From assembly GCA_963835535.1 (NCBI GenBank), contig CAWIFL010000002.1, positions 649,011-713,010 on the forward strand: a stretch of 64,000 nucleotides of DNA. Direction: 5' to 3'. Positions 1 through 64,000 of the stretch are shown in pieces. The translations under genes were made by a program, and so were the position numbers. The stretch is from an uncultured Gemmatimonadales bacterium (GTDB taxonomy: Bacteria > Gemmatimonadota > Gemmatimonadetes > Gemmatimonadales > JACORV01). Positions within the stretch are counted from its first letter, which is position 1, and each line of letters begins with the position of its first letter. The notes under the pieces were generated by a model, which did not search any database, was not told where the DNA came from, and was given only the letters and a program-made list of their open reading frames with translations.

Positions 1-1
1 G

Positions 2-433
2 GTGGCGCGGCTGGACGAGGGGAGCGACGTGGTCATCGCGTCGCGCTACCTCCCCGAGTCCCGCGTCGTGGGCCTCTCGCATTACCGCGCATTCCTCAGC
101 TGGGGAGCGGCGCGACTCTTCCGGCTCGTCTGCCCGGTGCCCGGGGTGCGCGACTACACCTGCGGCTACCGGGCCTACCGCGCGTCGGTGCTGCGCGACG
201 CCTTCCGGCGCTGGGGACGCGAGTTCGTGGACCAGCCCGGCTTCTCCTGCATGGTGGACATCCTGCTCAAGCTGAGCCTGACGCCGGTGGTCTTCTCCGA
301 GGTCTCGCTGATCCTGCGCTACGACCGCAAGCCCGGCGCGAGCAAGATGAACGTGCGCCGCACCATCACCCAGACGCTGCGGCTGTTGCTCCGCCGCCGG
401 CTGGGCCGCTACGGGGCGCCGGCGACCCCATGA
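2..433 (+). CDS. GT2 glycosyltransferase, polyprenyl-phosphate mannose/glucose synthase-like; 5' part lies outside the window
   Basis: ORF is open to the window edge. VVIASRY...RDYTCGYRAYR...LRYDRKPGASKM matches the conserved C-terminal half of Dpm1/ArnC-type GT2 enzymes. ATGA stop/start overlap with the next ORF at 430-433. Confidence 0.6.
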   Translation: MARLDEGSDVVIASRYLPESRVVGLSHYRAFLSWGAARLFRLVCPVPGVRDYTCGYRAYRASVLRDAFRRWGREFVDQPGFSCMVDILLKLSLTPVVFSEVSLILRYDRKPGASKMNVRRTITQTLRLLLRRRLGRYGAPATP

Positions 434-1278
434 GGGCTCTGCAGCTCCTGAGCATGGCACTCGCGGCGGTCACCGTCGCGGTTCGGCCGGGTGTGGCTCA
501 GCAGTGCTCCGGTATACGGGGCGGGCGCGCCGCCGCCATCGGCGGCACGTACGTGGCCGGCGAAGCACTCGCGGCGGCCTTCCACCCCGGCGACTGGTGG
601 CAGGGTCCCGTCGGCGGCTTCCGGCTCAGCTGGGTCAACGACGGCGGGAGCCCAGCCGCGAGCCAGGACTATCTGCTTCACGTCACGGCCTCCTACGAGG
701 CGTCCCAGGCGGCAGCGCTGGCTTGGGCGTGGGCCTGCGCGTCGCCGATGACCGCGGCCTGGCTCGGCGCGGCAACGGCCTTCGCGGCCGGGCTTCCCAA
801 GAAGGTCGTGGACGGCTTCCACTCGACCGGGTTCGAGACCGCCAAGAACCTGATGAACGCCGCGGGCGCGCTGCTCCCGGTGGTGCACACGCGGTGGCCG
901 GCGACGAAGGCGGTGAGCCTCAAGGTCTGGTACTGGCCCTCGGCCGAGTTCCGCCACCGGAACGGCGCGGGAGAGCCGAACCTGCTGAGCGACTACGCGG
1001 GCCAGCGCTACTACTTGAGCTTCAATCCGGCGCGCGGCGGCATCGGACCCGCGTGGTGGCCGCGCTGGCTCGGCGTGGCCGTCGGCCACTCGACGCCGGC
1101 GTGGGTGACACAGTTCCCCGCCCAGCACGAATGGTACGCAGCGCTCGATTTGGAGTTGCGCGGCCTGCCGGTGCACACGGCGTGGTGGCCGAAGCTCGCC
1201 GCCGTGCTGGATCAGATCCACTTCCCGCTCCCCGGCGTGCGGCTCCGGGGCGGAACGCTCAGCCCCGGGTTGTTCTAG
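430..1278 (+). CDS. Secreted hypothetical protein (weakly DUF2279-like)
   Basis: N-terminal signal peptide MRALQLLSMALAAVTVAVRPGVAQQ. Coding-like composition. Motifs QDYLLHVTASY and KKVVDGFHSTGFETAKNLMNAAGA recall DUF2279 periplasmic proteins. Function unknown. Confidence 0.45.
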   Translation: MRALQLLSMALAAVTVAVRPGVAQQCSGIRGGRAAAIGGTYVAGEALAAAFHPGDWWQGPVGGFRLSWVNDGGSPAASQDYLLHVTASYEASQAAALAWAWACASPMTAAWLGAATAFAAGLPKKVVDGFHSTGFETAKNLMNAAGALLPVVHTRWPATKAVSLKVWYWPSAEFRHRNGAGEPNLLSDYAGQRYYLSFNPARGGIGPAWWPRWLGVAVGHSTPAWVTQFPAQHEWYAALDLELRGLPVHTAWWPKLAAVLDQIHFPLPGVRLRGGTLSPGLF

Positions 1279-1291
1279 GGCAAATCCCTCG

Positions 1292-2416
1292 CTACGGCGC
1301 GAAGGGCTGCACGGGATCGCCCAGCAGCGCGGCCACGATGCGCCCGGCCGCGCGGCCGTCGCCGTAGGGGTTGCCCTTCCCCGTCATGCGGCGCCGGGCG
1401 CCGGGGTCGGAGAGCAGCTCGTGCGCGGCGGCGGCGATCGTCTGGCGGCGGGTGCCCACCAGCCTCGCGGTACCCCGCTCCACCGCCTCCGGCCGCTCCG
1501 TCACGTCGCGCATCACCAGCACCGGCACGTCGAGACTGGGCGCCTCCTCCTGGATCCCGCCCGAATCGGTGAGGACGAGGTACGCTCGCTTGAGGAGCCG
1601 CACGAAGCTCACGTAGTCGAGCGGATCGAGGAGCGCGACGTTGGGCACGCCGTCGAGGATCGCCCGGACGGGCGCCTGGACGTTGGGATTGAGGTGAACC
1701 GGGTAGACGAGCTGCACGTCCTCGGGATGCGCTTCCGCGATGTCCCGCAGGGCGAGGCAGAGGTCGCGGAACGGCTCCCCGAAGCTTTCCCGGCGGTGCG
1801 CGGTCACCAGGACCAGTCGGCGCGAAGCGCCCGCGAAGCGGGCCAGCAGCGGCGCGAGATCCCCTGGACGCGAGGCCACGTCGAGCAGCGCGTCCACCAC
1901 CGTGTTGCCGGTGACGAGCACGCGCTCGGGCGCCACGCCCTCGGCGAGCAGGTTGGCGCGGGCGCCGGCCGTGGGAGCGAAGCACCAGCGCGCCGCGACA
2001 TCGGCGACGCGGCGATTGAACTCCTCCGGGAACGGCCGCGCGAAGTCGTGGGAGCGAAGCCCCGCCTCCACGTGGGCGAACGGCACTCGCTCGTGGAACG
2101 CGGCGACGGCGGCGGCCATCACGGTCGTCGTGTCGCCCTCGGCCAGGACCCAATCCGGGCGTTCGTCGCGCAGCACGCGCTCCAGGCCCGTGACGGCCGC
2201 GGCCAGCACCTCGCTCAGCGTCTGGCTCGGCCGCATGATGCCGAGGTCGAGATCGGGGTGGATGTCGAAGACCGGGAGCAGCTCGTCGAGCATCGAGCGG
2301 TGCTGGCCGGTGACGCAGACGCGCGAGACGGCGCGCCGGTCGCGGGCCAGGGCACCGAGGATCGGCGCCATCTTCACGACCTCGGGCCGGGTGCCGAGGA
2401 CGGAGAGGATCTTCAT
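1292..2416 (-). CDS. wecB: UDP-N-acetylglucosamine 2-epimerase (non-hydrolysing)
   Basis: 374-aa intact ORF. MKILSVLGTRPEVVKMAPI, VCVTGQHRSML, HVEAGLRS and the GGIQEEAPSL motif are typical of WecB/MnaA. Confidence 0.9.
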   Translation of the reverse strand: MKILSVLGTRPEVVKMAPILGALARDRRAVSRVCVTGQHRSMLDELLPVFDIHPDLDLGIMRPSQTLSEVLAAAVTGLERVLRDERPDWVLAEGDTTTVMAAAVAAFHERVPFAHVEAGLRSHDFARPFPEEFNRRVADVAARWCFAPTAGARANLLAEGVAPERVLVTGNTVVDALLDVASRPGDLAPLLARFAGASRRLVLVTAHRRESFGEPFRDLCLALRDIAEAHPEDVQLVYPVHLNPNVQAPVRAILDGVPNVALLDPLDYVSFVRLLKRAYLVLTDSGGIQEEAPSLDVPVLVMRDVTERPEAVERGTARLVGTRRQTIAAAAHELLSDPGARRRMTGKGNPYGDGRAAGRIVAALLGDPVQPFAP

Positions 2417-2429
2417 GAAGGCCTGGCCG

Positions 2430-3512
2430 TCAGTACTCCAGCGGCAATCCCACCTGCCGGCCGTCGCGGGCCGACTGGTAGATCGCGATCAGCAGCTCCA
2501 GCGAGCGCAGCCCTTCCCGCCCGTCCGTCTCCGCCGGCGCCTCGCCGCGCAGGGCCTTGATCACGTTGTCGTAGTAGAGCGCGTGGCCATGGCCGTAGAT
2601 CGAGCTGGGCTGGTAGCTCGCCTCCTGCCACTTCGCGTCGTCCTCGGCGTCGGGCTCCTTGAACTCCCAGTGCTCGATCTTGTTCACCGCGACGCCGCCC
2701 AGCCGCACCGTGCCCTTCTCCCCGAGGATCGTGACCGAGCCCTCGAGGTTCTTGGGGTAGGTGCACATCGTGACGTTGATCGAGCCCAGGGCGCCGTTGC
2801 GCCAGCGGATGGCGGCGACGCCCGTGTCCTCCACCTCGATGCGGCGCGCGAGGGTGGCGGTGTAGGCGTACACCGACTCGACCGGGCCGATGAGCCACTC
2901 CAGGAGGTCCACGTAGTGGCTGGCCTGGTTCATGAAGGCGCCGCCGTCGAACTCCCAGGTGCCGCGCCACTTTGCCGAGTCGTAGTACTCCTGCGGCCGG
3001 GTCCAGAAGACGTTGCAGGTGACCGTGTAGATGCGCCCGAACCGGTTCTTCGCGATGGCGCGCTTGACGAGCCGCACGGTGGGGTTGAGCCGGTTCTGCT
3101 TGACGACGAAGAGCTGGACCCCCGCCTTGTCGCACACCTCGACCATCCGCTTTCCGTCGTCCCAGCGGGTGGCCATCGGCTTCTCGGTCATCACGTGCCG
3201 GCCTGCCTGGGCCGCCTGGATCGCCTGTGCGGGGTGGAGGCCTGAGGGCGTCGCGAGCACGACCAGCTCTGCGTCCGACTTGGCGAGGAGGGCGTCGAGG
3301 GATGCGAAGCCGGGCGCGCCTGTCTTTTCCTGCGCCGCGGCGAGCGCCTTGGGCTCAATGTCGCAGACCGCCACCAACTCCGCGTCAGCCTTGTGGGCCT
3401 CGAGCGCGTCGAAGTGGCTCTTGGAGATCCGGCCGCAACCCACGAGCGCGACGCGGATCCGGCGGCCCCCGGGGACCGGCTTACGGACAAGCGAAGCCGA
3501 AGTTGTAGTCAT
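2430..3512 (-). CDS. Gfo/Idh/MocA-family NAD-dependent sugar oxidoreductase (WbpB/WlbA-like)
   Basis: Rossmann start RIRVALVGCGRISKSH, the MTEKPMA motif and the characteristic C-terminal alpha/beta domain. ATG at 3512 is preferred over the TTG at 3521 used by the ORF track. Confidence 0.8.
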   Translation of the reverse strand: MTTTSASLVRKPVPGGRRIRVALVGCGRISKSHFDALEAHKADAELVAVCDIEPKALAAAQEKTGAPGFASLDALLAKSDAELVVLATPSGLHPAQAIQAAQAGRHVMTEKPMATRWDDGKRMVEVCDKAGVQLFVVKQNRLNPTVRLVKRAIAKNRFGRIYTVTCNVFWTRPQEYYDSAKWRGTWEFDGGAFMNQASHYVDLLEWLIGPVESVYAYTATLARRIEVEDTGVAAIRWRNGALGSINVTMCTYPKNLEGSVTILGEKGTVRLGGVAVNKIEHWEFKEPDAEDDAKWQEASYQPSSIYGHGHALYYDNVIKALRGEAPAETDGREGLRSLELLIAIYQSARDGRQVGLPLEY

Positions 3513-3563
3513 GGCCAGCAATGGTAACGCGCCACCCCCGCGCCCCGCGAGGGCGTGCCGCTC

Positions 3564-4136
3564 TCACCCTTCCAAACGGAAGTGGGCGGACTCGGGACGC
3601 GCCAGCCATTCGGCGAGGGTCTGGGCGCTCCGGTCCTTGTCGGAGACGATCGGGTTCTTCTCGGGCCACTCGATGCCGAGGGCCGGGTCGTCCCAGCGAA
3701 TGCCGGACTCGCCCGGCTGGTTCCAGATGCTCGTGCAGAGATACTCGACATCGGCCACGTCGGAGAGGACGCAGAAGCCGCGCGCGAAGGAAGCCGGCGC
3801 CCATACCATGCGCGGGCGGGTGTCGTCGAGCGTGGTGGCGAAGTGCCTGCCCAGCGTCGGAGAGCCCTTCCGGAGATCCACCGCCACGACGCAGGCCGCG
3901 CCGCGCGCGACGCGCATCAGCTTCCCCTGCGGCGGGTCGAACTGGAAGTGCAGCCCGCGGATCGTGCCGCGGCGGGAACGGGAGAGGTTCACCTGGACGA
4001 ACGCGTCCGGGAGCCCGGCGGCGCGATAGACGTCGCTGCGGAAGACCTCGGCGAAGAAGCCGCGGTGGTCGTCGAACGTCTCTGGCGTCACGACCAGCAC
4101 GCCGGCGATGGGAGTCTGCTCGACGGTGATCCTCAT
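3564..4136 (-). CDS. rfbC: dTDP-4-dehydrorhamnose 3,5-epimerase
   Basis: 190-aa ORF with DHRGFFAEVFR and RGLHFQ..PQGKLMRV cupin motifs typical of RmlC. Confidence 0.9.
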   Translation of the reverse strand: MRITVEQTPIAGVLVVTPETFDDHRGFFAEVFRSDVYRAAGLPDAFVQVNLSRSRRGTIRGLHFQFDPPQGKLMRVARGAACVVAVDLRKGSPTLGRHFATTLDDTRPRMVWAPASFARGFCVLSDVADVEYLCTSIWNQPGESGIRWDDPALGIEWPEKNPIVSDKDRSAQTLAEWLARPESAHFRLEG

Positions 4137-4201
4137 GGGCCGGTTATGTTAGCGTCCCGGAGCGGTGGCGCAAACCCCCTGCCTCTTCGGTACTTACCTG
4201 C

Positions 4202-4256
4202 CTCTTGACGGGGCCGGTGCCGCGCCCCAAGTTTGCTTTACCTTGCAGAGTACTTT
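4202..4256 (+). promoter_or_regulatory. Candidate promoter/5' element of exporter gene 1 (block shared with 21116-21170)
   Basis: CTCTTGACGG (4202-4211) contains a -35-like TTGACG that ends exactly 32 nt before TTG 4243. It is followed by TGCAGAGTACTTT (4244-4256). The same two boxes, with the same 32-nt spacing, precede the paralogue at 21157. Confidence 0.4.
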
Positions 4257-4278
4257 GTACAACACGGCAAGCCACCCC

Positions 4279-6926
4279 ATGCGGGTGCTCCAGAGCGCCT
4301 GGCGCTTCACCCGGCGCCCGATGATCACTCTGGCCGCGATGGAGCTTGCCTCGACGCTCCTGGGCGCTGCGGCTGGGCCCCTGACCCCTAACCCCTATCC
4401 CCTAACCCCTGTCTTTCTCGCCGCCCAGCAGCCCGCCGGAGTGTCGGACCAACAGCTCCAGCAATACCTCCAGCAGCCGGGCATCGCCGACCAGCTGCGC
4501 CAGCGCATCCAGCAGAGCGGCCTCTCGGCCGACGAGATCCGCTCACGCCTCCGGGCCGCGGGTTACCCCGACAGCGCCATGAACGCCTACCTCGCCCCCG
4601 GTGCGGCGGGGGTGCAGGCGCCCGCGCCGACGCTCGAGACGCTCCGCGCCGCCACGGCGCTGGGGCTGGGGACGTTCGGGCCCTCGCCCGACACGCTGAA
4701 CGCGCTCCGCCGGGTCGTGGCGCTCTCGCAGGGGGACTCGATCCTCCTCGACTCCCTGGGCTTCGAGATCGGCCGCGACTCGATCCCCGGCCGGATGGGG
4801 AGCGACGGCGTGATGCGCCTCGACACGGCCGCGGCGCTCCGGATCTCGGCGTGGCTCAAGCGGCCCAAGGTCTTCGGCCTCGACGTCTTCAGGCGCACGA
4901 CGACGCAGTTCAGTCCGGTCGCCTCCGGGCCGGTGGACGCCGGCTACCGCCTCGGGCCGGGGGACGACCTGATCCTGATCCTCACCGGAGACGCGGACGT
5001 CGTCGAGGAGCTGCCCGTCACGCGCGAGGGGTTCGTGGTGATCCCGCAGGTAGGGCGCGTGCCGGTCGCGAACCTCACCCTGGGCGAGCTGCGGACGCTG
5101 CTCGCGACGCGGCTGGCGCGCGTGTACTCCGGCGTGAGGACGGGGACGATCCGCTACGACGTGACCGTCTCGCGGGTGCGGATGAACCAGGTGTTCGTGG
5201 ACGGCGAGGTGGTGCGGCCCGGCTCCTACCCGGTGAGCGCGCTCGGCACCGTGATGAACGCGCTCTACCTGGCGGGGGGCCCGACCGAGGCGGCCGACTT
5301 CCGCGACGTGCGCGTCATGAGGGGCGGCGCCGTGATCCAGCAGCTCGACCTCTACGACTACCTGGTCCGCGGGAACACGCGCGGCGACATCCGGCTCGAG
5401 CAGGGCGACGTGGTCTTCGTGCCGCCGGTCCAGCGGCGCGTGCAGGTCACGGGCGCCGTGCTGCGGCCGGGCTTCTACGACCTGGCCGACACGGAGGACC
5501 TGGGCGCCCTGATCCACTACGCCGGCGGGCTGCTGCCCAATGCGGATCAGGGACGGGCGCACATCGAGCGCATCCTCCCGGAGGCCCAGCGGCAGGCGGG
5601 CGGGCGCGATCGCGTGGCGATGGACGTGAACGATCTCGCCGGGGTGCTCCGGAGGGGGGGGCGGGGGGCGGCACGACGCCTCACTTCCGGCTGGAGCCCG
5701 GCGACCGCGTCACGATCTTCCCCGTCACCGAGGCCGTCCGGGGCGAGGTCACGCTGCGGGGGAGCGTCTGGAAGCCCGGCCCCTACGCCGTGGAGCCGGG
5801 GATGACGCTCTCGCGCCTCCTCGCCGAGGCGGGCGGCCTCAAGCCCGACGCGTATCTCGATCGAGCGCACGTCGTGCGCCTGATGCCGGATTCGACGCGG
5901 CGGCTGATCACCGCGGATCTGCGCTCGCTCCTCGGGCCCGGAGGGGCGATCCTGCCGAATCCGCCGGCGGCCGACGACCCGCAGCTCGCGGAGAACGACG
6001 AGGTGACGGTCTTCGCCACGCCGGAGTTCCGGCCGCCGCGCGAGATCCGGGTCTTCGGCGCCGTGCAGCACCCCGGCACCTATTCCTTCCGGGACTCGAT
6101 GACGGTGCGGGACGCCGTCATTCTCGCGGGCGGGCTCGGCGACGACGCGTATCTGCTCGAGGCGGAGATCTCGCGCCTGCCGCAAAGCCCGACGGACACC
6201 TCCGCGCTCGCCCAGATCATCCACGTCCCGCTCGACTCGAGCTACGTGATCGATCCGACGTCATACGTGCGGCGCGTCACCGCGCCGCAGGGGTCGAATC
6301 CGGTCCTGCAGCCGTCCGACTACGTCTTCGTCCGGCGGGTGCCGGGGCTGGAGCCGCAGCGGACGGTGGTCGTCACGGGCCAGGTGCGATTCCCCGGCCA
6401 CTACGCGCTGACGAGCCGGGACGATCGGCTGGCGGACGTCCTGCGCCGCGCGGGGGGCGTGACGACGAACGCGTACGTGCACGGCGCGCAGTTCTTCCGC
6501 TCGTTGGGCCATGCCGGCCGGATCGGCATCGACTTCGAGGGGGTGCTGAAGGACCAGCGCAACCGGGACAACCTGCCGCTCTTCGGCGGCGACTCGATCT
6601 ACGTGCCGGAGTACCAGCCGATCGTGAGCGTCGAAGGGGCGGTGAACAGCCCGGTCGCGGTGGCGTACGAGCAGGGGCGCGGGACGGGCTTCTACATCGA
6701 GCGGGCGGGCGGGTTCACGCGCCACGCGGACAAGGGGCGGACGTACGTGATCCAGCCCAACGGCTCGGTGTTCACGCGGAGCGCCACGCCCGAGCCGGGG
6801 GCCAGGGTCGTGGTGCCGGAGACGCCGCCGGGCGAGCGCACCAACTGGATACAGATCCTGTCCAGCGTAGGCCAGCTCCTGGTGAGCACGGTGACGCTGG
6901 CGATCCTGGCCAAGCAGGTGCTGTAG
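4279..6926 (+). CDS. Outer-membrane polysaccharide export protein (OPX/Wza-family, Poly_export + multiple SLBB repeats), paralogue 1; interrupted by one frameshift as assembled
   Basis: Two overlapping ORFs (4165-5805 and 4851-6926) together align end to end with the 21157-23832 paralogue. The frame switches inside the G8/G6 tract at 5654-5668. Repeated SLBB-like motifs are present (GAVxxPGxY, D...LxxAGG). C-terminal hydrophobic helix NWIQILSSVGQLLVSTVTLAILA. Alternative start at TTG 4243. Confidence 0.8.
4385..4410 (+). repeat. 7-bp tandem repeat (CCCCTAA/CCCCTAT) x3.7 inside the exporter-1 coding region
   Basis: Direct reading gives cccctaa cccctat cccctaa cccct, which encodes PLTPNPYPLTP just after the predicted signal/anchor segment. 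Confidence 0.85.
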
Positions 6927-6934
6927 CGGCCGTC

Positions 6935-8563
6935 CTAGCGGAGAGCGTACCTCACGCTCAGGATGACGTTCAGGTTGAAGGCGTCGTGCTGGAAGTATCG
7001 GTTGAACTCGTAGACAGCACCCACGTGGGCCAACACGTCGTAGCGGCCGAGGAAGGCGAGGCGCTCGACGGCCAGCTCGTGCTGGACGTCGAAGGCGTGC
7101 GGGATGGCCTGACTCGGCTGCGCGTTGCCTCCCTGTTGAGCCTGCAGGATCCGGGTCCACGAGAAGGTCCAGCGGCCGGTCGGGCGAGTAGGAGTCCACG
7201 GCCACGACCGACGCCCGCGCCGCCCGGTCCGCGGACGGACCCGAGCACTTGGCCCAGCTCAGTGTGGCCCTGTGTCGGCACGTCTCACGTGCGTGTAGAA
7301 CGGTCGACGGTGGCGCGACCCTGCGCCAGCACCGAGGGCTGCGTGTTCTGCAGCTTCCGCCCGCACGGCAAGCAGCCGGTTCCCGGCCCGCCGCATCACC
7401 TTGCGGAAGCCGATCGTGTAGCCGCCGTCGTGATCGGGTTCCTCGATGATATCGCGGAGATTCATGTTGTAGTCTTCGCGGCCATACTCGCCGTAGACCT
7501 CGAACCCGCTGTGCGGCAGCACCCAGCGGAAGTAGGCCGAAGCCAGCTGGTAGTCGATTTCCCTTGAGGCTGGCGTTGAGTGCCCCCTGATACCGCAGCA
7601 CCTTCAGGAGGTCGGCATGGAGGAGGCCGCCGGCCGGCCAGGGCTGGTGGGAGAAGCGCGTGACTCCAAGCTCCAGACCCGGGAGCCAGCGGGAGGTGAG
7701 GTTCAAGTTGATCCCGGTAGCGTACCTGACGCCGGCAGAGGCTGTCTCCGGCGAGAAGGCGGACTGGCTCGAGCCGTCCCCAGAGCATCCGGACGTGGAC
7801 GCGAAGAAGCCAGAGGTCCAGCGGATGAGCTGTTCCCGACGAAGGCTTGCGGGAAGCCCGCCGCGTTGTTGCCGAGGACGATCGGGAACTCGGTGGCGGG
7901 GCCCCAGTACTGATTCGCGGTGGTCACGCCTGCCGCGAGGGGACCCCAGTCGAGCCGGGCAGTGGACTGCCCGGGATCCACCCGCGCATAGGCGCCGCTT
8001 CCGAACCGCTGCGGCAGGTCAATCTGGTCGGGCAGCACGCCATCCGCGTAGGCGAGCGTTCCCGTCTCGCCGTTGGGCATCAGGGGGAAGCCGGCGTTCT
8101 GCGCGACGAACGCCATGGGGGCGACGGTCAGCGACAGCACACCCCACCGCAACGCCACGCCCGCCTGGCCGGCGAGCGTGAGGCCCCGCCCCGCCCAGAT
8201 CGGGCCGTCGTTGTAGCCATACGGGAACGTCGAGTTGTACCGCACACTCGCGGTCGGGGCCACCCAATCCACGGAGATGCCCTTCGCGGCCCGCGGCGTC
8301 AGGTCGTAGCGATCAGCCCAGGGATGGAGCGTGTCACGGGGCATGAGCCGGTCCAGCTCGGCCGGTGAGAACGCCCGGACGCCCCACGGATACGGCGCGA
8401 CCTCGCCCAGGGTCTGGAGATAGCGGAGGTAATTCTCCAGCTCGCCGCCGGCGAAGATCTCGGAGCGCCCGCCCACGCTCGGTGCGCCTTGGGCGGCGGC
8501 GGAGCGCGTGGCAGCTGCGATCGCCAGGCTGAGGAGAATCGCGGCGGGAACTGGACGAATCAC
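6935..8563 (-). pseudogene. Wzi-family (capsule assembly) outer-membrane beta-barrel, paralogue 1; at least 6 frame changes as assembled
   Basis: The N-terminal ORF 7703-8563 has a signal peptide (MIRPVPAAILLSLAIAAATRSAAAQG) and the QYWGPATEFPIVLGNNAAGFP motif. I followed homology to the 9696-11332 paralogue by hand through successive frames, with shifts near 7845, 7770, 7560, 7280, 7215 and 7165. It runs to the C-terminus ...VYEFNRYFQHDAFNLNVILSVRYALR, with the stop at 6935-6937. Confidence 0.65.
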
Positions 8564-8614
8564 GGCGTGAGCTTACTTGACCCCCCAGATGCGCGTCAAC
8601 ATCTTGACTCGCGC

Positions 8615-9676
8615 ATGGACCCCGACAAGCTCACCCTGCCGGCGCTGGTGGCCGGCATCCTCTCCCGCTGGCGCACCGTGGTCAGGGTGACGGTCGCGAT
8701 CGCCGTGCTCGCCCTGGTCCTCTCGTTCGTCCTGCCGCCCGGCTACGAGAGCCAGGCGACGTTCGTCACGAGCGACACCCAGATCCAGCTCCCCAACGGC
8801 CTCTCCGACCTGGCGAGCGGGCCCGGAGTGTCGGGCATCGTCTCGCAGCTGGGCCTGGGCGGAAGCAAGGACCCTTCGACCTCCCCGGCGTTCTACGAGC
8901 AGCTCCTGGGCAGCCGCGAATTGCTGACGCGGCTCGTGCTGTCGCCGTTCCCGGACCCGCGCAAGACGACGGCGGACAGCTCGGATCTCCTCTCCATCCT
9001 GCGGATCAGGAACGAGGATCGCGAGCGCGCGATCGAGATCGGGATCAAGCGCGCCAAGCGGGCGATGAAGGTCGGCGTGGATCCGCGGACGAGCTTCGTC
9101 TCCGTCACCGTCAGCACCCCGTGGGCGCCGCTCAGCGCCGAGGTGGCGAACCGGATCGTGGACCTGGTGAGCGCGTTCAACGGCGCGCAACGGCAGTCCC
9201 GGGCCCGGGCGCGGCGGATCTTCCTCGCGGGCCGCGTCGACAGCGCGCAGGCCGAGGTGAGCGCGGCCGAACGGGGGCTGAGCGATTTCTACGAGCGGAA
9301 CCGGCTGTGGCGCAGCTCGCCCGCGCTCATCGTCCGGGAGGCGAGCCTCCGGCGGCAGGTGGAGATGGCCGGCGAGCTGTACCTCTCGATCCGGCAGCAG
9401 TTCGAGGGCGCCCGCATCGACGAGGTCAACACCACGCCGGTGATCACCGTCGTGGACGCCGCCGTGCCGTCGCACCAGCCGCTGTGGCCCCGCCGTGTCG
9501 CCATCGTCGTCACGGCCGCTTTCGCGGGGCTCTGGCTCGGGCTGCTCTGGGTGGCGCTGCGCGTGCTCGCGGGCCACTGGGCGGCGAGCCACCCGGCGGA
9601 CGCCTCGTCCCTCCGCGATGCGATGGCCCGCACGTGGCGCGAAGCCGGCGAGACGCTGCGCCGGCGGCACGCGTAG
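8615..9676 (+). CDS. Polysaccharide co-polymerase / chain-length determinant (Wzz-like, no kinase domain)
   Basis: ATG at 8615 (MDPDKLTLPALVAGILSRW). N-terminal TM segment, long coiled-coil-like periplasmic region and a C-terminal TM segment (RRVAIVVTAAFAGLWLGLLWVAL). No Walker-A or Tyr-rich tail. Confidence 0.75.
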   Translation: MDPDKLTLPALVAGILSRWRTVVRVTVAIAVLALVLSFVLPPGYESQATFVTSDTQIQLPNGLSDLASGPGVSGIVSQLGLGGSKDPSTSPAFYEQLLGSRELLTRLVLSPFPDPRKTTADSSDLLSILRIRNEDRERAIEIGIKRAKRAMKVGVDPRTSFVSVTVSTPWAPLSAEVANRIVDLVSAFNGAQRQSRARARRIFLAGRVDSAQAEVSAAERGLSDFYERNRLWRSSPALIVREASLRRQVEMAGELYLSIRQQFEGARIDEVNTTPVITVVDAAVPSHQPLWPRRVAIVVTAAFAGLWLGLLWVALRVLAGHWAASHPADASSLRDAMARTWREAGETLRRRHA

Positions 9677-9695
9677 CCGCTCCACCGCCGTTCCC

Positions 9696-11332
9696 ATGCC
9701 GCTCACCCCCCGGGCGCTCCTTCTCGCCGGCGCGGCCGTGCTTCCGCGCCGCGCGCCGACGCTCAGGGCATCCCGTGGAGCCGCCTCGTCACCATCGGCG
9801 GCGAGGCCGACGATCGCGCCCGCGCCGCCCAGCTCCTCGGCGACACGACGCCGGGGTACCTGCTGCGCAGCGCCTCGACGCTCACCCCCGCGCTGCCGGG
9901 CGATACCACGCGGCCGCGGTGGGCGCTGCTGCTCCCCGAGGTCACGACCATCGCGAACTCGACGATCCCCTTCTCCCTCAACGACGGCTCGCTGTGGGCG
10001 GGTCGCGGGTGGAACGAGCGGGTTCGCTTCGGATTCCGGCTCGAGTCGGGGAGCTTCTTCCTGGTCGTCGCGCCGGAGGTCGTCGCCAGCCAGAACCTCC
10101 CCTACCCGATGCCCGATCCGGCCACGATCCCTCGTCAGCCGCCGGATCGGAACGCGCTGGCCAACCCCTGGCACCTCGATCCGTCCATTGACGCGCCGCT
10201 GCGCTTCGGATACACGGGCTTCTGGTCGGTGGACCCGGGCCAGACCGCGCTCGGGCTGCACGCGGGCGCCCTCACGGTCGGCGCCGGCACCGAGAACGAG
10301 TGGTGGGGCCCCGGCATTCAGAACGCCATCGTCCTGAGCGACAACGCCGCCGGCATCCCGCGGCTGTTCGTGCGCACCACGCGCCCGATCCGCACGCCCA
10401 TCGGCGACGTGGAAGGCGACTGGTTCCTGGGGGGCCTCACGGAGTCCCGCTATTTCGACACGCACCACTCCGACGCCTGGCGCTCGATCTCGGGGATCGC
10501 CCTCCTCTGGCATCCCCTCTTCGAGAGAGACCTGTCGCTCGGCATCGAGCGCACGGTGTACGCGCCGCTCGATACCTGGACCCAGCTCCCCGGGCGCATC
10601 TTCGACGTGCTCCTGGGCAGCGGCCGGCGCGCGGCCCCGTCCCCCGACACGGGCTACGTCGCCGCCCGGGACCAGATCTTCGCCCTCTTCGGGCGCTGGG
10701 TCTTTCCGAAGGACCACCTCGCCGTGCACGTCGAGTGGGCCCGCACGGTGCTGCCGTCTTCCCTCGCCGACCTGCTCACCGACCCCAACTACTCGCAGGG
10801 GTACACGCTGGGCCTCGAGTGGGGGGCTCCAGTCCACAGCGGTCGGGACCTCATCCGGTTGCAGGCGGAGGAGACGTACCTGGAGAAGAGCCCGGCGTAC
10901 CGCGACCGGCCGGAGGCGAGCTTCTACACCAGCAGCGCGGTGCCGCAGGGCTACACGCAGGACGGAAAGGTGATCGGGGCCGCGATCGGGCCAGGCGCTT
11001 CCGGCCAGTGGCTCGGGATCGACTACATCGCCCCGAAGTGGCTCGTCGGCGTCTTCGGCGGGCGGATCCGCTGGGACGACGATGCGCTGTACTCGTTCCC
11101 TACGCCGATCACGGCCACCGACGTCAACAAGTGGTGCGCGCACGACGTGTCGCTCTACGGCGGAGCCCGAGCGGCGGTCCAGAGCCCCTGGGGCCGGTTG
11201 AGCGTGTCCGTCACGCGGGGCGAGCGGCTGAACCTCTTCTTCGACAACCTCACGCAGTGCGACCCGAACCCCAACCAGAACCTCATCCTCGACGCGCGGA
11301 ACACCACGCTCGAGGTGCGCTTCACGCCGTGA
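9696..11332 (+). CDS. Wzi-family outer-membrane beta-barrel, paralogue 2; probable frameshift in the signal-peptide region
   Basis: The ENEWWGPGIQNAIVLSDNAAGIPRLFV motif is typical of Wzi. ATG 9696 gives MPLTPRALLLAGAAVL... in one frame. The mature protein (..ADAQGIPWSRLVTIGG..) continues in the frame of ORF 10109-11332. The switch lies near 9735-9765. Confidence 0.7.
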
Positions 11333-11339
11333 CGTCCGG

Positions 11340-12716
11340 ATGACGGCCTCCACCCTCACCGCCGGAGCGGCGCCGGCACCAGGGGCCGGGGCCGACGGGC
11401 TCGGCTGGGCGCTGGGCGCCTTCATCTGGCTCCTCCCCTTCCACATCCTCGCGATGGCCCTGCTGTTCGGTTTGTTCGGGGTCAGCGCGACCGTGGTGCG
11501 GGTGCTCTCGGCGTGGAAGGAGATGCTCGCGGCCGCGCTCATCGCGTTCGTGGTCGTGCGGGCGCTCGCGGGAAGCAGGCCGAGGCTCACGGTCCGGGCA
11601 GCCGATCCGGTCCTTGCCGCGCTCGGGCTCCTGGCGCTGGTGTACTTCCTCGGCGCGGGAGTGTGGTTCGGATACGACATCCCGCTCGGCGCGCAGGCCC
11701 TCGGGCTGAGGGACGCGGCGGGATTCTGCCTGCTCTACTTCGTCGGGCGCTGCGCCCCCCGGATCGCGGACGACCCTCGCTACCTGCGCGCCATCGTCGC
11801 GGTGGGGGTCGTGACGAGCGTCATCGCGATATTCGAGCGCCTGCTCGTGACTCCTGAGGCGCTCGTGCTCCTGGGCGCGACGCGGTACATCAAGGACTTC
11901 CTGGGGCTCGGGATCACGACCAGCCACAACCCGTACGGGCTCCCGGACAGCTACTGGACCATCCTCGGCAGCCACCTCGTCCAGCGGGCCGGCTCGACCT
12001 ACCTGTCGAGCCAGGGCTTCGCGGTGCAGTTCCTGGTCATACTCCCGGCGGCCACGATCGCCCTGTTCACGGCGCAGCGGCGCCGGGGATGGGCGCTCGC
12101 CGCCTGTGCCGTCCTCTGGGCGGGCCTGTTGCTCTCGATCACCAGGGTGACGACGCTCGCGTGCGTGATCCAGCTGTTCGTGCTGGCGGCGCTGTACGAC
12201 CGCTGGGGCACGGTGGTGCGTGGCGCCGCCATCGTCACGGCGGTGCTGGCGGCCGCCCTCGTCGCCGTCCCCGGCTTCGCCACCCTGGTCCTGGAGACGC
12301 TGACGTGGCAGAGCGCGAGCAGCATCTCCCATCTCGAGATCTGGGGCATGGGGCTCGCGCAGCTCCTCGAGCACCCGCTCGGCCTGGGGCTCGGGGCGGG
12401 CAGCCTGGCGGCCGCCCGCTTCGGCCTTCCCGTCATCGCCGGCGACAATCAGTACCTGACCTACTCCACGACGCTGGGCCTGCCGGGGCTGCTCCTGTAC
12501 GCCGCCGTTCTCGTCACGCTTCTCGCGGCGGGGTTGCGGGCATTCCGGACGGCCGCCACGGCGAGCGCCCGGGATTACGGCGCGCTGGTCGCGGTCGCGG
12601 CCTTGGGCATCGCGATCAATGGGATCACCACGGACCTGATCTCGAATGCGTTCCTCTCGTACACCTTCTTCTGGCTCGCCGGCACGGCGGTGAGCGCGAT
12701 CCGGGACCGGGTGTGA
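11340..12716 (+). CDS. O-antigen ligase/polymerase-family integral membrane protein (Wzy-like)
   Basis: 458-aa polytopic ORF with at least 10 hydrophobic segments. It has a Wzy_C-like loop (GSTYLSSQGFAVQFL..., LLLSITRVTTLACVIQL) and a periplasmic loop with WG..LAQLLEHPLGLGLGAG. Confidence 0.7.
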   Translation: MTASTLTAGAAPAPGAGADGLGWALGAFIWLLPFHILAMALLFGLFGVSATVVRVLSAWKEMLAAALIAFVVVRALAGSRPRLTVRAADPVLAALGLLALVYFLGAGVWFGYDIPLGAQALGLRDAAGFCLLYFVGRCAPRIADDPRYLRAIVAVGVVTSVIAIFERLLVTPEALVLLGATRYIKDFLGLGITTSHNPYGLPDSYWTILGSHLVQRAGSTYLSSQGFAVQFLVILPAATIALFTAQRRRGWALAACAVLWAGLLLSITRVTTLACVIQLFVLAALYDRWGTVVRGAAIVTAVLAAALVAVPGFATLVLETLTWQSASSISHLEIWGMGLAQLLEHPLGLGLGAGSLAAARFGLPVIAGDNQYLTYSTTLGLPGLLLYAAVLVTLLAAGLRAFRTAATASARDYGALVAVAALGIAINGITTDLISNAFLSYTFFWLAGTAVSAIRDRV

Positions 12717-13914
12717 GCGCGCCGGACGGGTGCCGAACCGGGGACAACTCCTCCGAGGCGCCGCCCGCTGGATCGCGCCCGGGCACGAGTGCCACCGGGT
12801 CGCGCGTCGCATTCGACGATTCCTACGGCCGGCTCGTGGCGATCGGCACGGGCGTCTACATCCGGAGCCTGTCCGCGGCGCTCGAGTCCCTCGTGGGCCA
12901 GCGGTTCGTGCGTGTGACGGAGCCGGTTCGCGCGGCGGCCCAAGAGCGCACGGCGCACGCCCCGCGAGCAATTCGACACGCTGATGAGGGACCTCTGGTG
13001 GCACCAGGCGGGCGCCGAGGTCGCCGCGCGGCGGCGAGGCGCCGCGCTGCTGCACATGCCCGTCGGGTTGGGGCCCCTCGCGGGCAGTCTGCCGATCGTC
13101 ACCACCGTCCACGACGTGATGCCGATCCGCTTCGCGAAGCTGTTCCGTCCGTGGTACCGGTGGTATGCGGGCGTGGTGATGCCACGACTTGGCGCGCCGG
13201 GCGCGTGCCGTCATCACCGTCTCCGAGGCCGCGAAGCAGGAGATCGTCGAGTGGTTCCGCGTCGCGCCCGAGCGGATCACCGTGATCCCCCACGGCATAG
13301 ACCCGGCGTTCGTGCCGCTCGCGGCCGGCGATCCGCAGGCCGCCGAGGTGAGGCAGCGGCATGACCTCCCGGCGGATTTCATCCTCGCGGTAGGGTCGGT
13401 GGAGCCCCGGAAGAACCTCCAGCGCCTGCTGGAGGCGGTGCACCTCCTCCGAGACCGCCCCGGGACTCGCGATGTCCGGCTCGTGCACGCGGGTCCCGAG
13501 GGGTGGCGGACGGAGGAGATCGCGGCGGCGGTGCGAAGGCTGTCGCTGGACGGCGCCGTGCGCTTCCTGGGCCACGTCCCGGCCGCGGACCTGCGCGTGC
13601 TGTTCGGCGCCGCACGCGCCTTCGTGTACCCGTCGCTCTGGGAGGGGTTCGGGATCCCCGTGCTCGAAGCGATGGCCTGCGGGTGCCCGGTCGTGGCCTC
13701 GGGCGTGGGGTCCATCCCCGAGGTGGCCGGCGGAGCAGCGCTCCTCGTGGACCCGGAATCGGTGGAGGACATCGCGGCGAGCATTGCGTCCGTGTGGAAC
13801 GGCGACCCGGTGCGCGCGGACTTGGTCCGCCGCGGCCTCGAGCGGGCCCGGAGCTTCACCTGGGATCGCGCCGCGCGCGCGACCGTCGCGGTCTATGATG
13901 CGGCCCTGGCCTGA
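12713..13914 (+). CDS. GT4 glycosyltransferase; two frameshifts as assembled
   Basis: The C-terminal ORF 13189-13914 carries the GT4 signature (PSLWEGFGIPVLEAMACGCPVV). The N-terminal parts lie in two other frames (RVAFDDSYGRL..GTGVYIRSL; LHMPVG...IVTTVHDVMPI). Shifts lie near 12940 and 13188. GTG 12713 overlaps the upstream stop (GTGTGA). Confidence 0.7.
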
Positions 13915-14416
13915 AGCGGCCGCGGCGCTCGCCGCGCTCCTGCTGGCCGCCGGGTGCACGAGCTTCGACCCTTCCGGCCAGCCGGTGCCGGACATCACCG
14001 GCACCTACGCGACGACGATCAGCCTCACGTTGCGCAACGAGTTCGAGACCCGGACCGATACGCTGGCCGCGAGGCTCACCCTCAGGGGCCTCGGATACCG
14101 CGGGCTGTTCACGGGAACGTACGCGATCCCGCCGGGCGATTCGGGGACCGTCGCCGGCACCGAGTCCTTCGACGGCACGTTCATCATTGACACCCTCGGG
14201 CCCCCGCCCAAGCCGATCGCCGCCGTCCAGTCCATCCGGGCGCTCTACCCCTGGTGCGATTGGGCCCTCCTCGGGCTTCCGCCCATCCGGGGCGCGCTTG
14301 CCGGCGACACGGTCCGCGCCACCGTCGGCCCCTCCGTGCCCTGCAGCTACCAGGTCAACGGCGGGACCGTGACCGTGAACACCACCGTGGCGTTCAGTCT
14401 TGCAGGGGTGCGGTAG
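13895..14416 (+). CDS. Small putative lipoprotein, unknown function
   Basis: ATG at 13895 in the frame of ORF 13472-14416. Lipobox-like signal MMRPWPEAAAALAALLLAAGC. Gly/Thr-rich, beta-rich mature part. No family recognised. Confidence 0.5.
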   Translation: MMRPWPEAAAALAALLLAAGCTSFDPSGQPVPDITGTYATTISLTLRNEFETRTDTLAARLTLRGLGYRGLFTGTYAIPPGDSGTVAGTESFDGTFIIDTLGPPPKPIAAVQSIRALYPWCDWALLGLPPIRGALAGDTVRATVGPSVPCSYQVNGGTVTVNTTVAFSLAGVR

Positions 14417-14420
14417 GCGG

Positions 14421-15386
14421 GTGAGGCTCGTCCCCATCGGGGTCGCCGTCGTCAACTGGAACGGGCGGGACGACACGCTCGCGTGCCTGGAGTCGCTTCT
14501 CGCGGCCGACCCTCGTCCGGCGCGCGTCGTCGTCGTGGACAACGCCTCCAGCGACGGCTCGGCCGCGGCGATCTCCGACTGGATCCGGAGCCACGGGGTG
14601 GCCGGCTTCGACGTGTTCGCTGCCGGCTCCAACGTCGGCTTCGCGGCGGCCTGCAATCTCGCGCTGGATCGCCTCGGCGCCGTCCCCGACCTGAAGCACT
14701 TCTTCCTGCTGAACAACGACGCGACCGTGGATCCGCGGTGCTTCGCCGAGATCGAGGCTGCGTCGTCGGGGGCGCCGGCGACGGGGATCCTGGGCGTGAC
14801 GATCCTGGAAGCCGGAAGTCGGCGCCCCTGGTACGCCGGAGGCCGGGTGGCGCGGTGGCGGGCGTTCGGACGGAACCTCCGGAAGGTGCCGCGCGACGGC
14901 CGTCCACTGGTGCCCACGGAATACGTCAGCGGCTGCGCGATGCTGATCTCGCGGACCGCATGGCTCGCGCTGGGCCCGCTCCCGGAGTGCTACTTCATGT
15001 ACTTCGAGGACGCGGAGTACTGCCTGCGAGCGGCCGCGGCGGGCCTCGCTGTGGCGTACGCGCCCAGGGCCGTGGTCAACCATCGAGTCGCAGGCACCGT
15101 CGAGCGCGGGGCCGTGGCCTGGGCGCTGGGTGAGTACCGGTTCGCGAGATCGCGCGCCCTGTTCGCGCGCCGCAACTTGCGCGGCGCGGTCAGGTGGAGT
15201 GCGCTCGCCTACCTGGTCGTGGTCGGCTTCGCCAAGGCCGCGCTCAGGACGCTCCGCGGGCGCCCTGCCCGCGCCTGGACGGCGTATCGCGGCACCTGGG
15301 CCGGGCTATTGGCGGTAGAAGGTCAGGGCCAGGCCGGCCGTGCCGCCGGTCAGGGTCCCGACCAGAGTGGTGTCCCCCACCAGTAG
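14421..15386 (+). CDS. GT2 glycosyltransferase (rhamnosyltransferase-like)
   Basis: IGVAVVNWNGRDDTLACLESL, VVVVDNASSDGS, FLLNNDA and YFMYFEDAEYCLR motifs. GTG 14421 is preferred as the start. The last ~80 nt overlap the convergent gene and read as low complexity, so the true 3' end may be earlier. Confidence 0.75.
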   Translation: MRLVPIGVAVVNWNGRDDTLACLESLLAADPRPARVVVVDNASSDGSAAAISDWIRSHGVAGFDVFAAGSNVGFAAACNLALDRLGAVPDLKHFFLLNNDATVDPRCFAEIEAASSGAPATGILGVTILEAGSRRPWYAGGRVARWRAFGRNLRKVPRDGRPLVPTEYVSGCAMLISRTAWLALGPLPECYFMYFEDAEYCLRAAAAGLAVAYAPRAVVNHRVAGTVERGAVAWALGEYRFARSRALFARRNLRGAVRWSALAYLVVVGFAKAALRTLRGRPARAWTAYRGTWAGLLAVEGQGQAGRAAGQGPDQSGVPHQ

Positions 15387-15968
15387 CCCGCTGAAGCTGT
15401 AAGTCGCACCCCCCGCCGTAAGCGTCAGCGCCACCGTCGTGTCCGATCGCGTGCCGGTGACCGAGGCGGGACTGGCGGGTGGAGCGATGCTGCCGGTTCC
15501 GGCCACGGAGCCGTTGCTGTCGGTGAGATCCAGGATGATCCGCGCGGAATCCTGAGATGCCGCCCACCTCCCCGTCAGCGAGGCGGCGGAATCGAGCTGG
15601 AGCGTCACCGGAATGCGCAGGCTGTCGGTCGGAACGACGATCGAGATGCTCGCGCTGTAGCTCCCCGGCGCGAGGCCGGCAGGCCGCCCGCCCACGTGCA
15701 GGAAGAAGGGCACGGTATCGCCGGTCGCGGCGAGCAGGAACCAGTTTGCGCTGACGTACGCGTGCCATCGGGCCGAAACGACCGTGTCGAGGCCGATGCT
15801 GATGTACTGGTCCGGAAGCAGCGTCGCACCGAGGCGGCCATGGAACGCCAGGCTCTCGGGCGTGACGATCAGTCGCGGCGCCCGCGTGTCCGGGACGCGC
15901 GCCTCCGTGCCGAGGCGGCAGCCGGACGTGACCGCCGCGAGCAGGAGCAGCCGAGCGAGTCGCCTCAC
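15306..15968 (-). CDS. Putative lipoprotein, unknown function
   Basis: MRRLARLLLLAAVTSGC lipobox-like signal. Thr/Ser/Gly-rich, beta-rich sequence. No family recognised. Confidence 0.5.
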   Translation of the reverse strand: MRRLARLLLLAAVTSGCRLGTEARVPDTRAPRLIVTPESLAFHGRLGATLLPDQYISIGLDTVVSARWHAYVSANWFLLAATGDTVPFFLHVGGRPAGLAPGSYSASISIVVPTDSLRIPVTLQLDSAASLTGRWAASQDSARIILDLTDSNGSVAGTGSIAPPASPASVTGTRSDTTVALTLTAGGATYSFSGLLVGDTTLVGTLTGGTAGLALTFYRQ

Positions 15969-17297
15969 GCGATCGCCCTCTCACGCACCGGGTGCCCCAC
16001 CCACCACATCGCCGCGCCGAGGAGGACCGCGTCAAGCGTGACCCTGAGCGTCCAGGCCAGGGCGGCCCCCGCGACGCCGTACGCTTCGATCAGCACCCAC
16101 GCCGCCGCCGCGTACAGCGGCAGCTCGATGAGGTGGAACATGGCCGGGATGTCGGGGCGGCCCCTGGCGAGGAGATACGCCGAGGGGAGGTACGCGAGCC
16201 CGTTGACGAGCACGCCGCCGGCCAGGATCGCGAGCGCCGTCGCCCCATTCGCGGCGTAGGCGTCGCCCAGCCACACGCTGAGCAGCGGATGCGCGAAGAG
16301 CGCGGCGAGGCCGGTGGGGAGCGCCAGGGCGGGAAGCAGGTACCAGAGCGCCCGTCCGACCAGCCGCTCGCTCTCGCGGCCCCCCCCTGCTCCGCTCTGC
16401 GCGGCACTCGCGCTCACGAGCGGGAAGAGCGCGCCCGCCAGGCTGGCCGGGACGATCGAGATCCGGATGATGGCCTCGAACGGCGCGGTGTAGTAGGCCA
16501 CGGCCGCCACGCCCGCGAGCGACGCGAGCAGGAACCGCTCGAGGTAGCCCAGGACTGGCGCGATGGCGTTCGAGACGCTCACCCAGCCGCCGTAGGCCAG
16601 CAAGCGGCCGAAGCACCGCCCAGCTCGGCCGCAGCTCCCAGCGGAACTCCGGCAGCGAGCGCCGGATCGCCACGGCCAGCGCCCAGCACGCCGCGATGCG
16701 GGTGGCCAGCAGCAGGAGCACGATCGTGGCGAGGCTGGCGCCGAGCGGCGCGGCGATGGCGGGTATGGCGAACCCCGCCACGGCCAGCGGGCCCCGCACC
16801 AGGTTGCCGAGATCGAACCGCTGCGCCCCCTCGAGGATCCCCCTGAGGCTCGCGGAGAGCACCACGAACGGGACCGAGGCGGCGAGCGCGATCAGCGCGA
16901 GGTGCGCCTCGCGATGCAGCGCGGCCGGGATGCCGAGGGCGCTCGTGAGCCATCCGCTCGCCAGCGCGAGAGCGACCCCGCCGATCACCCCGAGCCCGGT
17001 CTGGCTCGCGACCGTGAGGCCGGCCACGCGCCGCAGCTCGGCGTGCTTCCCCAGAGACAGATACTCGGCCACGTACTTGGTGGTCGCACGGCCCAGGCCG
17101 AGGTCGAGCGCCACGGCGGAACCCAGGATCGCCCAGATCAGGCCGAGCAGTCCGAACCGGGGTGCGCCGAGGTAGCGCGTGGCGATGGGGATCGCCGCGA
17201 CACCTACCAGGAGGGGGACGGCCTGGCCCAGCAGGTTGTAGAGGGTGTTCCGCGCGAGGGCGCGGCCGTGCTCAGCAGTGCTGCTCGACGTAGTCAT
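15965..17297 (-). CDS. Wzx-type polysaccharide flippase (MOP superfamily) 1; one frameshift as assembled
   Basis: The N-terminal ORF (from 17297) reads ARNTLYNLLGQAVPLLVGVAAIPIATRYLG..FGLLGLIW. The C-terminal ORF 15965-16603 continues the TM pattern. The frames join near 16600-16612. Confidence 0.7.
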
Positions 17298-18423
17298 CCA
17301 GGCGCGCCACGAACGCGTCCCACGAGTAGAGCCGCGAGCGCTCGATCCCGGCGGCTCCCATCCGCCGCGCGGCCTCGGGGTTCCCCGCGAGCCACGCCAT
17401 CCGCTCCGCGAACGCCTCCACCTTGGGCTCGAGCAGGAATCCGGTGACGCCGTCCTGCACCGTCTCGGTCGGACCGGCCCGGTTCACGGCGAGCACCGGC
17501 TTCCCGTAGGCCATCGCCTCGACGGGGACCATTCCCCACGGCTCGCTCAGCGACGGGAACACGAGCGCATAGCAGCGGTCGTACAGGCGCTCGATCTCGG
17601 CAGCGCCCGGGTCGAGCCGGAACTCGATCGCCGGCTCCTTGGACGCGAGCGAGCGCAGCGAGCGCAGGTAAGCGCCGTCCATGCGGTCCACGTCGCCGGC
17701 GATGACCAGCCGCCAGGGCGTGTCCGGGTTCAGACGCCGGAACTCCAGGAACGCCCCGATCGCCAGCTCGGCGTTCTTGGTCCACTTCACGCGACTCAGG
17801 AAGAGGAAATACGGCTCCGACGTCAGCGTCGGCCGCACCCGCGCGGGATCCACTCCCGGATGCAGGACCTCCACCCGGTCGGGCGCGCAGAGGCCCGCGC
17901 TGACTACCTGGCGGCGGACCTCCTCGCCATTCACGAACACGTGCTGGTAGTGCCGCCACGCACGCCGCGTGGCCCGGTGGTAAATGCCCCGGTACAGCGC
18001 CAGCGGCAGGCGATAGAGCGGGCGCTGCTCCAGGAGCGTCTCCCGGTACACGGGGTCGTAGACGGGCCGCACGAGCGTGTGGCAGTAGCAGATGACGGGT
18101 TTGGCGTGATTGCGGAACGTGATGAAGTCGCCCAGGCCCTCCGAGGAGACGACGAGTGCGTCGAACGTCGAAGGATCGAGCTTCTCCGCGGCGATGGTGG
18201 CGGCTCCGGTGAGCGCCTTGCCGAGCGTGCGCTTCACCGAGACGCGGTGCAGCTCGACCACCCGTTCCAGGTTCCGAAACTCCGGGAACGTCCCGTCGTA
18301 GTCCACGTGGCTGGTGTAGATCACGTACTCGTGGCGGCTGCGCGTCGCCATCTCGAGGATGCACCGCTCGGCCCCGGACCGCAGGTGCACCCATGGATAG
18401 TACAGCGCGACGCGTTTCGTCAT
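17272..18423 (-). CDS. GT4 glycosyltransferase
   Basis: Intact 383-aa ORF. C-terminal GT4 signature FPSLSEPWGMVPVEAMAYGKPVLA..GPTETV. Confidence 0.8.
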   Translation of the reverse strand: MTKRVALYYPWVHLRSGAERCILEMATRSRHEYVIYTSHVDYDGTFPEFRNLERVVELHRVSVKRTLGKALTGAATIAAEKLDPSTFDALVVSSEGLGDFITFRNHAKPVICYCHTLVRPVYDPVYRETLLEQRPLYRLPLALYRGIYHRATRRAWRHYQHVFVNGEEVRRQVVSAGLCAPDRVEVLHPGVDPARVRPTLTSEPYFLFLSRVKWTKNAELAIGAFLEFRRLNPDTPWRLVIAGDVDRMDGAYLRSLRSLASKEPAIEFRLDPGAAEIERLYDRCYALVFPSLSEPWGMVPVEAMAYGKPVLAVNRAGPTETVQDGVTGFLLEPKVEAFAERMAWLAGNPEAARRMGAAGIERSRLYSWDAFVARLDDYVEQHC

Positions 18424-19520
18424 GCGTGATACACCCGGTCCACGATGGAGGCGGTCCGCTCCCAGGAGAACCGCGCGGCGTTGGCGAAGCCACGGCGCAC
18501 CAGGTCGCCTCTCAGGGTGCTGTCATCGAGCACGCGCTCGAGCTGCGCGGCCAGCTCCTCCGGCGCGTTCGGGTCGAACGGGAGCGCCGCGTCGCCGTAC
18601 ACCTCGGGCAGCGCCGCCGCGTTGGAGCAGACGACGGGGCACCCGCAGCTCATCGCCTCGAGCACGGGCATGCCGAATCCCTCGAAGAGCGAGGGGAAGA
18701 CGAAGGCCGCCGCGGTGTTGTACAACCCGACCAGGGCCTCGGTGTCAACGGACTCGAGGTGGTGGACGACGCCGCCCAGCCCCTTCTCTGCCACGAACCG
18801 GAACACGTCTCCAGCTTCCCATCCCCGCCGCCCGACGAGGACGAGGTGCAGGTCGTCGCGGCGGCGCGCACGCACCATCTCGTACGCCCTCAGCAGCGTG
18901 ACCAGGTTCTTGCGGGCCTGGATAGCGCCGACGTAGAGGAGGAACTCGAACGCAAATCCGGTCCGCCGCCGGGCCTCGGCCCGGCCCTCCGCGTCCAGCG
19001 GCCGGAAGACGCTCCGGTCGGCGGCGCAGGGCGTGACCGTGATCTGCCCCTCGTCCACGCCGTACCGATCCGCGATCGAGCGCCTGGAGAATTCCGACAG
19101 CGTCAGTAGGTGATCCGCGTGCCGCGCCGCGAACCGCGTCAGCCACGTCATGCGCGCCCGCTCCACCGGGGCGTAGGCGCGAGGGAGGTCCAGGAACGCG
19201 AGATCGTGAATAGTGACCACCTTCCTCGCCCGGAAGGCGGGGAAGAAGTTGAACGGGACGTGCAGCACGTCGAGGTCCAGCCGGCTGCAATAATACGGTA
19301 TCTCGACGGCGCGCTGCCAGTAGACGGATCGCGCCGCAAGCGGCAGGTGGGTCAGCCGGTCCCCCGGGAGGCGTTGCCGCCCTGCCAGACGGTACGAGAA
19401 CACGTAATACTCGTCGTCCGGCCGCGCGATCGTTGAAAGGTGCCTCAGGATGTTCTCGAAGTAAAGCTCGTTGCCGCCGTGGCGCACACCGACGAAGTGG
19501 GCGTCCACACCGATGCGCAT
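18420..19520 (-). CDS. GT4 glycosyltransferase
   Basis: Intact 366-aa ORF beginning MRIGVDAHFV. FPSLFEGFGMPVLEAMSCGCPVV signature. 4-nt overlap with the downstream GT4. Confidence 0.8.
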   Translation of the reverse strand: MRIGVDAHFVGVRHGGNELYFENILRHLSTIARPDDEYYVFSYRLAGRQRLPGDRLTHLPLAARSVYWQRAVEIPYYCSRLDLDVLHVPFNFFPAFRARKVVTIHDLAFLDLPRAYAPVERARMTWLTRFAARHADHLLTLSEFSRRSIADRYGVDEGQITVTPCAADRSVFRPLDAEGRAEARRRTGFAFEFLLYVGAIQARKNLVTLLRAYEMVRARRRDDLHLVLVGRRGWEAGDVFRFVAEKGLGGVVHHLESVDTEALVGLYNTAAAFVFPSLFEGFGMPVLEAMSCGCPVVCSNAAALPEVYGDAALPFDPNAPEELAAQLERVLDDSTLRGDLVRRGFANAARFSWERTASIVDRVYHA

Positions 19521-19533
19521 CAGTCTCCCGGTC

Positions 19534-21090
19534 CTACGCCGCGCCGCGGCGGCGGACCACGGCCGGGATCGTGAGGAGGAGGATCTTGAGGTCCAGCCAG
19601 AGGGACCAATCGCGCAGGTACTCGGTGTCCAGGGCCACGACCTCCTCGAAGTCCACGATGTCGCTGCGGCCGCTCACCTGCCAGAGGCCGGTGATCCCGG
19701 GCTTCATGCCGAGGCGACCGAAGTGGTGGATCTCGTAGTAGTCGAGGTCGCTCTCGAAGAAGGGCCGCGGGCCGACGAGGGACATCTCTCCCTTGAGGAC
19801 GTTCCAGAGCTGCGGCAGCTCGTCGAGGCTCCAGCGCCGCAGCCACGCGCCGACGCGCGTCACCCTCGGGTCCTCGATGATCTTGAAGAGCCGCGGGTCG
19901 CCGGAATGGTTGAGATGGGCGAGCTTCCCCTTCAGGCCATCGGCGCCGTCCTGCATCGTCCTGAGCTTCCACATCCTGAACGGCCGCCCGCCGATCCCCG
20001 CGCGCCTCTGGGTGAAGAACACCGGGCCCCTGGAGCCGAGCTTGATGGCCACGGCGAGCACGGCGAAGACCGGAGAGAGAATCAACAGGCCGAGGGCGCC
20101 GGCCAGGAAGTCCATGGCACGCTTCACCAGGAACTGTTGGGCCTTGAGCGTCTGGCCGACCAGCTCGACCAGCGGCAGGCCGCGCTTCCAGACGACGACC
20201 GGGCTCACGCCGGGGACTTCGAAGACCGGCGGCACGGCGAAGATGTGGCACCCCGACGTCACGGCGTGGTCCACCACCTCGCGCAGTGTCGCCCGGTCCA
20301 CGGCGCCGCACAGCACCACCGTCTCGACCCGACGCTCGTGGATGATGCCGGGGAGCATCGCCACGTGGCCGAGGGATTCGGGATGCGCGGGCGCCGCCAC
20401 GTCCACGAAGCCCAGGACCGCGTGCTCGGAGCGGTGGGCGAAGGCCCGCTGGTTGCCGACGCTGCGGCAGGCGGCCGCGGGCCCGACCAGGACGGTGCGC
20501 GAAGACGCCGGCTGCCGGCCGATGATGCGGGCGTCCACGGCCTCGAGCGTGAGGCGGAAGACCGCAACCACGGCCCAGAGGGTCAGGGTGGTGACCGCGT
20601 ACTGCGCAGCCACGAGCGCGAGGCCATGGCCCCAGAATGGCGCCCAGAGCGGCAGGGCCGAAGCGAGCGCGCACCCGAGGAGGAGGCGGGTCGGGTCTCG
20701 CCTGTGGTCGCCGGCGCCGTAGTTGCCCGTGACCACGAGACCGGCCAGGAGCGCCGCGGCAAATTGCCACCCCCCGAACGCCGCGTCAGGGTAGAGCGAG
20801 CGGACGGGGGCGGCGAGAGCCGGCCCCAGCGCGGCACGCTCGCCGACCAGACGGTACAGCGCCCGAACCGCCCAGAACGCCGCGAGATCGGAGACGGCGA
20901 GGACGATCACCCGCGCCACCTCGCGCACCAGGTGCCGGCGCAGGATGCGGGGCGCCCGGCGCTGCAGCCCCATCTTGAGGTGGCCGGCGCCGTCTTCGCG
21001 TTCGGTTACGAGGGTCAACTCGGCCAGGTCCGCCTCACGGAGGGACGCCAGTAGGGTTTCGGCGCGTTCAAAGCTAACTTCCGCTGCCAC
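19534..21090 (-). CDS. Polyprenyl-phosphate hexose-1-phosphate transferase (WbaP/CpsE/EpsB-type initiating enzyme)
   Basis: The C-terminal catalytic domain reads KRAMDFLAGALGLLILSPVF...GSRGPVFFTQRRAGIGGRPFRMWKLRTM...DELPQLWNVLKGEMSLVGPRP. An N-terminal TM bundle plus a central Rossmann-like region are present. The true start may be internal (MGLQRR...). Confidence 0.85.
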   Translation of the reverse strand: MAAEVSFERAETLLASLREADLAELTLVTEREDGAGHLKMGLQRRAPRILRRHLVREVARVIVLAVSDLAAFWAVRALYRLVGERAALGPALAAPVRSLYPDAAFGGWQFAAALLAGLVVTGNYGAGDHRRDPTRLLLGCALASALPLWAPFWGHGLALVAAQYAVTTLTLWAVVAVFRLTLEAVDARIIGRQPASSRTVLVGPAAACRSVGNQRAFAHRSEHAVLGFVDVAAPAHPESLGHVAMLPGIIHERRVETVVLCGAVDRATLREVVDHAVTSGCHIFAVPPVFEVPGVSPVVVWKRGLPLVELVGQTLKAQQFLVKRAMDFLAGALGLLILSPVFAVLAVAIKLGSRGPVFFTQRRAGIGGRPFRMWKLRTMQDGADGLKGKLAHLNHSGDPRLFKIIEDPRVTRVGAWLRRWSLDELPQLWNVLKGEMSLVGPRPFFESDLDYYEIHHFGRLGMKPGITGLWQVSGRSDIVDFEEVVALDTEYLRDWSLWLDLKILLLTIPAVVRRRGAA

Positions 21091-21115
21091 GAGCGGCTAC
21101 TGACATTGCGCGCCT

Positions 21116-21170
21116 CTCTTGACGGATGGGGTGACGTGAAGCACATTCACTTTGCCATGCAAAGTACTTT
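21116..21170 (+). promoter_or_regulatory. Candidate promoter/5' element of exporter gene 2 (block shared with 4202-4256)
   Basis: CTCTTGACGG (21116-21125). Its TTGACG ends 32 nt before ATG 21157. TGCAAAGTACTTT follows at 21158-21170. It lies in a 66-bp divergent intergenic region. Confidence 0.4.
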
Positions 21171-23832
21171 TTCGCGCCCGATCGTGTTCCTGGTGGCCCT
21201 GGAGCTGGGGTTGACAGCTTCTCGGGGGCGGCTGGGTGGTCGCTACACCCTACACCCTACACCCTATCACCCTCGCCTTTGGCCGCCCAGCAGATCCCTA
21301 CTAGGCCCGCCAACGTCTCCGACCAGCAGCTGCAGCAGTACACCCAGCAGCCGGGGATGGGGGCCCAGATCCAGCAGGCGATCCAGCAGAGCGGCCTGAC
21401 GCCGGACCAGATCAGGGCGCGCCTGCGCGCGGCGGGATACCCCGAGAACCTGATTGACCAGTACATGCAGGCCCCGGCGGCCGGGCAGGCGGTGCCGAAC
21501 CCCACAGCGCAAATGCTGAGAGCGGTGTCGGCTTTGGGCATCGGCACCTTTGGAGCGCTTCCCGATACGCTTGCCGCCCGCCGCGACTCGATCTTCCTGA
21601 CGCGCGACGATTCCCTGCTCCTCGACTCCCTCGGCTTCACGATCGGCGTGGACTCGATCCCGACCAGGCGGGATACGCTCGGCTTCCTGCGCATAGACTC
21701 GCTGGCCACGTTCCGGTTGGCGGAGCGGGTGCACCGCCTGCGAGTCTTCGGCCTCGACGTCTTCCGGCGCACGACGACGCAGTTCAATCCCGCGGCCACC
21801 GGGCCTGTGGACCCCGACTACCGGCTCGGGCCGGGTGACCAGCTCGTGCTGATCCTCACCGGGGATGTGGAGACGGGTGTCGAGCTACCCGTCACACGGG
21901 AGGGCTTCATCGTCATCCCGCAGGTGGGGCAGCTCTACGTGGCCAACCTCACGATGGACCAGCTCCGGGACCTGCTCTACTCGCGGCTGGGACGGGTGTA
22001 CTCGGGGGTCAAGCGCGGGGCAGGCGCGACCACGCACTTCCAGGTCGCCGTGTCGCAGGTCAGGGTGAATCAGATCTTCGTGACCGGCGAGGTGGCGCGG
22101 CCCGGCGCATTCTCGGTGAGCGCTCTGGGCACGGTGATGAACGCGCTTTACGCCGCGGGCGGGCCGACCGAGCACGCCGACTTCCGTGGGGTGAAGGTGA
22201 TGCGGGCCGGGAAGGCGGTCGCGACGCTCGACCTTTACGACTATCTGCTGTCGGGGAACACTCGCAACGACGTCCGGCTCGAGCAGGGCGACGTGGTCTT
22301 CGTGCCACCCGTGAGCCGTCGCGTGGAGATCCGGGGCCAGGTGATGCGGCCGGCGCTGTACGATCTGGCCCAGGGGCAAGACCTCCGCGAATTGATCCAG
22401 ATGGCCGGCGGACTTCTGCCGCAGGCGTACACGGGGCGTGCGCAGATCGAGCGAATTCTCCCGCCCGACCAGCGGCCGCCGGGGGGCCGGGACCGCACCG
22501 TGGTGGACGTGGATCTCGCGGCTGCGCTGGGTCCCGGTGCCCCGTCCGTCCAGCTGGAGCCGGACGACCGGATCACGATCTTCGGCGTGAGCGTTCCGGT
22601 CAGGAACCGCGTCGTCGTCAAGGGCGACGTGTGGCGGCCGGGGGCGTACCAGGTCGATTCGGGGATGAAGCTGACCCAGCTCATCGCGGAGGCCGGAGGG
22701 CTGAAGCCCGACGCGTATCTGGACCGCGCGCACATCGTGCGATTGAACCCGGATTCGACTCGGGTCCTGATCCCGGTCAGCCTCGTGGGCATCCCGCCCC
22801 AAGGCGCGCCGGACTCCGGGCCCGCCGACACCCTACACCCTACACCCTACACCCATCTTGCCCCTACTGGGCATATCGCGTTCGATCCAGATCTCCAAGA
22901 GTTCGACGAAGTTACAGTCTATTCACGCACGGCCTTCCGCCCGACGCGGCAGATCGTGGTGTACGGCAACGTCCAGCATCCCGGCTTGTTCGCGTTCACC
23001 GACTCCCTGACCTTGCGGGACGCGGTGATGATGGCCGGGGGCTTGAGGGACGACGCGTACCTGTTGGAGGCGGAGATCTCGCGGATCCCCGAGCATCGGA
23101 CGGAGGGGGAGCTGGCCCGCGTGATCCAGGTCCCGCTCGATTCCAGCTACGTGTTCGACCCGACCGGCTACCTCAGCCGGCCGGCCGGGTCGGCCGCTCG
23201 GTCGCCCCGGCTCGAGCCGTACGACAACATCTTCATCAGGCGGGTCCCGGGCTGGGACCTCCAGCGGAACGTCTACATCACGGGCGAAGTGAAGTTCCCC
23301 GGCCGGTACACGCTCACGCGTCGCGACGAGAAGTTGCTGGATGTCCTCGACAGGGCCGGCGGGCTCACGCCGGACGCGTACATCGGCGGGGCGCAGTTCT
23401 ATCGAGCGCAGGGGAATGCGGGCCGCGTCGGCATTGACCTGAACAGGATCCTGAAGGACTCGACGTACAGGGACAACATGATCCTGTTCGCCGGCGACTC
23501 GCTGTACGTGCCGCAGTACCAGCCGGTGGTCTCGGTGGAAGGCGGCGTCAACAGCCCGGTGACGGTCGCCTATGTGCCCGGGCAGGGTACGTCGTACTAC
23601 ATTGACCGGGCGGGCGGGTTCTCGCGGCGCGCGGACAAAGGGCGGACCTACGTGGTGCAGCCCAACGGCTCGGTCGAGCGCGCGCAGCGCCACGCCGCAG
23701 CCGGGGGCGCGCGTCGTGGTGCCCGAGGTGCCGCCGGGTGAGGAGAGGACCAACTGGGCCGGGATTCTGAGCGCCGTCGCGACCATCCTCACCAGCGCGC
23801 TGACGATCGTGCTGGTGGTCCAGCGCCTGTGA
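21157..23832 (+). CDS. Outer-membrane polysaccharide export protein (OPX/Wza-family, multi-SLBB), paralogue 2; two frameshifts as assembled
   Basis: The main ORF 21279-23741 is collinear with paralogue 1. The N-terminus (MQSTFSRPIVFLVALELGLTAS) lies in another frame, with the switch at the G5 run 21224-21228. The C-terminal helix (NWAGILSAVATILTSALTIVLVV) lies in ORF 23572-23832, with the switch in the GC-dinucleotide run 23678-23685. Confidence 0.8.
21243..21270 (+). repeat. 7-bp tandem repeat (CTACACC) x3 perfect plus 1 imperfect unit in the 5' coding region of exporter 2
   Basis: Direct reading gives ctacacc ctacacc ctacacc ctatcac. It shares an identical 22-nt stretch (acaccctacaccctacacccta) with 22828-22849. 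Confidence 0.85.
22828..22855 (+). repeat. 7-bp tandem repeat (ACACCCT) x3 perfect plus 1 imperfect unit in the interior of exporter 2
   Basis: Direct reading gives acaccct acaccct acaccct acaccca, which encodes DTLHPTPYTH. The aligned position in paralogue 1 has no equivalent insert. Confidence 0.85.
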
Positions 23833-23963
23833 CGCCGGAGGCGTGAGCCGGCCGCCTTCGCCGTGCAGATGAGTTGGGACGATCATGGTACGGCACACAT
23901 CTCCGTCGAGCCGGCTTAGAACCGAAAATCGCCGGCCCGTCGGGCTTAGGGCCTGCCAGGCAT

Positions 23964-24854
23964 CTAGCGGAAGACGAAGTAGAACAGCCGGCCGTACACT
24001 TCCCGCCAAGCCAGTTCCGTCAGTCTGAGCGCCTCCGCCGTCGGCAGAAAATCGAGCACGCTGAAGGCGCGGTGCGCCGACACCTGAAAGTCCACCGGAA
24101 AAGGCACCACCGTCATCCCGGCGCCCTCGAAGAGGCGCCGGGCACGTGCCATGTGGTAAGCGGAGGTCACCAGGAGAACGCGCGGAGCGGTCGCCCGGTC
24201 TGCCGGCGCCGAAAGCCGGCCCCGCAGGAGCGTCGCCACGGCCAGCGCCTCTTCCGCGGTGTTCGTGACACGACCGGTGGTCAAGATGCCGCCGGCGGGC
24301 ACTCCCATCTCCTTGGCATAGCCGGCAAGGACCTCGCCCTCCGGCTCGGCCTGGGGTCTCCCCGGCACCAGGCCATTGGTGAACACCAGCAGCGGCGCCT
24401 TCCCCGCCTTGAACAGCTCCACGCCGCCGAAGAAGCGATCGGGATCCTCCCATTCGCTGATGGCGGCTTTGCCCGGAGCCACAATGCGCCCCCCGCTCAA
24501 TACGACGATGGCGTCGGCCCCGGGCGCGTTCGTGGCCGGTATCCTCTCCGCCGATCCTTCCACCGCCCGGATCACCAGCGCGCTCACCAGAGGCGTGCTG
24601 CTCAGCCACAACAGCGCGAGGCCGGCCCAGATCAGAGCCCGGCGGCGCATCCAGAGTCCGGCCAGCACCAGGAACAGCGTGATGCCGACCGGCAGGAAGA
24701 AGACGGGGAGGGCTCTGTGGAGGTAGATCAGGTTCCCGTCACCTGCTTGTAGACGCTGAGAGTCTGGGCAGCGATGGCCTCCCAACCGTATCGCTCGCGC
24801 TGCAGCTGGCGCGCGTTCCGTGCCATCCAGGCCCTGGTATCGCCCTCGAGACAT
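23964..24854 (-). CDS. DUF218 (YdcF/ElyC/SanA-like) membrane-anchored protein; start uncertain
   Basis: N-terminal TM segments (LPVFFLPVGITLFLVLAGLWMRRR, LIWAGLALLWL) followed by the DUF218 core (DAIVVLSGG..., VLLVTSAYHMARA). The ATG at 24854 would overlap the upstream GT4 by 127 nt, so the real start is probably nearer 24740. Confidence 0.7.
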   Translation of the reverse strand: MSRGRYQGLDGTERAPAAARAIRLGGHRCPDSQRLQAGDGNLIYLHRALPVFFLPVGITLFLVLAGLWMRRRALIWAGLALLWLSSTPLVSALVIRAVEGSAERIPATNAPGADAIVVLSGGRIVAPGKAAISEWEDPDRFFGGVELFKAGKAPLLVFTNGLVPGRPQAEPEGEVLAGYAKEMGVPAGGILTTGRVTNTAEEALAVATLLRGRLSAPADRATAPRVLLVTSAYHMARARRLFEGAGMTVVPFPVDFQVSAHRAFSVLDFLPTAEALRLTELAWREVYGRLFYFVFR

Positions 24855-25903
24855 CGCGCCACCGCTGTCGCGATTGCGGCGGCGTCCCTAGGCAGCACCA
24901 GGTAGCCGGTTACTCCGTCCTCGATCATCTCCGACAGCCCCCCTACTCGGGTCGACACCACGGGAATGCCGGCGGCGTAAGCCATGGCTGTGCTCCCGCT
25001 CTGGGATGCCGTCACATAGGGTTGCACCAGCACATCTGTCGCCGAGACATACGCCTGGAGATCGGCCAGCGGCAGGTAGCGCACGTCGAGGATACAGTTC
25101 TGCGCGCCACAGCTGCGGTCCAGGCGCGCTTCGACCTCTTCCTTGCTGCCCGCGAGTATCGAGCCCGCGATCACGAAGAACGTCTCAGGTTGCAGCCTGC
25201 GAATGAGGGGCAGCGAGTCAATGAAGTACTCCAGGCCCTTGTAAGGCCGGATGTGGCCCAGGAAGCTGATGACGCTCCTGCCCGCGGCGCGTCGTCTCAC
25301 CTGCGCGAGGAGACCCTGGTTCGCCGGGCACGCCGCGAACAGCGGTCCGTAGTCGCCGTGGGGGATGACCGATATCTTGCCGGCGCTGATACCCGCCCGG
25401 TCCACGATCTCCCGCCGGGTATACTCGCTTAAGGCTATCACGTGGTCGACCTGCTGGTAGATCCGCGTGAAGGACCTCACGTGCCCCGGCTTGAACTCCT
25501 GCGGAAAGGGGTTGTGGGCCGTGTAGACGACCTTACGTCCCATCAGGCGAAGGGTCCGGATCACCCACCGATCGACCGCCGGCCAGGGTGCCCACATGAC
25601 GTGAACGAGCGTGATGCGCCTGATCAGCACGTACGACAGCAGCATCACCCAGTCGAGAGGGTACTCAAGCGCCCGCAGCGCTCTCCGCACAACGGCGGAT
25701 GTCGTGATCCGTCCCGCCGCCCACGCCACGAGGAAGAAGGGGCGTATGACTCGCAAGCGCGGGGGATCAGGAAGCCCCTCGTAGGGAAATCTGGTGGTGG
25801 CGTAAACGACGGCCGCGCCGTTCCGTGCCAGATGCGACAGCAGGCAGAAATTGTAGTTCGCGGAGAACAGAGCGGGGTCCACCACCAAGTAGCTGGGAGT
25901 CAT
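24728..25903 (-). CDS. GT4 glycosyltransferase
   Basis: ATG 25903 (MTPSYLVVDPA) forms an ATGA overlap with the upstream stop. C-terminal QPYVTASQSGSTAMAYAAGIPVVSTRVGGLSEMI signature. The rest of the 565-aa ORF upstream is antisense read-through. Confidence 0.75.
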   Translation of the reverse strand: MTPSYLVVDPALFSANYNFCLLSHLARNGAAVVYATTRFPYEGLPDPPRLRVIRPFFLVAWAAGRITTSAVVRRALRALEYPLDWVMLLSYVLIRRITLVHVMWAPWPAVDRWVIRTLRLMGRKVVYTAHNPFPQEFKPGHVRSFTRIYQQVDHVIALSEYTRREIVDRAGISAGKISVIPHGDYGPLFAACPANQGLLAQVRRRAAGRSVISFLGHIRPYKGLEYFIDSLPLIRRLQPETFFVIAGSILAGSKEEVEARLDRSCGAQNCILDVRYLPLADLQAYVSATDVLVQPYVTASQSGSTAMAYAAGIPVVSTRVGGLSEMIEDGVTGYLVLPRDAAAIATAVARCLEGDTRAWMARNARQLQRERYGWEAIAAQTLSVYKQVTGT

Positions 25904-27102
25904 GTCTGTGGGGACGGAGCGCGGTGATCCAGCTGCGTACCGAGGATCGCCGACAGGCGGGCCACCCCCGCGGAGAACGAAAAGCGCTGCACGTAGAGAG
26001 TCTGAATCCGTCGGCGCGTCGCAAGGTCCGGCGGCGCCAGTCGCACGCGCTCCAGCGCGGCGACACACTCGTCCGGCCAGCGAAACACCTGGAGCAGCGG
26101 ACTCGGAAGCAGGTCCGCGTACCCACGCGCCGATACCGCGTGACTGACGACCGGCAAGCCGCAGCGCAGGCCGTCGCTCACCCGCAACTTCAACCCGCTG
26201 CCCAGGCGGAACGGCGCGACGTAGACATCGGCGTGCCGGACGACGGCATCCATCTCCCCGGGATCCGGCACCAGGCGGACACCGGCCTGCGCCACCAACC
26301 GTCGGACCTTGCTGGTCGGCGCACGCCCGGCCACAGTCACCATCACGTCCGGCACCCGGGCCTTGAGCCGCGGGTAGATTTCCGTGAGGAACCAAGCCAC
26401 ACCGTCCACGGTCTGCGCATCGCACAACGATCCCGTGGTCACGACATGGAATGGCCGCCTGTCCGGCGACTCCACATCCGGCGTGGTTGGCGACAATCTG
26501 TCGAAGCGGGCAAAGGTCCCGAGGACCTCCGTGGCCCGGCCTTCTGCCATCCCATACAAGTCACGCAGGCGCTCCTGGTCCTCACGGGTCATCGCCAAGT
26601 TGATGGAGCTGTGGTGCACGGCCATCCGCTCGTTCTTCCTGATGACGTGGACGAGCCGGGGACGGAGGAGGACATTCGATTCAGTGCTGGCGATGTAGTC
26701 AACTTCCACGTTATGATGCACCGTCACCACGGGAATGCCCATACCAGCCAAGCGGGGGGCGAAACGGCCGATTCGCGAGCGGTCGAGCAGGGCGAGCGCA
26801 GGAAGCTCCTCGGCGGCCGAGAGCCACCGGTCCACGAACGGAGACAGCAAGTCGTAACCGCGCGCTGTGGCGAGCCACCACACCTTCTGCCAGGTGCTGC
26901 GACGCGGGACCACGACGTACCGGCCGGCGGGCCTGGGCAAGGGGACACTTTGCAGCTCCTCTCGTCCGATGATCGTCAGGCAGGCTCCATACAGGTAGCT
27001 CATGGCCTGCAGCAGCGCCACGGTATGCTGCACGCCTCCGCCGCCCGAGGTTCCGGACGCCGTGAGGAACCAGACCGCCCCCCCCCGATGCACGTCAGGC
27101 AC
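25900..27102 (-). CDS. GT-B fold glycosyltransferase (GT1/GT4-like)
   Basis: 400-aa ORF. The C-terminal half reads VVTTGSL...VDGVAWFLTEIYPRL...VTVAGRAP...DVYVAPFRLGSGLKLRVSDGLRCGLPVVS, typical of Glyco_trans_1-type domains. Confidence 0.6.
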   Translation of the reverse strand: MPDVHRGGAVWFLTASGTSGGGGVQHTVALLQAMSYLYGACLTIIGREELQSVPLPRPAGRYVVVPRRSTWQKVWWLATARGYDLLSPFVDRWLSAAEELPALALLDRSRIGRFAPRLAGMGIPVVTVHHNVEVDYIASTESNVLLRPRLVHVIRKNERMAVHHSSINLAMTREDQERLRDLYGMAEGRATEVLGTFARFDRLSPTTPDVESPDRRPFHVVTTGSLCDAQTVDGVAWFLTEIYPRLKARVPDVMVTVAGRAPTSKVRRLVAQAGVRLVPDPGEMDAVVRHADVYVAPFRLGSGLKLRVSDGLRCGLPVVSHAVSARGYADLLPSPLLQVFRWPDECVAALERVRLAPPDLATRRRIQTLYVQRFSFSAGVARLSAILGTQLDHRAPSPQT

Positions 27103-28435
27103 GGAGCCTCGCCAGGACCCTGGCGAACACGTCCTTCTCCGCTGCCGTCACCCAAGCGACCCGCCAGCGAAACCCGGTCCTCCCGTGCACGTAGGCGAGT
27201 GTCAGAACAGTCATCAGGATGCCTCCGAGGACGTTCCCCATCGCCAGCCCCTTCGCCCCCTCGAGCCTCCCCAGGATCACATAGCAGGCGAGCGTTCCCA
27301 GCGCCGAAGGCAGCACCGCCAGGAAAAAGACCTCCTGGATCCGGTGGACAACGGTGCCATAGGAAATGAGCGGTCGGAAGGTGTTGTACAAGCACAGCCC
27401 CGCGACGATGTAGAACCCCAGCGTGTAGATCTCTTCGACGTCTCTTCCGACAACGATCTGGATCGCAAGCCGACCCAGGAGGGCATACGCCACCAAAACC
27501 GCGAGGCTCACGAGGAAGCAGTACTTGACGAAGAGGAACGTGATCTCATCCTGGCGCCGCGCGTCCTGGGTGTGGCTGAGCCCCAACGTCGCGTTGTACT
27601 GGAGGATCTGGGGCACGACCTTGGTGAAGTTCCCCATCTGCAGGGCGATGTTGTAGTTCCCCACGGTGCGGAACGGTGCCCCCAGCCAGCCGAGGATCAG
27701 GAGGTCCGCCCGGTAGATGACGTTGGTCATGACGCCGATCAGGTGTGACCAGAGCGAGAAGCCGACCAGGCTCTCCAGGATCAACCGGCGGCTGCCAGAG
27801 CCGCCGAGAACGCCACGCAGGGGGAAGATCCTCCTCGCGTATCCGGCCGTCAGCGCCAGGCCGACAAACGCGACCGCCGCGTTCTTCACCGAAACGTAGA
27901 GCGCGGTGGGCACCAGGAGCGCCCCCGCCGACACGGTGATGTTGGTCACCGAGGACACCAGGTTCACCCTGGTGAGCATCGCCTGGCGGAAATCCACGTT
28001 GAGCAGGGTCGTGAATGGCTCGGCCACGTACAACAGCATGATGGATAGGGCGTTCACGGCCAGAACCAGGAGCATGGCGGGATCGTCATACCTGCGATAC
28101 AGGAAGAGGCCGATCCCCACGCTTAGGACCAGGACCACGAGGCACTTCGCGAGCGCGAACAGCACGAACGCTCGCATGTACTCGCGGATCCGCCCCTTGA
28201 CCTTCTCGTAGTCGCGCAACAGGACGGCGCTCACGCTCACGTTCAGCATGTTGAAGATCACGCCGTAGCTCAGGACGACGGACAGCATCCCGTACTCCTG
28301 CCGCGTGAGCGAGCGCACAATCAGCGTCGTCACGACCAGGACCGTGATGACATCGAGCGCCCGCTGGATCCCCATGTTCAGGATGGACAGCCCGACATTG
28401 TCGCGAAGGGACGGGCGCGTCCCGGCGTCCGTCAT
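27095..28435 (-). CDS. Wzx-type polysaccharide flippase (MOP superfamily) 2
   Basis: Intact polytopic ORF of about 12 TM segments. ATG 28435 (MTDAGTRPSLRDNVGLSILN) forms an ATGA overlap with the upstream acetyltransferase stop. Confidence 0.75.
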   Translation of the reverse strand: MTDAGTRPSLRDNVGLSILNMGIQRALDVITVLVVTTLIVRSLTRQEYGMLSVVLSYGVIFNMLNVSVSAVLLRDYEKVKGRIREYMRAFVLFALAKCLVVLVLSVGIGLFLYRRYDDPAMLLVLAVNALSIMLLYVAEPFTTLLNVDFRQAMLTRVNLVSSVTNITVSAGALLVPTALYVSVKNAAVAFVGLALTAGYARRIFPLRGVLGGSGSRRLILESLVGFSLWSHLIGVMTNVIYRADLLILGWLGAPFRTVGNYNIALQMGNFTKVVPQILQYNATLGLSHTQDARRQDEITFLFVKYCFLVSLAVLVAYALLGRLAIQIVVGRDVEEIYTLGFYIVAGLCLYNTFRPLISYGTVVHRIQEVFFLAVLPSALGTLACYVILGRLEGAKGLAMGNVLGGILMTVLTLAYVHGRTGFRWRVAWVTAAEKDVFARVLARLRA

Positions 28436-29070
28436 GTCCCGCCGGCGGACCGGTTCTCCCACCGGCCCGTGAGATGGTTGTAACGCTTGACGATCGCTGC
28501 GGGATTGCCAGCGACCACGCAGTAGTCAGGCACGGGCACGGTGACGACGGCGTTGGCCCCGACGACGACGTTGCGCCCGAGGGTCACGCCGCCGAGCACG
28601 CAGGCGCCGCGCCCGATCCAGCTCCCCCGTCCGATCCGGATCGGTCCGGTGCTAAAAGGCTGCTGCTCCTTGATCGGCCTGTGAATGTCATCGTAGCCGT
28701 GATTCCCGTTGATGAGCTGGACGAAGGCCGCGAACAGGCAATCATCTTCGATCACGATTTCGTCGAAGGAGGCGACGACGTGCGCGAACCCGTTCGCGAA
28801 CCGGACGTTCTTGCCGATGACGAGCCGGCTCGCAGGCGTCGCCAGCAGGTGCGTGTACTCATCGAACTGGCAGTTGTCGCCGATCGAGATGTTTTCCGGG
28901 CACGAGATCTTCACGCTTCTCGGAATGACAGGGCCGTAGTGCCTCCCCCACCCGATGTTGTCTCCGTAGGCTCCGAAGATCCGTCGGTAGTACGGAAGGA
29001 ACACGAGGCGATACGGAACCCGGAGCAACCGATTGCCGATCCGTCGCGCCAGGCTGTTCGTCAGGAACAC
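28432..29070 (-). CDS. Hexapeptide-repeat (LbH) O-acetyltransferase
   Basis: Left-handed beta-helix repeats: IGDNCQF, IGKNVRF, IGRGSWIGRGACVLGGVTLGRNVVVGANAVV. Confidence 0.8.
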   Translation of the reverse strand: MFLTNSLARRIGNRLLRVPYRLVFLPYYRRIFGAYGDNIGWGRHYGPVIPRSVKISCPENISIGDNCQFDEYTHLLATPASRLVIGKNVRFANGFAHVVASFDEIVIEDDCLFAAFVQLINGNHGYDDIHRPIKEQQPFSTGPIRIGRGSWIGRGACVLGGVTLGRNVVVGANAVVTVPVPDYCVVAGNPAAIVKRYNHLTGRWENRSAGGT

Positions 29071-29117
29071 GGGAACCCGCTCGGTTTGGGGGTCGAGGCG
29101 TCCACATGCACGGCCTT

Positions 29118-29951
29118 CTACATCGCCTTCGAGAACACCAGCACCCTGGTACTAACGTCCGCAGGCAAGACCTTGGCAAGCGAGTAGTCAAGCGCCGAGC
29201 ATGCACGATCGAGACTGCGCCACCGCAGCCGATCCACCATGAGCTTGAGGATCGCGTAGTAGGCCTGGAACTTAAAGACACTCACCAGCGTCATGCTCCG
29301 CCGCTCGAACTCGCGAACGATCTCTTTGAAGTAAAAATGGTTGACGTGCGCTCCCGGATGGTGATTGTACGGCTGAGCTTTCCACCGAAGGGTCTTCCAA
29401 TTGACGTCGTGCAGAACTGAATATCCGCCAAAGACCGACGGCACGATGACCAGGCAGAGGCCGCCGCATGGGAGCATGGTGCCGATCCGGTCCAGCCATA
29501 GCCGATACTCGACAATGTGCTCGAGGACCGAGTCCAGCAGAACTACCGAGAAACATCCGTCGAGGTCAATGTCCGGAAAACGGCCCGAGATGAAGTGGAT
29601 GTTGCGCAAGCCTTCGGCATCGGCCAGCACCGCTCCGCATCGGATGGCGTCCCCGTCGACATCCAGACAGACGAACTCCCTCGGGCATTGCCTGGCCAAC
29701 TCGCGCGTCACGCTCCCTGTTCCGCCGCCAATGTCAAGAACCGGGAGGGCGATGTCGCAGCCGTGGACCTGACGCACCAGGAATTCGACCTTCTTCCTCT
29801 GTATGTAATTGAGCGTAGGCGCGAACAAGGCCTGTAGCTGCTCATCGCTGAGCGAGGATATCGACCAGCCATAGACGCGAGTCCACGGCGCGGCGACGTT
29901 CTTCTCCTGCAGAATGCGGCGGATCTCACCCAATGCGGCGGACGCTCTCAT
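29118..29951 (-). CDS. Class I SAM-dependent methyltransferase
   Basis: SAM motif I VLDIGGGTGSVTRELA, with downstream acidic and motif II/III residues. ATG 29951 forms an ATGA overlap with the upstream stop. Confidence 0.75.
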   Translation of the reverse strand: MRASAALGEIRRILQEKNVAAPWTRVYGWSISSLSDEQLQALFAPTLNYIQRKKVEFLVRQVHGCDIALPVLDIGGGTGSVTRELARQCPREFVCLDVDGDAIRCGAVLADAEGLRNIHFISGRFPDIDLDGCFSVVLLDSVLEHIVEYRLWLDRIGTMLPCGGLCLVIVPSVFGGYSVLHDVNWKTLRWKAQPYNHHPGAHVNHFYFKEIVREFERRSMTLVSVFKFQAYYAILKLMVDRLRWRSLDRACSALDYSLAKVLPADVSTRVLVFSKAM

Positions 29952-30823
29952 CTGCAAGCACCGTTCATGGCCATCGGAGCCTCGATCCGGCACACTGCGT
30001 CCCATCGCAGCGTCTCTCCCTTGCCCAGTCGGGCCATGGGATAGGCGCTCGGCGAAAAGACGCGAGCGAGCCTGCCCCGCCATGGGCGCCGCTCACCGCG
30101 GTACCACAATGCCTCCCTGAAGAGCGGCACCGCCAGCAGCGGAGCGCTCACGATCCGTGGCAACGACCGCGTACCGAACCACCGGGAGCACAGCTTGATC
30201 ACTTCCCTATCCCAGGACCCCGGCAGCATCCGGAGGTGGAGCGTCCAGGCGCCGTCGCCATCGCGGAGATAGACGTGAGCCCTCATGCGGGCCGGCACGG
30301 TCGCTCCGACGGCCACGACGCGCACGGAGAAGCGGTCGTTTCCGACGGAGGCCTCTTCAACCGGGTACTGGTAGTGCACGCGACTCTCGGCGTACGGCAG
30401 GGCGCGGCCGGCGATATATCCCCTGGGGAACCAGGAGGCTAGAAATCGATAGCGCAGGACGAAATCCATCAGCGTGGTGTCTTCCAGGCAGGTCAGCGTG
30501 CACGTCCGGCGGAACGCGCGCGGCCCCTCCAGCCGCTCCGCAAGCTCCAGTCGAACCATCCCCTCCCGCAGTCGCACGATCTGGAGCAGATCGCGACCAT
30601 CGCCCCTGGTCGTTGCCTGCTCCTCGAGCAACTCGTACCGGTACCCGACGCCGTCCTCCAGGGAGTAGAACGCCGACGAGTCGGCGAACTCGACGCCCCA
30701 GGGTAGAATGGCGTTCTGGCCGTCCACGGACAGCTCCCGGAGGGCCCTCCCCCCGTAGACCGGGCCGGAAAACTCCGGCAACGGAGGAGCCGCGCGCGTC
30801 TCGGCAGCGCCGCCGGCCGTCAC
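29948..30823 (-). CDS. Hypothetical protein, no recognisable family
   Basis: 291-aa ORF with GTGA and ATGA coupling to both neighbours, coding-like composition, no signal peptide and no TM segment. Confidence 0.55.
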   Translation of the reverse strand: MTAGGAAETRAAPPLPEFSGPVYGGRALRELSVDGQNAILPWGVEFADSSAFYSLEDGVGYRYELLEEQATTRGDGRDLLQIVRLREGMVRLELAERLEGPRAFRRTCTLTCLEDTTLMDFVLRYRFLASWFPRGYIAGRALPYAESRVHYQYPVEEASVGNDRFSVRVVAVGATVPARMRAHVYLRDGDGAWTLHLRMLPGSWDREVIKLCSRWFGTRSLPRIVSAPLLAVPLFREALWYRGERRPWRGRLARVFSPSAYPMARLGKGETLRWDAVCRIEAPMAMNGACR

Positions 30824-31734
30824 TCCAGGCTCCCACCGACGAGCAGCTGCGCGTACCGCAGCCAGGCCTTGCCGTTGCCCTTCCAGAGCGCGATGGACCT
30901 CCTAAGGGCCGTTTTGGCGAGATCACGGTCGCCCGCCAGGGCCGCCCGGTGAGCCAGCCAGCGGTACTTCTCCGAGAGGTTCTTGGTCATGCCCGTCCGC
31001 TCGTAGAGAGCCGCATGCTTCGCGTAGCATCGATGGAATCCTTCGAGCGCCCCGGGCGAGGTGCCGATCCTCGCCCTGCCGTGCTTGTGATGCAGAGCCA
31101 GCACTTCCTGCGCCAGATCCACGTCGTACCCGGCCTCGGCGATTCGCGTCCACATGTCCCAGTCCTGACAGCTCGGCAGGCTTTCGTCGAACCATCCCGC
31201 CCTCTCCAGCACCGCGCGTCGGACAACGACCGTGGGCGAAGGGACGAAGCACGCATCCAGCAGTTCCGCGAGGACGCACCCGCGGTGGGCGGCGCGGTAC
31301 CGCTCCAGGACGGTGCCGTCCTCGTCCACGGCGTCCGCCCATGCATAGACCAGTCCCAGCCGTTCCCCCGAGGCCCGCACCACCGCCGCCTGCCGCTCGA
31401 GCTTGGCCGGCAGCCATTCGTCATCATCGTCCACAAAGGCGACCAGCTCCCCCTGCGACTCCGCGATGCCCCGGTTCCGGCAATACTGGGCGCCCCGGTT
31501 CTCCTTGTTTCTCAGGAACCGCAGCGGAAAGTCCCTAGAGAACTGCGCCTCGACGCGCTCGTAGGCCTGGCGGTCCGCCGATGCGTCGTCAACGACCACG
31601 ACGTCGAAGTCCCTGAATGACTGGCGCCGGATGGACTCGAGCAGGCGCGCCAGGAAGTCCGCACGGTTGAAGCTCGGGATCACGACGCTGAACAGGCTCA
31701 CGGAAGCACCCCGAGACGCAGACGGACCGTGCAT
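30820..31734 (-). CDS. GT2 glycosyltransferase
   Basis: FSVVIPSFNRADFLARLLESI, VVVVDDASAD and VAFVDDDDEW (DxD) motifs. Alternative start at GTG 31701, which forms a GTGA overlap with the upstream stop. Confidence 0.8.
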   Translation of the reverse strand: MHGPSASRGASVSLFSVVIPSFNRADFLARLLESIRRQSFRDFDVVVVDDASADRQAYERVEAQFSRDFPLRFLRNKENRGAQYCRNRGIAESQGELVAFVDDDDEWLPAKLERQAAVVRASGERLGLVYAWADAVDEDGTVLERYRAAHRGCVLAELLDACFVPSPTVVVRRAVLERAGWFDESLPSCQDWDMWTRIAEAGYDVDLAQEVLALHHKHGRARIGTSPGALEGFHRCYAKHAALYERTGMTKNLSEKYRWLAHRAALAGDRDLAKTALRRSIALWKGNGKAWLRYAQLLVGGSLE

Positions 31735-33269
31735 CGCGCCGACGGCTCCCGCGCGACCAGGACCTGCAGCGGCCCGCCCCAGTAATACTCCCGGGTCGGC
31801 TGAATCTCCATGGGCACCGAGAACTCCACGACCGCACCGCCGCGGACGACGAAGGTGCGCTCGTCCCGGCGCAGCACCTGGTCGAACAGGTAGCGCGCGA
31901 AGGGCTTCCCCGCACCGAGCATCAAGTCCTGCACGACGATTCCATCGTCCGCGAAGCGGAACCGCCGCACCAGAAGCCCCCGCAGCGTCAGAACCACCAA
32001 GCAGTTGCCCAAGAAGAGCGACCACAGGCGTCCGTCCCGCAACAGCCGGCGGCGCCCCCTTCGCTCGATCGCCGGTAGGGGAATGCCGGCCGAGGAGTAC
32101 AGCGTGGAACCAAACTGCTCGCCACCGTACGAGGGAGTGACTCGCTTCCCGTTCCACACCACGTACGGAAACGGCAAGTCGTTCGTCCAGTAACCGCCTC
32201 CCCCGCCCCAGCCTCCGCCCGGCCGCGATACGACCGCCTCATAGCTGCGGGTGCGCGACACCAAGAAGTCGCGGTCCCGGTAGCCGGCCGGCGGCGGGGC
32301 CTGCTCGCGGGGAGGCGCCCCGTCGAGCACGTCCGCGGCCTTCCCCAAGAAGACGCCCAGAAACGGGAGGTAGTCGAAGTAGTTGTTGTAGGCGTACCAT
32401 CCCGGGAACCGGGGATCGCCGGCCGCCTCCGAAGGCGGATATCCTTCCTCGACTTCGTTCAGCACCAGCGGGAAGCTCCCATCGGAACGCCGGTGACCTT
32501 CCAGGTAGGCTACGCATCGCGCGAGGGCCGACAAGTGGCGGGGGGTCCCGAACTGCCGGTACGCGATCGCGAGGAGGCAGGCGAGCGCCCCGTAGCCGAA
32601 CGACTGCTCTTGTCCCCGCCCCACGTAGAGCGTGTCGCCCGTCCGAAGAACGAAGGGCTCGATGAAGTTCGCCGCGTGGCGGAAGCGGTCCAGGAAGAAC
32701 GGCTCCCCCCCAAGCGCGTGGATCTCCGCGACCAGGACGGCCGAGAAGCAATGGTACTGGAAGCTGCGCACGTTCGGCTGGTCGCAAATCAGCCCGGACC
32801 GCGACTGGCAGCGGCGGAGGACGTCGGCCGCCGCGCGCGACGCCTCGGCGGTCTCGATGCCGGCCAGGTGGCGCGTGCACGATCGCAGGAGCGCCCAGTT
32901 CGTTACGGGCGTGCCTCGAAACCGGAGCGGTAGCGCAAGTTCCTTCACTGCCTGATCGCCGGTCGTCCGGTACAGAGAGCACCAGGCGTACTTGTTGAAC
33001 TCCCAATGGAAGGACGGATCCTCCTTGTCCTTCTCGCGGTAGAGGTCGAACAGCCGCGGCACCAAGGAGGCATATGGCGAGCCCGGCTGCCCGAGCAGTA
33101 GCGCCGAGAACGATTCGCCGTAGAAGGAGCGCGCGGGCAGCTTCCCATGCGAGAGCAGCACGCCGTGGAGGTAGCTCGCTATGCCATCGGACAGACCGCG
33201 AAGGCGCCGGGCGAGGCCGACGGGCGCCGCCCAATCTTCCGCCGGAGCCATCGGTGGAGGCCCGGTCAT
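31698..33269 (-). CDS. Hypothetical 523-aa cytoplasmic protein, possibly alpha/alpha-toroid plus beta-sandwich (heparinase II/III-like)
   Basis: ATG 33269 forms an ATGA overlap with the upstream stop. No signal peptide. Helical N-terminal two-thirds with SDGSFPLVLNE and WYAYNNYFDYLPFLG, and a beta-rich C-terminal third. The family assignment is only an impression. Confidence 0.4.
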   Translation of the reverse strand: MTGPPPMAPAEDWAAPVGLARRLRGLSDGIASYLHGVLLSHGKLPARSFYGESFSALLLGQPGSPYASLVPRLFDLYREKDKEDPSFHWEFNKYAWCSLYRTTGDQAVKELALPLRFRGTPVTNWALLRSCTRHLAGIETAEASRAAADVLRRCQSRSGLICDQPNVRSFQYHCFSAVLVAEIHALGGEPFFLDRFRHAANFIEPFVLRTGDTLYVGRGQEQSFGYGALACLLAIAYRQFGTPRHLSALARCVAYLEGHRRSDGSFPLVLNEVEEGYPPSEAAGDPRFPGWYAYNNYFDYLPFLGVFLGKAADVLDGAPPREQAPPPAGYRDRDFLVSRTRSYEAVVSRPGGGWGGGGGYWTNDLPFPYVVWNGKRVTPSYGGEQFGSTLYSSAGIPLPAIERRGRRRLLRDGRLWSLFLGNCLVVLTLRGLLVRRFRFADDGIVVQDLMLGAGKPFARYLFDQVLRRDERTFVVRGGAVVEFSVPMEIQPTREYYWGGPLQVLVAREPSARCTVRLRLGVLP

Positions 33270-34321
33270 TCGGGAGGCCTTCCCGCGCGGCGCCGCACGC
33301 GAGCGATCGCGTCCAGCCACTTCTTCTTCCAGTCCTGGTAGCCGTGGTGTCGCACCACGTACTCGCGGGCCCGCACGGAGAAGACCGCGTGCGCGGCTCG
33401 AATCGTGGGGAGCCGGTCCGCAAACTTCTGCGCTACAGTTTCCCAGGGGCCACCCACAACGAATTCCGGGATCTCGCGCGCGATATCCGGTCCGGCGCCG
33501 ACCGACGTCATCACGATGGGCGTGCCGCACGCCATGGCCTCGAGCGCCACGATGCCGCACCCTTCGAAACGGCTAGGAAGGAGCAAGACGCTGTAACGGG
33601 TGTAATACGAAGGCAGCTCCTCGTTGGGGACGTTGCCGAGCCAGCCAAGCCGGGAGTCGCGCGGCCGGACCGAGGTCACGCAGTCGATGGGTACGCCAGC
33701 GTCGGCCAGCTTCCCGAGGATGTCAAACCCCTTCCCGAAGTAGTCGGAAGAACCGACGAACAGACACCGCTGGCTCTTCGGGATGTCCGGAGCGGGTCGG
33801 AACCGTTCCACATCTATGGCGTTGTCTATGACCATGTCCACGTGGACGCCCTGCTCTTCGAGCACGCGCGCGAGGGTGCGCGAGACCGCGACCACGTATT
33901 TCCCGCTGGCCCCGATCTTCTGCTGGTCCGCCAGCCGCATCAGCCCGCGGTACCTGCGCTCGGCGATCCAGGGACGCAACGCCCTGGCATATCCGAAGTA
34001 GCAACCGTGAAAGGTGTTGACCGCCGCCGGGTGGCGCACGCCGAAGCTGAACTCGCCGTTGCAGATGACCACGTCAGTGTTCGCCGAGTGATGCCGGGCA
34101 AAGTGACGGGCCAGCAAGCGGTTGAGCCCAAAGAGCCTCTTCTTCAACCGAACCAACGCTCCGCCGCCGATGGCCTCCTGGCTTATGACTCGAGTCTCGA
34201 ACCCCTCCTGGTCCAGCATCGCGACCAGCATCGCGTTCACCGTCTCGACGCCGCCGTGATACCTGGCGTGAGGCGTCAGAACGGCCACCGATGGACGTCT
34301 CGCGGACGGCTCCGGGATCAT
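33266..34321 (-). CDS. GT4 glycosyltransferase
   Basis: ATG 34321 (MIPEPSARRPSVAVLTP) forms an ATGA overlap. C-terminal LLPSRFEGCGIVALEAMACGTPIVMTSVGAGPDI signature. Confidence 0.8.
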   Translation of the reverse strand: MIPEPSARRPSVAVLTPHARYHGGVETVNAMLVAMLDQEGFETRVISQEAIGGGALVRLKKRLFGLNRLLARHFARHHSANTDVVICNGEFSFGVRHPAAVNTFHGCYFGYARALRPWIAERRYRGLMRLADQQKIGASGKYVVAVSRTLARVLEEQGVHVDMVIDNAIDVERFRPAPDIPKSQRCLFVGSSDYFGKGFDILGKLADAGVPIDCVTSVRPRDSRLGWLGNVPNEELPSYYTRYSVLLLPSRFEGCGIVALEAMACGTPIVMTSVGAGPDIAREIPEFVVGGPWETVAQKFADRLPTIRAAHAVFSVRAREYVVRHHGYQDWKKKWLDAIARVRRRAGRPPE

Positions 34322-35280
34322 CGGAGGCCCCAGCGCCGCAGCGCCTGGCCCACGTAGTGCCTCGCCAGGCGCCCGACCACGTGTGCCGCGACGAAACGAC
34401 CCTGCATGTACAGGATGGGCGCCCGTATGCCCAGCCGGTCGCGAATCACGCCGCGATGCCTCCGGAGCACCTTCCAGTTGTTCCGGCAGGCCCTCCATTC
34501 ATATCCGATCGGGGTCGTAGAGGCGCGGCAACCGCCTCCGTCCCGGGTTCGCGTGAGGTCCACTAGGACCGGACGGACGCAGGCGATCATCCGGAATCCC
34601 GCGGCGATCGCCTTCAGCTGGAAATCGGTTTCGTCCCGGTAGCCGCTGGTTCCGAGCGTCTCGTCGTAGCTCACCCTGTCGAGCACGGCCCGGCGCATCA
34701 GCATCACCCCGCAAGCCAGCGGCGTGACGACCGAGGCCGGAAACGTCGTAGCGGCGAGCACGCTTCGCGAACAAAGCTCCAGCGTGTGCCGGTGGAACAG
34801 CGGCGGCGCCCCAGCCGCGGACGCGGCGATCGACGGCAGCCCGTCGAGCACCGCCGACTCCGGAAGGATGTGGAGCGGCGCTGCGATATCGGCGTCCTGC
34901 GCCTCCATCTCCCGTGACATGATCACCAGCCCCTCGTCTGGCACCGGCAGCATGTCGTCATCTGCGAAGAACACCAGCGGCGCCGTCGCTTCGCGCGCGC
35001 CCGCGTTCCGCGCGGCGGATGGCCCCAGATTCGTTGGGAGATGAACGCATGTTAGGTGCATGCCCCGTCGCGCCTCATCCTCGAGCCACTGCCGCGACCC
35101 ATCGGTGCTACCGTCGTTGACCACGATGACGCGACGAACCTCCGGTCGTCGGAGGTAGAAGGCCGCGACTCGCGGCAATGCCCACAGCCGGTTGTAGGTG
35201 GGAATTACGACGTCTATGACGCCCGCCAGGCCCGTGTTCACCCCCTGCGGCGCAGTGCGGTGCTCGTCCCGATGGGCCAT
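34318..35280 (-). CDS. GT2 glycosyltransferase
   Basis: IDVVIPTYNRLWAL, VIVVNDGSTDGS and FFADDDM motifs. Intact 320-aa ORF. Confidence 0.8.
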   Translation of the reverse strand: MAHRDEHRTAPQGVNTGLAGVIDVVIPTYNRLWALPRVAAFYLRRPEVRRVIVVNDGSTDGSRQWLEDEARRGMHLTCVHLPTNLGPSAARNAGAREATAPLVFFADDDMLPVPDEGLVIMSREMEAQDADIAAPLHILPESAVLDGLPSIAASAAGAPPLFHRHTLELCSRSVLAATTFPASVVTPLACGVMLMRRAVLDRVSYDETLGTSGYRDETDFQLKAIAAGFRMIACVRPVLVDLTRTRDGGGCRASTTPIGYEWRACRNNWKVLRRHRGVIRDRLGIRAPILYMQGRFVAAHVVGRLARHYVGQALRRWGLR

Positions 35281-35284
35281 CGCA

Positions 35285-36037
35285 CTAGATGAGGTGCTTC
35301 CTGAGGCCGTGCCACGCGTAGCTGACCATCATCCGCGCCGACGCGACGAGGCCGAGCCCCTCCCGTCTTCGATAGATGCCCCAGGTCATTAGATACCCGC
35401 GCACCTTGTTCGCGGAGAGCGAATTGGCCCGCACGCGATAGATCGTCAGCGGCTCCGGCATGCCATAGGCCCTGTGCCCTTCGTGGAGAATCTCCAGCCA
35501 CAGCGCATAGTCATGGGACCGGCGCAAGTCAGGGAAGAACCGGGGTCCGAGCACGTTCCTGTCAAGCATGACAGTCGAGCATCCGATGGCATTCGTCCCC
35601 AGCAGGGACTTGTAGCTCACCTGCAACGGCGGACGGAACACGCGACCGGACAAAACACCGTCTTCCGAGGACTTCTCGTAGGCGGTGTAGCTGAGAGCGG
35701 CCCCCGTCACCTCCATGAGGGCAAGCTGCCGGGCGAGCTTCTCGGGCCTCCAGAGGTCATCCGCGTCGAGAAAGGCGACAAACCTGCCCTGCGCCAGCTT
35801 CAACCCGTGGTTGCGCGCGGCGGCTCCGCCTCGCGGGTGAGCCAGACGTTCCAGGCGCACCCGGGGATCCTCCCCACTATGCTCGAGCGCGATCGCCGCC
35901 GAGTCGTCTCGGGACCCGTCATCTATAACCAGCAGCTCCCAATCCCTGAACGTCTGCCCCTGGACCGATCGTATCGCCACGTCCAGCCAGCGACCGGCGT
36001 TGTGGCACGGGGTAATGACGGAAACCAGGGGCGTCAT
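35285..36037 (-). CDS. GT2 glycosyltransferase
   Basis: ATG 36037 (MTPLVSVITPCHNAGRWLDVAIRSV). LLVIDDGSRDDS and FLDADDLW motifs. As assembled, the upstream gene reads into it without a stop. Confidence 0.75.
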   Translation of the reverse strand: MTPLVSVITPCHNAGRWLDVAIRSVQGQTFRDWELLVIDDGSRDDSAAIALEHSGEDPRVRLERLAHPRGGAAARNHGLKLAQGRFVAFLDADDLWRPEKLARQLALMEVTGAALSYTAYEKSSEDGVLSGRVFRPPLQVSYKSLLGTNAIGCSTVMLDRNVLGPRFFPDLRRSHDYALWLEILHEGHRAYGMPEPLTIYRVRANSLSANKVRGYLMTWGIYRRREGLGLVASARMMVSYAWHGLRKHLI

Positions 36038-37049
36038 GACCCCCGCCCCCAACACCACGGTCACGATGATAATGGGCAAGTAAGCGATCATCACTCCCAG
36101 CGATCCGTCCAGCGATCCCCGCGCGACCAGTACGGCGAGGGGCAGCAACCAGCAGAGATTGATGACGCCGACCGAGATGGTGACCGGCCGGTGCGCGCCC
36201 CACAACTGGGCCGCGTGCTGGTAGGCGTGGCTCCGGTGCGCCTCGTAGAACCTGTCGCCCCGCGCCACACGGCGAATCAGCGTCACCGTAGCGTCTACCA
36301 CGAAGACACCGAGCAGTACCGCCCAGCTCCAGAAGAGCCGGGGCGCCAGCCAGCCCGCCTGCAGCGAGAGCGCCGCCAGCATCAGCCCGAGAAAGCCGCT
36401 GCCGGAATCGCCCATGAAAATCTTCGCCGGGGGCCAGTTCCAGACCAGAAAACCCGCGGTCGCCGCCGCCAGCACCAGCGGGACAAGCCACTGTGAAGAT
36501 CCCGGGGCCGCGATGAGGGCAGACAGCACGCCGCCCAAGCAGACCGTGATCCCCTCGACGCCGGCGATGCCGTCTATGCCGTCCATGAAGTTGGTGAGGT
36601 TGAGCAGCCACACCAGGTACAGGGCTGCGAGAACGTAGCCGACAAAGCCGAAGTGGTGCTCCGACCCGAGCAGCGGGACGGGCGGCATACCGCCCAGCCA
36701 CACTAGGATCCACCCAGCGGCGACGAAAGGGCGCCAGCAGGCGCCACTGCGGCGCGATGTGCCGATGGTCGTCCACCGCGCCGATCGCGGCGACGATCGC
36801 CCCTCCGCCCGGAAGGCCCCACACCACGGACCAGTCCTCGAGGCCCATCCACCCCAGCACCGGCAGTGCGGCCAGCGTGGTCAGCGCGATGGCGATCCCG
36901 CCGCCGCGCGGCGTCGGCCGCGTGTGCGAGCTGCGCGCGTTGGGGAGATCCATCACCTCGCGGCGGACGGCGTAGCGCTGCGCCGCGCCGGCCAGGAGCC
37001 AGCTCAATGCCGCCGCCGCGGCGCCAAGGAACAGCCAGTGAAGACTCAC
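36038..37049 (-). CDS. Polyprenyl-phosphate N-acetylhexosamine-1-phosphate transferase (WbpL/WecA/MraY family, GT4-PNPT); one internal frameshift and no stop as assembled
   Basis: GTG 37049 forms a GTGA overlap with the epimerase stop. The N-terminal part carries MDLPNARSSHTRPTPRGGGIAI. After a frame switch near 36725-36735 it continues NLTNFMDGIDGIAG...FMGDSGSGFLG. Confidence 0.75.
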
Positions 37050-38042
37050 GCCGACGGCATCCGCCGGGCCCGAAACCAGGCCGCGGTCGCGGCCAGACCC
37101 GCTGACAGGCTGTGCGGCGGGACGTACCCGGTTCTCCTCAGCCGCGTCGAGTCGAGGACCAGCGAACCGGTCAGACCGTCCATGCCGTTCGCACTTATCC
37201 CGATAGGCACCACTCGCGAAACAAGCTCCGCGATCACTCCCCCCAGTCGCAGCAGCGCCGGCGGCACGGCCACCAGGCGGGCCGGGACATCGAGGGCCTG
37301 CGCGACCGCCCGCACGAGAAGCGGCGTGGACACGATCTCGGGGTCCGCAACCACGTACGTGCCCTCCGACCTCCCGTCGGCCAGAACCGCGAGCAGCGCC
37401 GCAACGAGGTTGCCGACGAACAGCATGCTGCGCTGGTTCCTGACGGCGCCCACGGGGATCGGAAGCCCACGGTCCACGACCTGGAACAAGCCGAAGCAGG
37501 TTGCCCTTCATGCCCGGCCCGTATACGAGCGGAGGGCGGAAGATCAGCGCTCTCATCCCGGCGCCGGCGGCCACTTCACGCACCAGGCCCTCGGCCTCCA
37601 GCTTGCTCACGCCGTACGCGCTGACCGGCGCCGGCGCCGTCGCTTCGTTGACGGGCCGCTCACTCTTCCCGCACGTCGCGGCGATAGAGCTCATGAAGAG
37701 GAAATGCCGCACGCCAGCGCGCTCCGATTCCTCGAGCAGCGCCCGCGTGCCCTCCACGTTGACGCGCCGGAATTCGTCGGACCTGAGGGCGTCCCGGATC
37801 ACGACGTGGACCGCACCCGCCAGGTGGACGACGGTACGCACGCCGTCCAGCGCAGCGCCGAGCGCGGCGCGATCGAGCAGATCCCCGGAGACGGCCGCGA
37901 CACCCGCCGGAAGTGACGTGGCGGGTGGCAGCACGAGCGCGCGCACCCTCATCCCGGAGCCGACGAGCGCCCGCGAGACGTGCTGGCCGATGAAGCCGGT
38001 GGCGCCCGTGACGAGCACAACGTCACCGCCGTCGCCTGCCAC
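37046..38042 (-). CDS. NAD-dependent sugar epimerase/dehydratase (extended SDR); one frameshift as assembled
   Basis: VLVTGATGFIGQHV, SSIAA and YGVSKLEAE motifs in the first frame. The C-terminal 147 aa (FQVVDRGLPIPVGAVRNQRSMLFVGNL...) lie in ORF 37046-37489. The switch is near 37483-37493. Confidence 0.75.
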
Positions 38043-38043
38043 G

Positions 38044-39048
38044 TCAGCTCCCACCCCCTGTCGGGCGCCCCGCTTCGAGCGCCTCCCGAATCCAGGCGGC
38101 CGTCTGGTCAACGCCCTGCTGGAGTGTGTAAGGGAGCGGGCCGCAGATCTCCTGCGTCGCCGACAGATCCAGCTGGTAAGCCGTCAACACGTTGTTAAGT
38201 CGGAATGTGTTGAACGGGAATCGACGAGCTCCGGCGAGGTTCAGAAGGTCCCCGACGTGCGCGGCCGTCCTGGCGACCATCAGGGGCATGGTACGGATCG
38301 GCGGGCCGCCGAGAGCGAGCCTAAACCGCTCCGCCCAATCTTCAATCGCGAGCGGCTCGTAGTCGGCGAGATAGAACACCCGGCGATGGATCCTCGCCGG
38401 CGGCGCCTCGGCCAGTCGCAGGTATTGGTGCACGACGTTGCCGATGTAGCCGTAGGATTTGCGGGTCGGCCCTCTGCCGACGTGGAAGTAGCGTCCGTCG
38501 CGCAGCATCCGGAAGAAGCGCAGATAGTGCGGGTTCATTCGCGCGCCCCAGATGGTCGTGGGACGCACCAGGCACCAGGGCACACCTCCGCCGTCGCCGG
38601 CGCGGACGATCTGCTCGGTGCGCACCTTGCTCCGGCCATACTGCGTGGTCGGGCAGTAATCCCCGTCGTGCGCCGCACGGTAGCCGATCCGGCACACCAG
38701 CTGCGTGGACGTGCACACGAACCGGCGCACGCCCGGCGTTGCGCCGATCGCCGCCACCAGGTGCTCGACACCGGCGATGTTGGCGGCGTATCCTGTTTCG
38801 AGATCGGCGTGCTCGTCGAGATCGGTCCGTGCGGCGAGGTGAAAAATGACTTCCGGTTGGAACCGCTGCAGTTGACCCGTCAAGCCAGGGAGGTCGAGCA
38901 GGTCGCAGTCACGCTGCTCCACGCCCTCGATCGGCGTGTGACCAGTCCGCCTGTCGAGCCCGAGAACCTGATCGCCGCGGCGCGCCAGAGCGTCCGCGAG
39001 GTGACTCCCGATGAAGCCTGAGGTACCGGTCACCAGCACCCTGGTCAT
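38044..39048 (-). CDS. NAD-dependent sugar epimerase/dehydratase (extended SDR)
   Basis: ATG 39048 (MTRVLVTGTSGFIGSHLADAL). YGRSK catalytic motif. First gene of the long minus-strand operon. A GGGGAG Shine-Dalgarno-like element lies 13 nt upstream. Confidence 0.8.
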   Translation of the reverse strand: MTRVLVTGTSGFIGSHLADALARRGDQVLGLDRRTGHTPIEGVEQRDCDLLDLPGLTGQLQRFQPEVIFHLAARTDLDEHADLETGYAANIAGVEHLVAAIGATPGVRRFVCTSTQLVCRIGYRAAHDGDYCPTTQYGRSKVRTEQIVRAGDGGGVPWCLVRPTTIWGARMNPHYLRFFRMLRDGRYFHVGRGPTRKSYGYIGNVVHQYLRLAEAPPARIHRRVFYLADYEPLAIEDWAERFRLALGGPPIRTMPLMVARTAAHVGDLLNLAGARRFPFNTFRLNNVLTAYQLDLSATQEICGPLPYTLQQGVDQTAAWIREALEAGRPTGGGS

Positions 39049-39202
39049 GTGGTCGGTAATCTCCCCTGACGAGGCCGTCTGCGTCGCTCGTTCGCCGAGA
39101 AGTATAGCAGTCGCAGGCGGTTGCGAAAACCTCGCCACCGACCGAACTTAGGGGCCAGCCGCGGCAAAGAGCCGCGTCACTTTCCGACTATGCGGAGGAT
39201 GA
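39049..39202. promoter_or_regulatory. Divergent intergenic region between the minus-strand operon and the plus-strand GME-like gene
   Basis: 154 bp lacking a credible ORF. GGAGGA lies 5 nt before ATG 39203. A TATACT -10-like hexamer on the minus strand (39101-39106) lies ~50 nt upstream of ATG 39048. No convincing -35 element. Confidence 0.3.
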
Positions 39203-40193
39203 ATGTCCGTGGAACGCGTCTTGATAGCGGGAGGAGGAGGGTTCATCGGCGGGCACCTCGCCGCTGAATTGCGCCGCCGGGGATGCGCCGTCCGAGCCGT
39301 GGACATCAAGCCAATCGAAGAGTGGTATCAGGTCTTCGACGATGTGGAGAACGTCGTCGCCGACCTCAAGCTCCGGGAGGCATGCGAGCGTGCCTGTCGC
39401 GGCGTCGACACCGTGTATCAGCTCGCGGCCGACATGGGAGGCATGGGCTTCATCGAGAACAACAAGGCGCTGTGCATGCTCTCAGTGCTCATCAACACCC
39501 ACATGCTCCAGGCGGCCCGCGCGGCCGGGGTCAGCCGGTACTTCTACTCCTCTTCGGCGTGCGTGTACAACGCAGACAAGCAGACGCTCGACCAACGTCG
39601 TGCCTCTCAAGGAGGAAGACGCCTATCCCGCGATGCCCGAGGACGGCTACGGGTGGGAGAAGCTCTTCTCGGAGCGGATGTGCCGGCATTTCCGCGAGGA
39701 CTTCGGCTTCCCACGCGCGTGGCCCGGTTCCACAACGTCTACGGCCCGCTTGGCACGTGGGACGGCGGACGGGAGAAGGCTCCCGCGGCGATTTGCCGGA
39801 AGGTCATTCACGCGCTGGAGAACCGGCGAGAACGGCATCGAGATCTGGGGCAGCGGGGAGCAGACGCGTTCGTTCATGTACATCGACGACTGCATCAAGG
39901 GCATCCTGCAAATTACGGCCAGCGACATCATCGAGCCCATCAACCTCGGATCCAACGAGCTCGTCACGATCAACCAGCTCGTGGACATCGTCGAGGACAT
40001 CGCCGGCGTGAAACTCGAGCGCCGCTACAACCTCGCGGCCCCGAAGGGCGTCAACGGACGCAACTCCGACAACACGCGCATCAAGAAGCTCCTGGGATGG
40101 GAGCCGTCCATTCCCCTGCGCACGGGCATGGAAACCACTTATCGCTGGATTCACGACGAATACGTGAAAGCCAACGGCGCCAAGCGTTCGTGA
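39203..40193 (+). pseudogene. GDP-mannose 3,5-epimerase homologue; three frameshifts as assembled
   Basis: Segments in alternating frames together reproduce the GME pattern: RVLIAGGGGFIGGHL, LAADMGGMGFI, SSSACVY | NVVPLKEEDAYPAMPEDGYGWEKL | RVARFHNVYGPLGTWDGGREKAPAAICRK | IEIWGSGEQTRSFMYIDDC...GRNSDN. Switches lie near 39590, 39712 and 39820. Confidence 0.75.
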
Positions 40194-41461
40194 CGGCGCA
40201 GGCGCAGGCGACGCCGGCGGCCGCCACGCGGCCGCCTCGCCCGAAGACCATCGTTCTCCTCTGCCAGCATTTCTTCCCCGAGATGATCTCGACGGGGATC
40301 CACATGACGGAACTGGCCGTCGCCCTCACGCGACTGGGCTGGGCCATCAGCGCCGTCTGCGCCCAACCACGCCTGCTGGTCGCAACCAACAACGCGCGCG
40401 TCCCGACCCAAATGACATACCAAGGCATCAGGATAGCCAGATCCGGCGCCTTGGGTTCACATGACGGCCTCGCGAGCCGGCTGCTCTTCGCGATGACGTT
40501 TTCGCTGACCAGCATCGTGCAGGTCCTCCGTGTCGGGCGCGGGGCGCGGGGCGTCGTCCTGACAACCAACCCTCCTTTCCTTGGCTTGGCGGCGTGGCTG
40601 ATCAGCAAGATGCGTTTCTTACCCTACGCGCTCATTGTCTACGATGTCTACCCGGAGATCGCAGTTCGCCTCGGCGTGGTCCGAGCCGGGTCCTTCCTGG
40701 AGCGCCTGTGGGAGCATCTGACTCGGGCCGTGCTGAACGAGGCCGCCGCAGTGATCGTGATCGGCCGGGACATGGAACCGATCATCGCGGCCAAGATGCG
40801 ACCCGACCGCCGAGAGCGCATTCGACTCATCCCGAACTGGTCGGACGACCACGTCGTCGCTCCGATGCGGCCGGAGGAGAACCCGTTCATTCAGGAGCAT
40901 CACCTTCACGGGCGGTTTGTCGTCCAGTACGCCGGTCGAATGGGGCGCACGCACAACCTCGAGCCGCTGGTCGCGGCAGCCGATCTGCTGCGTGACGAGG
41001 GCATAGTCTTCCAGTTCATCGGCGATGGGGCAAAACGTAGTGACCTGCTCACGCTGTGTCGCGTCCAGGGCTTGTCAAACGTCGTGTTCCTTCCCTACCA
41101 GCCGATGGAGCGGCTGCGCGAGATGCTGGCAGCCGCTGACGTCTCCGTGGTATGCCTGGAGCGCCAGTTCACCGGACTCTCGGTGCCCAGCAAGACCTAC
41201 GGCGTGATGGCTGCGGGAAGGCCAATCCTCGCCTTCCTCGATCCGGAGAGCGAGATAGGACGAACAATCGTGGAGAACAACTGCGGTGTGGTGCTTCGGG
41301 ATCCCACTGGCACGCAAGTGGCTTCTATCGTCCGCGAGCTGAAGCAGAATCGTGCCCGACTCGAGCGAATGGGGCAGAACGGCCGATCCGCGTTTCTGGC
41401 GAACTACACGCTCAGTCTCGCAGCCCAGCGGTACGATGCCTGCCTATCCGCCGTGCTCTGA
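40190..41461 (+). CDS. GT4 glycosyltransferase (WcaI-like)
   Basis: GTG 40190 forms a GTGA overlap with the GME stop. It begins KTIVLLCQHFFPEMISTGIHMTELA. The C-terminal part reads VSVVCLERQFTGLSVPSKTYGVMAAGRPILA. Confidence 0.7.
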   Translation: MTAQAQATPAAATRPPRPKTIVLLCQHFFPEMISTGIHMTELAVALTRLGWAISAVCAQPRLLVATNNARVPTQMTYQGIRIARSGALGSHDGLASRLLFAMTFSLTSIVQVLRVGRGARGVVLTTNPPFLGLAAWLISKMRFLPYALIVYDVYPEIAVRLGVVRAGSFLERLWEHLTRAVLNEAAAVIVIGRDMEPIIAAKMRPDRRERIRLIPNWSDDHVVAPMRPEENPFIQEHHLHGRFVVQYAGRMGRTHNLEPLVAAADLLRDEGIVFQFIGDGAKRSDLLTLCRVQGLSNVVFLPYQPMERLREMLAAADVSVVCLERQFTGLSVPSKTYGVMAAGRPILAFLDPESEIGRTIVENNCGVVLRDPTGTQVASIVRELKQNRARLERMGQNGRSAFLANYTLSLAAQRYDACLSAVL

Positions 41462-42658
41462 CCTGCCATTTGCAGCGGCGGGCCGTAGCACCTCTCGGTA
41501 CAGGGTCTCAAGCCGTGACACCACCGCAGGAAGCGTGTAGTCCCGAACGAGGATCTCTCGGCCTGCCGCCCCAAAGCGTGCGCGCAAGCCGGGATCATCA
41601 AGCAGGCGCCGCAACCCGCTAGCCATCGCCTTGCTCTCGCACGGGACAACGATCGCGGCTCGATCCCGAAATGCTGGCGCCAGCTGGCAGCCTTCTGAGA
41701 GAAGCATCGGCCGAGATGCGGCGCAAGCCTCCAGAACCACCATCCCGAAGGAATCGTAGCGGCTTGGCAGCGCGAACACATCCGCGTCGATCATGGCTTC
41801 GATTACCTCCCTATCGTCGTGTAGCGGGCCCGTCATCACGATGGATCGCCCCCGCGCAGCGCGAGCAATCATCTCTCGCAGTTGCCCTGCGAGCCCATGA
41901 TCGGGGCCAACGAGCACGAGCACCGCATCCGCAGCCTGGAGCTCGCAGAAAGCTCGCAGGAGCACGTCGGGCCCCTTCGTCAGCTCGAGCCGCCCAAGGA
42001 ACAGGACCATGCGGCTCTCCGGCGCAATGCTGTGACGGGCGCGAAATCGCCCGCGCTCGGGAAGCGGCTCAAGACGCGTGAGATCGAGCCCATTGGGCAC
42101 GACAACGGAGCGCTCCCGGCTCACTCCCGCTTGCGCGAAAAGCTCCCTCTCGCTTTCCGTATCAGCGATGAAGCGGGAAGCGCCCTCAAGCAGCGGCCGT
42201 CCTAGCCATCGGTCGTAGACTCGCTTGAGCCGCTGACTCCGCTCTCCAGGCCGAAGGGTTCCGTGTGGCTGAAGCAGGTATGGCACTCCAGCTCTCCGCG
42301 CAGCCCGAGCGGCTGCGTAGGCGAGGAACGATCGGAACTCATGTAGATGCAGGAGGTCGTGCACCCTCAGTTCGGCCTCCAGCCGCCGCGCGGCTCCATG
42401 GACGTAGTGTGGACCGAAGCTCCCTGGCCACCAAGGAATCGTCGACGTCCGGAGGTAGACCACCCGAACTCCGTCCTCGGTAATGCGCTCCTCCGTACCA
42501 GGAAAGAGTGACGTGCGCCGATCTCTGCGATTGGTGCAGATGTACGTGACTTGATGTCCGCGAGCCACCAGCGCTCGGGCGTTGGCCTGCGCGACTCGTA
42601 CGGAGCCGCCGAGGTTGTCTCCGGCACCGAAGCCGAGAGCCTCAAAAAGTATGCGCAT
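41444..42658 (-). CDS. GT4 glycosyltransferase
   Basis: Intact 404-aa ORF beginning MRILFEAL. Signature DADVFALPSRYDSFGMVVLEACAASRPMLLSEG. Its 3' end overlaps the convergent gene by 18 nt. Confidence 0.8.
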   Translation of the reverse strand: MRILFEALGFGAGDNLGGSVRVAQANARALVARGHQVTYICTNRRDRRTSLFPGTEERITEDGVRVVYLRTSTIPWWPGSFGPHYVHGAARRLEAELRVHDLLHLHEFRSFLAYAAARAARRAGVPYLLQPHGTLRPGERSQRLKRVYDRWLGRPLLEGASRFIADTESERELFAQAGVSRERSVVVPNGLDLTRLEPLPERGRFRARHSIAPESRMVLFLGRLELTKGPDVLLRAFCELQAADAVLVLVGPDHGLAGQLREMIARAARGRSIVMTGPLHDDREVIEAMIDADVFALPSRYDSFGMVVLEACAASRPMLLSEGCQLAPAFRDRAAIVVPCESKAMASGLRRLLDDPGLRARFGAAGREILVRDYTLPAVVSRLETLYREVLRPAAANGRSEHGG

Positions 42659-42931
42659 GTCGGTGGGCTGGCCGCGCTATCTAGCAGGCAATGTACGGAA
42701 AATGCGCCGCTTGACTTCGCCGGCGTCCGCGAGCGCCAGGTGGTAGTCCGCCGGAACGCCGATCTCCAGGTGCGGTGAGGAACCGGTCAAGGCGCGCACC
42801 TCCGCGATATCCGCACAGCGGCGCGCAACGCACGCGGAAGCCGTTCCGCGCTCACACGGCCGCCAGCGTGAAACCAACACACCCCACGCCAATGACGGCG
42901 ACCTGCGTCGTGTTGTTGCTCGCGTCCGGAC

Positions 42932-44098
42932 TCATGACGCTCCCGTGGCGCCGGCCCGGGCCAGCAGCTCGGCGTAGACGTGACGAAGAACCTCCACCTC
43001 GCGCTCGACCCCGAACTCGGGCGCCCGAGCCCGTCCGGCCTGGGACAGTCGCCCCCACAACGCGGCGTCTCGCAGCAGGCGCACCACTCCCGCGGCGATG
43101 GCTGCGGGGTCCTTGGGTGGGACCACCAGCCCGTCCTCGCCGTGCCGGACGATCTCCGGCACCACGGCCACGTTCGTCGTCACGAAGGGCGTGCCGACCA
43201 GCCACGCCTCGAGGAGTACCCGGGGCAGGCCGTCGTAGCCAGGGTCTGACGGGAACACGAACACGTCCAGCTGCGCCATCGCGCTGCGCCCCTCTGGCAC
43301 CCACCCCACGAAATCCACCCGGTCCCGAACCCCCATGTCACCCGCAAGCGCCTCGAGCGACGGGCGGTAGGAACCATCCCCCACCACGCGGAAGCGCACC
43401 TCCGGGACCGCCTGGACGATGGCCGGAGCGGCCCGCAGCAGGTGCTGCACCCCCTTTTCCGGGATGAGCTCCCCGATTGTGCCCACGACGGGCTGATCGC
43501 GCCGCAGTCCCTGACGCGGGGCGTCGCCCGCATCCAGTTCTACGCCGCTGTATAGCACCTGCACCTGATCCGGGGCGTACCCGAATTCCTCGATCAGCTC
43601 ACGCCTCGTCGCCCCGGAGATAGCCAGCACCCGGTCGATGCGGCGTCGCGCCAAGCCGATGCCGGCACGGTAGAGACGCGCCTTCCACGCCGACGTGTGC
43701 GCCACGAGATAGCCGATTCCCGACGACACTACCACCGGCACGCCAGCCAGTCGCGCCGCCACGCTACCGAGGATATCCCCCTGGACCATCACCGAATGCA
43801 CGATGTGGGGACGCTCGGCCTTGAACAAACGCCGCAGCGCAGCGATCGCGGGCACGTAGAGCAACGCCGGAGACCGCAGTGCACCGACGTGGATTAGCCG
43901 CACGTGAGGCCAGGGCGCCAACGCGGCCTCGACCCGCTCAGGCTCGCGCGAAAAGTATGCCAGAGACAGATCGTAGCAGTCCGCCGTGAGGTGCCGGATC
44001 CATCCCCGAAGTATGTCAAAGCCCCCGCCACGCGCTACCAGGGGGGAAACCACCCAAATGACCTTGAGCCGCGACACGGGCGCGAAATCTACGGCCAT
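42932..44098 (-). CDS. GT4 glycosyltransferase
   Basis: LKVIWVVSPLVARGGG at the N-terminus. FVFPSDPGYDGLPRVLLEAWLVGTPFVTTNV signature. ATG 44098 is preferred over 44152. Confidence 0.75.
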   Translation of the reverse strand: MAVDFAPVSRLKVIWVVSPLVARGGGFDILRGWIRHLTADCYDLSLAYFSREPERVEAALAPWPHVRLIHVGALRSPALLYVPAIAALRRLFKAERPHIVHSVMVQGDILGSVAARLAGVPVVVSSGIGYLVAHTSAWKARLYRAGIGLARRRIDRVLAISGATRRELIEEFGYAPDQVQVLYSGVELDAGDAPRQGLRRDQPVVGTIGELIPEKGVQHLLRAAPAIVQAVPEVRFRVVGDGSYRPSLEALAGDMGVRDRVDFVGWVPEGRSAMAQLDVFVFPSDPGYDGLPRVLLEAWLVGTPFVTTNVAVVPEIVRHGEDGLVVPPKDPAAIAAGVVRLLRDAALWGRLSQAGRARAPEFGVEREVEVLRHVYAELLARAGATGAS

Positions 44099-44161
44099 CC
44101 ACTCGAGGACACCAGCGGAGCGACGATTGCAATACGATTCTCGGCGACCCACATTTCACGC

Positions 44162-45619
44162 GTGGGCACGCAAGATCTCGCGCTCCCTAGGGTCCAGGCC
44201 GGTCTGGGGGCCGACAGCCCCGGCGGTCGCCTCACGACCAAGGCGACCGCCGGTTATCTCGCGGGCAGTGCGCTTGTGGCTGCGTTGGGCGCAATGGTCC
44301 ACTCCGGTCCGCAAACCGACGCTCTGGTCGCCGGTGCGTTCCTCGCCGCATTGCCCTGGCTGCTGGCAGCCAGCACCGAGTCGCTGCTGGTTCTCACCGT
44401 GCTCGCGCTCCCGTTCGACACGTGGAAGATCTGGTCGGTGCTGTCCGCTACGAATGTGCTTATCACGATCGTGGTTCTCCGGATGGTCTTCGACGCCGCG
44501 CGCGGGGTGCGCCGGTTGCGGCCGAGTTTCGCGTACCGGCCACTCCTTGCGGTGGGCTTCGCCGTCGTCGCATCGACCGCGTTGGCCGCGGATCGCGCCA
44601 GCGCCGCCCGCCTTCTTGTGTCGGTGTTCGGGGCCGGTGGCTTCGCCGTGGCTCTTGTGAACTACGCTGACCGCCCACAGGTACGCGAGCGTCTGCTCGA
44701 TGCCCTCTTTGCAGCCAGTCTCGTGATGAGCACGACGGCGATTGTACAGTTCATTGCGTACCAATACGGGCGGGAATTGTGGGCCCCCTCTGCGGCGTAC
44801 TATGTGTACAATCTCGGCAGCTACCAGATCAAGGCGAGCGGCCTGTTCAACGCGCCCGGCAACCTTTCGGCCTACCTTCTGCCTGGCGTCGCGTGCGGCT
44901 TGGTCTTGTGGGGCCGACCACTGCCCGGCGTTCAACGTGCGATTCGCAATATCGCCACCGTGCTCTGCGTCGCGGCATCCGCACTCACCTTCACACGCGC
45001 GTCGCTGCTGACAATCGCAGTTCTTGGCACCGGCATCGCCATTGCGAAGTTATCCAGCCGGCTGCGCCATGTGTGGACGGCAGTGCTCACCGCGATCACA
45101 CTGTCCGCGGTCGCAGCGATTGTTGCCGGCCCGAGGTTGATTGCGTTCCTCACCGCAATGAGTCCGTTCTCTGTCTATAGCCGTGCGAGTATCTACCTAG
45201 GTGCGCTCGACAGCTTCCGAGCGCACCCGGTCTTCGGCACGGGACTCGGCGCGCAGGTTCACCAGAACTGGACGAATCCGGAGTTGTACGACCTCGCCTC
45301 CTCGGTAACATCCCAGGACATTGGCGCGAACACCGTCGCCCCGCGCGATACGCACAGCACGCCGCTGCAGATCGCCGTCGACATGGGGATAGTCGGGCTG
45401 CTTGCCTACGGGTGGCTGTTTGCTGCGACGTTCCGCCGCGGAGTCCGCGCTGTACGAGCGCCGGATCAGGACGATCGGGCCGTGGCGGCGGCGATGCTGG
45501 CCGCCACCCTCGGCACGCTCTTTGTGCTTCTCTTCAACGATGGTGTGGCGATGAAGCCACTGTGGATGATGCTCGGGTTGCTGTGGACCCTGGCACCCGG
45601 GGCATCAACCGCCTCCTGA
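44162..45619 (+). CDS. O-antigen ligase/polymerase-family membrane protein (Wzy-like) 2
   Basis: Polytopic ORF with a Wzy_C-like segment (ALTFTRASLLTIAVLGTGIA) and a periplasmic loop containing HPVFGTGLGA. The start (GTG 44162) is uncertain. The upstream part of ORF 43904-45619 is antisense to the GT4. Confidence 0.7.
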   Translation: MGTQDLALPRVQAGLGADSPGGRLTTKATAGYLAGSALVAALGAMVHSGPQTDALVAGAFLAALPWLLAASTESLLVLTVLALPFDTWKIWSVLSATNVLITIVVLRMVFDAARGVRRLRPSFAYRPLLAVGFAVVASTALAADRASAARLLVSVFGAGGFAVALVNYADRPQVRERLLDALFAASLVMSTTAIVQFIAYQYGRELWAPSAAYYVYNLGSYQIKASGLFNAPGNLSAYLLPGVACGLVLWGRPLPGVQRAIRNIATVLCVAASALTFTRASLLTIAVLGTGIAIAKLSSRLRHVWTAVLTAITLSAVAAIVAGPRLIAFLTAMSPFSVYSRASIYLGALDSFRAHPVFGTGLGAQVHQNWTNPELYDLASSVTSQDIGANTVAPRDTHSTPLQIAVDMGIVGLLAYGWLFAATFRRGVRAVRAPDQDDRAVAAAMLAATLGTLFVLLFNDGVAMKPLWMMLGLLWTLAPGASTAS

Positions 45620-46691
45620 CCGCCTCCGCAGCCTCGGGAGCAGAGGGCCAACTCGCCTGCGAAACGTCGCCGCCACGGCCTGCAGTTGCTCACGCTGCAA
45701 CTCGTAGAACACCGCCCAGCTTGCCGTCAGTCCGAGCATCACGACAGCGACGCCAATGAGTGTCCGGCTCCGGTTTGGAGCCGACTTGCGAGTTGGGACC
45801 AGCGCCGGCTCTATCACCGTGAGCACAGGCGACTCGTCGGCCTCCCTGATGCGGGCCAGCTCCAGCTCCCGGCTGAGTGAGAGGTAGAGGTCCTGTCTGA
45901 TGTCCAGCTGTCGCCTCAGCCGCCCCTCCTCGAACCGTAGGGCCGGCGATTTGTCGAACGACCGGTTCCGCTCGTAGAACCCGCGCAGCGCGGCCTCGGC
46001 CTCGGTGAGGGCACCCTCAGCCTCGTGCACCCGCGATTCCGTGAAGACCCGGCGGCTCTTCGCCTGGGACTGCCGAGAGTCCCGGTTGAACAGCAGCAGG
46101 CGGTGCACGAACTCGTCGGCTATGCCGGCGGCGAGGGCTGGCTTGGCCGCGACCACGGTGAGACGCACTACACCGGTCGGGCGGTCAACCGAGAACGTCG
46201 GTGAGCCCGCGCAGCGTATTGGCTGCGCGCTCCAGGCGTCGGGGGAGCGGTTCCGTGCCGGGCTCCAGGTAGTCCACCAGCGTGGCGGAGTCCGATGCCT
46301 CGCCCGCCTGCCCGCGCATGAGCCCTCCGAACCGGGTCTGCAGGACGCCGTAAACGATGGGTGTACTGCGCAGCAAGTCGCCGTAGAACTGCGGAGTCTG
46401 CCCCGGCTCGGCTGCGCCGACCGTGATCCCGGCCACCGCCGCCAGGCCGGCCAGGGTGGAGCTGGCGCTGCCGGCGCGCGTCTCCGGCACGAAACTGGTC
46501 ACCGCCCTGTAGCTGTTGGGCGTCAGGAGCACGAAGACAAGGGCGACGACGGACGCCGCTGCCGCGACCCCGATCACGGCGCGCCACCGACGGGCCAGCG
46601 CCACAGCCACGTCCACGAGGAGCGGGTCTCGATCCACACCAGCTGCAGTCCCGTTGGCCATGTCTACCTCAACCCTCGTTGCGCTGCTCAC
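45605..46691 (-). CDS. Polysaccharide co-polymerase (Wzz-like) 2; one frameshift as assembled
   Basis: ORF 46185-46691 holds the N-terminal TM segment and Wzz-like start. ORF 45605-46168 holds the coiled-coil region FYERNRSFDKSPALRFEEGRLRRQLD, similar to paralogue 1, plus the C-terminal TM segment. The frames join near 46165-46190. Confidence 0.7.
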
Positions 46692-46694
46692 CGT

Positions 46695-47312
46695 CTAGCG
46701 GCGCTCGCCCACCACCCGCGCGGGGATGCCAACGGCGATGGCGTACGGAGCGAGATCCTTGGTGACGATCGCCCCGGCGCCCACCACAGCGCCCGTCCCG
46801 ACCGTCACCCCACCCAAGACTACGACCCCCACACCGAGCCACACGTCGTCGCCGACGATAACGTCGGCTTCTTCAAACCCTTGCTCGCGGATCAGCCGAG
46901 CCCGGTCCTTGTACCGATACTGGCCGCCGACCAGTGAGACGAACTGGGCAATGCGGACGTCGTGCCCGATCTGTATCCGCCGACTACTGCGGATGTTGAC
47001 GTGAGCCCCGATGTAGACGTCGTCGCCGATCTCCACTACGGCCCCTTCGTCGACTGCGATCTCACACCCCTGCATCACGGCACTCCGATCGCCGACCCTC
47101 AGCGTCCCATCGGCAAGAACGGTAACGCTCCCGAGCCCACGCAACGTGGATCCGCGACCGAGCTTCAAGATGGCGCCGTGGTTGAGAAGGAGCGACGTGG
47201 ACCACGCGACGCGGCTTCGTCGCGCCGGGAATGTAGCAGCGAGCGCCACTTTCTTGAACGCACCCCGAGCACGACGTGCGAACGGGGCGAGCAGGAATGA
47301 AGGCCCGGCCAT
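46695..47312 (-). CDS. Hexapeptide-repeat (LbH) acetyltransferase
   Basis: Repeats IGDDVYIGAHVNI, IGHDVRIAQFVSL and VGDDVWLGVGVVVLGGVTVGTGAVVGAGAIV. Confidence 0.8.
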   Translation of the reverse strand: MAGPSFLLAPFARRARGAFKKVALAATFPARRSRVAWSTSLLLNHGAILKLGRGSTLRGLGSVTVLADGTLRVGDRSAVMQGCEIAVDEGAVVEIGDDVYIGAHVNIRSSRRIQIGHDVRIAQFVSLVGGQYRYKDRARLIREQGFEEADVIVGDDVWLGVGVVVLGGVTVGTGAVVGAGAIVTKDLAPYAIAVGIPARVVGERR

Positions 47313-47319
47313 CGGCGCG

Positions 47320-49014
47320 TCAGTCTAGCGCCGCGTCATCGTGCATACGAGCGGCCAAGAACGGTGTGCCCTCGACGATCCCGCGGCACACGGCGTCGAG
47401 GTTCGCGTCTTTCCCTTCGTCCAATTCGGACAGGGACGCATAGCGCAGCTCTGGGAGATTCCCAACGGACTCGTAGCGCACCTGGTGGAGTGAAATCGAT
47501 GCGCGGAAAATGGCGTAATACGCATAGCGACGCCATGCCTCGATGCGGGCAGCGTCACCCTTGGCGATCCGGCCCGACAAGACCGCGTCAAGCGCTGCGC
47601 GATACTCCTCGCGCGTCGCGGGTTCTATGGAGAGCCCCAGGCCACGGTAGTAAACGTCGCCCGCCAGAATCACGGGAACGCCCCGCACGCCCATCTCGAT
47701 CCCGGTCGTCGAGCCGTACACGAGACCGCAGTCTGCCAGGCTCATCAGCACGTAGGAGCTCGCGCCGCTCTCTGGGGGCACAACGATCACGTTGGGGGGC
47801 AGCGTCGGGAATCGTTGCCGCAGCAACTCGACCACCGAATCGCGTCCCGCTCCGGGGAGGATCACCTCCGCAGGGTGAACCCGAATGACGAGCTGCGCCT
47901 CCGGCCGCTCCGCAAACGCACCCACCGTTTCCACGATCCAATCCGCCATGCCGCCGAACCCAATGTCCCGCTCGAACAGGGTGGAGTCCCAGGTGATGTT
48001 CGGGAAGAGCACGGCGAGCCGCCTCGAGCGGTCGATGGCAAACTCGGCGCAGATCGCCTCGGCCGAGGACTCCAGGTTCGGGAAGTAATTGAGGAGGTAT
48101 CCCCCGCCCGTCGCGCGCTCGGCCAGATACCGGTCCAGGCGCTCGCTCTCCTCGCGGGTCAGCGGCTGGTTCGCAAACTGCGGCCAGTAGGCCGGATCCG
48201 CCACATCGGTGGCGCGATCATGCCGGAAAAAGAATGTCTCCGGCCGGAAGCCGACTTCCCAGGTGATCACATGAACGCGGCGGCGCTCCGCCGCCTCGAC
48301 CATGATCCATTCCGGGGCAAATAGGCCGTTCAACAGCACCACGGCATCCGGCCGGCGCCGGTCCAGCAGCAACTCGCACGCGTCCACCAGCCACACAGCC
48401 GAAACCAGCCACTCGCGATAGGTGGCGAGCGATTCCGGGTCTGCCGTGATCTTGTCAGTGCGCAGGAAGTGCGCCACCGAATGCCGCGTTAAGCGGCCGA
48501 TCGCATAGCCGCGATACTCCATGCCGGGGTAGTCCGGCGGGGCGAGCGCATCCACCAACGCCTGCGCCCGTTTCCGCGCTCCGGGAGGGAGTAGCTGGCC
48601 GAGCCACTCGGTGTCATGGCCGACCAGACGATGGCCGTGACTAGCGTACAGATGGCAGGCCCGACACACCCAGTGGCTGAGACGGGGGTAGTTGCCAGTG
48701 TTGCAGCTTCTCTTGAGCACACGATCGCAGCCCAGGACGGCCACGGAATGGCCGCGGCGCTGCAAGCTCCAGGCCAGAGTCGTGACCATCGCCACCTGGT
48801 CGCGCTCCTGCCGCGTCGCGAAGAACAGCACCCGCTTCCCGCCCGCGCCGGCCGTCGGGGGGGGTGCCCCACGCCGCAAGCGTCGCAGTTGCCGGAAGTA
48901 CGCGGTCTCGAGCCACGGCAGCGCGAGACGGGCGCGCCACCAGAGGAACAGGCCCAGCCGCCATGCCGCAGGGACCCGGCCGCGGAAGAACGCCTTGAGG
49001 CGCCGCACGCTCAT
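47320..49014 (-). CDS. Capsule-polysaccharide-biosynthesis-type GT-B enzyme (KpsS/KpsC, PF05159-like) 1
   Basis: ATG 49014 (MSVRRLKAFF). RVLFFATRQERDQVAM...GHSVAVLGCD, a Cys cluster (SCNTG...HWVCRAC) and IRVHPAE in the C-terminal Rossmann half. The family call comes from overall pattern only. Confidence 0.45.
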   Translation of the reverse strand: MSVRRLKAFFRGRVPAAWRLGLFLWWRARLALPWLETAYFRQLRRLRRGAPPPTAGAGGKRVLFFATRQERDQVAMVTTLAWSLQRRGHSVAVLGCDRVLKRSCNTGNYPRLSHWVCRACHLYASHGHRLVGHDTEWLGQLLPPGARKRAQALVDALAPPDYPGMEYRGYAIGRLTRHSVAHFLRTDKITADPESLATYREWLVSAVWLVDACELLLDRRRPDAVVLLNGLFAPEWIMVEAAERRRVHVITWEVGFRPETFFFRHDRATDVADPAYWPQFANQPLTREESERLDRYLAERATGGGYLLNYFPNLESSAEAICAEFAIDRSRRLAVLFPNITWDSTLFERDIGFGGMADWIVETVGAFAERPEAQLVIRVHPAEVILPGAGRDSVVELLRQRFPTLPPNVIVVPPESGASSYVLMSLADCGLVYGSTTGIEMGVRGVPVILAGDVYYRGLGLSIEPATREEYRAALDAVLSGRIAKGDAARIEAWRRYAYYAIFRASISLHQVRYESVGNLPELRYASLSELDEGKDANLDAVCRGIVEGTPFLAARMHDDAALD

Positions 49015-49024
49015 TCCCGCGCCC

Positions 49025-50511
49025 TCATCGGCGGGCGCCGAAAAGGCGATGCCCGGCGAAGCGGGCACAGGCCCCCAGCAGCGTCTCGTCGTCGTGGCCG
49101 ACCAGGCGAGAGAGCGCGCGCGGGGGACCGGAGACCGCCTCGCGGCACTCAAGCACGCGGTCGCGTTCCGCGTCCCTGCGCTGCGCCAGGCGCCGCGTCA
49201 CGGCCGCCTTCGGCCCGGCGACGAGGCGCGCAACCAGTGCCGCGACCGATCGGACCTGCAAGCGCCGCCCAGCCCGGCGCGCCTCGCGGTGGCAGTATGC
49301 GCCCGCGTCCGCTCGCAGCCGGCCCCGGAGCGCCCGCGCGGCCTCGGGCGGCGGGGCAGCCGCCGCGGCACGCTCCTCCAACACGCGCCACACCCGCTTC
49401 GACGCCTGGCCGTCAATCGGCCCCAAGTAGGCCTCAACGAACGCCATCCGGTCACGCTCCTGTGCCTTGGTCGGCAGCCTCGGCTCAACGTCTCGCAGAC
49501 GGCGCCCCAGGTCCTCGGCGGAGACGGCGACCTCAATGCAACCGTCCAGTTCGTGGTAGGGGAGCAGGAGTCCCTTGACCCGCTGGACGGCGTCGGTCCA
49601 GAACGTGTACACGACCCGCTTGCCCGCAGCCATCGCCTCCGCGAGCGCCGTCGTCTGGAAACCCACGACGACGTCGCTGGAAACGATCAGCTCCCGCGTG
49701 TCTGCGTCCCCGGGGAGGAGCGTCACTCGCGGCACGCCGTCGATCCGCCGATGAATCCCCTCCAGCATCTCGGCGTTGTGCTGGGGATGGGGCTTCATGA
49801 GCACCTCCACCCGCCCTTCCGCAGCGACGTTGCGGAGAACTGCCTCGGTCTCGCGATACATCGCCTCCCAAGGCCGGTGCGCAGCGCCGAGCCCCCGCTC
49901 CTCGTCGTAGGCGTCGAGGTCGTAGCACAGGAAGAGAACGCGGTGCCCCCCCCCGCCGCGCGCCGCGGCCAGCGCTCCGGATGCCGATAGTAGTCGAAGC
50001 GCGGCTGCCCGGCCACCGCAACCTGCTCAGGCTCCGCACCGGCCGCCACCCAGAACACCTTCGACTTCTCGCAGCACGTGGTCATCCAGTCGCCCTTGAA
50101 GGGGAACCACCGGCGCATCTCCCCGGCGTGCTTGGCCAGCGAGGTGGCGGAGACACCCGTCTCCTTCTGGACGACCACGAAGGGCACTCCCAGCTCGCGG
50201 CAGGCGTCGATCACGTCGCGGATGTAGAAGAACGTATCCGATGGCGAGACGAACAGCTCGAAAGGGAAGACGCGATAGAGGTCCCGCAGGAGCTCAAAGG
50301 CCAGCGTCCGGTAGCGCGTGCGCGCTTCCGCGTATTCCGCCGCGTGGTAGCGAGCGAGGTCGCTGCCCCACACGTCCCGCGGGAAAAAGCGCTCCGCCAC
50401 CCGGGCGAAGTACATCGGTGACACAGTGCGGATCACGTGCCGCCCGTCGTCCGCGAGCTGCAGCTCCACGATGTCCTGCGCGAAGTGATGGTCCAGGATG
50501 AGAACGTTCAT
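49025..50511 (-). CDS. Capsule-polysaccharide-biosynthesis-type GT-B enzyme (KpsS/KpsC-like) 2; frameshift in a C9 run
   Basis: The N-terminal ORF starts at ATG 50511 (MNVLILDHHF...SPSDTFFYIRDVIDACRELGVPFVVVQKE). The C-terminal ORF 49025-49861 contains VLMKPHPQ. The frames join exactly at the C9 run 49946-49954 (...RRAAGGG | HRVLFLCYDLDAY...). Confidence 0.45.
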
Positions 50512-50518
50512 GGCCACC

Positions 50519-52039
50519 TCAAGAACGCGCGGGAGCGACCCGCAACCCCACGAGCGAACGCAACAGCGCGCGCTCCGGCGCGTCGGTCCCGATGGTGACA
50601 AAGAGCGCGGCTGCCAAGACCAACGCCCCGCCGCCGTACGCCGCCGCGAGCACCAACGTGTCCGCCGGGCGCACGATGCTGAGGCCGCCAACCACTGCTG
50701 CGCCGATCAGCGCTGGCGGGTACGCCCTCACAAGCACCTGCTGGGCCAGCTCCTTCACACCGATGTCTAGGGTCCGCAGGCACAGCCGGAGGTAGAGGAC
50801 CGACGAGACCGAGTTGCCGACCAGAGTCCCCCACAGCACGCCGGCGATGCCCAGCCACGGGGTTGCCACGATGCTGATCAGTAGGTTCAGCCCGGTCGTC
50901 CAAACGGCGATGCGCACGATGGCGGCGATGCGGTCCATCCCTACCATCAGGTTCCAGCCGACCTGGACCAGCCCGAAGTACAGCGTGTAGACCAGCATCA
51001 GGCGGACTAGGCCGGCGTCCACGGTGAACGCCGGGCCCAGCCAGAGCCGCAACAGGGGGCGTGCCAACACCATGATCACCAGCGAGATGGGCACGGAGAT
51101 CGCCACGGAGTACTTCGTCGCCGTCATAAACAGCTTGCGCAACTGCGGCCGGTCGCCGACGGCGTAGAGCGCCGACGCCCCGGGCATGACCACCGAGCTG
51201 ATGAAGCCGGTGGCGATCAGGGCGAGGGCATGGAACCGAGCAACGACATCGTAGTGGGTCAGCGCAGTCGTGGTCATCATCACGCCGAGGATGGCCTTGT
51301 CCATCTGATTGTATACCAGCCCGTTGATGCGCAACAGCAGCATCTGGCCGGAGACCCGGGCCATCCGCATCACTGCCGGTCCCGACACCTGGCGGGAAAG
51401 GCGCAGCGACGGCAGCAGACGTCGCGCGGCGACACTCGCCGCCAGCAAGTTCGCACCCGACAGCACGAGTACCACGACCCCGAGCATTACGGCCCCCGCT
51501 CCGTTCCGAAGTGCGACCACGGCCGCCACGGCGAAGATCGTGGAGCGGGCCGCGTCGAAGGCCGCCAGCAGGTCGTAACGTTGAAGCCCTTCGATTACGC
51601 CGAGGACAGCCATGGCAGGGAATTCGATGAGCGACTGCAGCGCCATGATCGTCAATAGCACTTCGGCCGTGCGGACGAGCTCGGGCGGGATGTTGAAGGT
51701 CCGCGTAAGGAAGGCGTACGCGAAGACGAGGACGAGGAGCGCCGCGACGACGGCGATAGCGGCGAAGGCCGCCAGCGCCGCACTGAAGAGCACGTTCACG
51801 CGGTCTGTCTCGCCTCGCGCGTGGTGCTCCGCGATTTGCTTGACGAGGGCCCCTTGGATGCCCAATGAGAACAGAGAAAGGTAGCCCGCCACCGAAAACG
51901 AGAGTACGAGGACCCAGACCCCGTAGAGCGCGGCGCCGAGAGACCGGATCAGGAAGGGCGTGAGGATCACGCTGACGGCCATGCGCCAGACGAAGCCGAG
52001 CATCGTGAGCACGGAATTGCTCGCCACCCGCCTCAGCAC
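50519..52039 (-). CDS. Wzx-type polysaccharide flippase (MOP superfamily) 3
   Basis: Intact 506-aa polytopic ORF, beginning MLRRVASNSVLTMLGFVWRMAVSVILTPFLIRSLGAALYGVW. Confidence 0.75.
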   Translation of the reverse strand: MLRRVASNSVLTMLGFVWRMAVSVILTPFLIRSLGAALYGVWVLVLSFSVAGYLSLFSLGIQGALVKQIAEHHARGETDRVNVLFSAALAAFAAIAVVAALLVLVFAYAFLTRTFNIPPELVRTAEVLLTIMALQSLIEFPAMAVLGVIEGLQRYDLLAAFDAARSTIFAVAAVVALRNGAGAVMLGVVVLVLSGANLLAASVAARRLLPSLRLSRQVSGPAVMRMARVSGQMLLLRINGLVYNQMDKAILGVMMTTTALTHYDVVARFHALALIATGFISSVVMPGASALYAVGDRPQLRKLFMTATKYSVAISVPISLVIMVLARPLLRLWLGPAFTVDAGLVRLMLVYTLYFGLVQVGWNLMVGMDRIAAIVRIAVWTTGLNLLISIVATPWLGIAGVLWGTLVGNSVSSVLYLRLCLRTLDIGVKELAQQVLVRAYPPALIGAAVVGGLSIVRPADTLVLAAAYGGGALVLAAALFVTIGTDAPERALLRSLVGLRVAPARS

Positions 52040-52842
52040 GCCAGAGCCCCCCGCTTCCTCAATATGATCGTTCGCAGAAACATCCCCGGGACCGCTTCGC
52101 GAGACTCCTCGTCCTTCGCCACGTCCACGTCGCCTCGGCCCGCGAGCCAGCCCGCGTAGTCGTGATTGTAGATCCTGAAGTCGGCGCCGAGGTGCTCGAT
52201 CCCGGGTGGCTCAGACGGGTTCCGGTACTCCACGAGCACAACGTAGGCGCCGCTCACCCGCAGCAGTTCCTCGAGGCCCCGACGCGCATCCGACGCGGGG
52301 AGATGCATGATCAATGCGGACGTGAACACGACGGAGAACGAAGCGGTGCGGAACGGCAGCGCATACGCGCTGGCGCCCGCGAGCAGAGCCCGCCCGGGCG
52401 CCGAAGCGCAGCGGAGCGCGGCGACCCCGACGTCGATGCCGACGAGCTGTGCCGTGGGGACGCGCTCGGCGAGCAGCGCAAGGTTCGCGCCGAAGTTGCA
52501 GCCGACCTCAAGCACCGACGTCGGGGCGAGCGCAACGAGGTCATCCACCAGGGCGAGGCGCCGTCGGTCCGCGGCGTAGCCGCGGCGATTGCGCTCTGCC
52601 CACGCCGTCGCTGACCGCCTCCACACTGCCTCATCCTCACCCGCTCGCAGGCTGACGCCCACCCACGCGGCAATCCCGGCCTTCGCCGCACGGGCAGCGG
52701 CGCTGACGAAGAGCGTCTCCCCGGCGTAGGCCAGGGCCTCGCCGAGCCCGAGTGGGCGCCGGCAGAGCGCGTATAGGAAACGGTACGCGCGGCGCAGCGG
52801 CGTGATGCGCCGAAGACGGTCGCGCAGCGGTGCGGGCAGCAC
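52033..52842 (-). CDS. Class I SAM-dependent methyltransferase
   Basis: SAM motif I VLEVGCNFGANLALLA, with downstream IDVG and VVFTSALIMHL. Confidence 0.65.
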   Translation of the reverse strand: MLPAPLRDRLRRITPLRRAYRFLYALCRRPLGLGEALAYAGETLFVSAAARAAKAGIAAWVGVSLRAGEDEAVWRRSATAWAERNRRGYAADRRRLALVDDLVALAPTSVLEVGCNFGANLALLAERVPTAQLVGIDVGVAALRCASAPGRALLAGASAYALPFRTASFSVVFTSALIMHLPASDARRGLEELLRVSGAYVVLVEYRNPSEPPGIEHLGADFRIYNHDYAGWLAGRGDVDVAKDEESREAVPGMFLRTIILRKRGALAC

Positions 52843-53024
52843 GGTCCTACCCCGGGGCCCGGAGGGTGCGGCAGCCGGAGTTCTGCCGGATTAGGCGTTC
52901 GAACATCGTGTCCCGGCCGATGCGCGTCGAGACCTTGCGCGGCAGTCGAGTCGAGGTCGTGCGCGCCTGCGCCGGCGCTACCACCCGTCGTGCCGCGCTC
53001 ACCGCCGACCCCACCAGAGAAGCA

Positions 53025-53915
53025 TCACGCCTTGGCCCAGAGACTGGGCACGACGACCGCCTCGGGAAGATCCCGCAGCGCAGCGATCAGCGCCGTCTTG
53101 ATGTCGGGCCAGCCCGGTGGCGGCGGGCTGGAGGCGAAGGAGAGGTCCTCCTCGAGGTGCGCCATCGTGTCGACACCGAACACAATGTGGTCCGCCGGCC
53201 CGTCCAGGGCGAAGCGGAACGCCGCCTCCGCGGGAGAGATGCCGAACCGCACACAGACCCGCTGGAACGCCTTCACGAACGGCCGCGCATGCGCCAGGCG
53301 GTCCGGAACGCTGGCGGGCTCCATGACGACCAGACCCTGGCAGAACGGCGACCGTGCGTACACGCGGGTACCGCGCTCGCGCGCCCGGTCGAACACACCG
53401 GAAGCCGCGAACCGCCGGTCGAAAACCGAATACGGCAACTGCACGATGTCCTGGCCGGGGAGGAGGGCGTCGAACTCGCTCGGGAAGTAGATCGACGCCC
53501 CCACGTGCTGGCAGAGACCCCCGTCACGGGCCGCGAGCAGGGCCGCGACCATTGCGGGGTCCGCGCCGTACTGCGGCGTGTGGAACAGGATGCCGAGCGG
53601 CGACTCGGCGCTCCGCGCCAGGCGCGTGCGGCTCGCCAGGACCTCACTCGCGACCAGGCGGGGGAGGTGGTCGGGGTGCGCCGAGAGGAGCGGCAGCAGT
53701 TTCGTGGTCAGCGGCACCCCTGGTGAGACGGCGCTGCCGATGAGTTCTTCGGCCACGCCGTAGGCCGCGGCCGTGTCCAGCCCGAGCCCGGCCCGTTCCG
53801 CTGCCCGCAGCATTTCGACGCACTCCGCACGCGTCGGGGCCCGCTTCGCGTTAAGTCCGTAGCGGGTGCGGTCATGCCCTCCGAAGGCCGCAGTTCCGAG
53901 GCACAGCCGTCGCAT
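53025..53915 (-). CDS. Aldo/keto reductase family oxidoreductase
   Basis: ATG 53915 (MRRLCLGTAAFGG). LDTAAAYG motif and TIM-barrel-like periodicity. Confidence 0.65.
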   Translation of the reverse strand: MRRLCLGTAAFGGHDRTRYGLNAKRAPTRAECVEMLRAAERAGLGLDTAAAYGVAEELIGSAVSPGVPLTTKLLPLLSAHPDHLPRLVASEVLASRTRLARSAESPLGILFHTPQYGADPAMVAALLAARDGGLCQHVGASIYFPSEFDALLPGQDIVQLPYSVFDRRFAASGVFDRARERGTRVYARSPFCQGLVVMEPASVPDRLAHARPFVKAFQRVCVRFGISPAEAAFRFALDGPADHIVFGVDTMAHLEEDLSFASSPPPPGWPDIKTALIAALRDLPEAVVVPSLWAKA

Positions 53916-53991
53916 CACGCCGTCATCTCCTCCTCCAATCGGGTGGCGGCCCCCCTCGGCGCGCCGCGCTCCGGATCCAAAGCGCCCGGAC

Positions 53992-55049
53992 TCACGCCTC
54001 CCGTACGAGGGGCCAGGACAGAGGCGTACCCCGCGCGATGTCGCACGCCGCCGCCTTGCCGATGACCCCGTCCAAAAACCGGGGGGCCAATCCGTACCCC
54101 GGGCGGATCGATCGAACGTTCCTCGCCGTGAACCGCTGCCCCGCTGCCACATCCTCGACGACGTACAGGGACCGTCGGAGCACGACACTCCCTTCCTCAG
54201 CGACTCCCGGTCCGAACGTCGCACGCCCCAGCATCCCCTCCGCCCGGCGCACCTCGCGCACCAGCTCCCCGAGCTCCGCGGGCTCAAGCGAGAAATGGCT
54301 GTCCACACCCCCGTCCGAGCGCCGCAGCGTCAGGTGCTTCTCCACCAGGCAGGCGCCCAGCGCGACCGCAACCACCGGCGCTAGGTGTCCGCCGCTGTGG
54401 TCGGACAGCCCAACGAGACAGCCCGTCTCGGCGGCGAGCACGGGGATGCTGCGCAGGTTCATCGAGTCGTCGGGAGCGGGATAACTGCTCGTGCACTTGA
54501 GGATCACCACGTCAGCGACCCCTGTTTCGCGCAATACGTCGACCGCGTGCACGATCTCGTCGCGCGTCGCCATCCCCGTCGAGAGGATGACGGGCTTTCG
54601 CGTCTTCGCGACCACCCGCAGGAGTGCGTCGTCCACCAGCTCGAACGACGCGATCTTGTACGCCGGAGCCTCCAGGGCCTCCAGAAACTCCACCGCCGTG
54701 GCGTCGAACGGCGTTGAGAAGATCTCCATGCCGAGGCCGCGGGCCTCAGCGAAAAGCTCCGCGTGCCACTCCCACGGCGTGTGCGCCTCGCCATACAGAT
54801 CGTAGAGCGTCCGCCCCCCCACGGCCCGCCCCCGGGGACGACGAAGTCTGGCTTGGCGCAATCTATCGTAAGAGTGTCCGGCGTATACGTCTGCAGCTTG
54901 ATCGCGTCCACTCCCGCAGCGGCCGCGGCGCGGACGAGCTCAAGCGCGCGCTCGCGGCTTCCGTTGTGGTTGCCGGAAAGCTCGGCAACCAGGAAGGCTG
55001 GTCGCCCGTGGCCCACCGTCCGCTGGCCTATGCTAACCGTGTGTTCCAT
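53992..55049 (-). CDS. pseI: Pseudaminic acid synthase-like nonulosonate synthase (NeuB family); frameshift in a C7 run
   Basis: FLVAELSGNHNGS, DAIKLQTYTPDTLT | TLYDLYGEAHTPWEWH, YKIASFE, PVILSTGMAT, LKCTSSYPAP, GLSDHS and a C-terminal SAF domain. The two ORFs join at the C7 run 54813-54819. Confidence 0.8.
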
Positions 55050-55083
55050 ATCATGCCCGTCGTCCCCAAGAGAGCGAGAACAC

Positions 55084-57111
55084 CTAGTTCAATCGCTTGA
55101 ATGCCGCGTGACATACCGGTCCTTTCAGAAGGCTGATCGCATTCCGACCATTTTCGCACTCTGCGATCAACCCGAATACCGGATCAAGCGCCTCAAAGTA
55201 CCGATCTACAATCGAGCCGGTGTGTTCGACGCAGACATACACAGAGTCCGCCGCCAGGAATCCCTTCTTGAGCATCTCTTGCGTGAGCAAGGTCTTGTAA
55301 GCGAGTGCATTGGCGCTTTGGATAGTAAAGCCGGCCAGGGCGGGCAAGCCCCAGTGACTGATCCTGAGCCCATGCGTGTCCGCCAATTGTTGCCACCGCT
55401 TTCTGACCTGCAGCCCCATCTTGGTGATGGTCTCCCAGGACTTCGTTCGCTCCATCACATCCAGGGTCGCCAGGGCGGCAGTCGGGCCGATGCGCTCGGT
55501 CCAGAACGTGCTGCTGATGAAGGTCTCTTGGGCGGCTTCCATGACTTCACGTTTGCCAATGCACGCTGTGATGGCGTAGCCGTTGCCAAGTGCCTTGCCG
55601 AACATGGCCATATCGGGCTGTACACCGTGTTTCTTGTGCAGGCCACCGAAGGTCTCGCGGAAACCTGACGTGCATTCGTCAAAGATCAGGACAATGCCTT
55701 TGTCCGTGGCCAGCTTGCGGATCTTTTCAAGGAAGCCATCTTCCGGCGCAACGTTGCGGGACACCTCCATCATGATCACGCCGATGTCGTGCTCACGCAT
55801 CAGGCCTTCAAGTTCTGGGAAACTGTTGTAGCGGAACGGCAGCACACTGCCACGGAGGCTCCGAGGAACACCCTTAGGTTGCAGGCCCGGCAACAGATGG
55901 CCGGCGAGGTTCTCTTCGTCCCCCAGGTTGGCGGCAAGATACCAGTCATGCCAGCCGTGGTAGCCGCAAATGGCCACCTTGTCTTTTCCGGAAGCCGCAC
56001 GTGCGATCCGGATGGCGATCGCATTGGCCTCGCCGCCCGAGCGTGCCAATCTCACCATGTCGGCCCAAGGATGCATGGCGACCAAACGTTCGGCCAAATA
56101 GACCTCCTCCGGGCAGTTGAGGGTGGACATGTTGCCGGCGGCAACGGTGCGCTGCACAGCTTCGTCCACTTCCGGATGGCCGTAACCGAGGATATTCGTG
56201 CCGATGCCCATGATCGACATGTCAGTATATTCGCGCCCATCCATATCCCAGACCTTGCAGCCTTTGGCTTTGCTGAAGTAGGCGGGCCATTGTTCTGGCA
56301 AGAACATTTCGGCACGCTTTGATAGCAGCATGTTGCCACCCGGAATCACCCTTTTGGCGCGCTTCCAGAGTTTCTGTCCGGTACTCATCATCGCTCCTTC
56401 GTTGCGACTCAAGCGTTGATTGGCGGCAAAAAGGTCGGGCCTAGCCTTGCGTAATCGCATGACTTCAAGCCAAGAGAAGTCTGTGCGCAGCGCGAAACTC
56501 TCGTAGACGGCCTTGATGACCGCAAGGTCCTCCGGCTCATCGACCGTCCAGCGTTCGCCGGAACAGTCCTCCGTGTGGGAGATGTTGAGGATGCGGAATT
56601 GGCCGGATTCCCGGATATAGGTGGTGACATGCTCGCGTTCGTGCGGCTGGCCTGCCCTTTGCCACGCGGTTCGCAGGGCAGCGAATGTGAATGCCTCGGT
56701 ATCGAGACCATCCGGATAGGTGGGCGGGTTGGTATTGCAGGCGTAATCGGCGCCGCCAGCCTTCAACGGGGCAATGACGCTATCGACAATCTGAGGGTCT
56801 ATTAGCGGACAGTCGCCTGTGATGCGTACCACGATATCCGGCTCACGGACTGCGGCAGCCTGGTAATAGCGATCCAGCACATCGTCTTCGCTGCCCCGAA
56901 AGACGCTGTAGCCAAGCCTGCGAACGTGATCAACCAGCGGCTGGTTGCGAGGGTCTTGTGTGGTGGCGACCACGATCTGGTCGATCTGTTGCGATCTGGC
57001 CAGTCGTCTGAGCAACAACTCAATCATCGGCACCCCACCAATGGGTTGCATGACCTTGCTGGGGAAACGAGTTGACCCCATGCGAGCTTGGACGATGGCA
57101 AGGACTTTCAC
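55084..57111 (-). CDS. Fusion protein: SpsF/CMP-type cytidylyltransferase (N-terminal ~240 aa) plus class-III PLP aminotransferase, glutamate-1-semialdehyde aminomutase-like (C-terminal ~430 aa)
   Basis: The N-terminal domain reads MKVLAIVQARMGSTRFPSKVM...RITGDCPLID. The C-terminal domain reads ARSGGEANAIAIRIARA, DECTSGFR and MAMFGKALGNGY (PLP lysine). Intact 675-aa ORF in the lower-GC block. Confidence 0.75.
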   Translation of the reverse strand: MKVLAIVQARMGSTRFPSKVMQPIGGVPMIELLLRRLARSQQIDQIVVATTQDPRNQPLVDHVRRLGYSVFRGSEDDVLDRYYQAAAVREPDIVVRITGDCPLIDPQIVDSVIAPLKAGGADYACNTNPPTYPDGLDTEAFTFAALRTAWQRAGQPHEREHVTTYIRESGQFRILNISHTEDCSGERWTVDEPEDLAVIKAVYESFALRTDFSWLEVMRLRKARPDLFAANQRLSRNEGAMMSTGQKLWKRAKRVIPGGNMLLSKRAEMFLPEQWPAYFSKAKGCKVWDMDGREYTDMSIMGIGTNILGYGHPEVDEAVQRTVAAGNMSTLNCPEEVYLAERLVAMHPWADMVRLARSGGEANAIAIRIARAASGKDKVAICGYHGWHDWYLAANLGDEENLAGHLLPGLQPKGVPRSLRGSVLPFRYNSFPELEGLMREHDIGVIMMEVSRNVAPEDGFLEKIRKLATDKGIVLIFDECTSGFRETFGGLHKKHGVQPDMAMFGKALGNGYAITACIGKREVMEAAQETFISSTFWTERIGPTAALATLDVMERTKSWETITKMGLQVRKRWQQLADTHGLRISHWGLPALAGFTIQSANALAYKTLLTQEMLKKGFLAADSVYVCVEHTGSIVDRYFEALDPVFGLIAECENGRNAISLLKGPVCHAAFKRLN

Positions 57112-57205
57112 GCCAGCAACTGTGGGGTCCCGCCCGCCGATACCCTGGGTTGCACGGTTGAGTCTCCCATCCTCAACGAGTCTTGAGGTCGGACATTGGA
57201 TCGCA

Positions 57206-57889
57206 TCACCCAGCTGCAGGGTCCGCGCTCAGGGCACCGATGACACTCATGAAATGCCCAAGGTCGGGAATGCAATACCGCGCCTCATAGCCCGGCTTCG
57301 CCTCAGCGTTCCTGTGCGCCCCCGTGAGCACGCGGACCGTATTCATCCGGACTTCGCGCAGGCCAACAAAGTCCTTCGCCGGGTCATCTCCAACGTAGGT
57401 CATGTCCGCCCAGTCGCATCTCTCGGCCTCGCGAATGCGCTCAAAGCAATAGGTTGAAGGTTTAGCATACTGGATGCCATAACGATGAGTAATGAAGATC
57501 CGGCGGAACAGGGGCGCGATTGCCAGAGCTTCAATCTTGTGTTGCTGCACAATCTTGTGGCCATCAGTGACAACATAGAGTGGGTGGCCTTTCAGCTTTG
57601 GCAGCAAGTCCCTTGCATCTGGATAGAGCGACAGGTGTGGCGTATGATGCCGATACGCCCGCACGCATTTGTGCACCAAGCTTCTGCTATAACGACCACG
57701 CGATTCCAGCCAACGATCAAAGATCGCGCCGCGACCTTCACGATCTAGCACATCCAGCATAAAATGAAACGACGCGTCGAGGTCCCAGCCGAACAGGGCA
57801 CGACCGAAAGCCGCGACAGATCTCAGGCCGCTTTCCACGTATGCGCGTTCATCATAAAGCGTATCGTCAAGATCAAAAATCAGAACCAT
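57206..57889 (-). CDS. HAD-superfamily hydrolase/phosphatase
   Basis: ATG 57889 (MVLIFDLDDTLYDE, the DxDxT motif I). VVTDGH (motif II-like) and YVGDDPAKDF (motif IV-like). Confidence 0.7.
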   Translation of the reverse strand: MVLIFDLDDTLYDERAYVESGLRSVAAFGRALFGWDLDASFHFMLDVLDREGRGAIFDRWLESRGRYSRSLVHKCVRAYRHHTPHLSLYPDARDLLPKLKGHPLYVVTDGHKIVQQHKIEALAIAPLFRRIFITHRYGIQYAKPSTYCFERIREAERCDWADMTYVGDDPAKDFVGLREVRMNTVRVLTGAHRNAEAKPGYEARYCIPDLGHFMSVIGALSADPAAG

Positions 57890-59792
57890 AGATATGAATA
57901 TCGTCGGGGACGCGGACTTGACGCACCTCGCCAGAAATGCGGTCAAAGGGATAATCACCCAAATCTGCCCCACTGGTTTCAAGCAGGCTCCAGTAGAACA
58001 CGTCAAGCCCCGCCGCAATAGACGCCGTGGATGCACCACCAAAGCGCGTGTTACATTCGATGACGTGAATACCCTTGTGTAAATCCACCATCGCCTGCAC
58101 AACCACGGGGCCACGCACCTTCAGGGCCTGCACCACCACTCCAATCGCCGCTTCAATATCCGTATCGCGGAAGGTCGTTGTGACCTGTGACTCACCAGAC
58201 AGAACGAGGTCACGAGTGCGCAGCACGAGGGCCTTCACCTGATGGGAACGGGTTGCCCAAGCATCAATACTGATTTCGATACCTTCAAGGAACGGCTGAT
58301 AGATCGCGTCCTCCAACCTCGCGCCGTGCGCAAGTGCGGCCGCTCGGTCAAGATTGAGGCCAATTGACCGGGCACCGGCCCCATAACGCTCCTTCGCCAC
58401 ATATGGCCCCTTACCCACTTCATCAGGGTGCAGGCCCGCCGGGACGAAGGGCAACCCTCTAGCCAGGCCAAACTGCGCAAAGGCGAGCTTGTCACGGCAT
58501 GTCTCGACGCTTTCAACAGGCGAGACAACAACCTCAACGCCTTCTGCGGCAAACCGTTCTCGATTCCGGGACCAGAAAAGTAGCTCGTCATCCCGTGTTG
58601 GAATAACAACATGGATCTTGCGTCGCTTGCATCCGGCTACAAGCACCTCAATGGCAGCATCATCGAATCTTGGCGTGCGCCAGAACCCGTCAGCCACGTA
58701 GCGCGCTAGTGCGTTGTGATCGAGATCGCCGGCGATAACCTGGCTGCTAGGACTGACCCTCCGTGCGGCCTTCTGTACCGCCCGGACAAGCGGGATCTTC
58801 CTAGATGCACAGGTTACCAAGACGTTACCCAACGGCGCCGCCGCCACCTCACTGGCAGTAAGTCTTCCCATTTCATGAGCAATGACTTCCTGAATCCCAC
58901 TCTCAAGATCGTATTCAGGCACCCAGCCGACCGCCTTGCGGTATGCGGTCATGTCAGCCTGTGACGCTTCGAAGGGAATGTCAGAATTCTCTTCCCGCAC
59001 CTTCATGTTGGGGAAATGTGTGCGTAGGATGTCAACCACGTCCTGGACCGTGCGAGCACGTCCCGTACCAAGATTGAGAATACCTGCGACTGCATCGGCG
59101 TCCGCCAACCGAATCAAGCCTTCCGCCGAGTCCTTGGCGTACACGTAGTCAAACATGCCTTCTGGTCGGTAGACCGTAATTGACTCACCGGCGAGCAGCG
59201 CCCGGACCCAGCGCGAAATCACATCCCGTGAGTTGCGCCCGTAGCCACGATAAATTCGCGCACAGGCCGTCGTAAATGACTCGGCGCAAAACCTATCCAG
59301 AAAACGCAATTCAATTTCATGCGCGAACTTGGCCATACCAGTCAGATTGCGCGGCAGGACAGGGGCCGATTCCCTCAACGAAACAGGTGCGGTTTGCGGC
59401 CCATCAAACTGATACTGCGCTTGATCATAGATGAGGTAACTGGACGCGAAAACGACCCGCTTCAGAGACGGCACGCCCTTGGCGATGGTCATCAAGTGAT
59501 GGCTGAGCCGCACATTGTGCCAGTAGTTCTCTTCCCAGAAGCCATATGTCTCGGTGGAGCGTTCAAAGGTGGCGGCCAAATGGATGAACACATCGGGGGC
59601 AAAGGCCTCTAATTCACCCTTGGTTATCAGATTAAGGTCACCCTGGCGATAGCGTACCTCCTTAGCGAAGCCGGCGGGACGCGGCTTCAAGTCACCCACA
59701 AGAACCTTGGCGCCACGCGCGAGCAGCCGTGGGATCATTTCCAACCCGATTACCCCAGCACCACCGCTAACGAAGACTCGTTTGTTTTCCAT
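57873..59792 (-). CDS. Fusion protein: atypical extended-SDR domain (N-terminal ~310 aa) plus ATP-grasp ligase domain (C-terminal ~320 aa)
   Basis: The N-terminal domain has RVFVSGGAGVIG and FASSYLIY, but the YxxxK position reads PRNLTGMAK. The C-terminal domain has VLVTCASRKIPLV..., IPTRDDELLF, CRDKLAFAQF, YVAKERYGAGARSIG, QPFLEGIEISIDA and VIECNTRFGG, an ATP-grasp pattern. Confidence 0.7.
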   Translation of the reverse strand: MENKRVFVSGGAGVIGLEMIPRLLARGAKVLVGDLKPRPAGFAKEVRYRQGDLNLITKGELEAFAPDVFIHLAATFERSTETYGFWEENYWHNVRLSHHLMTIAKGVPSLKRVVFASSYLIYDQAQYQFDGPQTAPVSLRESAPVLPRNLTGMAKFAHEIELRFLDRFCAESFTTACARIYRGYGRNSRDVISRWVRALLAGESITVYRPEGMFDYVYAKDSAEGLIRLADADAVAGILNLGTGRARTVQDVVDILRTHFPNMKVREENSDIPFEASQADMTAYRKAVGWVPEYDLESGIQEVIAHEMGRLTASEVAAAPLGNVLVTCASRKIPLVRAVQKAARRVSPSSQVIAGDLDHNALARYVADGFWRTPRFDDAAIEVLVAGCKRRKIHVVIPTRDDELLFWSRNRERFAAEGVEVVVSPVESVETCRDKLAFAQFGLARGLPFVPAGLHPDEVGKGPYVAKERYGAGARSIGLNLDRAAALAHGARLEDAIYQPFLEGIEISIDAWATRSHQVKALVLRTRDLVLSGESQVTTTFRDTDIEAAIGVVVQALKVRGPVVVQAMVDLHKGIHVIECNTRFGGASTASIAAGLDVFYWSLLETSGADLGDYPFDRISGEVRQVRVPDDIHIYGSDF

Positions 59793-59800
59793 CTCTCCAT

Positions 59801-60352
59801 TTACCGTTCGTATGAACTGATGCAGCCATGCACGATCGAATCCACAGGCTGGCCATCGATTATCACGTGATGCCTTAGCGTTCCTTCTCGGCGAAAGCCC
59901 GCAGCCTCCAGCACAGCGATATGATGAGTGCGCGTCGCATAGGTTTCCGTGAAGATGCGCTCTAGTCCCAAGTCTTCAAAAGCAAGGGTCTTCATCAGCT
60001 TGAGGAATGGAGCAAAGTACCGCGTATAGTCACCTTTCCTGCCGGCCAGAAGCGGGTTCAACAGGAATGAGACTTCGGCTCGACGATGCTCCCAAGCGAT
60101 ATGTACAAGCGCGCCATATCCGATAGCAACCTCATTCTCCAGATAGATAAGAAGAATATTCCTTGGCCGCGGCACGTCCATTTCCGGCCAGACATAGGTA
60201 TCGTAGTACTCGCGTTGCTGATCAGGGGTAATGACCTCTGACTGCCGTAGGACACTCATCTGCGCGTTTCGCCACTGCCGAATGCTCTCGATATCGCTCG
60301 GCTGCACAGCCGCGAGAGCAAGCGCGCCATCTTGCAGCTTCCGCCTCGGCAT
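59801..60352 (-). CDS. GNAT N-acetyltransferase, PseH-like
   Basis: ATG 60352. LAAVQPSDIESIRQWRNAQMSVLRQSEVITPDQQREYY resembles the PseH/FlmH N-terminal signature. A GNAT core follows (IGYGALVHIAWEHRRAEVSFLL). Confidence 0.6.
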   Translation of the reverse strand: MPRRKLQDGALALAAVQPSDIESIRQWRNAQMSVLRQSEVITPDQQREYYDTYVWPEMDVPRPRNILLIYLENEVAIGYGALVHIAWEHRRAEVSFLLNPLLAGRKGDYTRYFAPFLKLMKTLAFEDLGLERIFTETYATRTHHIAVLEAAGFRREGTLRHHVIIDGQPVDSIVHGCISSYER

Positions 60353-60632
60353 ACATCTGTAGCTTCTTAGAGATTGCCCGTCCACATTGCTCCTCCAGCA
60401 CTTGGCACGTCCCGTCACGTGTCACTATACCTGCCACGTGCTCGCGCGGCGGATACAATGCGCGTCAGCGCCCCACAGCTGGCCGCCGCGGCGTGGCATC
60501 CTGACACGTCACCGAACTGTCGTATCGGCATGCGAGCTGAACTGCGCCCGCCCAAACGGCGCCCCATGGTCCGGTACCCGCCGACCTTTGCTGCGGCCAA
60601 GCTGCTTGTGGTCTGCGACCTAGCTGCTGCCC

Positions 60633-61823
60633 TCAGTGCCCGGCTGGCACTGGGGCTACGCGGCGCATCACGACCGTCAGCGCGTCGCACACGCGCGCGA
60701 CATCGGTGTCCTTCATCGCGTGGTACATCGGAATGCTGATCTCGTGCTCGTACCACCATTCGGCGTGCGGAAATTGCTGCGGGCCGTACCGCGCGAGATA
60801 GAATGGCTGCTTGTGGATCGGGATGTAGTGGACCTGCCCGCCAACACCCAGCCCCGCTAGATCGGACAGGACCTGCGCGCGGCGCTCGACGAGGACCGGG
60901 AACAGGTGATAGGCGTGCGTGCGGCCGGTCGGCTCCGCCTGCAATCCGATCCCCCGCACGCCCGCGAACGCTTCCCGGTACCGTGCCGCGATCGCACGCC
61001 GACGAGCCAGCCCAGCCTCAAAGCGCAGCAACTGGCTGGTACCGAGCGCCGCGAGGATGTCCGGCATCCGGTAATTGAAGCCGAGACGCTGCATCTCGTA
61101 CCACCAGGGACCCTCATGCCACTGCAGCCGCTGCGAGTCGCGCGTGATCCCGTGCGTGCGCAGCATCCGTGCCCGCTCAGCAAGATCCGCCCGGCTGGTC
61201 ATCACCGCCCCGCCCTCGCCGGTCGTGATGTGCTTGACCGGATGGAAGCTGAGCGTGGCGAACGCCGACGTGCTGGCGTCACCCACCTTCCTTACGCGGC
61301 CCTGTGCGTCCGTCCATGTGGCGCCGGGAGCATGGCAGGCATCCTCGATCAGTTCCACGCCGTAGCGCGAGCACAGCTCGCCGACCCGCACTAGGTCGCA
61401 CGGAAGGCCCGCGTAATGCACCACCACTACCGCCCGGAGGCGTCCCGGGCCCCGGTAGTCAGCGAGCAGCTCCTCGAGCGCTTGCGCCGACAGAAGACCT
61501 GTGTCCGGTTCCACGTCCACGAACGCGACGTCCGCGCCGCAGTATAGCGCGGCGTTGGCCGAAGCCACAAAGGTGATCGGTGGAACGACGACGACATCAC
61601 CGGGACCGATGCCGAGGGCCAGCATTCCGACGTGCAAGGCAGCAGTGCCCGAGCTCACGGCCACAGCCTCCTCAGCGCCGAACCGCTGGCACAGTGCCGT
61701 CTCGAATTGCCCAACGGCCGGGCCCTGCGTCAGCCAGTCGCCCCGCAGCACCCGAACCACCGCTTCGATGTCATCGTCGTCAATATGGTGATGCCCGTAT
61801 GGGATCACCGGCCCGTCAGTCAT
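60633..61823 (-). CDS. pseC: DegT/DnrJ/EryC1-family PLP aminotransferase, PseC-like (UDP-4-keto-6-deoxy-hexose transaminase)
   Basis: Intact 396-aa ORF. IPYGHHHIDDDDIEAVVRVLRGDWLTQGP, SSGTAALH, the SFHPVKHITTGEGG lysine motif and LRTHGI. Confidence 0.8.
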   Translation of the reverse strand: MTDGPVIPYGHHHIDDDDIEAVVRVLRGDWLTQGPAVGQFETALCQRFGAEEAVAVSSGTAALHVGMLALGIGPGDVVVVPPITFVASANAALYCGADVAFVDVEPDTGLLSAQALEELLADYRGPGRLRAVVVVHYAGLPCDLVRVGELCSRYGVELIEDACHAPGATWTDAQGRVRKVGDASTSAFATLSFHPVKHITTGEGGAVMTSRADLAERARMLRTHGITRDSQRLQWHEGPWWYEMQRLGFNYRMPDILAALGTSQLLRFEAGLARRRAIAARYREAFAGVRGIGLQAEPTGRTHAYHLFPVLVERRAQVLSDLAGLGVGGQVHYIPIHKQPFYLARYGPQQFPHAEWWYEHEISIPMYHAMKDTDVARVCDALTVVMRRVAPVPAGH

Positions 61824-62821
61824 GCGTCAATTGGCTCCGTCTCCGCTGGATCGAGGCCGAGCTCTACCAGCATGGCGCGCATCCGCTCTACGCTGAGCCA
61901 CTCCGTGTTCCGGTCGGAGGCGTACTCGAAGCGGTCCGGTACTCGCGGTGCGTCTTCATAGTTGCTCCCGTCCCAGTAATCCAGCTGGGGACAAACAACA
62001 AAGTGGTGCGGAAACTCGACGGTGCGAGGCGCGTCATCTGCCGGGATCATCAGCTCGTGTAGTTTCTCGCCCGGGCGAATGCCGACTTCGAGGATGTCGC
62101 AACCGGGAGCGACTGCCTCCACGAGGTCGAGGATCTTCATGGACGGGATCTTGGGCACGAACAGCTCACCACCGTGCATCGTGCGCGCCGCCATCAGGAC
62201 GAAGTCCACGCCGTGATCGAGGGTGATCCAGAATCGTGTCATGCGACGGTCGGTCACCGGGATTACCCCCGTCTGGCGCTGCTTGAGGAAGTAGGGGATC
62301 ACGCTGCCGCGGCTTCCCATGACGTTCCCGTATCGCACCACCGAAAAGCGGGTATTACGAGAGCCCACGTAGCTCTGCGCCGTGACGAACAACTTGTCCG
62401 AAACGAGCTTGCTCGCTCCGTACAGATTGATGGGCATCGCCGCCTTGTCAGTCGAGAGCGCCACGACACGCTCCACCCCGCAGTCAATGGCGGCGTCGAT
62501 CACGTTCATGGCGCCGTGCACGTTGGTCTTGATGCACTCGAACGGATTGTACTCCGCGATCGGCACGTGTTTCAATGCCGCCGCGTGGATCACTGTGTCG
62601 ATCCCGTGCATTGCGCGCATCAACCGGTCACGGTCACGGACGTTGCCGATGAAGAAGCGCAGCCGGGGGTCCGAGAACTCGCCAGCCATCTCGTACTGCT
62701 TGAGTTCGTCGCGGCTGTAAACCACGATGCGCTCAGGATCGTGCTCGCCCAGCATCCGGCGCACGAACGCCCTGCCGAACGACCCGGTACCGCCGGTGAC
62801 GAGGATCTGGTTCATGCTCAT
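61820..62821 (-). CDS. pseB: UDP-N-acetylglucosamine 4,6-dehydratase (inverting), PseB/FlaA1-like
   Basis: ILVTGGTGSFGRAF, HAAALKHVP, LSTDKAAMPINLYGASKL and VRYGNVMGSRGSVIP. 4-nt overlap with pseC. Confidence 0.85.
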   Translation of the reverse strand: MSMNQILVTGGTGSFGRAFVRRMLGEHDPERIVVYSRDELKQYEMAGEFSDPRLRFFIGNVRDRDRLMRAMHGIDTVIHAAALKHVPIAEYNPFECIKTNVHGAMNVIDAAIDCGVERVVALSTDKAAMPINLYGASKLVSDKLFVTAQSYVGSRNTRFSVVRYGNVMGSRGSVIPYFLKQRQTGVIPVTDRRMTRFWITLDHGVDFVLMAARTMHGGELFVPKIPSMKILDLVEAVAPGCDILEVGIRPGEKLHELMIPADDAPRTVEFPHHFVVCPQLDYWDGSNYEDAPRVPDRFEYASDRNTEWLSVERMRAMLVELGLDPAETEPIDA

Positions 62822-62831
62822 GAAGACCGGA

Positions 62832-64000
62832 CTAACCGTGAAGCGGGATCGCGTCGCGCGAGCGCTGCCCGTCGACTGTGCCGGAGCCCACCGCCTCCCC
62901 GCGCGCCCGGTCAAGATCAGGGAATAGCTTCCTCAACGATGCGGCCACATCACTATCATTGCCATCGCGCAGTGCATGTTCCCACGCCTCGACCCGGCTG
63001 CTCATCGTCGTGCCGCCGCAGCCGCCGTCGGTGAATACGAGACGCACTTTCGGGATCGCGGTCGGGCGGGTCTGCTCGTCGGGCGAGAGCAGCTGTTCAT
63101 GGAGCCGCTCTCCAGGGCGGAGACCGGTGTACACGATCCTGCCTCCGTCCCTATTGTCTAACCCAGCCAAGTGCAACAAGTTCTTCGCGAGGTCCTCGAT
63201 TCGCACCGGCTCACCCATCTCAAGCATCGCAATGCTCCCGCGCACCTCCGGCAAGAGCGAGGCTTGCAGGATCAACTGCACGGCCTCCTGGATCGTCATG
63301 AAGTACCGGGTCGCCTCGGGGTCCGTGACGGTCAGCGGCCTGCCGCTCTCCAGCTGCCTCTTGAAGATGGGGAGCACGCTTCCGTTGCTGCCAAGCACGT
63401 TGCCGAACCGGACGGCCGCGTACGTCGTGCCCTGGTGCCGTTGCCTGCAGCTCCAACACGACGAGTTCGGCGAGGCGCTTCGTCGCACCCATCACGCTCA
63501 CGGGCTGAACGGCCTTGTCGGTGCTCACGAGAACGAACTTGTCCGTGCCGTGGCGGCCCGCAGCGTCCGCCACCCGCCACGTGCCGATCACGTTGTTGCG
63601 GATAGCCTCGCGCTGGTTGCACTCCATCATCGGCACGTGCTTGTAGGCGGCGGCGTGATAGACTCGCTCCGGCCGGTGCTCGCGGAACACCCTCTCCACT
63701 GCCGCCGGATCAACGATGTCGCCGATCACCGGGACAAGGGTGAGATCGCGGGTGCTTCTCGCGCAACTCCATCCCGATGTAGAACAGATCCGTTTCGGCC
63801 TGGTCAAACAGCACCAGCGTCCCGGGGCCGTGAAGGGCAACCTGACGCGCCAGCTCCGAGCCAATGGAGCCCGCAGCGCCAGTGATCAGGACCCGCCGGC
63901 CCCGCAGGTCCGCAGCCAACTCGGGCAGAGTGAGCTGCACCGGCTCCCGCCCGAGCAGATCCTCGATTCGGACATCGCGGAGCTGATTGATACGGACGTC
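62832..64000 (-). CDS. CapD/WbpM/PglF-type polysaccharide biosynthesis dehydratase, C-terminal catalytic part; 5' end beyond the window; two frameshifts as assembled
   Basis: VLITGAAGSIGSEL, HAAAYKHVPMME, STDKAVQPVSVMGATKR and VRFGNVLGSNGSVLP are spread over three frames. Switches lie near 63748 and 63445. Confidence 0.7.

Follow-up and report, generated by a model that had tools for sequence, protein, structure and literature searches.

Two uncharacterised, putatively carbohydrate-active cytoplasmic proteins in a mobile glycan-assembly cassette of a Gemmatimonadales bacterium

Gene organization of the locus

The window, i.e., the entire 64-kb stretch of Gemmatimonadales DNA analysed here, carries a tightly packed run of genes for glycosyltransferases, tailoring enzymes and a flippase, in which the genes for two proteins, here called A and B, are embedded. 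In the direction of transcription, the genes are:

34318-35280, minus strand: GT2 glycosyltransferase GT2_35 (Pfam PF00535 at 1.2e-21)
33266-34324, minus strand: GT4 glycosyltransferase GT4_34 (Pfam PF13692, PF00534, PF13439)
31698-33269, minus strand: protein B, 523 aa, predicted alpha/alpha toroid plus beta-sandwich, cytoplasmic
30820-31701, minus strand: GT2 glycosyltransferase GT2_31, flanked by the B and A genes (PF00535 at 1.5e-27; helical C-terminal tail)
29948-30823, minus strand: protein A, 291 aa, predicted beta-supersandwich, galactose-mutarotase-like, cytoplasmic
29118-29951, minus strand: SAM-dependent methyltransferase (Pfam Methyltransf_25/23/31), its start codon overlapping the A stop codon (ATGA)
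28432-29070, minus strand: hexapeptide-repeat acetyltransferase (Pfam PF00132)
27095-28462, minus strand: Wzx-type flippase (about 8 hydrophobic segments by hydropathy)
25900-27102, minus strand: GT1-type glycosyltransferase, downstream of Wzx (Pfam PF13692)

Both open reading frames lie on the minus strand exactly where a preliminary description of this DNA had placed them, and the tight coupling to their neighbors claimed there is borne out by 4-bp ATGA/GTGA overlaps at five consecutive junctions, from GT2_35 to the methyltransferase. The acetyltransferase/Wzx junction is a further 4-bp overlap, in which an ATG overlapping the acetyltransferase stop places the Wzx start near 28435. For B, the longest open reading frame reaches 33560 (620 aa), but the start at 33269 is the credible choice, judging by the ATGA that it shares with the stop codon of the preceding GT4 gene and by homologs of 476-530 aa that span 81-99% of the length of the 523-aa form. 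A and B are real genes rather than ORF noise of high-GC DNA, since GC3 was 0.80, relatives at 35-70% identity exist in databases (197 for B, 47 for A), an exhaustive HMMER search retrieved A clusters, albeit just 277 among 1.84 billion representatives, and the AlphaFold2 models of both proteins were of high confidence. The operon had also been described as of the Wzx/Wzy type; the flippase is indeed there, but a Wzy is not, and the sole Wzy_C gene of the window (43904-45619) is located on the opposite strand, about 10 kb away. The closest NCBIfam model for the acetyltransferase was WbbJ, below the cut-off.

Predicted folds and conserved residues

Neither A nor B matched a Pfam or NCBIfam model even at E = 0.1-1, and profile searches of PDB sequences gave nothing significant for either. 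Thus, the earlier impression that the two belong to no nameable family holds, and profile searches revealed no clear membership of a characterised family. Among 50 relatives of B, just weak sub-threshold matches to toroid families were found in Pfam (Pec_lyase, DUF2264, C5-epim_C), with three of the 50 weakly matching the glucuronyl C5-epimerase C-terminal model, and 40 diverse relatives of A gave nothing meaningful in Pfam or NCBIfam, including no match to Pfam Aldose_epim. Signal peptides and membrane segments are lacking in both proteins, as had been noted before; the lone hydrophobic stretch of B (residue 416) forms a beta-strand pair in the confident model.

The AlphaFold2 model of B (pLDDT 92.2, pTM 0.93) consists of an alpha/alpha toroid (approximately residues 16-315) and a beta-sandwich (approximately 335-518). 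In Foldseek, the best match was the PL33 structure 8r72 (E 1.3e-10), followed by PL35, PL15, PL12, PL8 and PL21, and the best 23 matches were all toroid plus sandwich polysaccharide lyases (E 1e-10 to 2e-5). According to this model, B shares the two-domain fold of the PL12/15/17/21/33/35 lyases, and the fold guessed from the sequence proved correct, as heparinase, alginate-lyase and GAG-lyase families were the top matches. Domains and domain order are those of PL33 BtPL33HA, the PL35 GAGases, PL15 Atu3025, PL12 heparinase III, PL21, PL17 and PL8, and the toroid of B likewise carries Asn, His, Arg and Tyr residues that are invariant. A cytoplasmic location, too, is shared with some oligo-alginate lyases of PL15 and PL17. 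However, there is no sequence-profile relationship, identity to the lyase structures is about 10% with a TM score of about 0.5, and B is encoded in glycan-assembly cassettes instead of degradation loci. Furthermore, a His/Tyr pair in the beta-domain belongs to the shared catalytic apparatus of these lyases (PMC11848413), but has no conserved counterpart in B, the alignment of which contains no conserved His in the beta-domain.

In the family alignments, N124, R129, D163, Y172, H173, R218, Q220, Q222, Y292, Y294 and Y300 of B are invariant, the Asn, His, Arg, Gln and Tyr residues being placed at the N-termini of helices that begin at 89, 123, 170, 223 and 297. In A, the invariant residues are E45, Y185, H196, R198 and E244. 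Invariant polar and charged residues of both proteins are kept across approximately 20% identity, a pattern typical of an active site. Y226 of B lies 53 residues past H173, at the canonical His/Asn-to-Tyr spacing, but six of 50 cassette members have Leu or Met there instead.

For A, AlphaFold2 yielded an all-beta supersandwich (pLDDT 93.3), and Foldseek matched it to beta-galactosidase domain 5, YphB (3nre), GalM and the N-domains of GH63, GH65 and GH94 (E 2e-5 to 3e-3, TM 0.26-0.47). The model hence assigns A a galactose-mutarotase-like supersandwich fold, the same as in GalM, YphB, YeaD and the GH63/GH65/GH94 N-domains. YphB, with 291 aa, is similar in size, and a conserved His/Glu/Glu/Tyr/Arg constellation in A may be a further parallel to GalM-like proteins. 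In contrast to these, A shows no Aldose_epim match and its TM scores are low; also, the substrate of a mutarotase, a free reducing sugar, is no obvious intermediate of lipid-linked glycan assembly.

These folds raise the alternative that A and B are the two parts of a split enzyme, be it a glycoside hydrolase, a phosphorylase or of transglycosylase type, that acts on glycosidic bonds and works alongside GT2. Its supersandwich, toroid and beta-domain would be the domain set known from GH15, GH65, GH94 or Cgs, and it would trim, proof-read or branch the lipid-linked oligosaccharide or perform a non-Leloir transfer on it. Cgs, the cyclic-glucan synthase, is a precedent in which glycosyltransferase and toroid domains work together in the cytoplasm. 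In favor of such an enzyme, A matches the N-terminal supersandwich of GH63 YgjK, GH65 kojibiose phosphorylase, GH94 cellobiose phosphorylase and GH38, while the weak matches of B include the Cgs phosphorylase region, GH88 and GH127; acidic residues at positions 90 (Glu/Asp) and 163 (Asp/Glu) are conserved across the B superfamily and would also fit a glycosidase. However, when B was matched to glycoside hydrolases or phosphorylases, its Foldseek E values were weaker than for lyases by about five orders of magnitude (TM 0.16-0.4), and hhalign did not relate A to the beta-domain of B. We consider a split enzyme rather unlikely, also in view of the genomic distribution of the two genes.

A conserved, mobile cassette

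A and B are a co-inherited pair. All 19 close-B loci with upstream sequence contained A within 10 kb, and the reverse scan found B in 22 of 38 A loci, with 15 of the 16 loci lacking B being short or cut at an edge. The two genes accompany orthologs of GT4_34, GT2_31 and Wzx in many phyla of bacteria and also in at least one archaeon. Their order varies (B-GT2-A, A-B-GT2 or GT4-A-Wzx-AcT-B-GT2) but the gene content stays: the cassette comprises GT4, A, Wzx, often an acetyltransferase, B and GT2, and is self-contained and horizontally mobile. The link to polysaccharide loci extends to the homologs, which were found within polysaccharide or glycan-assembly loci. Altogether, we assign a probability of roughly 0.85 to the cassette membership and the folds of A and B.

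In most cassettes, the GT2_31 ortholog matched with 200-265 bits, a score that rose to as much as 411 bits among the nearest relatives; orthologs of GT4_34, which immediately precede A in the majority of the other cassettes, scored 170-430 bits across loci. The window's Wzx had no Pfam match of its own, but its orthologs in cassette loci (130-340 bits) match Polysacc_synt. Weaker counterparts of GT2_35 (35-97 bits, 264 bits in locus L073) occur in most cassettes, where a GT2 gene similar to it is often the first, and weak counterparts of the GT1-type gene (25-71 bits) close many of them. The acetyltransferase was found in about half of the cassettes, and the methyltransferase is particular to the one in this window, being missing even from a 61%-identical relative (L067). 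In Sulfurimonas, the cassette resides inside a PglB/STT3 N-glycosylation locus without a Wzy-like gene, which points to a role in unit assembly rather than polymerisation.

Fusions of A with GT2_31 exist in both orders (GT2-A in P0197, A-GT2 in P0202), and A/GT2 fusions were also seen in contigs L074 and L086. A was never found fused to B, and the two are frequently non-adjacent, which again argues against a split enzyme. The fusions would suit another explanation, namely that A and B are non-catalytic carbohydrate-binding or scaffold subunits that tether GT2, GT4 and flippase or present the acceptor. It is also consistent with a distant B-like domain joined to a GT1 domain (L062) and with the mostly accessory nature of supersandwich domains in glycosidases. 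Yet it appears very unlikely, considering the many strictly invariant, active site-like residues in both proteins and the existence of B relatives without any glycosyltransferase partner.

These relatives form a sister clade of B (about 40% identity) that occurs without A and keeps nearly all invariant residues. Its genes adjoin those for a GH38 alpha-mannosidase, two SIS proteins and an MFS transporter, a context that looks catabolic and related to mannose rather than uronate. For a split enzyme this clade cuts both ways, as the GH38, SIS and MFS neighbors would suit it, but B functions there without A. The pairing of A and B, the mutarotase-like fold of A, the A-GT2 fusions and this GH38/SIS clade all go beyond the preliminary description.

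Nucleotide-sugar context and proposed function

The 64-kb window contains neither a UDP-sugar 6-dehydrogenase nor another uronate-pathway gene. A UDP-sugar 6-dehydrogenase lies within 10 kb in only about 11 of about 45 informative loci (about a quarter), hence there is no clear enrichment. Some loci nevertheless show a uronate context: the dehydrogenase gene adjoins A in Paenibacillus and B in locus L022, WbpB/WbpE-like genes are present in the Hippea locus, and an AsnB-like amidotransferase is encoded near the Sulfurimonas cassette and also directly upstream of distant B-like genes. Several cassettes are flanked by GDP-mannose genes (ManC), which, like the window's lack of uronate genes, would fit a split enzyme; the conserved core has no nucleotide-sugar genes of its own.

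The best explanation is that both A and B act on carbohydrates as soluble, cytoplasmic and so far uncharacterised members of a glycan-assembly cassette, and that they probably alter the glycan within the cell by an undescribed modification. In the mechanism we propose, the glycosyltransferases would assemble an oligosaccharide on a polyprenyl-pyrophosphate carrier from common nucleotide sugars, and B would remodel one of its residues at the cytoplasmic face, ahead of flipping by the co-inherited Wzx. A, docked to GT2, might contribute part of the binding or active site, or be a second enzyme. The chemistry of B could be abstraction of the C5 proton from a hexuronic acid, like in the lyases and C5-epimerases of the same fold, and as the cassette builds glycans and does not degrade them, epimerisation to an L-hexuronic acid would be favored over chain cleavage. 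We advance this uronate C5 chemistry as a tentative suggestion, the likeliest chemistry for B but still less probable than not. From the preliminary view of B as a sugar-modifying epimerase or eliminase, the cytoplasmic location and the embedding in the operon stand; the activity is a plausible proposal, against which speak the variability of the candidate Tyr at the canonical spacing, the absence of a dehydrogenase gene from the window and its rarity in related loci, and the mannose-related context of the sister clade.

Alternatively, B could be a true beta-eliminating cytoplasmic lyase for housekeeping or quality control, a cytoplasmic analog of AlgL, removing stalled or aberrant lipid-linked uronate intermediates for recycling of the carrier lipid. 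All top structural matches of B are lyases, and its near-identical invariants in the catabolic-looking GH38 clade suggest one degradative chemistry in both settings; moreover, AlgL is a lyase with a clearance role whose gene belongs to a biosynthetic operon (PMC8829089). However, such an enzyme faces the same scarcity of uronate genes, and neither its tight co-evolution with one GT2/GT4/Wzx set nor a GT2-fused partner would be expected, which makes it improbable.

For an epimerase, which is plausible by analogy (PMC8006597, PMC11848413), the model is DS-epi1 (DS-epimerase 1), an animal lyase-fold glucuronyl C5-epimerase with toroid and beta-sandwich in biosynthetic use, whose structural neighbors include 3A0O, 4MMH and chondroitinase AC (PMC8006597). 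These come from PDB families also matched by B, and DS-epi1 modifies the sugar after its incorporation, as proposed for B. The former, however, is Golgi-lumenal and acts on long polymers, whereas the substrate of the cytoplasmic B would have to be a short lipid-linked oligosaccharide; DS-epi1 (6HZN) was absent among the 50 Foldseek matches of B listed, and B does not match DUF4962, the Pfam domain of DS-epi1 (PMC8006597).

The heparinase-like GnlB/WeeF (chondroitin AC/alginate lyase superfamily) is encoded in Wzx/Wzy capsule and emulsan loci of Acinetobacter and was linked to L-GalNAcA by gene-content correlation (PMC9676051; bioRxiv 10.64898/2026.07.20.739706). It pairs with GnlA, whereas B pairs with the mutarotase-like A, and because the motif scan for B relatives recovered no Acinetobacter locus, the two probably belong to different families. 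Agl32 of Halobacterium salinarum is a glucuronyl C5-epimerase of N-glycosylation that epimerises lipid-linked GlcA before flipping (PMC13308652). Unlike the two-domain B, it has a single AGE-like helical domain without a beta-sandwich; its alpha-helical toroid-type fold and action ahead of translocation would correspond to the mode proposed for B, and its tie to N-glycosylation is paralleled by the B cassette in the PglB locus of Sulfurimonas.

Two genuine genes in a glycan-assembly operon

Genes A and B lie in a long glycan-assembly operon on the minus strand (~24.7-39.1 kb of the window), which reads as follows in the direction of transcription.

Genes of the operon, in transcription order
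minus strand, two SDR epimerase/dehydratase genes
minus strand, WecA/WbpL-type phosphotransferase joined to a GT2
34318-35280, minus strand, GT2
33266-34324, minus strand, GT4
31698-33269, minus strand, B, 523 aa
30820-31701, minus strand, GT2
29948-30823, minus strand, A, 291 aa
minus strand, SAM methyltransferase, then hexapeptide acetyltransferase, then Wzx-type flippase, then two GT1-type transferases

Overlaps of 4 bp (ATGA or GTGA) occur at five successive junctions, from the first GT2 (34318-35280) to the methyltransferase, and a further one joins the acetyltransferase to Wzx. The maximal ORF of B reaches 33560; we prefer the start at 33269, which overlaps the GT4 stop and agrees with homologues of 476-530 aa covering 81-99% of the 523-aa form. 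In a window of ~68% G+C, A and B could be taken for spurious high-GC ORFs, which is ruled out by their database relatives (197 for B and 47 for A at 35-70% identity), a GC3 of 0.80 and confident structural models: both are genuine genes. Neither protein contains a signal peptide or a membrane segment, and the sequences together with the model of B bear out the preliminary description, which had placed both in the cytoplasm. It had also spoken of a Wzx/Wzy operon; Wzx is indeed present, but Wzy is absent from the operon, the sole Wzy_C gene lying ~10 kb away on the opposite strand. The window Wzx (27095-28462, minus strand) has ~8 hydrophobic segments and clear orthologues in other loci that match Polysacc_synt, and since it has itself no Pfam or NCBIfam match it is a divergent flippase.

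B has a lyase-like fold outside the known families

The window B protein matched nothing in Pfam or NCBIfam, lenient thresholds included. Among 50 close B relatives, Pfam returned only sub-threshold matches to other toroid families, namely Pec_lyase (16/50), DUF2264 (9/50) and C5-epim_C (3/50), the last being the C-terminal model of glucuronyl C5-epimerases, whose best E of 0.0099 falls far short of the cut-off; a lenient Pfam scan of 10 distant relatives gave nothing useful. Of the models that bear on the glucuronyl C5-epimerases (DS-epi1; Glce), DUF4962 was unmatched in B. Profiles of the B family and superfamily found no lyase or other relevant match among all PDB sequences at E up to 10.

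The AlphaFold2 model of B, built with a 50-sequence alignment (pLDDT 92.2, pTM 0.93), shows an alpha/alpha toroid of twelve helices (residues 16-315) and, after it, a beta-sandwich (335-518). Foldseek against the PDB ranked toroid-plus-sandwich polysaccharide lyases at the top (E 1e-10 to 1e-5): the best match was the PL33 enzyme BtPL33HA (E 1.3e-10), followed by a chondroitinase, PL35 GAGases, PL15 Atu3025, PL12 heparinase III, PL8 lyases and the PL21 exo-heparinase, at 9-13% identity and a TM of ~0.5 over alignments of 570-690 columns. Thus the earlier guess of a helical toroid plus beta-sandwich, as in heparinases or alginate lyases, was correct. Lower in the list, at E ~2e-5 to 9e-5, came single-domain toroids (cellobiose/glucose 2-epimerases, GH88, AprG) and the phosphorylase region of Cgs. 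B therefore has the two domains of the PL12/15/17/21/33/35 lyases in the same order, but it does not belong to these families (Hepar_II_III, Hepar_II_III_N, Alginate_lyase, DUF4962) by any Pfam, NCBIfam or PDB profile.

The catalytic apparatus of such lyases comprises an Asn/His charge stabiliser and a catalytic Tyr on the toroid, and a His and a second Tyr on the beta-domain (PMC11848413). B has invariant N124, H173, Y292, Y294 and Y300 on its toroid, but its beta-domain contains no conserved His. The residues invariant throughout the superfamily are mostly Asn, His, Arg, Gln and Tyr, located at the first turns of the helices that start at residues 89, 123, 170, 223 and 297; acidic positions 90 and 163 are conserved as well. 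From H173 to Y226 the distance is 53 residues, the canonical spacing. Y226 was nevertheless set aside as the catalytic tyrosine, because it is Leu or Met in 6/50 cassette members, including those of Bacteriovorax loci that have A. On its model, B resembles a PL12/15/33/35-type lyase or DS-epi1, and cannot be filed as a member of either.

A has a mutarotase-like fold

For A, too, neither Pfam nor NCBIfam gave a match, even at lenient thresholds, to the window protein or to 40 diverse relatives, and the family profile produced only noise against all PDB sequences. The preliminary description could name no enzyme class for A or B, and the profile searches lead to the same result. Searched exhaustively with HMMER, 1.84 billion representatives yielded no more than 277 clusters of A, nearly all of them stand-alone proteins of ~260 aa.

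The AlphaFold2 model of A (pLDDT 93.3) is an all-beta supersandwich, the fold of the aldose 1-epimerase/galactose mutarotase family (PF01263), to which A does not belong by profile. Its Foldseek matches are galactose-mutarotase-like domains (E 2e-5 to 3e-3, TM 0.26-0.47): domain 5 of beta-galactosidase, YphB, YoxA, GalM and the N-terminal domains of GH63, GH65, GH94 and GH38 enzymes. The similarity to YphB (3nre) and YoxA (3mwx), which are stand-alone putative aldose-1-epimerases, and to GalM (1nsm) is moderate (E 5e-5 to 7e-4, TM 0.40-0.47). E45, Y185, H196, R198 and E244 are invariant in A, and from these E45, H196 and E244 are at most candidate counterparts of the His/His/Asp/Glu catalytic set of mutarotases. 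The possibility that A is a paralogue of the beta-domain of B was rejected (hhalign probability 0.8%).

The many invariant polar residues in both families, these five of A among them, argue against non-catalytic scaffolds, and we consider it improbable that A and B only hold other proteins together. We rate the pair as a protein of lyase fold and a partner of mutarotase fold that have been recruited for glycan assembly in the cytoplasm, linked to Wzx.

A and B are inherited together in a conserved cassette

Beyond the preliminary description, we found that A and B are a co-inherited pair inside a conserved cassette, a gene set comprising GT4, A, Wzx, often an acetyltransferase (AcT), B and GT2. 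Taking one genome per species, we collected 62 loci with B relatives and searched their six-frame ORFs with HMMs. A was located within 10 kb and on the same strand in all 19 close-B loci that have upstream sequence. Close-B loci also carry orthologues of the window GT4 (170-300 bits in most), of the GT2 following B (200-250 bits) and of Wzx, and the acetyltransferase is present in about half of them. Their genes usually run GT2, GT4, A, Wzx, (AcT), B, GT2, a Wzy-like membrane protein (10-12 helices, no Pfam family) and GT1. In the reciprocal scan, starting from A in metagenome contigs, B was present in 22 of the 38 loci; 15 of the 16 without it were short contigs or were cut beside A, leaving one true exception (L089; such handles denote loci or contigs with A or B relatives). 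An NCBIfam scan of the cassette glycosyltransferases gave no model above cut-off, so that their donor sugars cannot be named.

The order of genes varies while the set remains constant: the window, L067, L071 and L073 have B-GT2-A, and L069, L092, L093 and L095 have A-B-GT2. In Bacillus (L015, L016), A immediately precedes B, and an A-like gene does so in a divergent clade of proteobacteria (L034-L039) that includes gamma proteobacterium HdN1, Aquabacterium fontiphilum and MAGs. In this clade, toroid and sandwich of B are encoded by two ORFs in different frames (listed for L035-L039; e.g., L035:9208-11517), which implies that the two domains can act as separate polypeptides. Among the cassette hosts are Hippea, Sulfurimonas, Nitrospiraceae, Paenibacillus, Neobacillus, Paraliobacillus, Desulfobacteraceae, Povalibacter, Bacteriovoracaceae, Bacteroidales, Chlamydiae and a Hydrothermarchaeota archaeon. 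The PLSDB plasmids, searched by tblastn, gave no match to A or B.

Two A clusters are fused to the cassette GT2 in opposite orders, GT2-A in the fusion protein P0197 and A-GT2 in P0202, and both architectures occur in contigs with the expected neighbours (L074, L086), which is good evidence that A works physically with this GT2. Another informative locus is that of Sulfurimonas sp. HSL-3221 (L066, CP087998.1), where the full cassette (GT2, GT4, A, Wzx, AcT, B, GT2) resides inside a PglB/STT3 N-glycosylation locus. Other genes there are for a sulfotransferase and a FemAB-like acetyltransferase, or are PglC/E/F-like, and an AsnB-like gene is located upstream. This locus has no Wzy-like gene, suggesting that A and B serve the assembly of the lipid-linked unit rather than polymerisation or control of chain length.

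B relatives outside the cassette

The preliminary description expected homologues at polysaccharide loci. This holds for the orthologues and fails in part for a sister clade of ~40% identity found in nine loci (Armatimonadota, "Hebobacteria", a Bacillota MAG and other MAGs; handles listed for the clade are L023-L025, L027-L032, L068 and L070, with the B-like gene at ~10 kb in most), from which A and all cassette genes are absent. In 8/9 loci B is divergent from an adjoining GH38 alpha-mannosidase (~1250 aa) and one or two SIS genes of the PRK02947 type. In 9/9 a DUF123 gene is downstream of B, and in some cases an MFS transporter comes next. This arrangement looks catabolic or recycling. Nearly all residues invariant in the cassette clade are kept, so the chemistry is probably the same in both contexts, and B can evidently work without A.

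A more distant clade of ~620-aa B-like proteins lacks A and has no Pfam family. Its genes usually adjoin a GT1, which as a rule follows them, and an AsnB-like amidotransferase is directly upstream in L047, L049, L050 and L058 (also L046 and L053). In a still more distant Desulfovibrio relative (L062:9143-12685; 1181 aa), a GT1 domain is fused C-terminally to the B-like domain.

Proposed chemistry

The established folds, cytoplasmic location, conserved cassette and A-GT2 fusions frame what A and B might do. Since nucleotide-sugar genes are absent from its conserved core, the cassette probably builds an oligosaccharide from common donors, which would then be edited on the cytoplasmic face, before export by the co-inherited Wzx, through acetylation, in this window also methylation, and whatever A and B contribute. 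As a cofactor-independent toroid enzyme, B could plausibly perform carbanion chemistry beside a carboxylate, as uronate lyases and C5-epimerases do, or glycosidic-bond chemistry.

We put the probability that B carries out uronate C5 chemistry at roughly one in three, and favour an epimerase over a lyase. Several lines of evidence point this way. In Foldseek, lyases match B better than glycosidase folds do, by about five orders of magnitude, and DS-epimerase 1 exemplifies the recruitment of the lyase fold for biosynthetic epimerisation (PMC8006597, PMC11848413). The invariant residues at the toroid helix starts, mostly Asn, His, Arg, Gln and Tyr, favour the same chemistry, and there are two precedents: Agl32, with which a lipid-linked uronic acid is epimerised before flipping (PMC13308652), and the putative one of the heparinase-like GnlB/WeeF, linked in capsule loci to an L-hexosaminuronic acid (PMC9676051; bioRxiv 10.64898/2026.07.20.739706). 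A clearance lyase would share the fold of the best structural matches; for B, such a role appears quite remote.

Against uronate chemistry stand the missing dehydrogenase in the window, the variable Y226, the lack of a conserved beta-domain His, the conserved acidic positions 90 and 163, the alpha-mannosidase beside the sister clade and the GDP-mannose genes that flank several cassettes. We searched for associated genes by phmmer with UDP-sugar dehydrogenase, ManC, AsnB, WbpB and DegT queries. The 64-kb window has no UDP-sugar 6-dehydrogenase gene, and in about a quarter of the related loci one lies within 10 kb; WbpB/WbpE-like or AsnB-like genes occur in a few. The dehydrogenase data neither support a uronate substrate nor exclude one.

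Alternatively, A and B could be a split GH/GP-like enzyme for glycosidic-bond chemistry (hydrolysis, phosphorolysis or transglycosylation), as together they supply the supersandwich, toroid and beta-domain content of GH15/GH65/GH94-type enzymes. However, B matches Cgs, GH88 and GH127 at E ~2e-5 to 9e-5 only and with low TM, and A is fused to GT2, not to B. We regard this reading as rather unlikely; part of the probability falls to none of the four readings considered.

In a broader and more doubtful proposal, B, aided by a GT2-docked A, would be the first member of a new bacterial and archaeal class of lyase-fold enzymes editing sugars of lipid-linked oligosaccharides. The edit would follow the addition of the sugar to the undecaprenyl- or dolichyl-PP-linked oligosaccharide and take place on the cytoplasmic face, before flipping; C5 epimerisation to L-hexuronic acids, which would make the enzyme the DS-epimerase of prokaryotes, is one example. 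A portable cassette of five or six genes would bring the edited motif into the O-antigens, capsules, EPS and N-glycans of diverse phyla.

How L-configured hexuronic acids are made in bacterial Wzx-dependent glycans is a largely unsolved question, as is the modification of sugars after attachment to the lipid carrier, and only one bacterial and one archaeal glucuronyl C5-epimerase are known (PMC13308652). A and B bear on how prokaryotes make such acids or otherwise edit lipid-linked glycans. As heparinase-like and Wzx-linked, the literature searched yielded only the putative GnlB/WeeF and a "heparinase" marker gene of Shigella boydii 20; we found no paper on the A or B family, and the source names seen for their members are "hypothetical" or "uncharacterized" protein except for one automated "Heparinase II/III-like" label. 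Unknown proteins are common in polysaccharide loci, but this pair is distinctive: two well-conserved, structurally confident families without any annotation recur in a compact cassette. As the carriers include cultured organisms (Paenibacillus, Neobacillus, Povalibacter, Hippea, Sulfurimonas), the question is directly testable. Even if the chemistry differs, once both families are defined, the glycan loci of many phyla would lose a recurrent "hypothetical protein" pair, Pfam and CAZy would each gain two families, and it might become clear what the co-inherited Wzx recognises.

The wider glycan region of the window

Two genes upstream of the cassette appear frame-shifted (35285-38111, minus strand). 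In the SDR epimerase, the Pfam match in the frame from 38111 covers only the first 177 of 240 positions, and a high-GC3 ORF in another frame (37046-37507) may carry the remainder. The two halves of the WecA/WbpL-type phosphotransferase are in different frames, the N-terminal one at ~36998-36680 and the C-terminal one from 36880, where the frame stays open into a TuaG-like GT2 domain. Assembly indels, pseudogenes or a genuine fusion could account for such features.

The operon is part of a very large glycan super-locus (17272-23741 and 39203-61826), which probably encodes more than one glycan pathway. Besides the genes listed here, it holds a DUF218 gene, several GT4s and a second methyltransferase.

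Further genes of the super-locus
19534-21090, Bac_transf priming transferase
21279-23741, plus strand, Wza-like exporter with five SLBB repeats
39203-41461, plus strand, epimerase-GT1 fusion ORF
43904-45619, plus strand, Wzy_C gene
50519-52210, second Wzx/MATE-like flippase
53992-54939, NeuB
60633-61826, DegT aminotransferase

Two minus-strand ORFs (47320-49197 and 49025-50026; GC3 0.82-0.84) match no Pfam family and may be further family-less proteins of this region; the first (625 aa) also lacks NCBIfam matches and membrane segments. Read from stop to stop, the two frames share ~170 nt, which makes the gene boundaries uncertain. Just past NeuB, the G+C content drops to 0.57 (56001-60000) vs ~0.68 elsewhere, and this segment may be a recently acquired part of a sugar pathway.

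Follow-up and report, generated by a model that had tools for sequence, protein, structure and literature searches.

Two adjacent GT-B enzyme genes in a pseudaminic acid locus of an uncultured Gemmatimonadales bacterium as candidate nonulosonate transferases

In this study we analysed two neighbouring sugar-transferase genes, referred to as gene 1 and gene 2, in a stretch of 64,000 nucleotides (the window). We consider it fairly likely that both genes encode transferases for a (modified) nonulosonate, pseudaminic acid (Pse), and that the break of the gene 1 reading frame at a run of nine G residues is an artefact of the assembly. The role in nonulosonate transfer is favoured because the gene context is conserved in all loci examined, which come from several phyla, and because gene 2 is remotely homologous to the PF05159/KpsC enzymes and gene 1 to the nonulosonate-transferase family of Tannerella. 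The first-pass annotation had proposed the same role by analogy to the KpsS1 protein of Acinetobacter baumannii, and on these grounds the analogy probably holds.

To our knowledge, only few nonulosonate (Pse/Leg) transferases are known. In the literature surveyed here, KpsS1 is the only biochemically defined Pse transferase of a polysaccharide that we met. If the gene 2 family, and the gene 1-type proteins that often accompany it, are recognised as candidate nonulosonate transferases, surface-glycan loci of environmental phyla could be annotated better, and enzymology would gain concrete targets.

The gene pair and its locus

Both genes are encoded on the minus strand and together fill the span 47320-50511 exactly (Table 1). 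Gene 2 is intact, with an ATG at 49014 and a stop codon at 47320-47322, and its product is 100% identical to the database protein P0001. Gene 1 starts with an ATG at 50511 and has its stop codon at 49025-49027, and the G9 run interrupts its reading frame. With one G added, the gene encodes a protein of 495 aa that can be aligned over its full length to intact relatives (490-510 aa; up to 66% identity).

Table 1. Features of the window around the gene pair
Feature	Position	Strand	Remarks
Wzy-type polymerase	43904..45619	+	Wzy_C domain
Wzz chain-length regulator	45605..46691	-	divided between two frames near 46194-46200; L002 has an intact copy of 343 aa
Hexapeptide-repeat O-acetyltransferase (WcaF/WbbJ-like)	46695..47312	-	follows gene 2 directly; likewise placed in L002, L006, L009
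Gene 2	47320..49014	-	564-aa GT-B enzyme, divergent Cys4-containing branch of the PF05159 (KpsS/KpsC/KpsS1) superfamily; putative CMP-nonulosonate transferase
C8 run in gene 2 (coding strand)	48857..48864	-	in frame; Pro-Pro-Pro in variable N-terminal linker
Gene 1	49025..50511	-	GT-B enzyme, TagB/TagF-like, BFO_1060-related family; putative CMP-nonulosonate transferase
G9 run in gene 1 (coding strand; C9 on +)	49946..49954	-	breaks frame; Gly-Gly-Gly in variable linker between the two domains
Wzx-type flippase	50519..52039	-	directly upstream of gene 1; Polysacc_synt_3, MatE and MurJ matches
PseI, pseudaminic acid synthase	53992..55040	-	TIGR03586, 370.5 bits (cut-off 340)
CMP-sugar synthetase (CTP_transf_3, PseF-like) fused to class-III aminotransferase	55084..57111	-	would supply the CMP-activated donor
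PseC (60633-61826) and PseB (61820-62932)	60633..62932	-	both above NCBIfam equivalog cut-offs

As already noticed in the first-pass annotation, the tandem genes adjoin Wzx/Wzy-type genes, with Wzx on the upstream side and Wzz and Wzy on the downstream side, and Pse-type genes are close by: PseB, PseC and PseI, all above their NCBIfam cut-offs, lie within 13 kb of the pair. The reported lack of KpsMT is confirmed as well, as none of the ORFs scanned across the window contains an ABC-transporter domain. PseI is split at a G7 run (54814-54820 on the plus strand), and its frame would be restored by one more G. A PseG gene was not found within the window, which counts against our reading. Since PseI is broken and PseG is missing from the window, the locus as written could not make Pse. 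Replacement of the PseG hydrolase by gene 1 or gene 2 was rejected as an explanation, given that L008, L009, L011 and L013 have a PseG-like gene besides. The window also contains a relic of a CTP_transf_3 gene at 52856-53002 and a block of low GC content at 54-60 kb.

The context recurs in relatives. Gene 1 and gene 2 occur together in the Pse loci of L002, L006, L008, L009, L013 and probably L014, and their pairing is not a matter of chance. The adjacency of Wzx and gene 1 is kept in L002, L006, L013 and L014, and in L013 the gene 1-family member shares the locus with a PF05159-like protein of 580 aa. Members of the gene 2 family accompany nonulosonate genes in L002, L003, L006 and L008-L013 as well as in Azospirillum and Legionella; a gene for CTP_transf_3 or an acylneuraminate cytidylyltransferase is nearby in all of these loci, and NeuB or PseB/PseC in most of them. 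The gene 1 family follows Wzx in the Pse loci of distant, Dormibacterota-type genomes, where it is found within Pse operons between PseF/Wzx and PseH/PseI. Overall, all examined contexts of both families were Pse/Leg biosynthesis loci, frequently shared by the two and with Wzx as a neighbour.

On sequence grounds, the two proteins are assigned to different GT-B families. The first-pass annotation had regarded both as PF05159-type enzymes; this description fits gene 2, although only remotely, and does not apply to gene 1. PF05159 matches gene 2 with E=0.024 and 14.5 bits, below the gathering cut-off of 20 bits, and is matched by 22 of 28 gene 2 relatives at E<=0.01 (best 3.8e-11). The profile of the gene 2 family matches the KpsC structure 6mgd (5.4e-5) over a C-terminal motif of 47 residues, which is the sole sequence match to KpsC of this single-module protein. 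Thus, gene 2 appears KpsS/KpsC-like in a remote sense, and it is the only one of the pair to which this applies. A search with its profile retrieved 7,267 clusters (50% identity) at E<=1e-10; RefSeq labels members of the family as 'hypothetical protein'. Among 124 representatives, C96, C104, C117, C120, D343, R378, H380-P381 and E440 are 97-100% conserved, including H380-P381 at 100% and S435-T-T437...E440 at 99%. The protein furthermore has an N-terminal amphipathic extension, and its conserved Cys4 insert is probably a zinc site.

Gene 1 itself shows no match to PF05159 and none to PF04464 (TagF-like) at E<=1 in the Pfam search, and only 5 of 62 relatives match PF05159 at E<=0.01. Instead, its family is predicted to be closest to the nonulosonate-transferase family NF046086 ('BFO_1060 family glycosyltransferase'), which is matched by all of the 61 relatives (best 1.7e-25), while TIGR04396 is matched by 59 of them. 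For gene 1, the match to NF046086 (3.4e-11) reaches 42.9 bits against a cut-off of 200 and comprises model positions 209-361, which correspond to the C-terminal domain, the N-terminal domain being unmatched; that to TIGR04396 (5e-9) reaches 35.8 bits against 125. Gene 1 is a homologue of NF046086 in its C-terminal domain, and a non-member of that family. A weak TarB match was also obtained. The motifs K240-P-H242-P243 and Q286-T-T288...E292 are invariant across 61 sequences, and the invariant residues further include D92, R98, E117, G168-Q-P-R171, Q244, D271 and R273. A profile search of the PDB found no solved relative of the gene 1 family, the profile did not match the solved KpsC modules, PDB sequence searches with the single proteins of both genes gave nothing useful, and tblastn of gene 1 against plasmids returned one weak match only.

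BLASTP detected no similarity between the two proteins. When the families were compared profile to profile, in a comparison made without P0127, which carries a gene 2-like domain, they aligned with a probability of 89% (E=2e-6), and the HP and TT...E motifs fell into register. The AF2 models (pLDDT 92.7 for gene 1 and 91.6 for gene 2) both show a GT-B fold. Both proteins also contain the His-Pro and the downstream (S/T)(S/T)xxxE motif in the C-terminal domain, by a motif definition drawn in part from PMC5420450. The best explanation is that gene 1 and gene 2 are distantly related GT-B members of the class using cytidine-nucleotide donors, which includes sialyl-, Kdo- and TagF-transferases. Two results count against our reading. 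Neither of the window proteins reaches the curated cut-off of any family (PF05159, NF046086), and the top Foldseek matches of both models are generic GT-B proteins, mainly UDP-GlcNAc 2-epimerases and also antibiotic glycosyltransferases, in a ranking that is unable to separate GT-B subfamilies for either model. Among the 50 matches listed for gene 2, the KpsC entries have the highest target TM-scores (0.50-0.53).

The G9 run and the reading frame of gene 1

The length of the G9 tract sets the reading frame of gene 1, which is restored by G10 or G7, and the first-pass annotation had taken the tract (C9 on the plus strand) for a switch. A run of nine G residues inside a glycosyltransferase ORF is indeed the classic architecture of a phase-variable gene, and another G9 (27078-27086) covers codons 4-6 of a different glycosyltransferase gene. 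Both would suit a real frameshift, be it in a contingency gene that is now turned off by slipped-strand mispairing or in a recent pseudogene of a decaying locus; the CTP_transf_3 relic and the low-GC block show that the locus has indeed been remodelled. We nevertheless regard a real frameshift as unlikely. No run is present at this site in L002, L008, L009 or the aligned relative proteins, and G/C runs occur at chance frequency: a first-order Markov model predicts 16, 4.4 and 1.25 runs of at least 7, 8 and 9 bases, and the window has 7, 5 and 2. The C9 run does not exceed chance expectation.

In addition, at least 11 other frame breaks were found at runs of identical bases in conserved genes of the 64-kb window, including PseI, Wzz, a Wza paralogue and an epimerase, the latter being broken three times. 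Several of the other breaks are located at runs of only 2-4 bases, insertions as well as deletions occur, and the proteins are otherwise well conserved; PseI, though broken, is 90% identical to its relative. Four more genes of the window are truncated or pseudo-fused, which is consistent with additional breaks. Frameshifts were also sought with a GC3 frame plot, which did not pick up the known site in gene 1 and is to be taken as a pointer only.

The same G9 is present in a second assembly, the Logan contig L001, which shows zero indel differences from the window over 5.5 kb. If the reads behind L001 were accurate, the frameshift would be real, and this counts against an artefact. However, L001 was probably built from the same reads as the window and is thus not independent. 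The two differ only at GACGTC sites, all four of which are affected. Miscalls tied to one motif are typical of nanopore data, and this pattern suggests nanopore reads. Identical-protein look-ups for neighbouring genes (hexapeptide transferase, GT4, AKR), made in search of independent assemblies of other frameshift sites, gave no match. Since the tract is unconserved, G/C runs are not enriched, many other frame breaks exist and the differences are of the nanopore type, a switch is not supported, and the frame break in gene 1 most likely arose because one base of the homopolymer was left uncalled in an error-prone assembly. Homopolymer frameshifts in this window cannot be taken as phase-variation switches.

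Proposed transfer of nonulosonates

We propose that each enzyme would act at the cytoplasmic face of the membrane, with a CMP-activated Pse derivative, provided by the neighbouring PseB/C/I and CTP_transf_3 genes, as the donor. Each would add its sugar to the repeat unit on its lipid carrier; the two additions may concern different positions of the unit, or the two sugars may be nonulosonates that differ in their tailoring. The unit may then be flipped by Wzx and polymerised by Wzy, with Wzz and Wza responsible for chain length and export. Gene 2 would probably work in a KpsS1/KpsC-like manner, where H380-P381 and S435-T436-T437...E440 hold the CMP moiety and D343 could be the nucleophile. Gene 1 would be the counterpart of the Tannerella Pse/Leg transferases, with K240-x-H242-P243, Q286-T-T288...E292 and the residues D92, R98 and E117 of the N-terminal domain. 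The identities of donor and acceptor as well as the retaining mechanism are what we infer from the folds, family relationships, motifs and gene context described above.

TagF enzymes possess a K-x-H-P motif. Gene 1 has this motif in common with them, and PF04464 is matched by 26 of the 62 gene 1 relatives at E<=0.01 (best 5.5e-11), which together with the weak TarB match could speak for a TagB/TagF-type enzyme that adds glycerol- or ribitol-phosphate, in the manner of teichoic acids, from a CDP-polyol, nonulosonate transfer being left to gene 2 only. This assignment of gene 1 seems rather improbable. Among cytidylyltransferase domains, these loci showed only CTP_transf_3, overlapped by NTP_transf_3 matches, and the glycerol-3-phosphate and ribitol-5-phosphate cytidylyltransferase families have no match there. 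Moreover, all 61 relatives of gene 1 match NF046086 and 59 match TIGR04396, the gene is placed within Pse operons in distant phyla, and the Tannerella enzymes are TagB-like in look themselves. A TagF-like family had been named in the first-pass annotation as a finding that would speak against nonulosonate transfer; gene 1 is indeed TagB/TagF-like, yet closest to NF046086.

We assign a slightly smaller chance to the idea that the pair forms a recurrent, undescribed module, in which a TIGR04396/BFO_1060-like and a Cys4-containing PF05159-like GT-B enzyme act as primer and extender and, in a pathway that depends on Wzx, produce a di-, oligo- or poly-nonulosonate element, with G9 as a true on/off switch for the extender. 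The scheme of primer plus extender is modelled on KpsS/KpsC or TagB/TagF. The genomes in which the pair accompanies Wzx and Pse/Leg synthesis genes are Gemmatimonadota-like, Dormibacterota-type or alphaproteobacterial.

That both proteins are ordinary KpsS/KpsC enzymes, making the Kdo linker of a capsule exported by a KpsMT ABC transporter encoded elsewhere in the genome, is highly improbable: the remote PF05159/KpsC similarity of gene 2 would fit, but an ABC-transporter domain is absent from the window, Pse/Leg operons with Wzx surround both families wherever these were examined, across several phyla, gene 2 has a single module, carries a Cys4 insert and matches KpsC over the 47-residue motif only, and gene 1 is without PF05159.

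Comparison with known systems

KpsC and KpsS, the beta-Kdo transferases (GT107) of group 2 capsules, need CMP-Kdo and assemble a lipid-borne poly-Kdo linker that serves export by an ABC transporter. Gene 2 resembles KpsC in its GT-B fold and in the alignment of the C-terminal motif S-S-Y...S-T-x-G-x-E...G-x-P-V, while the window differs from such capsule loci in having no ABC transporter and in the neighbourhood of Pse biosynthesis and Wzx/Wzy genes. With the CDP-glycerol glycerophosphotransferases TagB/TagF (PF04464), gene 1 shares the GT-B architecture and the K-x-H-P motif; it differs in the missing PF04464 match, the lack of CDP-polyol synthesis genes nearby and its position in a Pse operon.

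A remote homologue of gene 1 is found in TIGR04396 ('surface carbohydrate biosynthesis protein'), for example WP_109334381.1 of Azospirillum thermophilum (hhalign probability 96%, E=3e-9). Its gene has Leg synthesis genes on one side and neuB on the other, and 8 kb away a 'hypothetical protein' of the gene 2 family is encoded. TIGR04396 is an uncharacterised family, and gene 1 stays under its cut-off.

Closer parallels exist in Tannerella forsythia (Tanf_01245/TFUB4_00887/BFO_1060), whose enzymes share with gene 1 the TagB-like look, the HP motif and the nonulosonate synthesis genes beside them. Gene 1 and 61 relatives match their C-terminal domain, which is thought to bind CMP; the low score and the unmatched N-terminal domain of gene 1 set it apart. 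Tanf_01245 and TFUB4_00887, both members of NF046086, are required for adding a Pse or Leg derivative in Tannerella (PMC5420450). There, the enzymes serve protein O-glycosylation, whereas gene 1 is part of a Wzx/Wzy polysaccharide locus.

The occurrence of PF05159-type enzymes in a locus of the Wzx/Wzy type that lacks KpsMT had been considered unusual. This is not the case, because KpsS1, KpsS2 and Gtr59, which are of this type, adjoin nonulosonate modules in such K loci of Acinetobacter, and the same applies to some O-antigen clusters (PMC4487303). KpsS1, encoded in KL2 of A. baumannii, had been cited as a proposed pseudaminyl-transferase; it is a proven retaining Pse5Ac7Ac transferase with a CMP-nonulosonate donor, classified as CAZy GT118 (cited in PMC12887879). 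Gene 2 differs from KpsS1 in its score below the PF05159 cut-off, its Cys4 insert and its N-terminal amphipathic extension, and in being paired with a second, unrelated-looking GT-B enzyme. The two are likened by their common superfamily and by their context, as the GT118 setting within a Wzx/Wzy locus, with a module for Pse synthesis as neighbour and here with no KpsMT in the window, is found again in the window and in its relatives.

Anatomy and surroundings of the gene pair

The stretch 47320-50511 holds two adjoining minus-strand genes within a long minus-strand polysaccharide locus; the window has a G+C content of ~68%. Gene 2 runs from an ATG at 49014 to a stop at 47320-47322 and encodes 564 amino acids, 100% identical to the public protein P0001. 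Gene 1 starts with an ATG at 50511, 7 bases past the stop of the gene for the Wzx flippase; it ends at 49025-49027, 10 bases ahead of gene 2. Its frame is interrupted at a G9 run of the coding strand (C9 on the plus strand, 49946-49954). Adding one G or removing two makes gene 1 continuous (about 495 aa), and the repaired protein matches intact relatives (490-510 aa) over its full length, with up to 66% identity. The reading frames, the frame repair and this alignment bear out the two-gene anatomy drawn in the first-pass annotation.

Features of the pseudaminic acid (Pse) locus and damaged exopolysaccharide (EPS) genes in the window
Feature	Coordinates	Strand or locus	Remark
PseB	61820-62932	minus-strand locus	exceeds NCBIfam equivalog cut-off
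PseC	60633-61826	minus-strand locus	exceeds cut-off
GNAT	59801-60418	minus-strand locus	weak PseH match
SDR + ATP-grasp ORF	57873-59792	minus-strand locus	possible fusion
HAD hydrolase	57206-58114	minus-strand locus	
CTP_transf_3 + class-III aminotransferase fusion	55084-57111	minus-strand locus	
PseI	53992-55040	minus-strand locus	exceeds cut-off; split
Aldo-keto reductase	53025-53918	minus-strand locus	
Methyltransferase	52033-52842	minus-strand locus	Pse-associated type
Wzx	50519-52039	minus-strand locus	
Gene 1	49025-50511	minus	
Gene 2	47320-49014	minus	
Hexapeptide O-acetyltransferase	46695-47312	minus-strand locus	
Wzz	45605-46691	minus-strand locus	split
Wzy	43904-45619	plus	
Two GT4 genes	42932-44152, 41444-42658		
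Split or truncated conserved EPS genes, first five	5649-5688; 6930-8563; 12730-13911; 15968-16891; 35288-36880		
Split or truncated conserved EPS genes, other five	37046-38111; 39203-40193; 45605-46691; 53992-55040; 62832-63491		

None of the ORFs scanned in the window matched an ABC-transporter domain, so the earlier statement that a Wzx/Wzy module with Pse genes nearby lacks KpsMT is true for the window. Its left half carries more Wzx/Wzy-type EPS genes (two Wza paralogues, Wzz, Wzi-like, Wzy_C) as well as a Bac_transf initiating transferase and GT4 and GT2 genes. The Wza-type exporter paralogues, about 60% identical, lie at 4165-6926 and 21135-23741. Two Wza paralogues, two Wzz and two Wzi/Wzy-type genes show that no fewer than two or three EPS loci lie side by side in the window.

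Searches of the window with Pfam, NCBIfam and tblastn (53000-63500, with a relative's PseG-PseH fusion as query) found no PseG, the UDP-sugar hydrolase; a PseG-like gene is present in the related loci L008, L009, L011 and L013. The FemAB-like Acetyltransf_6 gene known in relatives is absent from 53000-63500. The missing PseG and the broken PseI could be additional artefacts, or PseG may be encoded at another site. A CTP_transf_3 relic of 49 aa (52856-53002), with 71% identity to the N-terminus of a relative's CTP-aminotransferase, lies between the genes of the methyltransferase and the aldo-keto reductase. The region 54000-60000, with the functional CTP_transf_3-aminotransferase, HAD, SDR/ATP-grasp and GNAT genes, has a lower GC fraction (0.57-0.63 versus about 0.68-0.72). 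Horizontal transfer appears to have exchanged part of the Pse tailoring module.

The G9 tract in gene 1

The first-pass annotation had proposed a C9 switch. The tract is real and breaks the frame, but four lines of evidence oppose a switch. The G9 codes for Gly-Gly-Gly in a variable interdomain linker, and relatives have no homopolymer run at this site. Long G/C runs are not commoner in the window than composition predicts: runs of at least 7, 8 and 9 bases were observed 7, 5 and 2 times, against 16, 4.4 and 1.25 expected. A second C9/G9 run, at 27078-27086, is in frame and occupies codons 4-6 of a gene for a group-1 glycosyltransferase; this gene begins at a GTG near 27093, where it overlaps the upstream gene's stop, and ends at 25900.

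Moreover, other conserved genes of the window are damaged. PseI is split at a G7 run, where one extra G is required, Wzz at a GG and a Wza paralogue at a G8/G6 stretch, while three frame changes in the epimerase gene at 39203-40193, falling at CC, CCC and AA, produce a false 'epimerase-GT1 fusion'. A Wzi-like gene is fragmented, and a GT4 gene, a Wzx-like gene, a second epimerase gene and a WecA-like gene (a WecA-like/GT2 pseudo-fusion) are truncated or pseudo-fused; a PseB-like fragment was also observed. Apart from these breaks the proteins have kept a high level of conservation; PseI shares 90% identity with its relative. All base-resolved breaks fall in runs of identical bases, with both insertions and deletions, which is a signature of consensus indel errors and not of evolution. 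Given this indel-prone look of the assembly, ORF-based annotation of the window is unreliable.

The sole other assembly found for the organism is the Logan contig L001 (run ERR10755942), whose bases 1-5555 match window 46962-52516 over 5,555 bases with zero indels. Differences are confined to the four GACGTC sites of that stretch (52434, 51423, 49675 and 47021; 29 sites in the window), all of which read AACGTC in L001, and at one of them the window's Asp is the family consensus. Nanopore reads of methylated motifs typically contain miscalls of this motif-specific kind, and the pattern suggests that GACGTC is methylated by an AatII-type modification system and miscalled by nanopore reads. Less probably, the frameshift represents a real pseudogene or a phase-variable tract, and both assemblies do have the G9. 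However, in view of the motif-specific miscalls in L001, the common G9 is probably a shared homopolymer undercall and not independent confirmation. We regard the frameshift as most likely an artefact.

Two families of putative transferases

The label of tandem KpsS/KpsC-like enzymes suits gene 2, a remote relative of PF05159 and KpsC, but not gene 1, which has no match to PF05159. Gene 2 alone stays below the PF05159 cut-off of 20 (E=0.024, 14.5 bits), and its KpsC match in the PDB reaches only E=0.24. PF05159 is matched by 22 of 28 relatives (best 3.8e-11), and the family profile matches four KpsC structures (best 5.4e-5), spanning the C-terminal motif S-S-Y...Y-G-S-T-T-G-x-E...G-x-P-V. The AlphaFold model is confident (pLDDT 91.6) with a GT-B fold, and among the 50 Foldseek matches listed the top target TM-scores (0.50-0.53) belong to KpsC entries.

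An exhaustive profile search found 11,141 representatives of the gene 2 family at E<=1e-3, 7,267 at <=1e-10 and 2,907 at <=1e-30; among the 150 matches listed, most are full-length, with about 560 aa. Across 124 full-length representatives H380-P381 is 100% conserved, R378, E440 and D343 are among the most conserved positions, and C96, C104, C117 and C120 are 97-99% conserved. Spaced as C-x7-C-x12-C-x2-C, these cysteines make up an insert within the N-terminal Rossmann domain (residues 96-120; window 48655-48729), likely a structural zinc site. To our knowledge, no insert of this kind has been reported for KpsC or KpsS.

Relatives of gene 1 match the TagF-like PF04464 in 26 of 62 cases (best 5.5e-11), PF05159 in five and Polysialyltransferase in one. 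A TagF-like assignment, which the first-pass annotation had set against its proposal, formally applies to gene 1, yet the closest curated family is one of nonulosonate transferases: NF046086 (NCBIfam 'BFO_1060 family glycosyltransferase') is matched by 61/61 relatives (best 1.7e-25) and TIGR04396 ('surface carbohydrate biosynthesis protein') by 59/61. The likeness of gene 1 itself to NF046086 is confined to the C-terminal domain, thought to bind CMP, and its score of 42.9 bits is far below the cut-off of 200; gene 1 is thus a homologue and not a member. BFO_1060 (strain 92A2) is the orthologue of Tanf_01245 and TFUB4_00887, which are TagB-like with D/E-D/E-G and HP motifs and whose deletion removes the terminal Pse or legionaminic acid (Leg) derivative from the Tannerella O-glycan (PMC5420450). 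The gene 1 model (pLDDT 92.7) is a GT-B fold with long C-terminal helices and gave generic GT-B matches in Foldseek. Invariant residues include D92, R98, E117, G168-Q-P-R171, K240-x-H242-P243-Q244, D271, R273, Q286-x-T288 and E292.

By BLASTP the two proteins have no similarity. Their family profiles align over 325 columns (probability 89%, E=2e-6), with K-P-H-P, G-F-Q-T-T...E and V-V-Q-K-E of gene 1 over R-V-H-P, Y-G-S-T-T...E and I-T-W-E of gene 2. With these motifs in register, genes 1 and 2 are predicted from sequence to be different families of the GT-B group that binds cytidine-nucleotide donors. P0127, a predicted ORF of 732 aa on a 13-kb ENA contig, combines a gene 1-like protein with a gene 2-like C-terminal domain (34% identity to residues 293-491 of gene 2), which may reflect either a genuine fusion bridging both families or an error of gene calling.

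Nonulosonate association and comparison with known systems

Both genes are present in the close relatives L002, L006/L007, L008 and L009, where the neighbours are Wzx, NeuB, CTP_transf_3/aminotransferase, hexapeptide transferase, Wzy and GT4 genes. More distantly related members of the gene 2 family also have nonulosonate genes as neighbours, with PseB-like, CTP_transf_3 and NeuB genes in a Nitrospirae MAG (L003) and adjoining CTP_transf_3 and DegT in L010; others directly follow a full PseB/F/G/C/I set (L011) or adjoin CTP_transf_3 (L012). Further members occur in an O-antigen-type cluster of Legionella adelaidensis (L016, NZ_LR134429.1) and in a Leg locus of Azospirillum thermophilum (L015/L017, plasmid NZ_CP029359.1, 120-145 kb), which also encodes a TIGR04396 protein, a remote homologue of gene 1. 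RefSeq labels the members in these two species 'hypothetical protein'; both are cultured and could serve as experimental models. In Dormibacterota-type genomes gene 1-family members (about 40% identity) immediately follow Wzx inside Pse operons. L013, which has a gene 1-family member, also has, within that locus, a PF05159-like protein of 580 aa adjoining NeuB, and in L014 an unannotated ORF of 581 aa takes the equivalent position. The chief argument that both enzymes may use CMP-nonulosonates is this consistent gene neighbourhood.

In the scheme that we infer for genes 1 and 2, CMP-activated Pse derivatives would be supplied by the Pse genes and the CTP_transf_3 domain and tailored by modifying enzymes such as the methyltransferase and the ATP-grasp enzyme. 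Both proteins, which have amphipathic terminal helices in the models, would transfer these donors to an undecaprenyl-linked repeat unit at the inner membrane face; Wzx would then flip the unit, Wzy polymerise, Wzz size and Wza export it. On the model of KpsS1 and KpsC, the gene 2 enzyme would use a retaining mechanism and hold CMP by H380-P381 and T436/T437/E440, with D343 as candidate nucleophile. The two enzymes could serve two nonulosonate positions or two differently tailored donors, or act as primer plus extender.

PF05159-type enzymes in a Wzx/Wzy locus had been taken as unusual. KpsS1, KpsS2 and Gtr59 of Acinetobacter baumannii, described in 2014-2015, are PF05159 enzymes beside nonulosonate modules in Wzx/Wzy loci without KpsMT, and the pattern also occurs in E. 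coli O108 and O165, Photobacterium, Bacteroides and Sphingobium (PMC4487303); given this precedent, the feature is a known pattern. KpsS1 was later shown to be a retaining Pse5Ac7Ac transferase, the founder of GT118 (Walklett et al. 2024, as cited in PMC12887879). Hence, the proposal of nonulosonate transferases by analogy with KpsS1 is plausible from context and homology but has precedents. The locus is of value chiefly because it draws attention to a large family of candidate nonulosonate transferases that lacks annotation, and to the partner of that family. Compared with the literature consulted, three features of the gene 2 family appear to be new: it is deeply divergent and carries a Cys4 insert, it is large and unannotated, and it repeatedly occurs together with a BFO_1060/TIGR04396-like enzyme.

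Follow-up and report, generated by a model that had tools for sequence, protein, structure and literature searches.

The window, by which we mean the whole 64-kb stretch of DNA that was analysed, probably comes from a soil-type bacterium of the Gemmatimonadales and carries a series of reverse-strand genes related to the biosynthesis of pseudaminic acid (Pse). PseB, the inverting UDP-GlcNAc 4,6-dehydratase (61820..62821; Polysacc_synt_2; GC3 0.82), and PseC, the UDP-4-amino-4,6-dideoxy-L-AltNAc transaminase (60633..61823; DegT_DnrJ_EryC1), had been recognised in a sequence-only reading, and both exceed NCBIfam equivalog cut-offs (510.7 bits against 407.75 for TIGR03589; 466.6 bits against 423.5 for TIGR03588). 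They are followed by a distant PseH-family N-acyltransferase, here called GNAT' (59801..60385; Acetyltransf_3/4), the call for which matches that on an independent contig, L083. Next come a fusion of an SDR-like domain, in which the catalytic Tyr is replaced by Thr, to a PylC-like ATP-grasp domain (SDR*::ATP-grasp; 57873..59792), a HAD-IA phosphatase (57206..57889; TIGR02253/YjjG-like), and a 675-aa fusion of an SpsF-like cytidylyltransferase to a class-III (GSA-aminomutase-like) aminotransferase (55084..57111). The earlier assignment of these three genes is confirmed by their Pfam domains: Epimerase, PylC-like_N and ATPgrasp_Ter in the first, PF00702/HAD_2 in the second, and PF02348 (CTP_transf_3) with PF00202 (Aminotran_3) in the third.

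Beyond these genes lie the pseudaminic acid synthase PseI (53992..55049) and, directly after it, a KidO-like aldo/keto reductase (53025..53915; PRK14863, 74 bits; tblastn). A SAM methyltransferase (52033..52842; Methyltransf_25/11) has the 'Pse biosynthesis-associated methylase' as a relative (57 bits against TIGR03587, where the cut-off is 112), and is followed by a Wzx-type flippase (50519..52039; Polysacc_synt_3/MatE). A candidate nonulosonate transferase (49025..50691) is split into two ORFs; its weak matches to the BFO_1060 family of glycosyltransferases (E=1e-8) and to TIGR04396 cover complementary parts of the profiles. The reductase, methylase, flippase and candidate transferase are absent from the earlier reading. 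Together with this BFO_1060-like candidate, Wzx, Wzy_C, Wzz and glycosyltransferases make up the surroundings of the Pse genes.

PseI spans 1058 nt with no intact ORF, owing to a 1-nt frameshift in a C7/G7 homopolymer at 54814..54820; one base added to the run restores a PseI of 352 aa. Its C-terminal fragment scores 370.9 bits against TIGR03586 (cut-off 340.25) and its N-terminal part 78 bits. The enzyme is recognisable, as had been stated, but its gene is broken, which the earlier reading had overlooked. The frameshift is probably an assembly error. At least four further genes in the window are frameshifted as sequenced (a Wza-like gene, Wzz, the candidate transferase and a CapD-like gene), that in the Wza-like gene also lying at a homopolymer, a G8 run, and the function of the locus is thus not guaranteed.

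The four genes between PseC and PseI form a compositionally foreign block (55084..60385). Its GC content is 57.1% (55084-60352) compared with 67.5% for the window, GC3 of the four genes is 0.60, 0.61, 0.60 and 0.71 compared with 0.73-0.94 elsewhere, and its tetranucleotide distance (z=3.8) is the maximum in the window. PseB, PseC, PseI, the aldo/keto reductase, the methylase and the candidate transferase, which flank the block, have host-like composition. The foreign origin proposed for 55.1-60.4 kb is thus supported by GC content and tetranucleotide usage. L083, a 5351-bp contig assembled independently (Logan) from the short reads of run ERR10755942, is 100% identical to positions 56181-61531. 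It takes in the 3' two-thirds of PseC with their host-like GC, the whole GNAT'-SDR*::ATP-grasp-HAD set and the 5' part of the cytidylyltransferase::aminotransferase fusion; because of this identity, both junctions of the ATP-grasp set are real.

Is the block a single functional unit? The low-GC four-gene block that had been described as an insert exists; functionally, however, it is not one unit but two independent and widespread cassettes. The fusion defines the first. Genomes contain it at more than 541 places, homologues of the same length from different phyla being 72-78% identical, and usually in the order PseB-PseC-AKR-fusion-PseG-PseH-PseI, where AKR is an aldo/keto reductase; of 43 complete fusion loci, 42 have one. 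The C-terminal domain has PDB matches to GSAM and to aminoglycoside C-6' aminotransferases, the latter among the best; an FGKALGNG motif, seen directly in the sequence, is taken by us to hold the PLP-binding Lys. The N-terminal domain matches a 'cytidylyltransferase' in the PDB (6oew, E=7e-39) and shares PF02348 with NeuA, PseF and KdsB, while the fusion scores 23 bits against the PseF HMM (cut-off 205.7). A NeuA-type PseF is therefore absent, as had been claimed, at the equivalog level, but a domain of the same Pfam family is present. In 31 of the 43 complete loci that domain is the sole cytidylyltransferase; since this is the usual situation in fusion clusters, PseF is probably not missing, its role being filled by the SpsF-like domain. 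For Vibrionaceae it has been suggested that an SpsF-like cytidylyltransferase takes over from NeuA (PMC7371886), and action of SpsF-like fusions on Pse has already been proposed or shown (PMC7371886; PMC12053666).

Clusters of the type PseB-PseC-AKR-[CT::AT]-PseG-PseH-PseI are widespread and uncharacterised, as in Marinobacter persicus (L033) and a member of the Comamonadaceae (L016); the O-antigen genes lp6_762-765 of L. pneumophila Sg6/12 belong to the same type (PMC3694923). The window shares PseB, PseC, PseI, the aldo/keto reductase and the fusion (63-78% identical over the full length) with these clusters, but lacks PseG and PseH and has GNAT'-SDR*::ATP-grasp-HAD between PseC and the fusion. 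Its reductase has moved to an unusual position 3' of PseI and is 29-31% identical to those of L033 and L016 (tblastn). By sequence it would be the counterpart of the usual partner of the fusion. The identity of only about 30% and the odd placement count against the pathway proposed below.

GNAT', SDR*::ATP-grasp and HAD constitute the second cassette. GNAT' is 55-61% identical to its cassette homologues. The description 'PseH-like' fits it as to kinship, since no NCBIfam model matches it better than PseH, and hhalign of the two profiles gives a probability of 98.3% (E=1.3e-14) with a common WRN motif, but it is no PseH equivalog (29 bits, cut-off 93.1). More than 120 full-length homologues of SDR*::ATP-grasp were found at 57-72% identity. 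In its SDR-like domain an invariant PRNLTGMAK aligns with YGIAK of a UDP-hexose 4-epimerase, and the replacement of Tyr by Thr is likewise invariant. AlphaFold/Foldseek comparison returned UDP-sugar SDRs and generic ATP-grasp ligases or carboxylases, the best match being the uncharacterised 2pn1. The HAD reading frame overlaps the ATP-grasp stop codon by 17 nt, and all four HAD motifs are invariant in nine homologues.

The order GNAT'-(SDR*::)ATP-grasp-HAD is kept across loci, with overlapping genes and 55-72% identity, in flagellar and polysaccharide neighbourhoods. Examples are a flagellar locus of Rhizomicrobium palustre (L084), Planktothricoides raciborskii (L096) and metagenomic loci (L087, L089, L093), which resemble the window in the three genes, their order and overlaps, and their linkage to PseB, PseC and PseI. 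The cassette adjoins PseB/C/I and PseF or another cytidylyltransferase in L084, L087, L089-92, L093-95 and L096-97. These loci contain no canonical PseH, and PseG is mostly absent within 10 kb on either side (the window, L087, L089-92, L093-95, L096-97). Unlike the window, they use a plain PseF, a short cytidylyltransferase or a CT::PseG-like fusion, often carry two methyltransferases and a Maf transferase, and lack both the class-III aminotransferase and the aldo/keto reductase. In L085, L098 and L099 no PseB/C/I lies within 10 kb of the cassette, so that its substrate may be other than a Pse intermediate.

The two cassettes occur together in none of the 43 complete fusion loci, and the fusion is found in none of the other cassette loci examined. 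As they do not meet in these other loci, the aminotransferase fusion and the ATP-grasp/HAD pair must each be able to act where the other is lacking. Neither is rare, and the 'unusual tailoring enzymes' of the earlier reading are thus widespread proteins; the word applies instead to their lack of characterisation and to their combination, seen at no other locus examined. A literature search found no paper on either cassette, in keeping with the statement that the gene set is not a characterised pathway.

Compared with the canonical CMP-Pse pathway of Campylobacter and Helicobacter (PseB, C, H, G, I, F), the window has PseB, PseC and PseI in common at the NCBIfam equivalog level, together with a PseH-related GNAT and a CTP_transf_3 domain. 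It lacks PseG, its GNAT and cytidylyltransferase score 29 against 93 and 23 against 206 bits, and it adds ATP-grasp, HAD, class-III aminotransferase and aldo/keto reductase. That no PseG is visible was borne out for the 64-kb window by tblastn with four PseG-type queries and by Pfam searches of neighbouring ORFs.

Two systems are the nearest precedents. In Acinetobacter baumannii prophages, EpaA (CTP_transf_3::AKR) and EpaB convert Pse5Ac7Ac to 8-epi-Pse5Ac7Ac by C8 epimerisation (PMC12053666). Compared by description, the likeness lies in an SpsF-type CTP_transf_3 domain fused to a nonulosonate-modifying enzyme, a redox partner and an aldo/keto reductase. In EpaA, however, it is the reductase that is fused, with an SDR as partner, whereas in the window a PLP aminotransferase is fused and the reductase separate; amination is therefore predicted in place of epimerisation. 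In the C. jejuni HS:2 capsule, Cj1437, Cj1438C and Cj1435 carry out transamination, ATP-dependent amidation and HAD dephosphorylation after ligation, giving a serinol or ethanolamine amide of GlcA (PMC11800397). These three activities are alike in logic and not in sequence, no similarity being detected between the window ATP-grasp and Cj1438C or between the HAD and Cj1435, and they act on polymer-bound GlcA, not on a nonulosonate pathway.

How might the genes of the window act together? PseB and PseC, assigned at family level, would turn UDP-GlcNAc into UDP-4-amino-4,6-dideoxy-L-AltNAc, the 4-amino group of which may be acylated by GNAT' in place of PseH. Domain chemistry suggests that the SDR-like domain, having lost its catalytic Tyr, now binds the nucleotide sugar for the ATP-grasp ligase to which it is fused. 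This ligase would attach a phosphorylated co-substrate through an additional amide (or ester) bond, and the translationally coupled HAD would then strip the phosphate, as domain chemistry and the Cj1438/Cj1435 precedent suggest. UDP might be removed by a candidate unlinked PseG or an unrecognised cassette activity; as no UDP-sugar hydrolase was found, this step is a gap in the pathway as proposed. PseI would join the free sugar with PEP, provided that its frameshift is an assembly error, and the SpsF-like domain would yield the CMP-sugar, the task of PseF. Finally, the class-III aminotransferase and the aldo/keto reductase may oxidise and transaminate one of the hydroxyls, that on C8 being the most likely; the models for this step are EpaA/EpaB and the dehydrogenase/aminotransferase pairs of aminoglycoside synthesis. 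An 8-amino nonulosonic acid occurs in nature (PMC3210612). All substrates named here for ATP-grasp, HAD, aminotransferase and reductase are predictions. The earlier idea that amide ligase, extra aminotransferase and phosphatase indicate a Pse-type sugar with further derivatisation is supported.

Our preferred explanation is a mosaic Pse-type nonulosonic-acid pathway, set in an extensive Wzx/Wzy polysaccharide region of a Gemmatimonadales-like genome, in which the 5.3-kb block was recently imported and joins two cassettes evolving separately elsewhere; the predicted sugar is a Pse derivative, CMP-activated and bearing further substituents (amino- and/or acyl-), for O-antigen or EPS. We give this explanation, taken as a whole, a probability of about 0.5.

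An unlikely alternative is non-orthologous displacement, in which the ATP-grasp cassette replaces both PseH and PseG by a new ATP-dependent route that starts from UDP-4-amino-4,6-dideoxy-L-AltNAc and delivers the free (acylated) hexose for PseI, so that a GT-B type UDP-sugar hydrolase is unnecessary. It agrees with the lack of canonical PseH and the scarcity of PseG in cassette loci with PseB/C/I(/F), with the presence of PseG in at least 27 of the 43 fusion clusters, none of which has the cassette, with conservation as strong as that of PseB (55-72% identity), and with the similarity of the SDR-like domain to UDP-sugar-binding enzymes. However, in L084 the cytidylyltransferase carries a fused PseG-like domain (42 bits over the full length of TIGR03590), L086 carries half a PseG beside the cassette (119 bits), the cassette is also found without Pse genes, and PseG may be unlinked, as the search covered 10 kb on either side. 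We also know of no chemistry by which an ATP-grasp enzyme and a HAD release UDP from a UDP-sugar.

It is equally doubtful that the locus is a decaying mosaic, rendered non-functional by a block import that deleted PseG and PseH, with PseI and several neighbours as true pseudogenes. The five split genes, the absence of PseG from 64 kb and the singular cassette combination would fit. By contrast, all four imported genes are intact and full-length with preserved catalytic motifs, two of the frameshifts sit in G/C homopolymers of 7-8 nt, and none lies in the stretch covered by L083. Frameshifts in about 10% of genes would fit long-read assembly error.

Somewhat less probable still is that the block works as one unit by C. 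jejuni uronamide logic: the aminotransferase would make an amino-alcohol phosphate, the ATP-grasp amidate a sugar carboxylate (at C1 of the nonulosonate or in a polymer uronic acid) and the HAD dephosphorylate the product. ATP-grasp, HAD and aminotransferase domain do lie side by side, a trio of activities that is characterised in Cj1437/Cj1438C/Cj1435 (PMC11800397); the nearest cassette homologues adjoin a UDP-sugar dehydrogenase gene, a potential carboxylate source, and the best PDB matches of the SDR-like domain include a UDP-GlcA epimerase and decarboxylase. Against this stand the separation of fusion and ATP-grasp/HAD at all other loci examined, the lack of sequence similarity to Cj1438C and Cj1435, and the tight coupling of the aminotransferase domain to the cytidylyltransferase and aldo/keto reductase instead. 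An assembly chimera, with the block mis-joined from another organism, is very improbable: the fall in GC and the shift in tetranucleotide usage are abrupt and the source is probably a metagenome-assembled genome, but L083 runs from PseC through the cassette into the fusion, and strand and gene order carry on unbroken into the Pse genes on either flank. The fusion/PseI junction lies outside the coverage of L083.

On the preferred explanation, that of a mosaic pathway with two imported cassettes, the Pse cluster type itself is known and not unprecedented; the novelty probably lies in the joining of the cassettes and in a new sugar derivative. The import of biochemically unstudied cassettes in place of the usual PseH and PseG steps means that the sugar made by this organism is probably such a derivative.

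Every gene of the locus lies on the minus strand, and the core enzymes are readily assigned. PseB (61820-62821), the inverting UDP-GlcNAc 4,6-dehydratase, scores 510.7 bits on TIGR03589 against a cut-off of 407.75, and the aminotransferase PseC (60633-61823) scores 466.6 bits on TIGR03588 against a cut-off of 423.5. The synthase PseI (53992-55049) had also been recognised in the sequence-only reading, and its C-terminal fragment does exceed the TIGR03586 cut-off (370.9 bits vs 340.25), but its reading frame is broken, which that reading had overlooked. The interval of 1058 nt contains no continuous open frame; a 1-nt indel places the N-terminal 79 codons out of frame with the remainder, the junction is a C7 run at 54814-54820, and one additional base at this run gives a full-length PseI of 352 aa. 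Frameshifts interrupt at least five genes of the window, namely a Wza-like gene (4165-6926), Wzz (45605-46691), PseI, a CapD/WbpM-like gene (62832-63864), and a candidate nonulosonate transferase. Because the shifts in the Wza-like gene and PseI fall in G/C runs of 7-8 nt, the frameshifts suggest assembly indels and not pseudogenes; a homopolymer scan for indels that merge ORFs was too noisy at the GC content of the window, and was informative for these two genes only.

Four genes separate PseC from PseI, in the order GNAT (59801-60385), a fusion of an Epimerase-family SDR to a PylC-like/ATPgrasp_Ter ATP-grasp domain (57873-59792), an HAD-IA hydrolase (57206-57889) that overlaps the ATP-grasp stop codon, and a CTP_transf_3::Aminotran_3 fusion of 675 aa (55084-57111). 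Pfam and NCBIfam assignments bear out the gene list that had been read from the sequence. The block is compositionally foreign, as had been proposed from a few lines of sequence: GC, GC3, and the tetranucleotide profile all deviate from the rest of the window. The GC content of 55084-60352 is 57.1%, against 67.5% for the whole window and 70.8% for its first 24 kb. GC3 in the four genes is 0.60, 0.61, 0.60, and 0.71, while outside the block it is 0.82 in PseB, 0.81 in PseC, 0.73 in PseI, and 0.87 in the aldo/keto reductase (AKR); the tetranucleotide distance, taken over 5 kb, reaches its maximum for the window on the block (z = 3.8). An assembly chimera at the PseC side is ruled out by an independently assembled contig of 5351 bp from run ERR10755942, which covers PseC, the next three genes, and the start of the CTP_transf_3::Aminotran_3 fusion, and is 100% identical to window positions 56181-61531 across this junction.

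Does the block represent a unique system? A second instance of the four-gene block was not found; the closest homologues of the CTP_transf_3::Aminotran_3 fusion (P0002-P0004) and of the ATP-grasp protein (P0123) sit in other, ordinary arrangements. The tailoring enzymes had been described as unusual, a view that does not hold, as they belong to two common, though unstudied, cassettes. The pathway is of a known kind, and the locus is a mosaic variant of it.

The first of these cassettes is built around the fusion of an SpsF-like cytidylyltransferase to a class-III aminotransferase (CT::AT3). Its homologues number in the thousands. It is 72-78% identical, at 100% coverage, to proteins of the same length, nearly all of the best 120 homologues being 675 aa long, and 63-73% identical to loci in named genomes. 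A scan with one genome per species found the fusion at at least 541 confirmed places, in Proteobacteria, Chlorobi, Cyanobacteria, Verrucomicrobia, Bacteroidota, Gemmatimonadota, Leptospira, SAR11, CPR bacteria, and a methanogen. The usual gene order is PseB-PseC-AKR-fusion-PseG-PseH-PseI, and PseG and PseH in these clusters exceed their equivalog cut-offs. Of a reference set of 43 fusion loci that also contain PseB and PseI, 42 have an AKR, at least 27 have PseG, and none has the ATP-grasp cassette. The window differs from the common clusters in two respects. They usually place the AKR between PseC and the fusion, whereas that of the window follows PseI and is 29-31% identical to the usual partner reductases (95-107 bits). 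They also usually carry PseG and PseH in the stretch from the fusion to PseI, where the window has only 34 bp.

Is PseF missing from the locus, as had been stated? The cytidylyltransferase domain of the fusion scores 23 bits on TIGR03584 (PseF) against a cut-off of 205.7, and 106.6 bits on PF02348, the Pfam family that it shares with PseF. Among solved structures, it is closest to 6oew, a stand-alone 'cytidylyltransferase' (E = 7e-39). This N-terminal domain is the sole CTP_transf_3 gene within 10 kb on either side in 31 of the 43 reference loci. For Vibrionaceae clusters, an SpsF-like cytidylyltransferase has been proposed as the substitute for NeuA (PMC7371886). The shared Pfam family and the identity of the nearest solved relative make the statement that PseF is absent most likely wrong in functional terms; its function is probably present in disguise, as the cytidylyltransferase domain of the fusion.

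The aminotransferase domain contains the motif FGKALGNG, which we take to hold the PLP-binding lysine. Among its best relatives in the PDB are GSA aminomutases and aminoglycoside C-6' aminotransferases, and the latter act downstream of a dehydrogenase. The O-antigen of Flexibacter maritimus contains 8-amino-3,5,7,8,9-pentadeoxy-nonulosonic acid (PMC3210612). From the motif, the structural relatives, and this natural 8-amino sugar, we infer that a hydroxyl of Pse, most likely that at C8, would be oxidised and then transaminated by the AKR and the aminotransferase domain. A precedent comes from Acinetobacter baumannii, in which EpaA (CTP_transf_3::Aldo_ket_red) and the SDR EpaB convert Pse5Ac7Ac to its 8-epimer (PMC12053666). 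Compared by domain architecture, the two systems differ: the cytidylyltransferase is fused to Aldo_ket_red in EpaA, whereas in the window it is fused to Aminotran_3 and the AKR is a separate gene. EpaB is an adh_short_C2 partner, whereas the window locus has no adh_short_C2 gene.

The second cassette consists of the other three genes. Full-length homologues of the SDR::ATP-grasp fusion number more than 120 (57-72% identity), and in each locus examined the fusion is preceded by the GNAT, here called GNAT', and followed by the HAD gene, in overlapping frames and at 55-63% identity. The window keeps this order, with frames that overlap or abut, and each of its three genes exceeds 50% identity to other members of the cassette family. 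Genomes with the cassette include Rhizomicrobium palustre GCA_011761565.1, Planktothricoides raciborskii GCA_014698175.1, Hoeflea poritis, and Parvibaculum. Synteny statistics are limited by the metagenome scan, in which the ATP-grasp fusion retrieved only 8 loci. In Rhizomicrobium palustre (locus L084), the cassette adjoins flagellins, PseB, PseC, and PseI. It likewise adjoins PseB, PseC, and PseI in loci L087, L089-92, L093-95, and L096-97 (the last from Planktothricoides raciborskii), often with two methyltransferases and a Maf-type gene. The cytidylyltransferase of these latter loci is either a true PseF, as in L093 (312 bits), or a short protein of the SpsF-like type, as in L096, and the ATP-grasp protein of L089-92 is without the SDR domain. 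No CT::AT3 fusion, AKR, or canonical PseH is present in L084 or in the other loci of this group; the cassette is a unit separate from the CT::AT3 fusion.

Which reactions might the cassette carry out? The best NCBIfam match of GNAT' is TIGR03585 (PseH), at 29 bits against a cut-off of 93.1, and hhalign aligns the GNAT' family with PseH at 98.3% probability over 162 columns (E = 1.3e-14); a WRN motif is common to both. Wherever the cassette occurs together with PseB, PseC, and PseI, canonical PseH is lacking, so GNAT' probably performs the job of PseH or a variant of it. The SDR-like domain keeps GxxGxxG and the lysine and departs from the catalytic YxxxK: PRNLTGMAK aligns with YGIAK, and threonine in place of the catalytic tyrosine is invariant in 14 homologues. 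UDP-sugar enzymes are its neighbours by both sequence and fold, and the domain can be read as a nucleotide-sugar-binding module and not an oxidoreductase. In the AlphaFold model of the protein encoded at 57873-59792, confidence is below 50 at residues 126-155, which span the Tyr-to-Thr segment, and about 90 in the ATP-grasp domain. The sole close structure for the ATP-grasp domain is the uncharacterised 2pn1, with L-amino-acid ligases, PurK, and biotin carboxylases farther away. The HAD protein has all four catalytic motifs and resembles phosphatases of the YjjG/CTE7 type. Searches of the PDB and with Foldseek for the ATP-grasp, HAD, and GNAT proteins gave uncharacterised or generic neighbours only. 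The Shewanella sfm ATP-grasp belongs to a different family and context.

A ligase followed by a phosphatase is known from C. jejuni, where Cj1438C amidates GlcA with serinol phosphate, Cj1435 then dephosphorylates the product, and Cj1437 supplies the amine by transamination (PMC11800397). The window pair shares with Cj1438C/Cj1435 the logic of an ATP-dependent ligase acting before a phosphatase, but no detectable sequence similarity: BLASTP gave no significant alignment, the best scores being 19.6 and 12.7 bits. The parallel is one of analogy and not of family membership. The partner of the ligase might itself be phosphorylated, candidates being 3-phosphoglycerate, phosphoserine, and amino-alcohol phosphates. 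One known derivative is N-glyceroyl Pse, for which no genetic basis had been established as of 2017 (PMC5378307).

In L086, L089, L093, and L096, a Methyltransf_23 gene and a TylF-like (Methyltransf_24) gene stand directly upstream of GNAT'. This arrangement hints that the group installed by the cassette is afterwards methylated twice; that it is a substituent of the di-O-methylglyceroyl type is speculation. In P. raciborskii, extra PseI fragments follow PseI, interleaved with a PIN-domain toxin gene (L096, 12576-14922; L097, 4078-6530), and the TIGR03587 methylase is split into two ORFs. L093 has a transposase fragment upstream of PseB, and a PDDEXK_10/DUF3782 gene (5985-6800) is inserted in mid-cluster, where it separates the methylase from the methyltransferase pair.

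PseG was not detected in the 64-kb window, which agrees with the sequence-only reading: tblastn with four PseG-type queries found none, and Glyco_tran_28_C was not found among the window ORFs scanned. At most cassette loci, there is also no PseG within 10 kb on either side. A tblastn search of the window and the cassette loci with the PseG-like domain of L084 and a half PseG from L086 returned nothing, and no hidden PseG was detected by NCBIfam at E ≤ 1 in unannotated neighbouring ORFs. A 213-aa gene after PseF in L093, considered as a half PseG, is a TIGR03587 methylase.

Has the cassette, then, taken the place of PseG? The absence of PseG from the window and from most cassette loci could point to such a displacement, but L084 encodes a cytidylyltransferase fused to a divergent PseG-like domain, and L086 has its half PseG beside the cassette. 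The cassette also stands alone in L085, L098, and L099 (around 6500-13900; 66-72% identical to that of the window), with no Pse genes within 10 kb; its neighbours there are a gene of the UDP-glucose/GDP-mannose dehydrogenase family, DUF218, another GNAT, and a 410-aa methyltransferase. Moreover, no chemistry is known to us that would let an ATP-grasp protein plus an HAD phosphatase release UDP. Displacement of PseG by the cassette is unlikely. Also unlikely, at roughly one in eight, is the fuller reading of a PseH- and PseG-independent, ATP-consuming Pse branch in more than 1000 bacteria of several phyla, which would add a non-acetyl N-acyl group and free the hexose from UDP, and which would here be joined to a C8-aminating module to yield a triamino nonulosonic acid. 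The R. palustre protein (13803-15566 of L084) is 587 aa long, an SpsF-like cytidylyltransferase with a PseG-like domain that aligns over its full length to TIGR03590 at 42 bits. The PseG-like domain is a third kind of partner for the SpsF-like cytidylyltransferase, besides AKR (EpaA) and class-III aminotransferase.

The window is a polysaccharide super-locus with two Wza-like genes, a WbaP-like transferase, GT1/GT2, Wzy_C, Wzz, and Wzx, together with epimerases, acyltransferases, and methyltransferases. Four minus-strand genes had been missed by the sequence-only reading: a KidO-like AKR (53025-53915) downstream of PseI, a methyltransferase related to the 'Pse-associated methylase' (52033-52842), Wzx (50519-52039), and the split gene for the candidate nonulosonate transferase (49025-50691), which has weak similarity to BFO_1060/TIGR04396. 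A flanking WbpB-like gene has its best named homologues in Gemmatimonadales metagenome-assembled genomes, with up to 93% identity. The Wza-like export paralogues, at 4165-6926 and 21279-23741, have similar Gln-rich N-termini, and their pairing points either to two export systems or to duplication of the locus. Three ORFs with coding-like GC3 have no Pfam match (27095-28462, 455 aa; 31698-33560, 620 aa; 47320-49152, 610 aa), and the 610-aa ORF was also without a match in an NCBIfam scan. Two composite ORFs, one joining Glycos_transf_4 (WecA/MraY-type) to GT2 (35285-36703) and the other an N-terminal Epimerase fragment to GT1 (39203-41461), may be genuine fusions or frameshift artefacts.

Many chemically modified forms of Pse are known, and the suggestion that the locus makes a further derivatised Pse is a reasonable one. 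The enzymes for most of these modifications are unknown (PMC5378307), and no relevant paper turned up in literature searches on Pse loci with an ATP-grasp, carbamoyl phosphate synthase-like, or HAD protein. Both cassettes, the CT::AT3 fusion with its AKR and the GNAT' gene with SDR-like::ATP-grasp and HAD, show strong conservation across phyla (55-78% identity), occur very widely, and are, as far as the literature found, uncharacterised. The assignment of their reactions would account for a large share of the 'unknown' nonulosonate clusters in environmental genomes, and might show how Pse clusters do without PseG. The window is of value not as a unique system but because it draws attention to two large uncharacterised sets of nonulosonate enzymes, of which it holds one unusually combined instance.
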